From positions 28,520,001 through 28,584,000 of the forward strand of contig NC_083288.1 in the NCBI RefSeq assembly GCF_963506605.1: a stretch of DNA of 64,000 nt. The letters run 5' to 3'. Positions 1 to 64,000 of this stretch are shown here, piece after piece; position 1 is the stretch's first letter; every line of letters starts with the position of its first letter. The position numbers and the translations under genes were made by a program. The notes below the pieces were generated by a model, which was given only the letters and a program-made list of their open reading frames with translations, was not told where the DNA came from and made no database searches. This DNA comes from Zootoca vivipara. Lineage: Eukaryota.

Positions 1-1173
1 GCCAGTTTTGTATGCTTCCCCCAATCAGGGAATGCTAAGTAAGGTTGGGAGGGAGAAGGTATATGTCGAAAGGAGTCATCAGTATCTTGCTGGAACTCAG
101 CTCTATTCCACTGTTACATCAGAGTCAGCAGTTGCCATTCACAACACAAAAATATATCGGGCTGCAGGGGTGGGCTGACTGAAGGCCAACTATCAGAAGT
201 TAAATACTTGTAGGGCAGAGGCACAGTGGTTGGTCAGTTCCCAAGTTCAGAGATTGGGAGACACCTGTTCTGGGTAGGTTGTACTCCCTCTGAAGGAACA
301 GGTACGAAGTCTGGGGGTGTTGTGGATCCATCTCTTTAATGGGAAGCCCAAGTGAGGACCTTAAACCTTCTTCATCTGGCAAACTGGATATGACTATCCA
401 GTTGCCTAGATACTGTGATCTATGCATTGGCAACTTCAATATTAGATTCCTGTAATATAACTTCTGTGGATCTTCCCTGCCCATAGGGAGCAGAACAACT
501 GACTCCTGCCTCTCTGACTAGAAGTCTGAAAGGGTAAACACCAAAACGAGTGAGCAATATTGATGAAGACTAACCGAAGCTCACCCCGGGGTTCCTGCGG
601 TCCTGGCATGGCCCTAGCCCCTCAATCGGATTTTGGACGAAATCCAGGACCCCCAGATTCCTTTACCGAAATTCCCTGTTTCTGGAGGGGCAGGTGATGG
701 CTACACCTCCCCTCCCCCATACCTCAATAAGCCAATGCCTAACCCCCAAACCTTACAAAGTTGTGACAATTGCTAAGGGGGTAGGCGAAAACCAAGAGGC
801 TACAGCCAATCTGCCAAATGGAAAAATTCCTACCCAGCCCCTGTTCCAAAACAGGCGACCCAAACCAAAGCAAGGCCAAAGCAGCAACACCTAAAATTAG
901 GGAGGGAGGGAGGGAGGGTGTTTGGCAGCACGAAGCAAGTGCCCCGGGAGTCTGCCGACCAACGTGTTTGGCCCAAACAGCCTGGCACGATCCCAGGGCC
1001 TGACAGTTAGCTTAACTCAGCAGGCGGGAGTGTCCTGGGGGTCAGAGCACAACCAGGACTCTCATTAAAGGGGATCCCATTTATGCCAAGTATGAATGAC
1101 CCATGGATGAAGTTGACCCTAGTACGGGTCAGATCTGGATCTACCAGCTGTACAAGACAAGCTACTTATTATC

Positions 1174-1211
<38 letters not shown>
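1174..1211. repeat. (AAT)n microsatellite
   Basis: Direct observation. Confidence 0.95.
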
Positions 1212-1213
<2 letters not shown>

Positions 1214-1237
1214 TAGGATTCAAACAAGAAGGGGAGA

Positions 1238-1400
1238 GGAAATATTCTAGCAGCTTTGTTATGCATGATAGAACATCACAAGTCAACAACACACTGGGGA
1301 ATGATAATAATACCTGTCAAAATTGCTGGTTTATGCAACTGACATTCAGCACATGCTAGCGAGTTTCTAAAGAAGAGCTATAAAACACTTGTGTTCTTCA
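1238..1400 (+). promoter_or_regulatory. Putative V2R-1 promoter block (paralog at ~11486-11648)
   Basis: Much more conserved than flanks between paralogs; contains TATAAAA at 1379-1385. Confidence 0.45.
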
Positions 1401-1964
1401 GAATTAGATCTAGGTAGAGGCAGGGCCCTGTCATTCTTCAGTTAGACAATCTCTCACTTATATATTAGGATATATTTCCACAAGCTGATTTATTTATTTT
1501 CTTTTTAAAAAATACATACAAAGTAAAGTGAGGAGATCTAGACTTGGATCTAGACTATATGAGACCTACCGGTACTCATATTAGCGGGAGATGTACAATA
1601 CAAAATAGGACAGTGGTCCTGCAATGAGCCATCTGAAAATTGTTGAGGTTCTTTACAGATCACGTAATGGTCTGCTTGTTGTAGCAATTTTAAGGTGCTG
1701 AGGCTGTATAATCTTAAATAGTATGCTATTGCTTCTTTGATTTTGAATCCTGTATTTTACTGCATTACAGCTTGAATTCTATAGAATTCTAAGTATTCTT
1801 CACAGCCTGAATGAAGCAAGCAGACCACTGGTGGTCTACAAACAACAATTTGAGAACCCCTGAACTAGGACACATGGGTACTGGCACCCAAAATCCATAA
1901 CAAGCCAAGTTGTGAATGAGCATTTGATTGATGCTGTAACAATTGCAATGCTATAGAGCATACC

Positions 1965-2224
1965 ATGGGAAGTGACATATGGAGGGGACGTTTTGCCAAC
2001 AGGATCATGGTGGTGATGGTGTTGCTACTTATACTGTTGTGCCATACTGTATGCAAGGCACATTTCATTAATTGCAGCATACATGATGACCCTCTTCCTA
2101 TTCCTCATGAATTTTTCCAGGCAGGGGACCTTGTGATTGGTGGGATTGTTTCTCAAGTCTTCTTCTTGTATAATGTACTTTCTTTCCTGAAACAGCCTAC
2201 ACAGAATACGATTGGTGAACCTAT
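1965..2224 (+). CDS. V2R-1 exon 1 (signal peptide and start of VFT domain)
   Basis: MGSDIW...[13 protein letters not shown]...GDLVIGG; donor GTAAGG at 2225. Confidence 0.9.
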
Positions 2225-5200
2225 GTAAGGCACCATGTCCTTTCCCCCTTTTCCTCAGTTTATTAACAAAAAAGCATGATCCCTAAACATTTTGAGCATT
2301 TAGTTATTCAGTGGAGATATCTTATTTTCATTATACCCTGAGGTATGTTTTCTTCACTGCAGTATTGAACAGATGCAGATGTCAAATGAATAATACAAAT
2401 TTGTTTTTTGTTTTTTGCTTCTTTCACTGTTGCTTTATTAAAGAGCTGTAACTTACATTCCAGTTCAGTGCCCAAGAACTACCAGCACATCCTGGCCTTA
2501 GCCTTTGCTGTAAAAGAGATAAATGAGAACCCCGACATCTTACCAAACATTTCTCTGGGATTCCACATTCTCAATAGTTACTACAGTGCTAGGATGACCT
2601 ATAAGGCCACCCTGAGTCTGCTTTCTAAACAAAAAATATTTTCTCCTAACTTCAAGTGTCAAAATCAGAACAATCTGGTTGCTGTTGTTGGAGGATGCAT
2701 ACCTGAAATCTCTGCCAATGTGGCCATCATTTCAGCAATCCACAAGACACCACAGGTAACTTTTAAAAAAATGTTTTTACAATAGTAGTACACCATCATA
2801 ATTAGAGGAAAATGTCTGCAATCTTTTGGATTATGGGCAGCTGATGGGCAGGAACACTTTTTCACTTTATGGAAACATCTAGGGGTGAATGCCAGGGCTG
2901 CAAAGACAGAGGCAAAAGATTGCAGGGATCAGGAGATGTGACTCTTACTTTTGGGCATTCCATTATATTCCAGAAACACAAGAGCAAGCAGTGTTTATAC
3001 CCACTGAACACAAAGGTATTTCCTCCTCCAGCAGGCAAGAGGCATCATCTCAATACAAAGACACCTTTTAGACACAAAAGATCACTTGCACATTCAGTAT
3101 GGGATGAGGCCTGGCTAGAGACGTTTTGTCCTGTGCAGTGGCATGACCACTGACAGAGCAGAGACAGATTAATTTTAGATTCTATTATGTGAGGCATAGA
3201 GCAAGAAAATTCATTCTGTCCTTTCCAATGGGAACGGATGAAGTCAGTGTGAGGCCTCTATGTTACTACTCAGTGTGTTATTGAAACCTGATGGTGCAGA
3301 TCAGGAGTAAGAAGCCGGTGGCTCAGTTTTCCCGAAAAGCTGCCTAGGTAAAATACTCACTTGCAATTGAGTATCTGAAATTTATTAAACAGTCCTAGCA
3401 GACAGAAATTCCACCAGAGGAACTCTTAGTAAAACGACAGATCATCTCCAGTGGCTGGACTGGGCTGTGGAATCCGAACATCACTAAGTTAGGTCCATTA
3501 ATTTAGCTTTACCTGTATACAAAGTAATTTCCAAGCTTCCAGAAATTTCAATTGAAGTTCCTTTTGTACTAGTAAGACATCATGGTGACTACTGTTGCCA
3601 CACTTAAATAAGAATGCACTCATTTCAGAATAGGTTAAGAGCAGGACAGTGCATATGGCCAGGGGAATAGAAAACACATCGTATAAGGAAAGGTTGGAAG
3701 AAATTGATATGTTCAGTCACTTGAAAATGAGTTTAAGGCAGAACATTACAACATTCTTCAAAGACTTAAACAGTTGCCACATAGAAGAGGTCAAAGATTC
3801 ATTATCTACTGCCACAAACATAGTACTTTTTTAAGGTTCAAAATTCAGACTAAACATACTTCAATTATAAAACAAATGAAACATCCATTAGTTGCAGAAA
3901 CTGTGATTCTGATTTTCAAAAGGATATTGAACTAGATGGCCTACAGGACCAACTGCAAAATATTGATTTACTATTCTCTTGTAATACAACTGAGAAAAAT
4001 GCATGGATTTTATTACAGCTCACTTATGGATCATTTTTACCAGAACAAAATACAAAAATGCTATTCCCATTCTTGTACCAGATGGTCCCCAATGAAGCCC
4101 AGCAGCACAAAGGAATTGTGCAGTTACTCCAGCATTTCAGATGGACCTGGGTTGGGCTTTTTGCCATGGATAATGACAAAGGGAATATGTTTTTACAGAC
4201 AATAGTGCCAATGCTTACGCAGAATGGTATCTGCTATGACTTCATAGTAAACATTCCAAAATGGAATTATATGGATGAGATGGTAGACGGGTTTTTTAAG
4301 CACTTGGATACCTATCTCATTATGTTTGAAAGAAAAGCCAATGTATTCTTTGTATATGGGGAACCTTCATCCTTTCAAGTTCTAATAATGATGTTGTTTC
4401 TAGCACCCTTTGCTGACTTGCCCCCGCTGGGTAAAGTGTGGATTATTACATCCCACTGGGATTTTGCATCACACTCTATTCAAAAGTTTTGGGATCTACA
4501 AACCTTCCATGGTTCCATATCCTTCATGGTTCATTCAAATCAACCCTTGGGATTCCAAAATTTCCTTCAGATGCTAAGACCTTCATGGTCCCAAGGAGAT
4601 GGTTTTATCCAGGACTTTTGGGAACAGGCATTCAGCTGTTCATTACAAATTTCTAATGTGCAGCATCAGGAAAGGAAATACTGCTATGGAGGAGAGAAGC
4701 TGGAGAGTCTTCCTGGGACCTTGTTTGAAATGGAAATGACTGGCCACAGCTACAATGTCTACAATTCTGTCTATGCTGTGGCTCATGCTTTGCAAGCCAT
4801 TTACAAATCCACTTCCAAAGGTAGAAGGTTGGGAGAACGACAGGAACTGTTTTTTCAGAATGTGCAACCATGGCAGGTAATTACCACTGAACATTTTTAA
4901 AAGTCTATGTTTTCATCAAGAAACATAGGGAAATCTAAGTCTGCGTGATACAGTTCCCCTTTCTGTGGTGGTTTTCATTTCCTTTCAGGGCTTTTCCACT
5001 TTTAGAAATCCATTATGATAAATATTAGTGGTCCTGTGATAAAATATTGTTATTTCAATTCAAATCACCCACCACCTTAGAGCTTATGGAAATTAATGAT
5101 CATTAGGAATATGAAATAATCATATTAGGTTTCCAATTCAAGAACAATACATTATTGCACAATGGATGAAATCATCACATGCATTGTTGAAGAATTTTGA

Positions 5201-7777
5201 AACAGTCTTCGCTTTGTTGATACTTTCTATCTAGGTCCATCATTTTCTAAGGACCATGTTGTTCAACAATAGTGCTGGGGATTCTGTGTGTTTTGATGAT
5301 AATGGAGAATTAGTTACAGGTTTTGATGTAACAAACTGGATTATTTCCCCAAATGGTTCCTTGTTTAGGGTCAAAGTTGGAAGACTGGACCCTCAGGCAC
5401 CTTTAGGAAAACAGTTGAGCATAAATGATGATCAAATTGTGTGGCATAAAGTATTTAATCAGGTGAGAGACAACACTATGACATTTGATGTTTTGACTCA
5501 AAATTTTCAAAGGCTTTGAAGGCATCTAACTACATTCCAACTTTAATTTTCGTAAAATCCCACAGGATCTTTTATTATTTCATGTATCTTTTTGAAAACA
5601 GCATTATATTCCAGTTCTAATTTTGGTGGATTCCTATTTTTTGCTTTATCTTTCCTCCCCTCCAGAAAATAAATAAATTATTTATTTCATGAATCGGTTA
5701 CAGGATAGGAAGCTATATATTATCTTTAATGGACCCTTTACATTTTAATAGATATTTCCATATTTAAGGGTGATTTATCCACCTATCCAGTTCAAAAGCA
5801 CGTCAAAAATGCAAGTAGATAAATAGGAACCGCTACAGCGGGAAGGTAAACGGCGTTTCCATGTGCTGCTCTGGTTTGCCAGAAGCGGCTTTGTCATGTT
5901 GGCCACATGACCTGGAAGCTGTACGCCGGCTCCCTCGGCCAATAATGCGAGATGAGCGCACAATCCCAGAGTCGGTCACGACTGGACCTAATGGTCAGGG
6001 GTCCCTTTACCTTTACCTTTATCCACCTATTTAAAAAGTATAGGTTTCTACGTACACTACCAAAAATACATCTCTTCGTAGAGGCAGTGCTGAGGCAATA
6101 TAAAAGTTCAAGACACATTCTAGAAAATAAAAAAGCAAGAAATAGGAAGCGAGAGAAAGAACATACAAAGTCTTAGCTAGACAAAACAGACAGAGATTAA
6201 CCCTTCTTGNNNNNNNNNNNNNNNNNNNNNNNNNNNNNNNNNNNNNNNNNNNNNNNNNNNNNNNNNNNNNNNNNNNNNNNNNNNNNNNNNNNNNNNNNNN
6301 NNNNNNNNNNNNNNNNNNNNNNNNNNNNNNNNNNNNNNNNNNNNNNNNNNNNNNNNNNNNNNNNNNNNNNNNNNNNNNNNNNNNNNNNNNCATTCTTGGG
6401 CAAGTTGATTGAATGGGTGGTTTCTGAACAACTCCAGGCATTCCTGAAGGATGCGGACCATTTGGATCCCTTCCAATTGGGATTCAGGCCTTATCATGGG
6501 ACTGAAACTGCCTTGGTCGTGCTGGTCAATGATCTCCATCAGGCTAGGGACAAAGGTGAAAGCTGTTTTCTAGTTTTGATGGATCTCTCAGCGGCTTTGA
6601 TACCATCAACCATAACATCCTTCTGGACCGTCTAGAGGGGCTGGGAGCTGGGGACAGTGTTATACAGTGGTTCTGCTCCTTCCTCCTGGGCTGTGTCCAG
6701 AAAGTAGTGTTTGGGGATGAGTATTCAGACCCCTGTGTTCTTACTTGTGGGGTGCCTCAGGGTTCTGTCCTCTCCCAATGCTTTTTAACATGCGGCCGCT
6801 GGGAGAGATCATCAGGGGGTTTGGGCTGGGTGTTCATCAGTATGCAGATGACACCCAGCTCTACCTCTCTTTTAAATCAGTGAAGGCAGTGAAGGTCCTG
6901 TGTGAGTGTCTGGATGTGGTTGGAGGATGGATGGGGGCTAACAGATTGAGGCTGAATCCTAACAAGACAGAAGAACTGTTTTTAGGGGTCAGGGGGAGGG
7001 CTGGTGTGGAGGACTCCCTGGTCCTGAATAGGGTAGCTGTGACCCTGAAGGACCAGGTGCACAGCCTGGGAGCCATTTTGGACTCACAGCTGTCCATGGA
7101 GGCACAGGTCAATTCTGTGTCCAGGGCAGCTGTCTACCAGCTCCATCTGGTATGCAGGCTGAGACCCTACCTGCCTGTGGACTGTCTAGCCAGAGTGTTA
7201 CATGCTCTAATTATCTCCTGCTTGGATTACTGCAACACGCTCTACATGGGGCTACATTTGAAGGTGACCCGGAAACTGCAACTAATCCAGAATGTGGCAG
7301 ATGGTGACTGGTGACTGGGAGTGGCTTCCAAGACCACATAACACCGGTCATGAAAGACCTACAATGGCTCCTAGTACGTTTCAGAGCACAATTCAAAGTG
7401 TTGGTGCTGACCTTTAAAACCCTAAACGGTCTCGGCCCAGTTAACCTGAAGGGGTGTCTCCACCCCCATTGTTCAGCCTGGACAGTGATATCCAGCACCA
7501 AAGACCTTCTGGTGGTTCCCTCAATGCGAGAAGGGAAGTTCCAGGGAACCAGGCAGAGGGCCTTCTCGGTAGTGGCGCCCACCCTGTGGAACACCCTCCC
7601 ATCAGATGTAAAGGAAATAAACAACTATCTGATTTTTAGAAGGCATCTGAAGGCAGCCCTGTTTAGGGAAGTTTTTAATGTTTGATGTTTTATTGTATTT
7701 ATTTCAAATATTTTGTTGGAAGCCGACCAGAGTGGCTGGGAAAACGCAGTCAGATGGGTGGGGTATAAATAATAAAC

Positions 7778-7813
<36 letters not shown>

Positions 7814-9799
7814 CCCAACCTGCTTTTGTTTGTGATTTCTTATGCTCTCATTACTAATCTCTCCATAATGTTTCTCTACAGGTGCTTCCCCGTTCTGTGT
7901 GCAATGACTACTGCTATCCTGGGTACAGCAGGAAAAAGAAGGAAGGGGAGAAATTTTGCTGCTATGATTGTGCTCCATGTCCAGAAGGGATGATCTCTAA
8001 GTATAAAGGTGGGAGGAATAACTGATAAAATCATATTATTTACCTTTCCATAACACAACATAAAGTGTAACCCCTTGTAATGCAAATGGAGGTGGTTTGC
8101 AATGCAAAATGTTAAACAAAAAACAAAAAAAACCTAACAATTAATTTTTAAGAGTTTTAAAGAGTGTGGGACTATGTGAATTTGTGTCCACCCCAATCTC
8201 TCAGTCTAAGCAACCTCACAGGGATGGTGTGAAGATCCCTTGCCAGGTAGTTCCACAGTCCCAATAGGGTATCCAAAAGAACCTTTTAACAGTGGACCAT
8301 CTGGCATTCCAACAATATACTCTGCTTTTAATATTGTTTAATTTAATTGATTTTTATAATCTTATTTCAATAAAGAGCAGGTTATTAACTATTTAAAAAA
8401 ATACATAATACAGGACATTTATGCTTTAAATATCCAATACTGCATGTGAAAACTCATTGCACAACATGGCAGCATTGGAAAGCCTGCACTCGTGGAATCC
8501 CAGCCTTGAAGTTTATTTTCTCCACTTTGATAATACTGCTTATAGGATACTGCTTATATGATTAATACTTCAAACAAAGAACAGAATGAATTGACAGCAT
8601 AGCAGAAAAATGTAATGTTTAACTGTAGAATGAAACAACATGTAACGATGTGAAGATGGTTTATAGATTATGTCCATGTTGGGGGGGGGGGAATAAATTT
8701 CTAAAGCAATTAAATAAAATGAATGCAAACTTTTCTGTTTATGTATTTATTTGATTTTTTCTCTTAGGAGGGTGTACATCATTAGATTCTTACAGAGGTC
8801 TGTGACCCCAAAAAAGTTAAGAACCCAATGCTTTACCTGTTTATCGCTCAATGTCTGAAATATTTAAACAACTCTTCCTTTATTCCAGATATGGATGCCT
8901 GTGTGAAATGTCCAGAAGATGAGTACCCCAACCATCACCAAACCCAATGCATTGCCAAGGTCCCAAGCTACCTCTCTTATGAAGAAGATTTAGGACTCAT
9001 CTTAGTTATCTTGACCATTATCTTCTCTCTGATCACAACATTAGTACTTGGGACTTTTCTGAAGCACAATAACACTCCCATAGTCAAAGCCAACAATCGG
9101 ACTCTCACCTACATCCTTCTCATCTCCCTCCTGCTTTGTTTCCTCTGCTCCTTTTTCTTCATTGGACAGCCTGGAATCGTGACCTGCCTTCTCCGACAAA
9201 TCACTTTTAGCATCATCTTTTCTGTGGCCCTTTCCAGTATTTTGGCAAAAACCATTACTGTGCTGCTGGCATTCATGGCAACCAAACCGGGATCCAGGAT
9301 GAGGAAATGGATAGGGAAAAGGCTGGCAAATTCCATTGTCCTTTCCTGCTCGTTTATTCAGGCTTGCATAGGTACTATTTGGTTAAGTACATCCCCTCCA
9401 TTCCCAGATACGGATATGCACTCACTGCATGGGGAAATCATACTTGAATGTAATGAGGGTTCAGTGGCCATGTTTTATGGTGTCTTAGTCTATATGGGTG
9501 TGCTGGCCATTGTCAGCTTCCTCTTGGCTTTCCTTGCCAGGAAGTTACCTGACAGTTTCAATGAGGCCAAATTTATCACTTTCAGCTTGCTGGTGTTTTG
9601 TAGTGTCTGGTTGTCCTTTGTTCCCACCTATCTGAGCACCAAAGGAAAATATATGGTAGCTGTGGAGATCTTTTCCATCTTGTCCTCTGGTGCTGGGTTA
9701 CTGGGTTGCATCTTTTCCCCTAAATGCTACATTATCATATTCAGACCTGAGCTTAACACCAGGGAACAACTAATCAGCAAAAAAGGTAAAAGAACATGA
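1965..9799 (+). CDS. Vomeronasal type-2 receptor gene 1 (V2R, class C GPCR), 6 coding exons, ~891 aa, apparently intact
   Basis: Exons 1965-2224, 2464-2755, 4019-4876, 5235-5462, 7882-8008 and 8889-9799 all have GT-AG boundaries; lengths 260+292+858+228+127+911=2676 nt keep frame. Signal peptide, Venus-flytrap motifs ([31 protein letters not shown]), nine-Cys domain and 7TM ([28 protein letters not shown]). Confidence 0.95.
2464..2755 (+). CDS. V2R-1 exon 2
   Basis: CAG acceptor ending 2463; [20 protein letters not shown]...KTPQ; donor GTAAC at 2756. Confidence 0.93.
4019..4876 (+). CDS. V2R-1 exon 3
   Basis: TTACAG acceptor; LTYGSF...YQMVPNE...FRWTWVG...NVQPWQ; donor GTAAT at 4877. Confidence 0.93.
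5235..5462 (+). CDS. V2R-1 exon 4
   Basis: [16 protein letters not shown]...FDVTNW...VKVG...VFNQ; donor GTGAG. Confidence 0.93.
5787..6017 (+). mobile_element. Sauria SINE, 5'-truncated
   Basis: GCAAGTAGATAAATAGG...GGTCAGGGGTCCCTTTACCTTTACCTT tail; 13-bp TSD TTTATCCACCTAT (5774-5786 / 6018-6030). Confidence 0.9.
6210..6390. other. Assembly gap (181 N)
   Basis: N run; abuts the 5' end of an L2 insertion. Confidence 1.
6391..7813 (+). mobile_element. L2 (CR1/L2 clade) LINE 3' part, frameshifted
   Basis: RT motifs [29 protein letters not shown]; LDYCN; 3' UTR ...GGGTATAAATAA(TAT)n. Confidence 0.9.
7882..8008 (+). CDS. V2R-1 exon 5 (cysteine-rich domain)
   Basis: [40 protein letters not shown]; too short for the ORF track; ACAG acceptor and GTGGG donor. 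Confidence 0.93.
8889..9799 (+). CDS. V2R-1 exon 6 (7TM domain)
   Basis: TTCCAG acceptor; [11 protein letters not shown]...7TM...KKGKRT*. Confidence 0.95.
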
Positions 9800-10237
9800 T
9801 TACATATGGCTTCTTTCTGCTTGTGATACATAGTTCATTGGAAATGCTGGTGGGAGGGATGTCATAAGAATTTCGTTATGGGTTCTTGCTTAAGGAAACG
9901 TCTTTCCTTAAATTCTTTTATGCGTAGTTTGGCCAGAAACATTTCATTTCAATTTGTTTCTGACATCTCCTTCATTTGAATGGAGAATTTCCTATTTAAC
10001 TGTTAACTGTAATCCTACCTCAAATGAGACACAATTATCAACTAATAGGATTCCTCGTTCTGAGGGTCCCAAGCATTTACTGTAAAGTAAATGGCTTGTG
10101 GCTCAAAAAAACTTAGAAGTACAAAAGCAATTATAAAATATAGCCACATGTAATTAAAATACAAGGTAAGTTAATTTCATCTGAACACCAACGATTGAAG
10201 TATACCATAGCAATCAATATATATGTAAAATAGCATA

Positions 10238-10291
10238 TGGTCCATAGGGTCACGAAGATTCGGACATGACTAAACAACTAAACAACAACAA
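10238..10291 (+). mobile_element. BovB LINE 3' tail fragment
   Basis: GGTCCATAGGGTCACGAAGATTCGGACATGACTAAACAACTAAACAACAACAA, equivalent to the end of the BovB at 14053. Confidence 0.7.
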
Positions 10292-10494
10292 ATGAAAGAA
10301 CTGGGAGAAGCCAAATATAGTAACTTCCAAAGATTCCCGAGTCATGTGTTTTCTTCCTTCTACATTTTCTTAGTGTAGCATAATCAACTTCATATTTCTG
10401 GAAAGGTTTCCCTTGCCTGTATTGGGAAAGACCACCCTCCAAAAGGCATTAAAAATTACTGCTAAAGAGTTCTGGGAAATACTGACCCTATACA

Positions 10495-10496
<2 letters not shown>

Positions 10497-10529
<33 letters not shown>
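10497..10529. repeat. (GT)n microsatellite
   Basis: Direct observation. Confidence 0.95.
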
Positions 10530-10532
<3 letters not shown>

Positions 10533-12252
10533 TTCAGCTTTAAACATTCATCGAAATCCTCCTGAAACACTTCGATTCACATCATTATGCATTGGAGGTT
10601 TTATAATTTGCATAGTAAAGTCCCCTTTAGGGTGCTAAAAGCACAACCCTGTTTGTCTTTTAGGGACTGGCAGAGGGCATGGAAAGGCTTTTTTGAGTAG
10701 TGTTCTGAGGATTTTCTGAGGAGATTGTTTGAAGTAATTGGGAGAGGAAAGAGATTCTAAAAACTGTAAGGGATGTAGAAATAATGAGCCAGAGCAGGAC
10801 TCTATATCAATTGGAATGGTTCACCTTGGTCCCTTCCCTCTCCTCCCTGCCATGTGAAAGGGAAGAGTAGCCATGGAGGGTTCAGGGAGTTGATAGATAA
10901 GAGGACCACACAAACACCAAGCCTGGCATCTGGAAGTGGTGCGGTGGATTATGAGAACCAACACCTTTTTTCATTGGGAGATAAACGAGCTTGCCTTAAA
11001 ATGAAGCAGAGTCTTTGCTAGTCAGTACACAGAGTTAAAAGGCATGAAAGATATATTTGCAGGACCCTGAAATTCATGTTACGCAACCTACTCCCAGATA
11101 CAGTACATAACATTTAGAGCATCAGCCACTTCAGCCAGAAAACACGCAACACCAACCTGCCTTATGTTACAATCACGCACATTTTAAATACTGCATTGGT
11201 AAAGAATCTTAGAATTGAATTAACTATCAGTAAAAATAAATGGGGCCAGCAATTTTTGTGAAAGATCTTTTGAGAGAATAATATCCATCAAGACAACACG
11301 GTGTGACTCTCATTTCCCCAGACCAGGCTTCCCAGTTATGCTAAATATGAATGACCCATGGATGACGTTGACCCTATAATCACCCTAGTACTGGTCAGAA
11401 CTGGATCTACCAGCTGTACAAGACTAACTACTTATCCCTCAAAGGAGAAATAATAATAATAAATGTATGATTTAAAAAGGGGGGAGGAAATATTCTAGCA
11501 GTTTTGTTATGCATGATAGAACATCACTAGTCAACAACACACTGGGGAATGATAATAATACCTCTCAAAATTGCTGGTTTATGCAACTGACATTCAACAC
11601 ATGCTAGCAAGTGTCTAAAGAAGAGCTATAAAACACTTGTGTTCTTCAAAATAAGATCTAAGTAGAGGCTTTGCCATTCTTCTGTTCAATAATTTCTCAT
11701 TTATATGATAGGATATATTTGTTCTTTTTCCTTTAAAAAATACATACAAAGTAAAGTGAGGAGATATAGACTTGGATCTAGACAGTATGAGACCCACTGA
11801 TATCAGCAGGGTCACATTCCACTAACTTATTCTTGATCCAGCTCAAAGAGAGAAACAAGAACAGTGGTGCTTCCATAGACCACTAGAAAACTGTTGCGGT
11901 CCTTTGTCCACTTAATAGTCTGCCTGTTGTAGCAATTTTAAGCTGCAGAGGCTGTATAATTTTTAATGGCATGCTACTGCTTCTTCGATTTTGAATCCTG
12001 TATTTGATTGTATTACAGCTTGAATTCTATAGAATTCTAATTGCTCTTTACAGACATGCTGTGGACAGCCTGAACGAAGCAAGCAGATCACTGGTGGTCC
12101 ACAAACAACAATTTGAGAACCCCTGAACTAGAACACAAGGGTACAGGCACCCAAATTCCATAACAAGCCAAGCTGTAAATCAGTGCAATCAGAGTATTAA
12201 CTACCATTTGATTGACATTGTAGCAACTGCAATGCTACGTATAGAGGGTACC

Positions 12253-12512
12253 ATGGGAACTGAGAATTGGAGGGGACATCTTGTCAACAGGATCATGACG
12301 GTGATGGTGTTGCTGCTTATACTGTTGTGTCATACTGTATGCAAGGCACATTTCATTAATTGCAGCATACACAATGACCCTCTTCCTATTCCTCATGAAT
12401 TTTTCCAAGCAGGGGACCTTGTGATTGGTGGGATTGTTTCTCAAGTCTTCTTCTTGTATAATGTACTTTCTCTCCTGGAACAGCCTACACAGAACGTGAT
12501 TGGTGAATCTAT
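12253..12512 (+). CDS. V2R-2 exon 1
   Basis: [27 protein letters not shown]...; donor GTAAG at 12513. Confidence 0.9.
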
Positions 12513-24770: not shown

Positions 24771-25307
24771 ACTGCAAGAGAACTTCTTCTCTTTCCCATA
24801 CAGAGTTACTCCCCATTATGTACCTGTGAGGCTCAATTTCTCCTCTCTTTGATGGTGAAAAACCAGGAAGTAAAGAAAGGGATAAAGACTTGCTAAAATT
24901 AGAAGTGCAAGAGAAATTCCCAAATACTGCAGGGTAGCATCAAGATTCACCTGAAGAATAAACACCCTCCTGTAATCATATTGACTCTATATATCACTGT
25001 GGAAGTAAATACTTTATCCAGTCACTGATTACAATGAAACCATCAACCACTTGAGACAGCAAGGATGATGCAATAACACAACAAATATTCCCATGGTGGG
25101 AAGCCAAAATGGAGTGTAATTTAAAAGACTGAAACTAGCAGGTGAATTAACAATCCCATAGGGAATATGATATTCAGATTTCATTGTTTTTATTTGAAAT
25201 CTCAAAGGTTTTTGAGCTAGCGCTATAGGATTTTGGTTTCCTTCAGTTGGGAGACCACTAGACCACTAAAGGCTCACAAAATATATCTCACTCATTCTTC
25301 CACACTG

Positions 25308-25309
<2 letters not shown>

Positions 25310-25360
<51 letters not shown>
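25310..25360. repeat. (CT)n(CA)n compound microsatellite
   Basis: Direct observation. Confidence 0.95.
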
Positions 25361-25362
<2 letters not shown>

Positions 25363-25720
25363 GTAGCCCAACTCCCTGTAATAGCAAACTTAGCTGGTGA
25401 GTTCAACAAGGATTGTTGCTAAGCAGGACCACTGTAAACTTCCTGCCACAGTAATAAGAGTTTTCAGATGACCCTTCTCCTCTTTCACCCATTTCTTAAA
25501 ATCTCACAAGAGCTTGGTTTAATCAGATTTACCTGACAGACACCAGGACTGGAGAATTAAGAATCACTTATTCTGATCTTCACCAGCAATTAACCATTGC
25601 ACTAGGGAATAACAGCTTAATATTCAGCTATCCATTTTCAACATAGTTTTTGCTGGGCTTTGCCTCACACCCCTATCACCTTACCTTCCCTATTGATTTT
25701 GCCTCTGTGTATACAACACA

Positions 25721-25853
25721 CTAGCTCACTTGGTAGAGCATGAGACTCTTAATCTCAGGGTTGTGGGTTTGAGCCCCACATTGGGCAAAAGATTCCTGCA
25801 TTGCAGGAGTTTGGACTAGATGATCCTCGTAGTCCCTACCAATTCCATTATTC
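25721..25853 (+). mobile_element. tRNA-Lys(CTT)-derived SINE with CR1-type tail
   Basis: CTAGCTCA.TTGGTAGAGCATGAGACTCTTAATCTCAGGG.TGTGGGTT.GAGCCCCAC.TTGGGC plus the same tail as 22772. Confidence 0.82.
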
Positions 25854-26033
25854 CTCTCCAGAAGATATCCCGCAAGACAGTGAAGGTTTAGGATCAGAAT
25901 TTTCCTTCTCCTAGCTGGACTACCTTTCCATCTTTTCCCAAAGATATCCTGCAAGGCAGCAGAGATTTAGGATAAATGTTTTCCTTCTTCTAGTGTTTAA
26001 ATTGCTCCTGTAGGTTGGAATTTTTGTTTCATT

Positions 26034-26340
26034 GGGTAAAGGTAAAGGACTCCTGACAGTTAAGTCCAGTCGCAAACGACTCAGGTGTTGTGGCGCTCAT
26101 CTCGCTTTACTGGCCGAGGGAGCCGACGTTTGTCCGCAGACAGTTTTTTTTCCAGGTCACATTGACAGCATGACTAAGCCGCTTCTGGTGAAACCAGAGC
26201 AGCGCACAGAAATGCCATTTACCTTCCCACCTATTTATCTCCTTGCACTTTGACATGCTTTCGAACTGCTAGGTTGGCAGGAGCTGGGACCGAGCAACGG
26301 GAGCTCACTCCGTTGCGGGGATTCGAACCGCCGACCTTCC
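26034..26340 (-). mobile_element. Sauria SINE, 5'-truncated
   Basis: GGTAAAGGTAAAGGAC...GGGATTCGAACCGCCGACCTTC. Confidence 0.88.
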
Positions 26341-26730
26341 GTGGGTAGTTAAACCTTAATCTGTCCCTTTTTCCTTTTCATTTCTTGTATTAAATCATAC
26401 TTAAATTTTAAGTAAATAAATTTGGATCATGGAGCTCTGTGTGCAACCAGGTATCATCCAGTGCTATGACCATCTCTGTTGTGGCCTCATGGTTGCAGAA
26501 TCATCTCCACACAATCTCCTCACTCTTTACCAGTTTTCAGGTGGAACCTAAAGCCTTCGTTCTACCTCCTGCACTTTTCCATAATGATATGATACTGTGC
26601 CATCTCCTCTTTATATAGATTTTAAAATGGAATATCTTGTATTTATGGCTAATATGCTAATAGCTAATATGCTATTTCACAGTTAATATGCTAATATGCT
26701 ATTGCACAGTCATAGCTAATATGCTATTGC

Positions 26731-27125
26731 ACAGTCAGGCGGAGTCCCCCCCCCCCAGTCCCCAGGGCAGCCCCGAGCGGAATAATGGCACAAGACCACA
26801 TTTTATGGGATTAAAATTGGCCACTTTATTAAAATTCAGATGTAGGAAAACCTTGGCACAGGCATTGGGCGTATTTCCCTCCCAGCCCCCAGCCGGGGGT
26901 GGGGTGATCTTCAGGGTTGTCCAGCATGTGTGGGGGTTGGGCTAACTCTGGAGAACATATGTTCAAGCAGGTAGCCCTCGATCGCCGCCGCTGGAAGGGG
27001 AGGGCAATAACAGCCAATTGGCACCGCCAAATGCCCCCCCGGTGCCCCGTTTACGGTAACCCTGTTATCGCTGCCGCAATAGGGGTGGGGTCACCGCCCC
27101 CACACCCTCCCCCTTATGTAAATGA
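26731..27125 (-). mobile_element. Fragment of GC-rich repeat (possible DIRS/Ngaro derivative)
   Basis: Closely similar to 59866-60275; minus-strand AATAAAGT(TGT)GGCC; no TSD seen. Confidence 0.5.
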
Positions 27126-27828
27126 CATAAAGTTAAATATTAAATGTTCATAGTTAAATGTTGTTGTTCTCCAGCAGCTATCATTTGACTGATTAACCCT
27201 AGATTGCAAATTGAATTGCAAATTGGCCACCTTGGAAATGTGGTGGCTGAGTCATTGTTCTCAGGCTCTGTGAGAGTGGGGTGCCTCTCCAGGAGCTCAA
27301 CAGACTTAGGGGTTAATGTAGCCTGTATAAGAGAGAGCTATGCTTGTCAGCTCTAATTTTAATTTATTTTATTTCTAAGAAGATGCTGAGCCTATGTCTT
27401 ATGGAACTGTTTGGATATATCATTTACTGGTTTTTGTTTTGTTTTGAAGAAAGTTCTGCAAGTAAAATTAAGAATTTTAAAAAATGGGTCTAGACACCCT
27501 TCACCCTGCCACCTCTCCACTTCCTCTCCTGTTTGCTAACTCTCCCCTCTCAGGAAAGTTTCATATGGAGAGAGGTGGTCCTTGATGTATTGTGGTAATG
27601 AAGGGCTTAGAAGGGAATGTGGCCCAGGGGCCAGGAAAAAGGTCCCCACCTTTATACTAGATGGCGTCTTTGAGGATGTGATCAGTTTCCTTCAAGTGTT
27701 TTCTTTATAGCATGAGTTGAAAAACCTCCAGACATAAATACCTCTTCATTTGGGCCACCATTCTCACTTTCATGGCTTGGCAAATATGATATCATGATGC
27801 CAGATCTGGGGAGACTAAAGTCACCACT

Positions 27829-28131
27829 GGCCCCAGTATACCTGAAGGAGTGTTTCCACCCCCATCATTCTGCCCGGACACTGAGGTCTAGCACCGAGGG
27901 CCTTCTGGCGGTTCCCTCACTGTGAAAAGTGAAGTTACGCAGAACCAGGCAGAGGGCCTTCTTGATAGTGGTGCCCACCCTGTGGAATACCCTTCCATCA
28001 GATGTCAAAGAAATAAACAACTACCTGAATTTTAAAAGACACCTGAAGGCAGCCCTGTTGAGGGAAGTTTTTTAATGTTTGAAGTTTTATTCTGTTTTGA
28101 AAGCCGCCCAGAGTGCGTGGGGTATAAATAA

Positions 28132-28180
<49 letters not shown>
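27829..28180 (+). mobile_element. L2 3' fragment with (TAT)n tail
   Basis: Homologous to 7433-7813. Confidence 0.85.
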
Positions 28181-28429
28181 GCCAAAAATGTATTTGCAGA
28201 TACCTCCAGTCAGAAGATTGGCAGTGCAAGGCACTATACTTTCCCCAATGCTCTTCAACATTTCTATGAAGTCATTGAGATTTGTCAGTGGTAATACCAG
28301 TGGTATGGAATGCCCTTCCTGCTGAAATATGAGACACTCAATGTCTATTGGCATTCTGCCATCTTTTTGATCTCTCTACCTGAGCTGCCTATCTTAACTG
28401 TTTTGTAGTTTAATTTGATTGTTTTATAT

Positions 28430-28743
28430 CAGGCATGTCCAACAGGTAGATCGTGATCTACCGGTAGATCATTGGATGTCTGCAGTAGATCACTGGTAGA
28501 TCATTGGCTCCCCCCAAAGAAGCTGAACAACTGTGGCTCCCCTTAAAAAAGCTCAACATTTTACCTCCTCCCTGAAAAAACTCAACAACTTTGACCTGAA
28601 CCCTCCCCCCAAAAAAATTGGTCTCCCTCCTTCCTAAAAAAAGTTCAACAACTTTGACCTGAACCACGAGGGAAGGGATAGATCACTGCCAGTTTTTAAC
28701 TCTGTGAGTAGCATCGCAGTCTCTTGGGAGTTGGCCACCCCTG
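28430..28743. mobile_element. hAT-type non-autonomous DNA transposon
   Basis: CAGGCATGTCCAAC...GTTGGCCACCCCTG termini; 8-bp TSD TTTTATAT. Confidence 0.82.
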
Positions 28744-29059
28744 TTTTATATTATATTATGTTTATGGATGTTTACATTTTACTATTTGAGTTACTGGTTT
28801 TAGAACTCTCTAAAATTGCACAATTCATATATTTTAAATGAGGATGGGGATAAGGATTCCCCTCGGCTGACTCTGATAGACTTCTTACAAACCACAGACT
28901 CCAGCTTGGCCACAGTGCTGTCCAACAGATGTTCCATCCTTATCACTTGGCAGCAAATATCCATCAAACTATGATGGATCTAATTCGGTTTAGCCCTCCA
29001 TGCACATAAAGTTATGAGGATTTATGATTCCTATCTCATTGCCACACTTTCACAACATC

Positions 29060-29360
29060 CACTGGCAAAGTCATAATTGGAGTTGCATCATCTGTTTACA
29101 AAGGGAATATGTACTCCCCCTGCCCCCGAAGAGCAATTTAAGCGCAGTTCTTCTTGAATACTCAAGAGGTTGTTTTTCATATTAATCCCTTGTGCCCATT
29201 CCCTACCTTTTAATCCCTCTTGATGGAAAACATGTTAGTGTGAGATGCAGTCATGTAACACATGCAAGAAAAGCGTAATGTGGTCATCACAGCTGAGGAA
29301 ACGAATCATTAAATTATTCTGTCTTGGTTCTATCTGATGGTCAAGAGGAAAGGTAGATTT
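29060..29360 (+). promoter_or_regulatory. Conserved OR upstream block (promoter / 5'-UTR exon); copies at ~36570-36850, ~46400-46660 and truncated at ~53575-53663
   Basis: Shared GAAGAGCAATTTAAG..CTCAAGAGG..AT-CCCTTGTG; homeodomain-like TAAT and O/E-like motifs; candidate splice donors near 29353 and 30471. Confidence 0.55.
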
Positions 29361-31198
29361 TTTTTTCTTCTCAAATCCTATCTCTGTTTTTCACTAGATG
29401 TCTTAAGATTTCACATTCCTTACAGAACAATTCTAGGAAAGCAAATCACTCAAAGGGGAGGTTTTCTATATCTCTCTTTGTCTTTCAGTGTTCCAGTTGT
29501 CTTTCCTCTGTGAGCCTAGGCCATTGTTTCTATTATTTGCTAAAGATTTACAATAAAGACCTATAAATGCCTACTCAGAATTAAGTCTCATTAAGTTGAA
29601 TGACACTCTCAAGAAAGTTGGTGTATAGTTTCTACCTTTGGCAACACAGAGATGGGCACTGATTTCAGTGAGCTTAACCATGCCTATGTTGAGGTGTAGC
29701 CCATAGAACATTTGTACACCAGATGTATTTTCTTAATGATGCTCTCATGTATCTCACATTTTCACATTACATGTCATAGAGATTTTGTTTTTTGGATTTC
29801 GCTTGAAATTCTTCAGACATTTCTCCTTTGCAGAAACACCCAAATTGGTCTCAAATGTCACATTGCACAACATTTTCATAAGAACTATATTGGACATTGA
29901 TAAATGAACTAGAAATGTTTTGGAGGACCTGTGGTCATTCAGGGTTCCACTGCAGAAGGCCAATTTTCTTTATTTAATTCAATATGCTATAATTTGAGAC
30001 TTCTTACATTTGTTCTCCATGCAATTACTTATCTATCACTTCTAAATGATCTTGCTCAGCTCAAAACATCTGCAGGATCTGATGCTCTTCTGCTTCCTTA
30101 GATCTTACTATTTGGCGTGAGCCCCTCTTTACAATGTGGTAGGAGCTACCTTGTACGGTGCAAAGTGGCAGAATGAAGTGTAAGAACATGTACATCAGGT
30201 CCATAACATACACCTTCCCTATGAATTTCTAAATCTGTTGAGATTGAGAGTGCCAGTTAGGAGGAAAGTCCCTTGTAATAAGTCTTTTCCACAAAGGGTG
30301 GGCAGAAGCCAGGCTTTTAAGATCTACTGATTTTTTTTCAATAAAGCCCCAAAAATTACCAACCACCATGCACATAAAGTAGAATAACAATTTTAAGCTA
30401 TTTTCAGTACCAGCAATGAAATGAGTTCATGCAAAAGTCAGGTTGACTGAAATTTTCTACCTCTTAGCAGGTGAATTTAATATTGGTGTATTCCTAAAGA
30501 ATTTGGAAATGGAAACTTTTACTGTTTGCCTACCCATGTTCTGCAAACTAGGAGCATATCACATAGAAGCTCCTCCATATTGTTAAAAGTGTGTGTGAAT
30601 GAAGTTATTTTGGTTGAATTTTGGTCCCCCTGAGATCAATGGAACATGCTAGCTTTGACTGAAATCTCTCCTTTTTTACAAAGGAAGTCTAAGGCAGCTA
30701 AATTATTTTGTATCCAATGCTATGAATATATTGGGTGGCACACTGACTTCTGTTCTTTCCATTGTAGTGAATGCAGAAGAGTTCATATGCTGCATAGTCT
30801 TGCTTGACTGGAGTCAGAGAACTAGATCACCGCCAAAGATGTGCAGCACACGATTTTTATGATATTGTTTCATCTGCTAAATATAAAGTATGTTGTTTAT
30901 TTAGTATATATGGCCTGCCATCAATAAATATTCTCTGACATGGGAAATACTGCTAACAAGTTGCTAAAGGTGAAATAAGGAGCCTCACAGCTAAGTCGAA
31001 ACCTTTAGCTGATTCTCCAGTCCAAACTATATCCATTATTCATTGTTCGTAATGATATACCACTCCATCAAGACTAACCATGGGAGAAATACTTGCATAT
31101 CTGAAGTGATTAAAAAAAAATCCTAGTAATACTTGAACGTTGGCATATTACACTTAAAGATACTATTAATTTAGCATTTTAATTTCAATACCAAAGCT

Positions 31199-32146
31199 AT
31201 GGAGAATTTTGACAGAGTCAATAGAACAGAAATAACCACTTTTACCCTTCTGGGATTTGGAAATGACCCCAAATTACAAATTCCATTCTTCATGGTATTC
31301 ATAATCATCTACACTATGACTGTGGTTGGAAACATCATAATCGTCACTCTGGTAGTCTCTGATCATCACCTTCATACTCCTATGTACTACTTCCTTGGAA
31401 ACCTGTCCTGCTTGGAGACCTGCTACACTTCAACTGTCCTCCCCAGGATGTTAGCCAGCTTCCTGACAGGGGATAGAACTATATCTGTTGGTGGCTGCTT
31501 TGCACAGTTTTTTTGGTTTGGAACCTTGGCAATTGCTGAATGCTATCTGTTGGCTGCCATGTCCTACGATCGCTATTTAGCCATATGTAAGCCCCTCCAC
31601 TATGCCACTCTTATGGATGGGAAACTCTGCTTTCTCTTGTCGGCTGGGTCCTGGCTCTGTGGGATTACAGTTATGACAATAGTAGTAAGTTTAATGTCAC
31701 AACTATATTACTGTGGTCCCAGTGAAATTGATCATTTCTTTTGTGAATTGGCACCTGTGATTAATCTCTCTTGCAGTGATACCACTACGGTGGCACTGGT
31801 GGGTCTCATAGTCTCAGTCATAGATGCTATTCCTTCTTGTCTCCTAACGCTGATGTCTTATGTGTGTATAATTGCCACCATCTTACGGATCCCATCTTCA
31901 ACAGGGAGGAAAAAGGCCTTTTCAACCTGTTCTTCCCACCTTATTGTGGTTTCTATATTTTATGGATCATTAATATTTGTATATGTGCTTCCAAAAAAGG
32001 AAGCTCTGCGGGAAGTGGACAAAATCTTTTCAGTCTTCTACACAGTCTTAACCCCTCTAATCAATCCCCTTATCTACAGCCTCAGGAACAAAGAGGTGAA
32101 AGAAGCTTTAAGGAGGGTCATAAGCAAATGCAGGGTTTTAACATAA
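31199..32146 (+). CDS. Olfactory receptor (OR11A-like paralog A), 315 aa
   Basis: LHTPMYYFL, MSYDRYLAICKPLHY, KAFSTCSSHL, NPLIYSLRNKEVK. Confidence 0.95.
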   Translation: MENFDRVNRTEITTFTLLGFGNDPKLQIPFFMVFIIIYTMTVVGNIIIVTLVVSDHHLHTPMYYFLGNLSCLETCYTSTVLPRMLASFLTGDRTISVGGCFAQFFWFGTLAIAECYLLAAMSYDRYLAICKPLHYATLMDGKLCFLLSAGSWLCGITVMTIVVSLMSQLYYCGPSEIDHFFCELAPVINLSCSDTTTVALVGLIVSVIDAIPSCLLTLMSYVCIIATILRIPSSTGRKKAFSTCSSHLIVVSIFYGSLIFVYVLPKKEALREVDKIFSVFYTVLTPLINPLIYSLRNKEVKEALRRVISKCRVLT

Positions 32147-34514
32147 TTTGCACTATTAGCCAAAATATGTCTTAAAATGACCTTGTGAATGGGCAGGCTC
32201 CTGCAGAGAAGCTAATGCTTGCTCTGCTCCTAGCCAAGAGAAAAGGAGTGGGTGCAAGATGGGTGGTTGTATCTTAAGACATCTGATCTACCTAACATGC
32301 TCTTTCCGACATTCTGAGTATTCATGGAGAGCATATTCTCTGTGATGGGGAACGGTTGTGCTGATACTCAGAATGGGTGCTCTGAGGAACTGATAAAAAG
32401 TGACGATCTGATTTCAGTCAACTTTCATCTGTCCTTTGTCAACTTCCACCCAATTATCTTGAAGAACTGTTTAATGTGGCAAGGATTGACAAAATATCTT
32501 CATGGAGGGTCAAGGAGAAAGAGGGAGAGATTATTGGCTCAACACAGAGTGACTTTCTGACTGAAACTTTCAGCAGAAACAAATAGGATTTTTGCTTTTG
32601 TTTCCTTTCAATATTGTTGTTGGAACATTTCCTGATAGTTTCCACTGAATTGGGTTATATACATCAAGTCATTGTGATGTTTCATCCTGGTTTGTGTCAA
32701 ACCAGCTAGCATTACAAGCCAAGCCATACATGAAATATGCAATAATTTTCTTATACTTGTAAACAGTGCTTTTGCTATGTCTTTCCATTGAATAAAACAC
32801 TGTAAACCATGTATGTCGTTGTAATGGATTGCTTTGAAGTCATTCCAGCACCGGGAGCGGGGGGGGGGGATCAATCCTGTCCTGTATTTTGTCAAAACAA
32901 AGGAAGCTATGAGGAAGCTAACTGGTGTTATTTCTAGCCCTTGCAAAATTCTTGTATTTACCGGTATGAGTTTGCTCAAATTCTAACCCTTTACTGAATC
33001 TATTGATTTGGCAGGCTCCCACTTCCTTATTTAGCACACATTGCTTGCCATCAATAAATATTCTCTGTTCTAGGAGCTATTGAGTTGCCAAAGGTGACAC
33101 AAGCAGTTTCAGAACTGAGCTGTAATATTCAGTAGATTCTCCAATCAAAACTATATGCACAATTCATTCTTCATGAAGAGGTATCACTCCATCATCCACA
33201 AGAGGTCTGGAAGGTGGCAATAAAAGAATGGGCCTTTTTTGTGGTTGCTCCCTCTTTTTGGAATACTCTCACCAAGGAGACTTGCCTAGTGCCTCTACTA
33301 TATATCTTTAAGCATCAGGCAAAAGACTTCTCTATAACTAGGTCTTTGACTAACAGTCTATGGCCTTTTAAATGTGTTTGTGGGAGTGGGGTTTATTAGT
33401 TTTTCCCCCTTTTCATTTGTTTTATTATGTATTTTGTGCTCTCATTTTGTATTTTATTCATTTTTGTATTTTTATGAACCACCCTGTGATAAAGGCTGGT
33501 ATATAAATTTAATCAATCAATCAACTGAATCAGATGACACTCTGCAAGTGGTGAACCTTTGAGTAACGTTTGTCCTTACATGATGTTTTGGGAAACCAGC
33601 ACTATGTACCGGTAATCATCTTCTGTGAAGTTTGGTTTGTAAGTAGGTCAGACTGCAAGATCTCTCATTGGCTTTCGTGGCTGAACCCCCCACAGCAAAA
33701 GATCATTTGTGAAGCTTAGAAGGGAATGTGGTTCTTGAGCTGAAAAGGGTTCTGCATCACTATAACAGTATCAGTATGTATCAGTTCCTTCCAGTGTTTT
33801 CTTCTCTAAAAAGTGTCCTCATTTGGCCTACCACTTCCACTTCCAAGGCATGGGAAGTATGGCACCATGATGCCAGATGTGGGGAAGCTAAAGTTTCCAC
33901 AAAAATGTGTTTGCACATACTGTTGATCAGCAGATCAGCATTGGGGTGCTGCAAGGTACTATTCCCCCCTCCCCCCAATGTTATTCAACATTTCTATGAA
34001 CTCATCAAGATTTTTCAGTTGGTAGCACTGGTGTTATAGAATGCACTGGTGTTATTAAAAGCACTTCCTGTTGAAATATGAGAGGCTCCATCTCTATGGG
34101 CCTTGTGCCAACTTTTTCCATCTCTCTACCTGCCATGGACTGGTTGGACACAGAGAATGGGAGGAACCAGCTGGAGAACCACCAAGGGAAGAAGGCCCAA
34201 AGCCCGGGAAGTGCACGCAGGGGAGGACAGAGACCAAGAGGCAGAGATGAGTCAGGCTGGTGAATAGTCATGGGTGTCTCCCCCTCCTGCTGTGACCAGC
34301 TCCTCTCCCTGCTGGTCTCCCAGAATGAGTAGAGGTATGAACAGGGTGGAGGAGATGTTGGTTTCACACAGGCTCAGTCTCTAATTGCTTGGGAAAATCC
34401 CTGGAAAGGAGGGGACTTAGAGGGCTTTGGGGAGACAATGACTTTCAGTCTTGGCAACTGATCCATGGGACAAGACCTATAGGGATGAGCTGCTGTGCTT
34501 ATGGCAAGTCTGGC

Positions 34515-35087
34515 AGTTAATGGATCAAAACTGAATTGCAACAAGACAGGGATACTGTTTCTGGGGGACAGGAGGCATGCAGGCGTGGGGGACTCCCTGC
34601 TCCTGAATGGTTTAATTGTGCTCCTAAAGGACCCAGGTGCACAGTCTGGATATCATTTTAGACTCACAGCTATCTATGGAGGTGCAGGTCAACTCTGTGC
34701 CCAGGGCAGCTATCTACCAACTTCATCTGGTATGCTGGCTGAGACCTCACCTTCCTGCCCACTGCCTCTTCAGAGTGGTGCATGCTCTGATTCTCTCCCA
34801 ATTGGACTACTGCAATGCACTCTATGTGGGCTACCTTTGATGGCGACTCAGAAACTACAATGAATACAGAATGCGGTTGCTAGGCTACTGACTGGGAGTG
34901 GCCACCACAACCATATAACACTGGTCCTAAAAGTTCTACATTGCCTCCCAGTATGTTTCCAAGCACAATTCAAGGTGTTGGTGTTGACCGTTAAAGCCCT
35001 AAACAGCTTTAACCCTGCATATTTGAAGGAGCAGCTCCACCCCACTGTTCAACCCAGGCAGCTCCAAGATCCAGCTCCAAGGGATTT
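34515..35087 (+). mobile_element. L2 fragment (its 3' tail continues at ~36203-36270 beyond an L1 insertion)
   Basis: [14 protein letters not shown]...LDYCNALY, homologous to ~6950-7480. Confidence 0.85.
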
Positions 35088-35101
35088 TATCCTGTATTTT
35101 T

Positions 35102-36188
35102 TTTTAGAGTAAATTTTATTCCGTTTTCCAAATTTAACAAATTAAAAAAAACAATCTTTTATACAAAGCATCTTATATTTTCATCTTTTACCTTGCTCCG
35201 CCGAGCTATGACTTCCCCCCCTCCCTTCATACGGGTTTCTTATTAATTCTCTTTTTTGCAGTTCCTTTTTGACTTATTGGTCAATTCGTAGGATTTATTT
35301 CAATCCTGCAAGAGTTTTTAACGATCTACAGTTTTTCTCCATATAGTCCACATATTTACTCCAGTCCTTTTGAAACCTTGTCTCCCCCTGGTCACGGATC
35401 TTGCAAGTCAATCTAGCAAGTTCAGCATAGTCCATCATTTTTGTCTGCCACTCCTGTAGTTTCCTGTAGTTTCCATTTTTGGGCTAGCAAAGTCCTAGCC
35501 GCGGTTGTTGCATACATAAACAGTATTTGATCTTCTTTTCTAATCTCTCCTCCCATTATTCCTAACAAAAATGCTTCCGGTTTTTTTGGGAAAGTATATC
35601 TAAACATCTTTTTCAATTCATTATATAACATTTCCCAAAATCTTTTGACTTTTTCGCATGTCCACCACATATGATAAAATTCACCATCTCTCTCCTTACA
35701 TTTCCAGCATACTTTATCACTCATTCTATACATTTTAGCTAATTTAACTGGGGTTAAATACCATCTATACATCATCTTATATACATTTTCTTTTAAGGTA
35801 GTACATGCTGTAAATCTTAAGGTTTGATTCCATAGTTTCAACCACGCGTCATATTCAATATTATGCCCACAGTCCTTTGCCCCTTTAATCATCACCTCTT
35901 TTGTTAACTCATCTTTTGTATACCACTCTAGCAACAGATCATACATTTTTGCCAAAAGCTTTGTTTTGCCTTCTAGCACTTCTGTTTGGAATTTGGATCT
36001 TTTGTCCTCAAAACCTATTTTTCTATCCTCTCTAAGCACGTCATTTATTTGATGATATTCTATCCATCCTGTTAATACTCCTTTGATTTCATCAAAAGGT
36101 TTTAAACTCCATCCTTTTTCAGTTTTTGTCAAGATTTCCTTGTATGTGGCCCGCCTCCTCTCCATGTTTACTTTCTTAACTGTTAATA
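35102..36188 (-). mobile_element. L1/Tx1-type LINE, 5'-truncated
   Basis: ORF2 C-terminus KMMYRWYLTP...CWKC...HMWWTC; poly-T on + strand; TSD TATCCTGTATTTTT (35088 / 36189). Confidence 0.9.
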
Positions 36189-37929
36189 TATCCTGTATTT
36201 TTGTTGGAAGCTGCCCAGGGTGGCTGGGATAACCCAGTCAGAGAGGTGGGGTATAGGAAATAAATAATTATATCATCATCACCACCACCACCATATGCAG
36301 GTTCTGTTAACCCCAACTTGCACAATCTGATTTATTACCAGCTTGCTCCTGCCCCCTACCTAAGCTGCCTTTCTTAACTGTCTTAACTCTGTTAGATCTC
36401 TTAAAAACCATAGAATCCAAGCCGGCCACAGTGCTATCCAATCAATGTTCCATCCCACCACTTGGCACCATATATCCATCAACTTATGATGGTTCAAACT
36501 AAGTTTAGCCATCTAAGCACATAAAGATCTGAAGATTCCTATCTCATTGCCATGCTTTCACAGCACCCATCAGCACAGTCATAATTAGAGTAGCATCATC
36601 TGTTTATGAAGGTAATGTGCACTTTCCCCACAGAAGAGCAATTTAAGCATAGTCCTTGGAAAACTCAAGAGGTTTTTCTTCATGCTAATCCCTTGTGCCC
36701 TTCATCACCTTTAAACCCTCTTCATGCAAAACATGTTAGCATGAGTTGCAGTCATGTTGAAGTGGCAAGACAACCTTAACGTGGCCACCACTGCTGAGGA
36801 AATAAATGACCAAGCTATTTTTCCTGATGGTAAAGAGGTAAGGTAAAATTTTATTATTTTTCTCAGAGCTTATCACTGTTATTGAGAGGGAGGATGTCAT
36901 TCAGGAGGAAAAACCCTTGTAAACAGCCCTTCCCCTGTAGTTATGACTGTTACCTTTACAGCAAGAGTGGGCAGACTCCAGGCTTTTAAGATCTATGTTT
37001 ATTCTTAATAGAAGCCCTGAATTTACCAAGCACAGCTAGCTGTAAATGCCATACAGACAGAATGGAGGAACAAGTCAAGGCTGTTTTCAGAACCAGAAAT
37101 GAAATGAGTTTACAGTCCATTAATACAATAGTCAAGGTTATCTACCTCTGAGCAGGTGAGTTTAATGCTGATGTTATTACTAAACAATTGGGAATCAGAA
37201 ACCATTAGCTTCACCTCACTCCTGCTTTGCAATGCAGGAGCATATGACAATGAAGTTCTTCCATTTTGTGGAAAGTATATGTGAATGAAGCCTCAGTGAG
37301 TAATAATTTTTGATATAGATTCAAGCTAAGTTAGATGAACTTTGGTCCCAATATAATAAATGGGACATGATAGTCCTGACTGAAATCTTCCCTTTATTTC
37401 AAAGGGAGTTTAATGCAGCTAAGATACTCTGTATCCAGTCCTGTGACTAAGTAGCTCAATGAGAACTGTTCCTTGCATTGTAGTGAATGAAGCATAGGAA
37501 TCATTAGAGCTCATATGTTTAATAGTCCTACTCAACTGTAGCCAGAGAATCAGACCCACAACTTGTTGCACAATATTATTCATTTATTGTTTATCTGCAA
37601 ACTGTAAGGTTTGTTATTTATTTAGTATATACTGTATAGCCAACCATCAATAAATATTCTCTGATCTAGTAGGGAATACTGAAAATGAGTTGCTGAAAGT
37701 GAAACAATAAGTTTCACAACTGAGTTGCAATCTTCAGCTGATTCTCCAATCCAACCTATATCCATGATTCATGATTCATAAAGATGCATCACTCCATTAA
37801 GACTATGGGAGAAATGCTTCCAATTTTTATTTGAAGTGATTTTTTAAAAAATAATAGCAATTCATGAATTTGGAACATTACACCTAAAGACACTATAATT
37901 TTGGCAATTTAATTTCAGTGACCATAGCT

Positions 37930-38874
37930 ATGGAGAATTTTTACAAAGCCAATGGGACATCAATAACCACATTTACCCTTCTGGGATTTGGAAATGACCC
38001 CAAATTACAAATTCCATTCTTCATGATGTTCGTAATCATCTACACTATGACATTGGTTGGAAACATCATAATCATCACTCTGGTAATCTCTGACCATCAC
38101 CTTCATACTCCTATGTACTACTTCCTTGGAAACCTGTCCTGCTTGGAGACCTGCTACACTTCAACTGTCCTCCCCAGGATGTTAACTAGCTTCCTGACAG
38201 GGGATAGAACTATATCTGTTGGTGGCTGCTTTGCACAGTTTTTTTGGTTTGGAACCTTGGCAATTGCTGAATGCTATCTGTTGGCTGACATGTCCTATGA
38301 CCGCTATTTAGCCATATGTAAGCCCCTCCACTATGCCACTCTTATGAATGGGGAACTCTGCTTTCTCTTGTCGGCTGGGTCCTGGCTCTGTGGGATTACA
38401 GTTATGACAATAGTAGTAAGTTTAATGTCACAACTATATTACTGTGGTCCCAGTGAAATTGATCATTTCCTATGTGAAGTGACACCGGTGATAATTCTTT
38501 CTTGCAGTGACACCACTTTGGTGACACTGGTGGTTCATATACTGTCAATCATAAATGTTTGTTCTTTTTTCCTGACAATGTCATCTTATGTGTGTATAAT
38601 TGCCACCATCTTACAGATTCCATCTTCAACAGGAAAGAAAAAGGCCTTTTCTACCTGTTCTTCCCACCTTATTGTGGTTTCTATATTTTATGGATCATTA
38701 ATGTTTGTATATGTGCTTCCAAAAAAGGACACATTGTGGGAAGTGGACAAAATCTTTTCAGTCTTCTACTCAGTCTTAACCCCTCTAATCAATCCCCTTA
38801 TCTACAGCCTGAGGAACAAAGAGGTGAAAGAAGCCTTAAGGAGAGCCATTAAAAAGTGCAAGGTTTTAGAATAA
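37930..38874 (+). CDS. Olfactory receptor (OR11A-like paralog B), 314 aa
   Basis: All OR motifs present; likely ATG at 37930 after acceptor TTTCAG (AG at 37917-37918); atypical LLADMSYDRY and TM5 lacking Pro. Confidence 0.9.
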   Translation: MENFYKANGTSITTFTLLGFGNDPKLQIPFFMMFVIIYTMTLVGNIIIITLVISDHHLHTPMYYFLGNLSCLETCYTSTVLPRMLTSFLTGDRTISVGGCFAQFFWFGTLAIAECYLLADMSYDRYLAICKPLHYATLMNGELCFLLSAGSWLCGITVMTIVVSLMSQLYYCGPSEIDHFLCEVTPVIILSCSDTTLVTLVVHILSIINVCSFFLTMSSYVCIIATILQIPSSTGKKKAFSTCSSHLIVVSIFYGSLMFVYVLPKKDTLWEVDKIFSVFYSVLTPLINPLIYSLRNKEVKEALRRAIKKCKVLE

Positions 38875-39042
38875 TTTGCAGAGGCCTTGTCCACACACCA
38901 GCATTAGCCAAAGTATGCCTTACCATGACATTGTGGATTTGTAGGCTCCCAGGGAGAAGTTCACATATTCTCTGTTCCTTCTGAGTATTTTAACCACAAC
39001 ACAGCATGGCAGTTACACTAATGTTTGTCTTAGTGGTTTATC

Positions 39043-39132
39043 CATAGCTGCCAAGTTTTCGCTTTTCTCGCGAGGAAGCCTATTCAGCATAAGGGAAAAT
39101 CCCTGTAAAAAAGGGTTAACTTGGCAGCTATG
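39043..39132. mobile_element. 90-bp hAT MITE
   Basis: TIR CATAGCTGCCAAGTT; 8-bp TSD GGTTTATC. Confidence 0.9.
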
Positions 39133-39432
39133 GGTTTATCTGAAATGGGGATCATGGTTCATGTCAGGAACAATAGAACATTGGCTACATATTGTGGTTA
39201 AGAATAATCCTTAACTACAAGCCCCATTGGATGAGAAGACCAATATAAATTTTAGATTAACTGTCCAGCTTTCTGTAGTTAGTAAATAAGGAAGAGTCAA
39301 GCTGATGTGACCTGCTTCTGGGATCCAATAAGTTCATTCAATTTGCAGCATGCCTCACTTTAATTTGCCATGTTATGTGAAGCAGCCCTGAATAAATATA
39401 CCATATTGCAAGGCTGTACAGTAAACAGAATG

Positions 39433-41269
39433 AGAGAGTTTGGAAAGAAGTTAAAAGAGATTTGGATAGGTGGAACAAATTGCATTTATCATTGTGGGGA
39501 AGGGTTCCAGTTATTAAAATGAATACATTACCAATAATGCTTTATCTATTCCAAACTATACCGGTGATAATAAAAGAGGATTGTTTCGATATCTGGAGGA
39601 AAGACATAACTAAATTTATATGGCAGGGGAAAAAACCTCGTATAAAATTTAAATTGTTGACACAAAAGAAGGAAAAGGGGGGGCTCTCACTACCAAATTT
39701 ACGATTATATTACGAGGCAGAATGCTTAATATGGATGAGGGATTGGATGAAATTAGAAAATACAAAAATTTTGGACCTTGAGAGCTTTAACTCTAGCTAT
39801 GGTTGGCACGCATACTTGAATTATGGAAAAGCTAAAACAAATAAAGAATTTACCAACCATATATTAAGAGGGGCACTATACAAGGTATGGGTCAAATATA
39901 AAAGGTATATTGAATTGAAAACGCCGCTATGGATCTCTCCCATAGAGGCTTATGCACGCAAAAAATTAACTACTGAGATAAAATGGCCTGTATATAAACA
40001 ATTAATAGTAGAGCACCATGAGGGGTATAAATTAAAGCCATATGAAGAATTAAAATGTTATGGTATCAGTAATTGGCAATATATACAGTTGGTCAATATA
40101 TTTAGAGCAGACAAAAAGATAGGTTTTGCAAAAGAAGATTCACTATTTGAAAGAGAAATCATTCAAAATAAAAGTAATGTGTTATCCAGAGCATATAATT
40201 TACTACTGGGGTGGGACTTATTTCAAGAAGAAACGACAGAATCTATGATTAAATGGTCCCAGGATCTCGGTCAGACAATACAAATTGACCAATGGGAGAA
40301 ATTGTGGAAGCAAGACATAAGATTTACGGCTTCTTATAACATAAAAGAAAATTTTATCAAAATGTATTTTAGGTGGTATTTAACACCTGTAAAGATGGCC
40401 AAAGTATATAAATTGAAAAATAATTTATGTTGGAGATGTAATCGGGAACCTGGCACATTTATACATATGTGGTGGACGTGTCAAGAAATAAAAAAGTTTT
40501 GGTTAATGATTCATGAAGAATTAAAGAAAATGATGAAAAAATCGATAAAGAAAAAACCAGAGATTTATCTATTAGGTTTATTAAGTGAAGAGATCCCCCA
40601 AAAGAACAAGACAGTGTTCTTGTATGCGTGCACAGCAGCCAGGGTTCTAATAGCTTCTTATTGGAAGACATCCAAAATACCAACGAAAGAAGAGTGGATA
40701 AACAAGCTTAGTGAGTATTTATTAATGGCCAAGCTAACAGTAGCCTTGAGAAATCAACCGAAACAAAAATTAAGAAGCGAATGGGAAAGTTATGATGAAT
40801 ATATAAAAAAATATTTTTTAAAAGTGGGCATGCTCACATGCTTAGAATAAAAAGATATGAGGGGTTATAAAAACAAAGAGTGGAGATACAAGATAAGAGT
40901 GATAGAGGAATACAGGAAAGACAGAATGCATGCAGAGAAAATACATAAGTGATGGATTATACTTAGAAATGGAAGCAGAAGTGAAAATAGAAGTCGGGTA
41001 AATAAAGGAGGGAAGCTTGTGGGGGTGGGTTGGTGTTGGGGGTGATTGGTATTTGGTGAAATTTTGTATATATATTTATTTTTATTTATTATTTATTATT
41101 ATTATTATTATTATTTGTCTATCTGTTTGTTTGTTTGCTTTTTTCGTTATTATTATTATTTATGGATATTACGGATTATTCTTTATGTTTATTGGTTTAC
41201 AGATTATTTGTTTATTGTTTATGTTGAGTTGTATAAAGATTGATGCTCAATAAAAAATTAAAAAAAAAA
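39433..41269 (+). mobile_element. L1/Tx1-type LINE, 5'-truncated, young (462-aa open ORF2 C-terminus)
   Basis: LSLWGR..IKMN.LP..LYLFQ, GGLSLPN, CWRC...HMWWTC zinc knuckle; AATAAA and poly-A; TSD AGTAAACAGAATG (39420 / 41270). Confidence 0.93.
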
Positions 41270-42408
41270 AGTAAACAGAATGTCTTTTATTTAGCCACTG
41301 TTTTGATTTTGCAGATAAATGTATGAGAGTCCCGTGGCACATATGCAAGCATTTTCTTATTAACAGGAGTGAGGAACCTCCAGCCCATTACCTTATTAGA
41401 CCTAAAAAGGTCTACTCATTTGACCCACCTTTCCCACTTGAATGGTGTGGCAAATATGATGCCATCCATCATCATCATATATTTATGTATACCCGACCTT
41501 TTCCCCTGACAGGGACTCATGATGTCAGATGTGGGGCAGGTAAAGTTCTAGCTATGCCAAAAGTGACATTGCAGGCACCACCAATCAGCTGGTCGTCAAT
41601 GGGGTCCTATAAAGCACCATTCTTCCCCAGTGGTATTTTAGATTGCTTTGAATCCAACAATATTTTTCAGTGTAGCACTGATATTGTCAGGCTGCTGACA
41701 GTTGCCCAGGAACATAGAAAGACATGGAAATGTTTCTTACCATACACTTTTTATTCATTATTTACAGAGAGAGGCTATAGAACCCAACCTCTTGGATAAT
41801 GGCATTGTCCTGAGTAAATATCCACCACCTGTCTCTCCCTCTTCCTCATTTGTCAACCTCATTGTCTATCCTATGGGTGGTGCGACATGCCCTTTGTCTT
41901 TGAGCTCTTTGTTCTGCTACTTTCAAGGCTCGCTGGGTTCTGTGAGAGGGGCGGGTCTGGAAAGCTCTCTAAAGACACTGTGTCCATCAGCTGTCCACAC
42001 ACACCACCATCCCCGGTGTTTCCTCCTCCTCCTCTCCCATTATTTCATAACTTTCCCCCTTGTTGTAAGAATTTTAAGACAAAACAGTTTATGCCCCTGT
42101 ATCAATAAAGGGTGGATCCTTGCTGCTCACAGTAAAGAGGTTTCCACATATTCTCGTACTGTACTGAAACCTGCAAATGCTCATTTTTTTCACATATGCA
42201 TGTATTCTGCTTCTATTCTACTTGTCCCTCTACCCCGCTCCCTTCCCCTTCTCTCCTTCCACACTATAAAAATTGGCCTTTTAACAGAAACTTTGTAACT
42301 TCTCTTGACTTTATAGAAGCTTGTATGTCTATACCAAATGTAACTTTAGTAGTGTAAAACTGTAACTTCATGAATGTAAAATGTATCTATTATGTTGCAA
42401 GGGAGACA

Positions 42409-43995
42409 TTTTTTTTAAAAAAAAATATTTAATCATTTTTTCAATACAAACAACAACCACAAAAGACACACACAACAAAAACCATAATAACAATAATAAC
42501 ACAATTTGACCATTCAGATTTGAATACACTGATATACCTATGACTACACCTTTTAAACAATATTTCCCCAACTCTCTCTCATTCCCCTACTTCCCACCAC
42601 TATCCGTCTTATCGCTTAAATATTAGTTCCAGATTTCTTCATATTTATCCATTCTTATTTTCTTAGCTGCCAAGTATCCCGTTTTTCTTGGGAAACCCCC
42701 GGATTTTAATCCATTTCCTGCTGTTCTCCCGAATGGAGAAAAATCCCGGAAATCCCTCGGATTTCCTACCTGCCAGGAAGCCTCCATTTTGGGTGCTGCT
42801 TTTCCCATGTGTGGGCACCAGAAATTGGGCAGAGCAGCACCGAAAGTTGCTTCTACACATGCCCGGCGGCCATCTTGGTGGTGGACGCATGGCGGCGGCA
42901 ACCACCAAGATGGCCACCGCCATGTGGCCACCAACAAGATGGCCACCGGGCATGCGTAGAAGCAACTTCCGGTGCCGGTCTGCCCGATTTCCGGTGCCCA
43001 CACATGGGAAGAGCGGCCCAGAAGTTTCTTCTACACAACTTCCGGTGCCGCACCGCTGCTGATCCTACATTTTTCAGCGAGAGACTTGGCAGGTATGCTT
43101 ATTTTGTGTTGACATGCAATTTGTTCATATGTAGCTAATCTGTCCATATTATCAATCCATGTGCTCAATGAAATCTTTTTCCGGCTCTTCCAATTCACCA
43201 AAACAAGTGGTTTTTTTGCTTCTAATATCACACGGTACATCCATTATTATTATTTTACTCCTTGAAATATCCCACTTTTCCAGAATATCATTTCAGAATT
43301 AAATTCAGTTCTCCTAAATAACAATTTCTTTTTATTACTCTTGCTATAAATATCCTCACCTCCCACCAGAATGATCTTATCATCAGACAGTTAATCAACA
43401 TAGGTACTAAGTTCACATTTTTACTCCCACATCATCTCCAGCAGTTGTCTGGACTTGTTATTTTCTTCTGGTATAGTTTTGCTGGAGTCCAGTGGACTCT
43501 GAATATAATTTTCCGTTGAATAAATTTTAGTCTTAGATCCATAGAGGCTATTTCTATTGATTTTATACTTGACTCCCATATATCATTTGTTATCTGTACC
43601 CCTAACTCTTCACTCTGTTTTTGTCTATCATATTCTAAATCATATTTCTTCCTGTTGAGTAGGGATTTGTATAGTGCAAGTGTAGAGTTTTTTTGTTTTT
43701 GTTGCATAGATTAAATCTTGTAGCAGCATGGGTGTTTCCAATGCTACTATAGCGTCAGGGACAAACTGCCTTTCCAACATACGTTTCAATTGGATGTATT
43801 GCCATTGTGTTTCACTGGTTAATCCGTAGTTTACTTGCAAAGTCTTATATTCCACAAATTTATAATTTTCATCAATTAATTGATTCAATGTCTAAATACC
43901 TTTTTTCATCCAATTTCGCCAAATTATTACTTGATTTCCAATTTTTAATTTTGGATTGACCCATATTGTTAATTTCTCATGATAAAGTAACAGAG
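42409..43995 (-). mobile_element. Degenerate L1 3' fragment
   Basis: KIIFRVHWTPAKL..NCWR; poly-T at ~42409; stops and frameshifts. Confidence 0.8.
42662..43097. mobile_element. 436-bp GC-rich hAT MITE with internal palindrome
   Basis: CTTAGCTGCCAAGT...ACTTGGCAGGTATG; 8-bp TSD CTTATTTT. Confidence 0.9.
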
Positions 43996-45354
43996 ACTTG
44001 TCAGAGGTGGCCTCAGCGGTGCAGCACCATCTACTGAGTCCACCATGCATGAATCCCATTCATAAAACCATACATTCATTCACATCTTCCTGCATATCCT
44101 TGACAGCCCACAGGCAAAACATTCAAATCCTGTTTCCCTTCTTATCAGTCCGCTCCAGGTGTCATGCAGATCACTCTGCAAACAAGAAAACATATCAGTA
44201 AATGTGTCACAAACAAGTTTGCAAAAGCTTCTTACTGACACCACCCAGGAAAAAGAATGTAAATCACCCACAAGTACTGTCCTTAACACAGATGTTTTTT
44301 CCCAAATGTCACTCACCTGCAAATCTGTTCATGCCGTGCCTAGTGTGGCGTCTTCTGTAATCCATGTGCTTGCATTTTCCTGTATGAAACCAAGTGAATG
44401 AATATCAGGGCTTGCCCTTTGTTCGGGGTTCCTTTTCATGAAGCAAGGAACCCTGTTGCAACAGTCATTTCTTTGTTTGCAATAAAGATCAGGATTACAA
44501 GCCGCTTTGCTTCAAATTTCCCCGGTTTGGTCTCTGTTCTTTACTCCTGACCGTTAAGAGCCTAAAAAGTGCCTTTTCGGTAGTTGCAATTCCCTTAACG
44601 AAGGCGACAATTTATGGGCAAATTTCTTTAACACCCTCATCTGCCTCTGAGCCATGACATCCCTAAAACCCCTGATGTAAATCTAAACTGTCTTCCTCTT
44701 CCCCCTCCCTGAAATGGTCAAGCTGGGGAGGAGGTCTCCACCATTTCTCCTCTGCCCACTCCCTGACAGGTATTATGGAATACACTTCCTGCTGATATAT
44801 TAACATTCAGATGGCCCATTGATACAATATCCAGATTTAAAAAAGAAATTGTAGAGGACAATGCCAAATTATTGAAGAAAATGTACAGCTTACTGCTAGA
44901 ATGGTAAACAAAGGGTGAAGAGGTTCAAAGTGTGGTGATAAAGTGGACAAAAGATCTGGGACATAATATTCAAATGAGTGATTGGGGAAAACTTTGGAAG
45001 GTGGATCTGAAATTCACTGCATGTACAACACTGAAAGAGAACTATATGAAATTGATGTTCCGTTGGTACATAACACCGGTAAAGCTTGCTAAAATGTATA
45101 GAACAAGTCCTAATAAGTGTTGGAAAGTCAAAGAAAAAGAGGGTGGTGGGAATATAAAATGGTTAAAAGTTACTGGGAAATGATATATAATGAATTTAAG
45201 AAAATGTTTAAATCAACGTTTATTTAAAAACCAGAAGTGTTCTTATTAGGAATAATAGGAAGCCAAATCCCGAAGGACAAGAAGAAATTGTTTATGTACG
45301 CAACAACAACAGCCCGGATTCTATTAGCTCAAAGTGGAAGAAAGACATGATACC

Positions 45355-45701
45355 CATACCTGCCAAGTTGCTGTCAGAGAAATAAGGGACTGGGCCGGAA
45401 ATAGCAGACCAGAAGTAGCACTGCCGCCGTTTTGAAACTGGCCGGAGCATGCTCAGAAGTGACTTTTGATGCTGCTTTGCCCAGTTCCAAAATGGCCGCT
45501 ACGCCAGAAGTCGCACTGCAGCCATTTTGGAACTGGGCAGAGCAGCATAAAAAGTCGCTTCTGAGCATGCTCTGCCCAGTTCCAAAATGGCCGCCACGCC
45601 AGAATAAACTGGGGAAAAACAAAAAAACAACCGTTTTTCTAGCTAGGAACAGCTGGGGAAACGGGGATTTCCTGGGGAAAACGGGAGACTTGTCAGCTAT
45701 G
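45355..45701. mobile_element. 347-bp hAT MITE nested in L1
   Basis: CATACCTGCCAAGTT...ACTTGTCAGCTATG; 8-bp TSD ATGATACC. Confidence 0.9.
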
Positions 45702-46121
45702 ATGATACCAGCAATAGAAGAATGGAACTGAAATTGATGGACTATGCTGAAATGCTAAACTCACAGAAAAGCTTAGAGACAATGAGAAATTTCAAAAAGA
45801 ATGGGAAACATTTATGGGTATGTCTTAAAATATGAGAAACAGGGTATGTACAAAAATAGTGTAAATAAGTAGAAACATTGGAAGGCTTTCATTAAACATT
45901 TGCAAGAAGTTAAAATGAGATACAGTTAAATAAAGGAAATTTGAATTGAGATATTAAGGTTTGATGGTAAATGTTGATTAAAGTTAAACGTTAATGAAAA
46001 GAAGAATAGGAGTTTAATTATAATTATTCAGAAAATGTATACAGTCAATGAACCAGAATATTAAATGGAGGGAAGTCAGGAGGTTAAAGAGAACCTCCAA
46101 AAAGGAAAAAGGAAAAAGATG

Positions 46122-46124
<3 letters not shown>

Positions 46125-46171
<47 letters not shown>
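46125..46171. repeat. (TA)n microsatellite (others at 50788-50836 and 57609-57654)
   Basis: Direct observation. Confidence 0.95.
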
Positions 46172-46174
<3 letters not shown>

Positions 46175-46776
46175 AAGGGTTGATGTCTTATGTTTATTTT
46201 TATTTATTTTTGTTGATGTTTCTGGTTTTTGGGTTTGTTTTCTTTTTTAAAAAGAGTAATTGTTGAAGTTAAAATTGTAAAATCAATAAAAAATTATTTA
46301 CAGGAAAACACACATACAAAAGGAGTGTGTTATTATGCTTCCAGTCACTTCAAACTGCACAGTATTGATATCTACAATACATTCTTAATTAAAGTAGCAC
46401 CATAATTTTACAAATGGATTATGCCTCCTTTTCCCAGAAGAGCAATTTAAGTGCAGCTCTTCTTGGAAAACTCAAGAGGTTGTTCTTCATAATGATCCCT
46501 TGTGACCATTTCCAACCTCTTATATAATCTCTCTTCTTGGAAAACATGTTAGCATGAGATGCTGTCGTGTGAAGTGGTTGGACAAGTTGTGATTATTACA
46601 GCTAAGGAAATGAATCACTAAACTGTTCTGCCTTGGTTCCATGGTCAAGAGGAATGGTAACATTATTATTATTCTCCTCACACCCAATTATTTATTTTCA
46701 CTAGATGTCTGCCAATTTTAAAATCTCACATTCTTTACAGATCATTGCTGGAAAAGAAAATGTCATAAAGAGAAAG

Positions 46777-46810
<34 letters not shown>

Positions 46811-46882
46811 TGTGTGTATGTGCGTGCGAGCTCCAATTGTCTTTCCTCTGCAATGCAAAAGCCCAGCACGTTAAGTTCATTA

Positions 46883-47117
46883 CCGTGTTTCTCATATTAT
46901 AAGACATGTCTTATATTTATTTTTTCCTCAAAAAAACACACTATGGCTTATTTTCAAGGGATGTCTTATTTTTTTCCTTCTCCTCCTGCCGCGGCCGGCA
47001 TTGCTGCTGCACCTATCACTATGTCTTATTTTCGGGGTATGTCTTATATTCCTTGAATGCTTAAAAATCCTGCTATGGCTTATTTTATGGGTATGTCTTA
47101 AAATATGAGAAACAGGG
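46883..47117. mobile_element. Tc1/mariner-type MITE
   Basis: TIR CCGTGTTTCTCATATTATAAGACA / TGTCTTAAAATATGAGAAACAGGG; TA on both sides. Confidence 0.85.
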
Positions 47118-48433
47118 TATTTGCTAAACATTTACAGTACAGACCTATACATGCATACACAGAACTGATGCACACTGATGAATGAAATACAAATGCATTC
47201 AAGAAGCTGCGATTTTCCAGGAATCCATCCCAGAAGGAAGATGAGATTTTTAATATAAAGAAATATTAATATGCTGTTATTTGATGCTTCTTTCATCTGT
47301 TCTTTTTTGACTTACTTATCTAAAACTTCATATCTTCTGAATTATCTTGCTTAGCTTCAAACATCTGCAGGAACTGATATTATTCTGCTTCCTTAGATCC
47401 TACTCTTTGGTGTGTGTCCCTCTTTACAAGCTGTTATTCAATTGAGAGAGAGGGTGCCTGTAAGGAGGAAAGACACTTGTAAACGACCCTTCCTCTGTGG
47501 CAATGTTTAGTCATATTTTGTCCCTACACAAAGCATGGTCAGACTCATAATCTACTTAAAACGAGAACTAAAGAATATACCGACCAGTTAGTTTTAAATG
47601 TGTACAGATAGAATGAAGGAACAAGTCTGTTTTCACTACCAGAAATTAAATGAGTTTGCAGTCCATTCATACAAACGTATACTCCAGAATTTTCTATCTC
47701 TCAGCAGGTGAATTTAATGTTGATGCCAGTGCTAAACAATAGGGAATACAAAGCTATTACCGTCAGCTCACCCCTGCTTTGCAGCGTAGGAGCACATCAC
47801 TGGGAAGGTATTCCATGCTGTGGAAAGTGAATGTGAATGAACCCTTAGGGGTTACCTGTGAGATGCATTCAGGAATTTGGTTCCAATGAAATCAATGAGA
47901 CATGCTAGTTATGACTGAAATCACTCCTTTATTTCCAAGGTAGCTATCATAGCCTGTGTCCAACCTTTTGAGTAAAATGGGCAGTGCACTGAAAACTGTT
48001 CCTTTCATTGTAGTGAATGAAGATGTATTAGAAGCACCGGAGTTCATATTTTGCATTGTCCTGCTTGATTGGAGTCAGAGAACCAGACCCAACACCAACA
48101 GTTTGTTGCACTATATTGTTATTGTTTAAACTGTAAAGGGTTTTTTATGGTATATATAGCTTGCCATCAATAAGCATTCCCTGATCTGAGGAATACTGAT
48201 AATGAGATGCCAAAAGAGACACAAGGAGCTTCACAAGTGAGTTGTAATTTTAAGCTGATCTCCAGTCCAAACTATACCCATGATTCATCATTTATATAGA
48301 TGTATCATTACAGGAAAAAAATAGTTCCAAATTTCATTTAAATGATTGAAAAACCCCTAGCAATCAATGAAATCTGGAATATCAAACCTAAGGAAACTAC
48401 AATTTTGACACTTAACCTCCAGTGAACACACCT

Positions 48434-49375
48434 ATGGAGAATTTTGAAATAAGCAATGGAACAGCAATAACCACATTTATCCTTCTGGGATTTGGGAATG
48501 ACCCCAAATTACAAATTCCATTCTTCATGATGTTCCTAATCATCTACACTGTGACCATGACTGGAAACATCACCATCATTGCACTGGTAATCTCTGATCG
48601 CCACCTTCATACTCCTATGTACTACTTCCTTGGAAACTTGTCCTGCTTGGAGACCTGCTACACCTCAACTCTCCTTCCCAGGATGTTAGCCAGCTTCCTG
48701 ACAGGGGATAGAACTATATCTGTTGGTGGCTGCTTCACTCAGCTTTATTGGTTTGGATTTCTAGTTGTTGCTGAATGTTACCTGTTGGCTGCTATGTCCT
48801 ATGATCGCTATTTAGCCATATGCAAGCCCCTCCACTATGCCACACTTATGGATGGGAAACTCTGCTTTCTCTTGTCGGCTGGGTCCTGGCTATGTGGGAT
48901 TATAGTTATGACAATAGTAATAAGTTTAATGTCTCAACTATATTACTGTGGTCCCAGAGAAATTGATCATTTCTTTTGTGAATTGACACCGGTGATTAAT
49001 CTCTCTTGCAGTGACACCACTTTGGTGACATTGGTGGGTCTTACAGTCTCAGCCATAGACACTATTCCCTCTTGTCTCTTGACACTGATGTCTTACGTGT
49101 GTATAATAGCCACCATCTTACGGATCCCATCCTCAACAGGGAGGAAAAAGGCCTTTTCAACCTGTTCTTCGCACCTTATTGTGGTTTCTATATTTTATGG
49201 TTCCTTGATATTTGTATATGCGCTTCCAAAAAGGAAAGCTCTGCAGGAAGTGGACAAAATGTTCTCAGTCTTCTACACAGTCTTAACCCCTCTAATCAAT
49301 CCCCTTATCTACAGCCTGAGGAACAAAGAGGTGAAGGAATCTTTGCGGAGGGTCATAAGCAAATGCAGAGTTTGA
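48434..49375 (+). CDS. Olfactory receptor (OR11A-like paralog C), 313 aa
   Basis: All OR motifs present; ATG at 48434 after acceptor CTCCAG (AG at 48421-48422). Confidence 0.95.
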   Translation: MENFEISNGTAITTFILLGFGNDPKLQIPFFMMFLIIYTVTMTGNITIIALVISDRHLHTPMYYFLGNLSCLETCYTSTLLPRMLASFLTGDRTISVGGCFTQLYWFGFLVVAECYLLAAMSYDRYLAICKPLHYATLMDGKLCFLLSAGSWLCGIIVMTIVISLMSQLYYCGPREIDHFFCELTPVINLSCSDTTLVTLVGLTVSAIDTIPSCLLTLMSYVCIIATILRIPSSTGRKKAFSTCSSHLIVVSIFYGSLIFVYALPKRKALQEVDKMFSVFYTVLTPLINPLIYSLRNKEVKESLRRVISKCRV

Positions 49376-50499
49376 AAATAATTTGCAGAAGTTTTGTCCA
49401 CACATCCATTTAAGTCAAAATATTATTTACCATGACCTTGTGAATATGCAGGTTTCCAGGTTGAAGTTCACATCTTCTCTGTTCCTTCTGAGTATTTTAA
49501 CGACAGCAAAGCATGACAGTTGTGCTAAGGTTTGTCTTAGTGTTTCATCTATGCTAGGGATCCCGGTTAAAGTTACTAATTATAGCTTATTGGCTATACA
49601 CCATGGTTAAGGAGAGACCTTAACTACAGTTCCCAGTTTGGATGATAAACTGAAGCACAATCCTTAGCTTAAGTGCCATGCCACACTGTTGTTAAATAGC
49701 AAGTATGAATTCCTCTCTGGGAGCCAGCTTGGGCTTGGGCTTCTCTGCATGCCATGGCTGCTGCCAGCCCAAGCCAGGAAAAGAGGTGCATGGGAATCGG
49801 CAGTGGTGGCCCCACACACCTGTGCACCTCTTTTTCCTGCTCTGGCTGGCAGCAGCATGGGCTGTCCTCTTTTTTGCTCTTCAATATATGGCTAACCTAC
49901 ATAACAAGAATCCCATGTTTTTCATTAAATGCATGCTTAGGTGATTGCTGTTGCTGTAGCAGCAGCTGCTTAAGGGGGCTTTTTTATTGATGGAGTGACA
50001 TACTGATATTTGCTGGTCCTTTATTTCTGTGACGACTGGGATGGCATCAAACAGATTAAATAGGAACATCCAATATTTGCTGGACATACAAAATCCCTGC
50101 AATTGACATATTTCAGATCATGTGGTCATGTAAGAAAATTCAGTTATAACAAATGTATATGTTGGGTTGTGATCTTCCCAATGACTCAGTAGTGATATCT
50201 TTTCAATATTTTAAGGATAGAGTCCGGAGGGATATTATTGGAAATTGTTAACTGCAGAAAGAATGATTGAATGCCAAAATCTCAATAGCCTGTTGGTTGA
50301 CTAATATATATGGTTAATCTATTGAATTTAATCAGAACCAGAGATGGACAACAATGTGAAGACAAATATGTGGAGAAATGGAGTGGAGAAAGAATAAAAA
50401 GCAGGATTGGGTGAATCCGCATTTGGCATATAATAAAGTATATAAAATAGAAAGGATGGAGGCAATCTTATGGCAAGATCCACTGGGATGAGTGAGTTA

Positions 50500-50782
50500 T
50501 TTTTTATTTATTTTTAAATATATTTATTGGTTTTTTTTCTGACAAACATAAAACCGACATACCAAAATAGCAAAAGGAAAAAAAATTATTAGAAAAAATA
50601 CAGAAAAACAAAACAGTAAAAAATAAACTATCATTATATGAACTCATTTCATAACTCAACTTCGACTTCCCCGTCCCTCTTTCCGAGCCTTTATAATATC
50701 CCAGTTTACACAGCTTTCAAATTATGACCATATTACACACACTCATTATACTTTAATATTCATTTATACTAATCACATATAC

Positions 50783-50840
<58 letters not shown>

Positions 50841-52598
50841 TTCAAATAACTTTAATCAAATTTCACTTCCAATATACACCTCTTTCAGATTAAAACCATA
50901 TTCTAATATATCATTATGCCTATCTTTCATATTTTACCAACCCTCTACTATCTCCCCTTAGCCTATTATTTTTCTTTAAAAATACTCTATCTTACTCAAT
51001 CTAAAACCTATTTCTAACCCATTACCCCACTCTATCCCCTGGTTAGCAATTCCCGGATTGACAGTCCTTCATACAATCCAATTTCAGACCATGTAATCCG
51101 TCCCATTCAAAATGCCTCTTCGCTTTCAACCCACACCATCTCTAATCCACTTCAACCCACCCTCCTCTCCCCACCCCTTCTTCTGTTGTTCCAATTTCTT
51201 AGCCCCCTCCCACCTCCATCTTTTCCCTTTCTTATCCTCCCATGTGTCTTGGCTTTTGCCTGGTGTTCACCTCCCTCCTCTCACTAGAGAGGTTCGGACC
51301 TAGGACATGTCTTGATTCTTTGCTACTGCTTGATTGATTTTACCAGGAACCTGGTCCCTCTTTCTCACTGAGGGATCAGCATCCTGGATTTTTTCTTCTT
51401 TTAGAACATTCTGGTTGCAGTCAATACTTTGTGCAACTTCTCTCACAGGTTGCACTATTTCCACATTTTGTCGCTCTTCTTGTCCATCCTCTATTAGAAC
51501 TTTAATATTTTTAAATTCCAAAACCGCTGCATGTGGCTCCTGATTGTCTTTGAGAATAAGTTGTTGTAGTGTTTCAGTGAAGATCTGTGTGTTTCTTCTG
51601 TATTTCTGCAATTCTCCCAACACTTCTTGAGTTGTTCCAAAATACATTGTAACCAGTTCTTTTCCATCTTGTGATTTGATGTTTTGACTGGCCACGTTCC
51701 TTTATCTTCTCATATTACAATATGGAGCTTGGCCTGCTGTGCCAGAGACAGTGCCTTTTCCTTTTTGTCCACCAAAATCCCATCAAACTGTAATCTAATG
51801 TAGTTCCACTGTCCCAATTTTAAAATCCAATCTTTCTTTCCAATTTCACAATCATAGAAATTCAAGTCCAGCTAAAATTCACCCAATTAAATCTTTATTA
51901 TTATTATTTTTTCAAGTTCAAAAGTTCACTTAATAGGAAGCTTCCTCGACTGGTGACGTCACAATGGCGGCTAATCAGTTTCCAGTTTTCTACCCCCAGG
52001 GTACCAAAGGGCTTGTTAATACACCTTATAAGCTTTTGCGGATTTCAACAGACAATAAATTCTCATTCGCTTGGTTCCGCTGCCACAGGAAAGGGTTACA
52101 GCTTAATTTTAAAAGAAAATCAGAGTCCCGTTCCAGCTCTATGGCTGCAGGCTCAGTAGCTGCGTTGTGATTTTCTCGTGGGGGGGGGGACAACCTCCGT
52201 TTCCTCTTTAAATTCCACTCCCAAGGCCAAATTCTTTTAAAGTCTGAATCCTAAAAGTGATTACTCACATGTCCATTTTATATGTATTGGAGGTATCCGT
52301 CACTCATTTAGTCGCCAGCACAGAGCTTTGTGCCTCAGAGGTAGCGAATTGATCCATGGCTCCGTCCCGCTCTTTCTGCTCACGGCACTCCAAAAAAAAG
52401 AGCTTGTCGGGTAGTGAGCGGGGCTTTAGGGAGCTCAGCTGGGTGCCCATGTCCCCGGAAAGCTCAATCCGGGGGTTCTTCAGGAGGCTGCGGTGCTCAT
52501 GCAGCCTTCCCACCCCCACCCACCACCTCCCGTGGTGCTGGGGAAATCGGAGACCGAGAAATACCCCGCCGATTGACAATGGCGATAGACCGGAAGTT
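50500..52598 (-). mobile_element. 2.1-kb non-autonomous L1-derived (HAL1-like) retroelement
   Basis: 16-bp TSD TGGGATGAGTGAGTTA (50484 / 52599); 5' end AACTTCCGG plus GC-rich leader; A-rich tail; no RT or endonuclease motifs seen. Confidence 0.7.
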
Positions 52599-52794
52599 TG
52601 GGATGAGTGAGTTAGCATGTGGTGGATGTCTAAGTCAGACAGTTGATTCCCAACTCAGCTGGGCTGAGACCAGTATAATTCCCACCAAAAGGGGCATTCT
52701 GGGGGCATGGTGGTGACAGAGCTGGGCAATAGCATGACGTAGAAAGATGGGAAATGCAAATCAGGTTATTTTTAAAAGGCTTGTTTTCCTTCTG

Positions 52795-53004
52795 GTTACA
52801 GGTAGGTAGCCGTGTTGGTCTGGGTCGAAGTAAAATAAAAAAATTCCTTCAGTAGCACCTTAAAGACCAACTAAGTTTTTATTTTGGTATGAGCTTTCGT
52901 GTGCATGCACACTTTTTCAGATACAGTGAAATAGAAGTCCCCAGGCACTTATGTAGAGAAGGGGTGGGGATGGGGATGGGGAGGGGAGGGGGGATCACTC
53001 AGAA
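52795..53004 (-). mobile_element. Penelope terminal fragment with hammerhead motif (core G8->A)
   Basis: Nearly identical to the termini of the 23307 element; 12-bp TSD GTTTTCCTTCTG; empty paralogous site at 55027-55038. Confidence 0.88.
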
Positions 53005-53591
53005 GTTTTCCTTCTGACAGACTTGGGTTGGCAGCTGCCTTGCTGCTGAATAGAGTATCGCTCTGGCATAACTTTACACTGGGTTATCTTATGCTGGCTT
53101 GCTTTACACCAGCTTCTTGTGTAGAAGCTTGCTCTCACAGAGGATATGAGTACTTTATTATCTGTTGTTTATAATTTTATTGTAAAATGGCATATATAGT
53201 TAATGCAGTGTACAATTCAATAGGCAGAGGATGTAACAGAAGGCTTTGTAGCAGGTGTTTTTTTATATCAAAAAAGTGTTGATGTCTTATGTTTATTTTT
53301 ATATATTTTTGTTGTTGTTTCCTTTTTTGCTTTTGTTTTCTGTTTTACAAAGAAGAACTGTTGAAGTTAAAATTGTAAAATCAATAAAAAATTATTTACA
53401 GGGGGAAAAACACTGTTTTCTGTTTTACAAAAATAATTGTTGAAGTTAAAACTGTAAAATCAATAAAAATAATTTACAGGAAAACACACACACAAAAGGA
53501 GTGCGTTATTATTCTTCCTGTCACTTCAAACTGCACAGTATTGATATCTACAATACATTCTTAATTAAAGTAGCACCATCATTTTACAAAG

Positions 53592-53721
53592 GGATTATGC
53601 CTCCTTTTCCCAGAAGAGCAATTTAAGTGCAGCTCTTCTTGGAAAACTCAAGAGGTTGTTCTTGAGTTTTCCAAGAAGAGCTGCACTTAAATTGCTCTTC
53701 TGGGAAAAGGAGGCATAATCC
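53592..53721. repeat. Perfect 62-bp inverted repeat with 6-nt loop (fold-back)
   Basis: 53592-53653 is the exact reverse complement of 53660-53721; loop GGTTGT. Confidence 0.97.
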
Positions 53722-54494
53722 TCTATCTTGTCATCAATTTTAGGCACTTAGCAACATCGGTTTTCATCAAAATTGGGGAATAACCTAGATGTTTAGAAAT
53801 GACAGAAAAATTTAAAAAATGTTAAAAAGGAGGAACTTTTCACATAGAGATTTACCAAGCAAGACCTCAAGATTTACAAGGAACCAAAATAGATTTCAAA
53901 TTACCTCATGATACCACAACTTTTTAACACCCCTCAAATCAGGATTTTTAAAGATGGAAAAAATCAACACACCCTAATTTACCATGACGTTGTGAATATG
54001 CAGGTTTCCAGGTTGAAGTTCACATCTTCTCTGTTCCTTCTGAGTATTTTAACGGCAGCAAAGCATGACAGTTGTGCTAAGGTTTGTCTTAGTGTTTCAA
54101 CTATGCTAGGGATCCCGGTTAAAGTTACTAATCATAGCCTATTGGCTATACATCATGGTTAAGGAGAGACCTTAACTACAGTTCCCAGTTTGGATGATAA
54201 ACTGAAACACAATCCTTAGCTTAACTGCCATGCCACACTGTTGTTAAATAGTAGGTATGAATTCCTCTCTGGGAGCCAGCTTGGGCTTGGGTACGGGCTT
54301 CTCTGCACGCCATGGCTGCTGCCAGCCCAAGGCAGGAAAAGAGGTGCATGGGCATGGCAGTGACGGCCCACACACCTGCACACCTCTTTTCTCTGCTCCA
54401 GCTGGCAGCAGCATGGGCTGTCCTCTTTTTTGCTCTTCAATATATGGCAAACCTACCTAACAAGAATCCCATGTTTTTCATTCAATGCATGGTA

Positions 54495-54734
54495 GAGGTG
54501 GTACCTCTACTTACGAATAACTCTACTTACGAATGTTTCTACTTATGAACAGAGCTCCGTCCGCCATCTTGGATGCGGTTTAGATTTTTTTCTACTTACG
54601 AATTTTTAGGTAGGATTGCTTCGACTTACGAATTTTTCCCCCAATGCATTCCTATGGGATTCGACTTACATTTTTTCCCCGACTTACGAATGTGCGTTCG
54701 GAACGCATTAAATTCTTAAGTAGAGGTACCACTG
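54495..54734. mobile_element. Tc1/mariner(pogo)-type MITE, same family as 16574
   Basis: GTGGTACCTCTACTTACG...TAAGTAGAGGTACCACTG-TA. Confidence 0.85.
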
Positions 54735-56214
54735 TATGACAAACCTACCTAACAAGAATTCCATGTTTTTCATTAAAGGCATGCTAAGGTGATTGCTGAT
54801 GCTGTAGCAGCAGCTGCTTAAGGGGGCTTTTTTATTGATGGAGTGACATACTGATATTTGCTGGTCCTTTATTTCTGTGACGACTGGGATGGCATCAAAC
54901 AGATTAAATAGGATCAGTGTAATTCCCAACTAAAGGGGCATTCTGGGGGCATGGTGGTGACAGAGCTGGGCAATAGCATGACGTAGAAAGATGGGTAATG
55001 CAAATCATGTTATTTTAAAACGGCTTGTTTTCCTTCTGACAGGTGTGGGTTGGCAGCTGCCTTGCTCCTGAACAGAGTATGGTTCTGACGTAACTTTACA
55101 CTGGGTTAACTTATGCTGGCTTGCTTTCTACCAGCTTCTTGTGTAGAAGATTGCTCTCACAGAGGATATGAGTACTTTATTATCTGTTGTTTATCATTTT
55201 AGTGTAAAATGGCATGTATAGTCAATGTAGTGTAGAATTCAATAGGCAGTGGATGTAACAGAAGGCATTGTAGCAGGAATTTTATCATGTGATTTGTATT
55301 GTTACATTAGGAGTATATTATGCATATCATGTAGGAATCTGACATGCCTGTTCCATATTCTCTTTTACTACAGTCATTCACTATGTACTTTGCCTTCTTC
55401 CTAAAATTATGCTGTCTCTGAGCTTTCTTCTTTTTATTTTTCCCACCACTGAGGACCATGTCTTACAAAATATCCTTGTTCCTTTTTTTCGCATCCCCCC
55501 CATTCTGTCCAATCTATCCATGTATTGTTATTCCTTGCTTTTGTCTTATCAACTTATACTATTTGTGATACTTTCATGAAAAGGAAATTATTTTCTTTTC
55601 CAAGTTGTAATGAAATCTAAAAAGATTGTTATGGCAGTAAAATAAATTTTAAAAAACCTATTGTTCTGTTTTGTAATTATTATTTTATAAACTGATTTTA
55701 TTTTTTCCTAAGGAAGGACTAGCAGGGTCCAAAATGCTTATTAAACCATTTGCTGTCCACCCCACTGCTTTTGCGCCCAGTTCCTCTTATTTGGGGGTGG
55801 GGTCACATTTTTGTGCAACATTGTCTCCTAAAAGGCAGGTTGACTGTAATTTTTCTTATTCCAATGGTAGATAACAATTCAGTGACACTGATATGAAATG
55901 AGAAGCTTCTATGTTCATGCAACAGATTAAGCAAAAACCTTTTCTTCACATTGGTTAAACTTCAGCTGGATCAGAAGGAAATAATGAAGTTAGCTGAATA
56001 CCATTTGAGATGGCCAGAAATATTTATTCACTCACTCACTCACTCACTCACTCAATGTACAGGGGTGGTGCCAAGAAGTTTTCTCTGATGGAGGAATGTC
56101 TTTTATTCTTAAGAAGGTGTTTTGTCAGAAGTGCTTTACTCTGCCAAACAATTCATTGGATCTAACCCAGACATTATCATATATCACTTCATAATCAGAA
56201 ATTCTTTTTTCATT

Positions 56215-57195
56215 CTACCCAAAGCTGCTGTGGAAAGGTGTCCTTCTCCTTACAAAACTAAACAACTGACAGATAAGCTTACTCATAGCTTCCTTTATCT
56301 CTCTGTTTCTCAGGCAATATACAATGGGATTGACAATGGGGGTTAGAACTGTATAAAAGATGGAGAAGGCTTTGTTCAGGTGTTTCATTGTGTTTGTTTT
56401 CGGAAACATGTAGACCATGACAAGGGTTCCATAGAAAACTGTAACCACCATAAGATGGGATGAACAAGTGGAAAAGGCCTTTTGTCTCCCTGTGTTTGAT
56501 GGAATTCTTAGGATAGTGGAGATTATCAAACCATAGGACACCAAAATCAAAAGAAATGGGGCTAGAGCTATTAGGGAAGAGAGGAAGAAAGCCATTAATT
56601 CCATCTGTTGGGTATCACCACAGGCAAGCTTTATAACTGGGGTGAAATCACAAAAGAAATGATCAAGAATACGAGGACCACAAAATGATAGCTGAGACAT
56701 CAAATAGGTTGTTATAGTGTTAAGTAGAAAACAGCTTGCACATGATCCCATCATAAACTGTATGCACAATGTATGATTCATTAAGGCTGAATAGTGAAGA
56801 GGCTTGCAAATTGCTAAATACCGGTCGTAAGACATAGCAGCCAACAGATAACATTCTGAACCCACAAGAGAGCCAAAGAAATAATATTGTAAAAAACAGC
56901 CCCACATGGGAATTGTCCTCTCTCCAGTCAAGAAACTTGCTAGCATCCTGGGTACTATGGTTGAGCTGTAGAAGGTCTCCAGGCATGAAAGGTTTCCCAG
57001 AAAGAAGTACATGGGGGTATGGAGATGCTGGTCACACACGATAAGAACAACAATCAGAAGGTTTCCAGACATGGTCACAGTGTAGATCAGAAGAAACAAT
57101 AAAAAGAAAATTAACTGCAGTTCAGGAACATCACTGAATCCCAAGAGAATGAATTCTGCAAAGTCTGTTTTGTTCCTCCAGTTGTGGGTTTCCAT
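56215..57195 (-). CDS. Olfactory receptor (OR11A/OR6-like), ~326 aa from METHNW
   Basis: OR motifs; N-glycosylation site NKT; polypyrimidine tract and AG acceptor just upstream (57205-57204). Confidence 0.93.
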   Translation of the reverse strand: METHNWRNKTDFAEFILLGFSDVPELQLIFFLLFLLIYTVTMSGNLLIVVLIVCDQHLHTPMYFFLGNLSCLETFYSSTIVPRMLASFLTGERTIPMWGCFLQYYFFGSLVGSECYLLAAMSYDRYLAICKPLHYSALMNHTLCIQFMMGSCASCFLLNTITTYLMSQLSFCGPRILDHFFCDFTPVIKLACGDTQQMELMAFFLSSLIALAPFLLILVSYGLIISTILRIPSNTGRQKAFSTCSSHLMVVTVFYGTLVMVYMFPKTNTMKHLNKAFSIFYTVLTPIVNPIVYCLRNREIKEAMSKLICQLFSFVRRRTPFHSSFG

Positions 57196-57601
57196 TGCAT
57201 TTACTATGCATGAATAACAGAAACAGAAGTACACTTGTGAAGATAACCATATACACAGTTCTTAAAAAAATGAATCTGTTCATGGATCTTTTAATAGTTC
57301 AAAGATGGATGAAATCTGTAAGAAACATTGCAAATTAAGAGGTTAGAGGAAATAATTCCACAGGTGTTGCAAAACTGTCTCTTGAATACAGCAGTGACCC
57401 ACCAAAATGTTCTATTTGACATGGGTCTGTAACTTTGCCTCTACCTTCTTAGGGGAATGAGGTATGAAGCAGAAGATGGGCTATGTCTGCAACCTAATGT
57501 CAGCCAGACATTGCAGAGTTCAAGAGGGAGAATGTCTTCTCAAAGACAGGATATACATCCATAAAATAAACATTATCATTATCTGTCTCATATAAAGGTT
57601 A

Positions 57602-57659
<58 letters not shown>

Positions 57660-57879
57660 GGGCAAAATAATCAGTTGATCTGAGAAAGCATACCTTTGCA
57701 TGTTCATGTCTCGATGAACATGTTGAGATTGGCTTGGAAGTGTCTTCTAATGGAGGATGGTTTTATCAATTAACCTTGTTTGCTAATTTAGTTGATTGTG
57801 TGACCTTATTGGGTTCCTGCTAGTTTGGTAACTCTGTGTGAATAAAAAAATATTGCATTTTGCAGAATTTCCAAATTTA

Positions 57880-58075
57880 TGAAGCTGCCTCATACTGACT
57901 GAGACCACTGATCCATCTAGATGAATATGGTCCATTCTAGCTGGTAGCAGCTCTCTGGGGTCTCAACGGTCTTTCACAATACATGTTGCTTATTCATAAA
58001 GTAATCACAGAATGGGTGTTATGCCAAGGGTTGAAAGCGGGACTTTCTGCATGCTCTGCCACTGAGCTACATCCA
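57880..58075 (-). mobile_element. Degenerate tRNA-derived SINE (Squam3-like)
   Basis: Minus strand GATGTAGCTCAGTGGCAGAGCATG...GGACCATATT..CTAGATGGATCAGTGGTCTCAGTCAGTATGAGGCAGCTTC. Confidence 0.6.
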
Positions 58076-58231
58076 TTTTTGGGCCAATGGTAGTCAATGC
58101 TTTTGTTGCATTCAGCTTGAAAATAACATCTACACAGATTGTTATGTGGATTCCATAGGTGTACACAGAACTCAGCCCACATCATATTTATTCTGCTTTT
58201 CAACAAAGGTTGATCTCAAAGTGGCTCACAG

Positions 58232-58321
58232 CATAGCTGCCAAGTTATCCCTTTTTTAAAGGGATTTTCCCTTATGCTGAATAGGCTTCCTCATGAGAAA
58301 AGGGAAAACTTGGCAGCTATG
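58232..58321. mobile_element. 90-bp hAT MITE (second copy, opposite orientation)
   Basis: TIR CATAGCTGCCAAGTT; 8-bp TSD GCTCACAG. Confidence 0.9.
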
Positions 58322-59865
58322 GCTCACAGTAACAAGAGTGTTAAAAAATGATCACTATGATCACTATAATATAAAAAAACAATAATTTAAACAAAACAAT
58401 TCATCAAAACAATGCAGTTCAATGCAATCTCATAGTGATTCAGAATATCAAGAATAGCTGCTGAACACCAGCTCTGTGCCAGTTGGCATGCTCTCTCTTA
58501 GAAGAGGCTTCCTCATTCAACAACACACTCTCAAGCTGCAAGTTATTTCATAGTTTTTCACACTTAAAGAAAGAAACTGATTACTTCTATGGAGTGGTGG
58601 TGCAATAGGCTTCATAGAAGACCCACACTGTCTATGGTGTCTTTTACCATGTGGGATATTTAAGACAACTCCTTTCCACAGTCCCTTTGCAGGCGTGTAC
58701 TGGACTATCTCTCTCCTCATAGGGGGCATAAGCCTCACGCAAAGAGTGATAGGACTTCAGCTCTTGCCCTTTGGCTCACATCACACCTTTAAGAGCACCC
58801 AGCAAATCCTGCTTAGAGTTAACCCTGCTAAAAGTCCATACTTATCAACCTCTGTATGCACCATGAGCCTCTACATGAATGACCCATGTACCCCATTGAT
58901 GGGTAAAAACAAGTGGCTGATTTTTCAACTTTGAACACTTATTTCAATCTAGACATACAGAAGTTCTTCAGAACTAAGTGTTGAGCCAGTTCTAGTGGCT
59001 TAGTAAGCAGAACAAACTCAACGTTTGATGTAAAAAAATCTCTCGAATCGTGATTTCTAGTGAACTAGATATCACTCTCTTATTAAACCCATGGTTGTTG
59101 TTTTGCTGAAGACCAAAATTCTAAATATATACAGGTCATTTAATAAGTTCCTCATTTCTGCATTAACATACCTTACTGGAATTAATGCTCCCTTCATGTC
59201 TAAGTTAGGACACAGTTAGAGCTTCTATTGCATTTTTCATCATTTTGCCAAAGGATCGAAATTCATACTGCTTCTGAGGTGTTATTGGTGCATTTGATTG
59301 TTTTGACTGCAGCATCCTACTAGTGTTAGAAGAAAGTGCAGTGTATCCCACAGAGTATGTGGCCTTACAGATTTGCAAAAAATAAGAAAAGAAACACTCC
59401 CAGTTCATTGCTATATACTCAACTTAATTGGTACCAGTTGTGCAGGCAACTTTAACTTGAGGTGCCTAAGGAATTCATTACCTACATATTCACTAATGAA
59501 AGCTGCAATAGTGAAAAATGGATAGTCATGAAAAAAATAACTATTTTTGGTCAGTTGACAAAACTGAATTATATTGTATGGATTCATAAGAGATTCTAAA
59601 TGTGTAGTTAAGTTGCAATCCTGCACACACACTTATTTTGAAGTAAGACCCACTGAGGTTAGTAGGGCTAACTTCTAAGTAAAAATATCTAAGATGTATA
59701 TATCATTGAATTGAATTGCTTTATGACATAAAACCATTGTCTTGTTTCAAAGCAGAGATGGGGGGAAATTAATCCAGTTCACATTTAAAGGCAAACCTAT
59801 CTAATTCACACATTCTGAAAAATATGTGAATCCAAACATAGGCATCCCTGGAAATTTGTATTTGC

Positions 59866-60843
59866 GCAGTCAGGCGGAGTCCCCCCAGCCCCCCAGGGCA
59901 GCCCCGAGTGGAATAATGACACAGGACCACGTATTTATGGGATTAAAAATTGGCCACAACTTTATTAAAATTCAGATGTAGGAAGACCTTGGCACAGGCA
60001 TTGGGCGTATATCCCTCCCAGCCCCCCGCAGGGGGTGGGGTGATCTTCAGGGTTGTCCAGCATGAGTGGGGGTTGGGCTAACTCTGGAGAACATATGTTC
60101 AAGCAGATAGCCCGCCCCCCGGATCGCCGCCGCTGGAGGGGGAGGGCAATAACCAGCCAAGTGGCATCGCCAAATGCCCCCCCCTTGATGCCCGATTACG
60201 GGAACCCTGTTATCGCCGCCGCAATAGGGCGGGGGGGTCACCGCCCCCACGCCCCTCCCCTTTATGTAAATGACTAAAGGATTCCGCCCAAGGCCTGCAT
60301 CCGCCAAAGTTGTGACGAATTGCTATGGGAAAGGCGAAACCTGCCAATGCAGGGAAAGCCCTTTCCAGCCCTTTAACAGCGACCGGTCGTAGCAGCGCCT
60401 GCGTGCGTGTACGCCTGTGGAAGAAAAACCTGAAAAGCAAGAAGCCTGTGGAAGAAAACCTGAAAAGCAAGAAGCTTGTGGAAGTAAATATTTTTTATTT
60501 TTTATTTTATTTTTATTTATTTTATTTTTCTATGGACCTGTAAAGCAAGCAAAAGGTTAGGGAGTGGAGGGTGGGAAAGCTCTGAATCCGTCGGCTGCTT
60601 CCCAAGAATGGCTCCTCTTCTTTGTGTGCAGGTAAGCCTACCTGATCCTACCTGGCCAATCCCCCTGGCACCCCCCCCCCTTCGGCCGGATTGGTCGGCT
60701 GATGGAGTGGGCGGTGACTCCAGCCTCCAGCCTCAGGTAGGCAGTGCCAGCCTCCAAACTTCCAGGTCTGCCCTAGGGTTCCCAAGGGGGGCTGCGCGCG
60801 ACTGCGCAAAATGCGCCTCCCTTTTATGTTGGGGAAGCGGTCA
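59866..60843 (-). mobile_element. ~1-kb GC-rich repeat (possible DIRS/Ngaro non-autonomous element)
   Basis: Shares ~390 bp with 26731-27125 and a motif with ~755-850; AATAAAGTTGTGGCC on minus strand; interrupts an older repeat without a visible TSD. Confidence 0.5.
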
Positions 60844-61886
60844 TTCTTCAAATTTTGCAATGGAGCTCCTGACCAAGTAGTGTGCTTAAAAATGCATATA
60901 CTGGGATAAAGTGTGCAAAGAAATGCACACGTGAGTGAAACTAGCATACACCAGTCCTCTCTTTCCCTCCAAGTTCTCCTCCTTCCAGCACATGTGGAAT
61001 TGGATCATTCTGCTTAACATCAGTTAAGTGAGAGGTTCTGATCCTGCATGGTGCTGTTTCTTCATGAGTGACTCATTCATGAACGAGCTGCTCACAGGAA
61101 AGAAGCTAACTAGGTGGGAGAATCGGACCTGGCAACCATCCTTTCCCGTCTAGTTTTTTTTTTGTTGTTGTTGTTATGTTTTTAGCATTTTAGCACTGCT
61201 CCATGAATTGCTTCAGGGATGAATCCAGGGTATGGTAGGTAGCCACCGGGGTAGCACAGAGAAAATAGGCCCAATCTGGGGGATACAGATCAGGCCTACT
61301 TAGTACTAAATGGTTTGAGAGCACAGTAAATGGTTTGAGAGCCTACTCTGGAATGACTCTCTTAATGTTTGAATTCTGTTTCGGTTTTATTCAAGTGAAG
61401 TAATTGAGTTGAACAAGTGGGTGGATATGATGGTTCATTGTAAGATAATTCACAACATAAGACATATGCACTGCCTACCCCCCACCCCAGAATAAAGACT
61501 TGCACACAGGAAAGTTGGACTAAAGGGTCAAACTTTATTAACAGAACAAAAGCATTTGCAGCTGGGTTCTAAACACATGTGGGGTGAATTTTGGCATACA
61601 GCAAGGGAATGCCAATAGCCTTTGGACAACAGCATCCCAATAAAAGCCCAAACCCTAGCTTTAGAACTAGAAGAGGTTCCTATTGCCACCTAGCACATTT
61701 GTGAGCTGACAGGAAACCTGTTTCCTCACACTGTCCAACATTCAGCTGGGTGGACCTCCAAGTTTCAGGATCTTCAGACCAAGTGGCAAGTCACTGTAAC
61801 CAGCTGGCAATGTGAGGTGGTTGGTGCCTCAGGCAGCTTACATTATGAGCATGAGCTAGGTGCTATATTCTGGAAGATATGCACTA

Positions 61887-62026
61887 CATAGAATCATAGA
61901 ACCATAGAATTGTAGAGTTGGAAGGGACCCTGAGGATCATCTAGTCCAGCTCCCTGCAATGCAGGAATCCTGACCACAGCCATCCCTGGCTGGCTTGAAC
62001 CACAGATGCACTGGCCCATTGTGCCA
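61887..62026 (-). mobile_element. tRNA-Asn-like headed SINE with CR1-type tail
   Basis: Minus strand TGGCACAATGGGCCAGTGCA..GGTTCAAGCCAGCCAGGGATG...CCTGCATTGCAGGGAGCTGGACTAGATGATCCTC...(TTCTATG)n. Confidence 0.65.
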
Positions 62027-62573
62027 TATGACCTGCATCAGTTTATTTGGAAGTCTCAGGCACCCAAAGGAAAATATAGGAAACAGGGTTGTGTTCTCTT
62101 ATGTGGTAAGGAATACATTTGTTGCTACTAAACAGCAGTGTTTCAAATGTCAGGGGGTTACTAAATCTGTCTGAACTGATTTGTGTTTAAAGCTGCTTGT
62201 GATAGGAAGAAATATGTTCCCCATTCACAAGTCCAGAGCATATGCATGAAGTTGCACATAGGTGTGATTGCATTTGTGTCACAAGAACATACATATTAAC
62301 TGAATGGATCAGACCAGGCTGTATATGCAATTTAGCATTCTAATTCAAACAAATCACTTCCCTATGAAAGCATGGTATGATCATGGTAGCCATCTCAGTG
62401 AAATAGTAGCAGCAGCTTTTTCATTTTTATTTAAATAAAAAAGGCCCTCCAGATGTTGCTGAACTGCTTCTCCCATCAACCCTGACCATTATCCATGGTA
62501 GCTGGAACTCATGTAAGTTGAAGTCCAACAAGTTCCCCATTCCTGGAGTATACAGAAGAAAGCCTGATGATGC

Positions 62574-63518
62574 TTATGATCTATAGACAAAATATCTCAC
62601 AGCTTTCCTTAATGTTTGTTTAATGTCTTTATTCCTCAGGCTGTAAACGAAAGGATTCACCAAGGGCGTTAAGACGGTGTAAAAGACAGAGCAGACCTTG
62701 TTAAGGTCTCTAAGTGTTCTGGTTTTTGGTAATACGTATACAATGACTATAGTGCCATAAAAGAGTGTAACCACAATGAGGTGTGATGAGCAGGTGGAAA
62801 ATGCTTTCTTCCTTCCTAAAGTGGATGGGATCCTCAGAATGGTTTTTATGATGCAGCTGTAGGAAATAAGTGTTAAAAGAAATGGCACCAATCCAAACAG
62901 AGCTGAGAGAACAAAAATCAGCAGCTGTATTTTTAGGGTATCGTTACAAGACAGTTGAAGTAATGGTGCAAAATCACAGAAGAAGTGGTCAATTTCATTA
63001 GGTCCACAGAATGATAAGTGCATCATTGAAGAGGTTGTTAAACTATTAACGAGAAATCCAATGACCCAAGAACCACTTGAAAGTTGCAGGGAGAACCTGG
63101 CATTCATAATGGTGACATAATGCAATGGTTTGCAGATTGCCAGATACCGATCATAAGACATAGCAGCAAGCAGATAGCATTCTGCAGTAGCCAAGGCCCC
63201 AAAGAAATACAGTTGCATGAAACAAGAATTCACAGACATAGACTGGTTCCCAGTTATGAAACTGTTCAGCATTCTGGGCAAAATAGTTGAGATGTAGCAT
63301 GTCTCTAAAGAAGACAAATTTGCTAGGAAGAAGTACATGGGAGTGTGTAGGTGTTGATCAGCTGCAACTAAGATAACTATCAAAAGGTTTCCCAACATGG
63401 TCACGAGGTAAATCACTAGAAACACCAGGAAAAGGAGCTGAAATGAATGGATATTTCCAAATCCAAGGAGGATGAATTCTTTGACTGCTGTTTGATTGTT
63501 CCATTGTTTATTATCCAT
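62574..63518 (-). CDS. Olfactory receptor (OR11A-like), ~314 aa from MDNKQW
   Basis: FGALATAECYLLAAMSYDRYLAIC, KAFSTCSSHL, NPFVYSLRN; NQT glycosylation site; acceptor TTCTGCAG near 63547. Confidence 0.93.
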   Translation of the reverse strand: MDNKQWNNQTAVKEFILLGFGNIHSFQLLFLVFLVIYLVTMLGNLLIVILVAADQHLHTPMYFFLANLSSLETCYISTILPRMLNSFITGNQSMSVNSCFMQLYFFGALATAECYLLAAMSYDRYLAICKPLHYVTIMNARFSLQLSSGSWVIGFLVNSLTTSSMMHLSFCGPNEIDHFFCDFAPLLQLSCNDTLKIQLLIFVLSALFGLVPFLLTLISYSCIIKTILRIPSTLGRKKAFSTCSSHLIVVTLFYGTIVIVYVLPKTRTLRDLNKVCSVFYTVLTPLVNPFVYSLRNKDIKQTLRKAVRYFVYRS

Positions 63519-64000
63519 GAAATGCTCCTCGGGGTATTTCAAGGAACTGCAGAATGCAATAGGTAGAAATAGAGGTTTCATCATTCAAATCTAACACATA
63601 ACATTTAATATACAAGTGTGACTACACTCTGTGTTTTTATGTGCATATGCACAAGTGTGTGAATGTGGAGATAATTCTTTTAATAAGCAAGTTCCTTGGT
63701 TCAGCAGATGAAAGGAACAGATTATTCCTTGTTTTCTGATGAAGTTTGGGGTTTATATTCTTTGGATACTATGAACCGACTAAATGTAGCCATATACATG
63801 TCTACTGAGAAGTCCTAAAGAGTCTAGATAAATATGTATAGAGCAGTATAATACTACCCAACTTCTAAAAGAGGAAACATACTTTTCTCTAACTACTTTA
63901 TAGGTAAGACACAAGAGACATCTTTTGTTTTTCAGAATCAGTGTAGATTTTAAATAAATATCATTTTGAAACTTACTTGCAAAAAATAAAATAAAAATGA

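Follow-up and report, generated by a model that had tools for sequence, protein, structure and literature searches.

A tandem duplicate of an olfactory receptor (OR) unit in Zootoca vivipara lacks the coding sequence (CDS) found in the neighbouring intact copy and carries a template-switch junction in its place, the hairpin at this junction being taken from the assembly. We put the probability of this core reading at about 0.85, and the fuller statement, in which the CDS was deleted after the duplication, has somewhat better than even odds. All positions refer to the window, the 64,000-nt stretch of DNA that was analyzed, and features lie on its plus strand unless noted. A run of N is present in the window at 6210–6390.

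By sequence comparison, the intact unit (copy 1) occupies 46174–53261, with its left edge inside or beside a (TA)n microsatellite (46123–46174). It contains the intact CDS of OR paralog C (48434–49375), an open reading frame of 313 amino acids plus stop codon that matches Pfam 7tm_4 (E 4e-57) over model positions 1–278 of 280. As the sequence-only reading had proposed, this unit is duplicated directly downstream: across a T/A-rich junction (53262–53272), the same comparison places a second copy, the "ghost", at 53273–55283, in which the OR unit is represented by its flanks and the CDS is absent. Five segments of the two copies are collinear, namely 46174–46487 with 53273–53663, 49425–49935 with 53977–54491, 49887–50068 with 54735–54916, 52668–52803 with 54912–55044, and 53014–53261 with 55036–55283. 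Checked for the low identity that would undermine a duplication, these segments instead agree at 94.5% (67 mismatches in 1208 aligned nt, or 5.5% divergence). Beyond copy 2, a further OR lies on the minus strand at 56215–57234.

The absence from the copy of about 2.94 kb including the whole CDS was also borne out. The copy-1 segment at 46488–49424 (2,937 nt), which starts 1,947 nt before the ATG and ends 49 nt beyond the stop codon, has no counterpart in copy 2: blastn of this segment against copy 2 yielded no match longer than 23 nt, and tblastn of the OR-C protein against 53200–56200 yielded chance matches only (E ≥ 0.32). The ghost contains no recognizable OR coding sequence, intact or disrupted, and is thus neither an OR gene nor an OR pseudogene (7tm_4). 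Paralogs A (29071–32152) and B (36575–39045) are collinear with C over the segment missing from copy 2, and the CDS-containing structure is therefore ancestral. The earlier description of a coding exon that had been "removed" is accurate in that the copy lacks the CDS and the intact form is ancestral, but removal presupposes that the copy once had one.

Other differences between the copies are smaller or of a different kind. Most of the remaining 2.6 kb absent from copy 2 is a retroposed insertion in copy 1 only (50500–52599, minus strand), which has an A-rich tail on that strand and is flanked by an exact 15-nt target duplication (GGGATGAGTGAGTTA; 50485–50499 and 52600–52614); a Pfam search of this 2.1-kb insertion gave no significant match. 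Copy 1 alone also has a SINE-like insertion (52795–53005) between 11-nt target duplications (TTTTCCTTCTG; 52784–52794 and 53006–53016). Copy 2 in turn has a specific tandem duplication at 53334–53487, whose two units (53334–53413 and 53414–53487; 4/74 mismatches plus 3 indels) correspond to a single unit in copy 1 (46236–46311), as well as a second template-switch-like scar at 54445–54783, where 47-nt direct duplicates (54445–54491 and 54737–54783) enclose a MITE (54498–54736). This MITE has GTAGAG in place of the 5′ terminus TACA, a normal 3′ end with a normal adjoining TA, and a depth in short-read contigs of approximately 5e5.

The left junction of the missing segment has the geometry of a fold-back. 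At the break, copy 1 reads ...CTCAAGA GGTTGT TCTT followed by CATAAT, and copy 2 reads ...CTCAAGA GGTTGT TCTT followed by GAGTTTTCC..., the final base common to both being 53663 (46487 in copy 1). The native arm of the hairpin (53592–53653) is identical to 46416–46477 of copy 1 and is followed by the native loop GGTTGT (53654–53659), by the native TCTT (53660–53663), which is complementary to AAGA at 53650–53653, and by 58 nt of new DNA (53664–53721) forming an exact reverse complement of 53592–53649, the junction's own flank. The junction letters and the 58-nt templated inversion given in the sequence-only reading were thus confirmed to the base. The two arms (53592–53653 and 53660–53721) are 100% complementary over 62 nt, both equal 46416–46477 of copy 1, and the hairpin has a predicted DNA fold of −78.9 kcal/mol (z = −23). 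A short inverted repeat was already available at the priming site, since the intact copy has AAGA (46474–46477), a 6-nt loop, and TCTT (46484–46487), directly after which the break lies. A perfect 62-nt inverted repeat together with approximately 1.2 kb of 94–95% collinear identity cannot be ascribed to chance. A hairpin-less alternative structure would run from ...GGTTGTTCTT straight into the filler described below.

Between the inversion and the point at which the right flank restarts (53977–54491, equal to 49425–49935 of copy 1 in the 3′ flank of the OR CDS) lies a filler of 255 nt (53722–53976). The earlier description of this segment as A-rich filler was right in length, position, and composition (41% A), but the filler is not anonymous DNA. 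Its depth in short-read contigs is 370–2000, compared with approximately 15–40 for unique sequence (some 20–100 times unique depth), and other genomic copies run on past both of its ends (their loose ends lie before 53724 and beyond 53961), which identifies it as a piece from the interior of an interspersed repeat present in high copy number. This repeat origin is the new point of the present analysis, and it means that the event involved no fewer than three junctions and drew on an ectopic template. A sensitive blastn search for its source in the window (word 7, E up to 1) found chance matches of at most 39 nt, its six-frame translation contains no open reading frame, and an Rfam search of 45000–57500 returned no match. 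Within the filler, contigs of runs X1 and X3 at unique-like depth match the window letters over 53759–53806, where the common repeat variant in run X5 differs, a further sign that the duplicate is real. Letters private to this filler are G at 53759, 53788, 53796, 53830, 53871, 53892, and 53910, A at 53806, and TC at 53722–53723.

The structure may be explained as follows. A unit of approximately 4.8 kb with OR paralog C, which measures about 7.1 kb today owing to later insertions, would have been duplicated in tandem with breakpoints at the (TA)n microsatellite and an A/T-rich site, and the distal copy would then have lost 2.94 kb in a single break-repair or replication-restart event with three junctions. 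At the first junction, the 3′ end ...AAGAGGTTGTTCTT would have bent back on itself or moved to the complementary strand, where TCTT paired with AAGA and 58 nt were copied to give the perfect 62-nt palindrome; at the second, the end would have come away and restarted synthesis on one copy of an abundant interspersed repeat at another site, from which about 255 nt were copied; and at the third, the locus would have been regained at the equivalent of 49425. Microhomology is 4 nt at the first junction and at most 1–2 nt at the other two, the latter figure being measured against repeat variants in the reads rather than the donor copy itself. Such a process would be microhomology-primed template switching, either of the SD-MMEJ/Pol-theta "snap-back" or of the MMBIR/FoSTeS type, and its product would be an inert relic of one birth-and-death cycle of the OR family.

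Both types of process have well-described counterparts. The snap-back model of SD-MMEJ needs a pre-existing inverted repeat at the break (PMC2943611, PMC5728401, PMC4912351), and its signature is a reverse-complement insert from the adjacent flank (PMC5068794). The present junction resembles this system (PMC2943611, PMC5728401, PMC4912351, PMC5068794) in that AAGA-N6-TCTT would prime on its own flank and in its reverse-complement insert, accompanying deletion, and repeated priming and dissociation. However, Pol theta inserts are error-prone and usually 3–30 nt long (mostly below about 30 nt in PMC5068794), whereas here 58 nt without a single error are followed by 255 nt of an ectopic repeat. 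On account of these tract lengths, MMBIR-type switching fits at least equally well and an MMBIR-like processive polymerase is favoured; of the earlier proposal of a snap-back on a 4-bp AAGA/TCTT microhomology, by template switching or Pol theta-type repair, the exact left-junction geometry stands, and the tracts are long for Pol theta. The enzyme itself cannot be inferred from sequence. Templated insertions of the MMBIR type have sources within 100 bp (PMC8421209), and in MMBIR/FoSTeS and short-range germline switches (PMC8421209, PMC7954356), which occur as fixed germline variants, synthesis primed by microhomology likewise moves to an inverted template no more than 100 bp away, switches again, and finally comes back to the locus; unlike those cases, the present one is coupled to a 2.9-kb loss and the capture of a distant repeat fragment. 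It also differs in its kilobase scale from megabase-scale fold-back inverted duplications (PMC3907307).

The most serious alternative to deletion after duplication is that the distal copy had never held an OR gene, a single replicative repair event of an MMBIR or chromoanasynthesis-like kind having produced it without a CDS through serial switches; we regard this as possible but clearly the less probable course. The path would lead back about 4.8 kb to (TA)n, through an 80-nt back-slip, the fold-back, and the ectopic repeat, and would rejoin the locus at 49425 before a 47-nt back-slip that took up an ectopic MITE. Three to four template-switch-type scars lie within 2 kb of copy 2, whereas the corresponding parts of copy 1 contain nothing but clean transposable element (TE) insertions with target duplications, and the duplication boundary falls at a (TA)n tract, a plausible fork-stalling site. 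Moreover, the 80-nt duplication (5/76, 5/74, 4/74) and the 47-nt duplication (3/47, 5/47, 4/47) are star-like with copy 1, and both are therefore about as old as the unit duplication. Iterative switching is documented (PMC8421209, PMC11293582). On the other hand, simple tandem OR duplication (for example, A, B, and C) followed by later loss is the commoner route, and the canonical TA junction at the right end of the MITE may mean that the element inserted in the ordinary way and the site was repaired locally afterwards.

The hairpin arms show 0/62 differences, compared with 4/74 (plus 3 indels) and 4/47 in the other internal duplications of copy 2 and 5.5% between the copies, and the probability that the arms are as old as those other duplications is approximately 0.02–0.03. 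The fold-back therefore seems younger, although the identity of the arms could instead reflect arm-to-arm homogenization or local constraint; the 62-nt arm sequence is identical in copy 1 as well and is the best-conserved part of the upstream block of A, B, and C. Taken with these dates, we lean weakly toward a loss of the CDS later than the duplication rather than a one-step birth without it. The older-looking template-switch-like scars elsewhere in copy 2 count against a later deletion and fit a one-step origin.

It was also considered whether the filler may be the remnant of a TE that had inserted into copy 2 and was trimmed, together with the OR, by two deletions, one of them with a snap-back, so that no ectopic switch would be needed. 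The filler does belong to a high-copy repeat family, and TE insertions are frequent in the OR unit. However, copy 1 has no such element, a search of the filler termini found neither element ends nor a target duplication, and both ends are internal to the repeat, whose copies go beyond 53724 and 53961–53976; the scenario therefore requires an insertion and two independent deletions that jointly removed exactly the segment between the flanks, which makes it quite improbable.

Even less credence is due to the view that assembly error produced the hairpin, or indeed all of copy 2, through a read that was chimeric or folded back or through false duplication of a haplotype. Long-read artefacts do include perfect palindromes as a known class. 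To assess read support, Logan k-mer contigs (k = 31) were used from X1, X3, and X5, three Zootoca vivipara runs from three studies, and from X12, a run of another species. None of these short-read contigs crosses the hairpin (53621–53720), as is to be expected of a de Bruijn assembly when the arms of an inverted repeat match perfectly and exceed k, and the genome assembly is thus the only witness to the hairpin. The surrounding junctions, by contrast, speak against an artefact: the tandem junction is bridged in X1 (record 1), X3 (record 17), and X5 (record 25), the distal end (55283/55284) in X1 (record 8) and X3 (record 24), and the junction of filler and right flank by X5 record 29 (53941–54443, 1 difference). 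With the tandem junction and distal end bridged in independent samples, the duplication is no assembly or haplotig artefact, and false haplotype duplication in particular was ruled out by the bridged junctions. In addition, the divergence of 5.5% far exceeds allelic levels, and collinear homology restarts past the insert, unlike in artefactual fold-back reads. With its direct orientation, collinear high-identity flanks, and junction in independent samples, the ghost qualifies as a tandem segmental duplicate, and it appears to be present in every conspecific individual sampled here. Contigs of X12 on the locus are short, non-collinear pieces only, mostly repeats.

The locus offers a clearly readable germline scar of several steps, from fold-back on a 4-nt inverted repeat through copying of an ectopic repeat to return, in a family that is known to gain and lose genes rapidly. 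It resembles OR birth-and-death and deletion alleles (PMC3308321, PMC2570968) in that a tandem OR duplicate would have been lost by deletion and not by point mutation, yet it is apparently found in all individuals sampled and is not a segregating copy-number variant. The survival of the flanks makes the loss directly readable, and some OR losses thus leave flanks only, beyond the reach of CDS-based censuses. The mutational mechanism is already established, as is the loss of ORs by deletion, and no new question is opened by this case; it would gain greater weight only if the retained upstream piece were transcriptionally active.

It is very improbable that the ghost acts as a natural delta-OR allele, with an OR promoter that still works, so that olfactory neurons choose it and are then obliged to choose again. 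As an OR locus without coding sequence, it resembles the engineered delta-M71 allele of the mouse, whose neurons make a second OR choice (PMC4967819). The ghost keeps the 108 nt (the equivalent of 46380–46487) with which the block common to paralogs A, B, and C begins, including a TAATT core and two runs, AGAAGAGCAATTTAAG and CTCAAGAGGTT, that are invariant in all three paralogs. However, engineered delta-OR alleles keep the promoter, transcription start site (TSS), 5′ exons, 3′ UTR, and polyA context, with a reporter added, whereas the ghost lacks all sequence from a point 1.95 kb before the ATG onward, and the position of its promoter or TSS was not located. The shared block is 72–73% conserved, not above the 78–80% of the remaining upstream region, and the break splits its core (46436–46560) mid-way. 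In a local realignment this core is moderately conserved, no better than the proximal upstream region, and conservation was rejected as proof of a promoter. Inspection by eye found no strict O/E site (TCCCNNGGGA), and among the listed runs containing the stretch none is recorded as RNA. The suggestion that the locus is a natural counterpart of chosen delta-OR alleles is accordingly unsupported, the block being represented by no more than its first 108 nt, and the notion that these 108 nt might be an OR promoter core that still fires, making the locus a natural CDS-less "null choice", deserves slightly less credence still. If it did fire, transcription would begin with a perfect 62-bp hairpin that matches sequence upstream of paralog C exactly and could give rise to small RNAs directed against that gene.

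Six intact olfactory receptor (OR) ORFs were found in the window, among them the close plus-strand paralogs A (31199-32146), B (37918-38874) and C (48422-49375, ATG at 48434), which all match Pfam 7tm_4 (E 1e-49 to 1e-57). The unit of paralog C (copy 1, 46174-53261) is followed directly by a second copy (copy 2, 53273-55283). A repeat search and blastn of 53200-55400 against the window, followed by pairwise alignments, yielded five collinear blocks: 46174-46487 of copy 1 corresponds to 53273-53663 of copy 2, 49425-49935 to 53977-54491, 49887-50068 to 54735-54916, 52668-52803 to 54912-55044, and 53014-53261 to 55036-55283. The copies diverge by 5.5% (67 mismatches in 1208 aligned nt; 2.3-10% per block), and the tandem duplicate proposed in the sequence-only reading was thus reproduced to the base, at an identity that is not low. 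The segment 46488-49424, comprising 2,937 nt that begin 1,947 nt before the ATG and end 49 nt beyond the stop codon, has no counterpart in copy 2. Within 53200-56200, tblastn with the OR-C protein gave chance matches only and the deleted DNA no match longer than 23 nt, which bears out the earlier claim that the whole CDS and ~2.94 kb are absent. Since units A (29071-32152), B (36575-39045) and C (46380-49552) are collinear at 72-80% identity across the entire missing stretch, the CDS-containing arrangement is ancestral and copy 2 is derived. LINE ORF2-like C-terminal ORFs lie between the paralogs at 35422-36165 (minus strand, 247 aa) and 39462-40850 (plus strand, 462 aa), the latter directly after unit B, where homology between units B and C stops.

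Otherwise the copies differ in size through ordinary insertions into copy 1. One, retroposed and 2.1 kb long (50500-52599), has its A-rich tail on the minus strand and is bordered by an exact target duplication of 15 nt, GGGATGAGTGAGTTA (whole 50485-52614); the other is SINE-like, measures 211 nt (52795-53005) and is flanked by a target duplication of 11 nt. This puts the unit at ~4.8 kb when it was duplicated. The larger insertion holds a 131-aa minus-strand ORF (51300-51695) for which a Pfam search gave no significant match; the insertion may be either a LINE-dependent retrocopy or non-autonomous. Two long (TA)n microsatellites are present, at 50785-50840 and at 46123-46174; the tandem duplication has its left breakpoint at the latter. 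Close to the OR-C unit on its upstream side, 45409-45604 holds two tandem 95-nt units (80% identity) that also form an imperfect palindrome (45423-45499/45518-45594, 88% complementary) and are probably part of a repeat element.

At the left junction of the missing segment, both copies read ...GGAAAACTCAAGA-GGTTGT-TCTT, which continues as CATAATGATCC in copy 1 and as GAGTTTTCCAAGAAG... in copy 2 (53663/53664). The letters here agree with the proposed 58-nt templated inversion and AAGA/TCTT microhomology: two hairpin arms (53592-53653 and 53660-53721) are complementary over 62 nt at 100%, and both are identical to 46416-46477 of copy 1. The right arm opens with four native bases, TCTT, which leaves 58 nt (53664-53721) as new sequence. 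The folding energy of the hairpin strand is -78.9 kcal/mol (z = -23). Beyond the hairpin lies a filler of 255 nt (53722-53976, 41% A), after which homology to copy 1 returns at 53977 (= 49425). Length and A-richness are as first described; the filler itself can now be assigned to an interspersed repeat. Contig depth is 370-690 over 53783-53869 and 1300-2000 over 53870-53956, compared with ~15-40 in unique flanks, and other genomic copies extend past both ends, before 53724 as ...GGTACCACTG and behind 53961 as TTCAACACGCCCTATTCCCAC..., still parallel to the window until ~53976. The filler has no source within the window, no ORF and no Rfam match, and its ends show no element terminus, target duplication or tail. 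On the basis of depth and of the copies continuing beyond both ends, it is an internal fragment of a high-copy repeat, and the event therefore involved three junctions and an ectopic template.

Judged from its letters, the geometry of the left junction is exactly that of snap-back or strand-switch synthesis. The four terminal bases of a 3' end ...AAGAGGTTGTTCTT would anneal to AAGA, six bases upstream, and extension would add 58 nt; a nascent strand switching to the complementary template would give the same product. The short inverted repeat needed for priming is already present in intact copy 1, as in the SD-MMEJ model (PMC2943611, PMC5728401) and in 'templated extension in cis' by Pol theta (PMC4912351). 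In C. elegans, however, Pol theta inserts are mostly short (>20 nt being noted as long) and error-prone, and snap-back is a minority class among them (PMC5068794), whereas here 58 error-free nt are followed by 255 nt from another locus. MMBIR-type switching uses microhomology averaging ~3.7 bp and templates often within 100 bp, proceeds through more switches before the original template is regained, and occurs as germline variants (PMC8421209; also PMC7954356, PMC3907307); it suits these tracts at least as well. Microhomology at the two filler junctions is at most 1-2 nt, as measured against repeat variants in reads and not the actual donor. Of the earlier mechanism, the fold-back on a 4-bp microhomology agrees with this geometry, and the tract lengths favour a processive, MMBIR-like polymerase.

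That the coding exon was removed from an existing copy, as originally proposed, is the reading we lean towards, at roughly 55%: duplication of the unit, then deletion of the CDS. It is possible, though distinctly less probable, that copy 2 arose in a single multi-switch replicative event and never contained the CDS. Further scars of the same flavour speak for such an origin, namely a tandem duplication (53334-53413 and 53414-53487) and a direct duplication of 47 nt (54445-54491 and 54737-54783) with a MITE in between; both duplications are star-like with copy 1 (5/76, 5/74 and 4/74; 3/47, 5/47 and 4/47) and thus about as old as the unit duplication. Copy 2 also lacks ~470 nt, the residue of a 2.6-kb gap once the retroposed insertion is discounted. 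The hairpin arms, however, show 0/62 differences against 3.4-4.1 expected at 5.5-6.6% divergence (P ~0.02-0.03), so the fold-back looks younger than the other scars. This argument is weak: copy 1 has the identical 62 nt, conservation within the upstream block common to A, B and C peaks in this stretch, and the arms of a palindrome can undergo mutual homogenisation. The MITE (54498-54736, or 54445-54783 with the flanking duplicates; TIR CAGTGGTACCTCTACTT, TA target, high-copy, read depth ~5e5) has a canonical 3' end (...CACTG-TA), whereas its 5' TACA is replaced by GTAGAG; lying between 47-nt target copies, it looks like repair after aborted excision or a template switch, unlike normal TA insertion. 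For comparison, the copy at 16576-16816 is normal.

In eleven same-species sequencing runs from four studies, between one fifth and two thirds of the sampled words were present. Logan contigs of three of these, X1 (possibly the sample behind the assembly), X3 and X5, each from a different study, and of one run from another species (X12) were mapped to 53000-55600. The tandem junction (53262-53272) is spanned in 3/3 same-species runs (records 1, 17 and 25; 0-2 differences), so the duplication is not an assembly artefact; the distal end (55283/55284) is spanned in X1 (record 8) and X3 (record 24), and the filler/right-flank junction (53976/53977) by X5 record 29 (53941-54443, one difference), which reaches 36 nt into the filler. 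At 53759-53806, contigs of X1 and X3 at unique-like depth (26.5, 48.3) carry the window's own letters, from which an abundant repeat variant in X5 differs. Taken together, these results show that several individuals carry the CDS-less copy. The hairpin is known from the assembly alone: no Logan contig of the four runs crosses 53621-53720, as expected, since every k-mer of one arm recurs in reverse complement in the other arm and in copy 1. The sole contig reaching 53663 (X3 record 19) reads as copy 1 at 53580 and 53591 before it departs from the stretch, and hence represents copy 1. It is nevertheless very improbable that the hairpin is an assembly artefact, given that collinear homology resumes past the insert and nearby junctions are confirmed in the contigs. 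A falsely duplicated haplotype is ruled out by the spanned tandem, distal and filler junctions and the unique-like-depth contigs.

The suggestion that copy 2 may still be chosen by olfactory neurons, by analogy with mouse, in which neurons proceed to a second choice after choosing an M71 allele that lacks its CDS (PMC4967819), found no support and appears highly doubtful. Those alleles retain promoter, TSS and untranslated exons, whereas copy 2 retains only the first 108 nt of the A/B/C block. These include a TAATT core and two runs invariant in the three paralogs, but the break interrupts the conserved core (46436-46560), conservation of the block does not exceed that of the remaining upstream region, no strict O/E site was seen by eye, and none of the listed runs holding the stretch is on record as RNA. 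The block itself (46380-46660, 29071-29350 and 36575-36850; invariant runs TAATT, AGAAGAGCAATTTAAG, CTCAAGAGGTT and ATGTTAG) precedes each of the three CDSs by 1.3-2.1 kb and may be a promoter or a first non-coding exon. Possible splice donors lie near 46655, that of B being GAG/GTAAGG.

Deletion is an established route of OR loss, and copy-number variation of ORs is equally well known (PMC2570968; PMC3308321 reviews their birth and death). Templated fold-back and ectopic insertions likewise form a recognised class of scars where deletions are joined; the locus is a well-preserved new instance of both. What is new here is the identity of the filler as a repeat fragment. Adjoining the OR cluster, the window also holds two near-identical tandem V2R-type genes (4058-19683), with ligand-binding-domain and 7TM exon ORFs at 4058-4900, 8828-9799, 14770-15684 and 18775-19683; an N run (6210-6390) lies inside the first.
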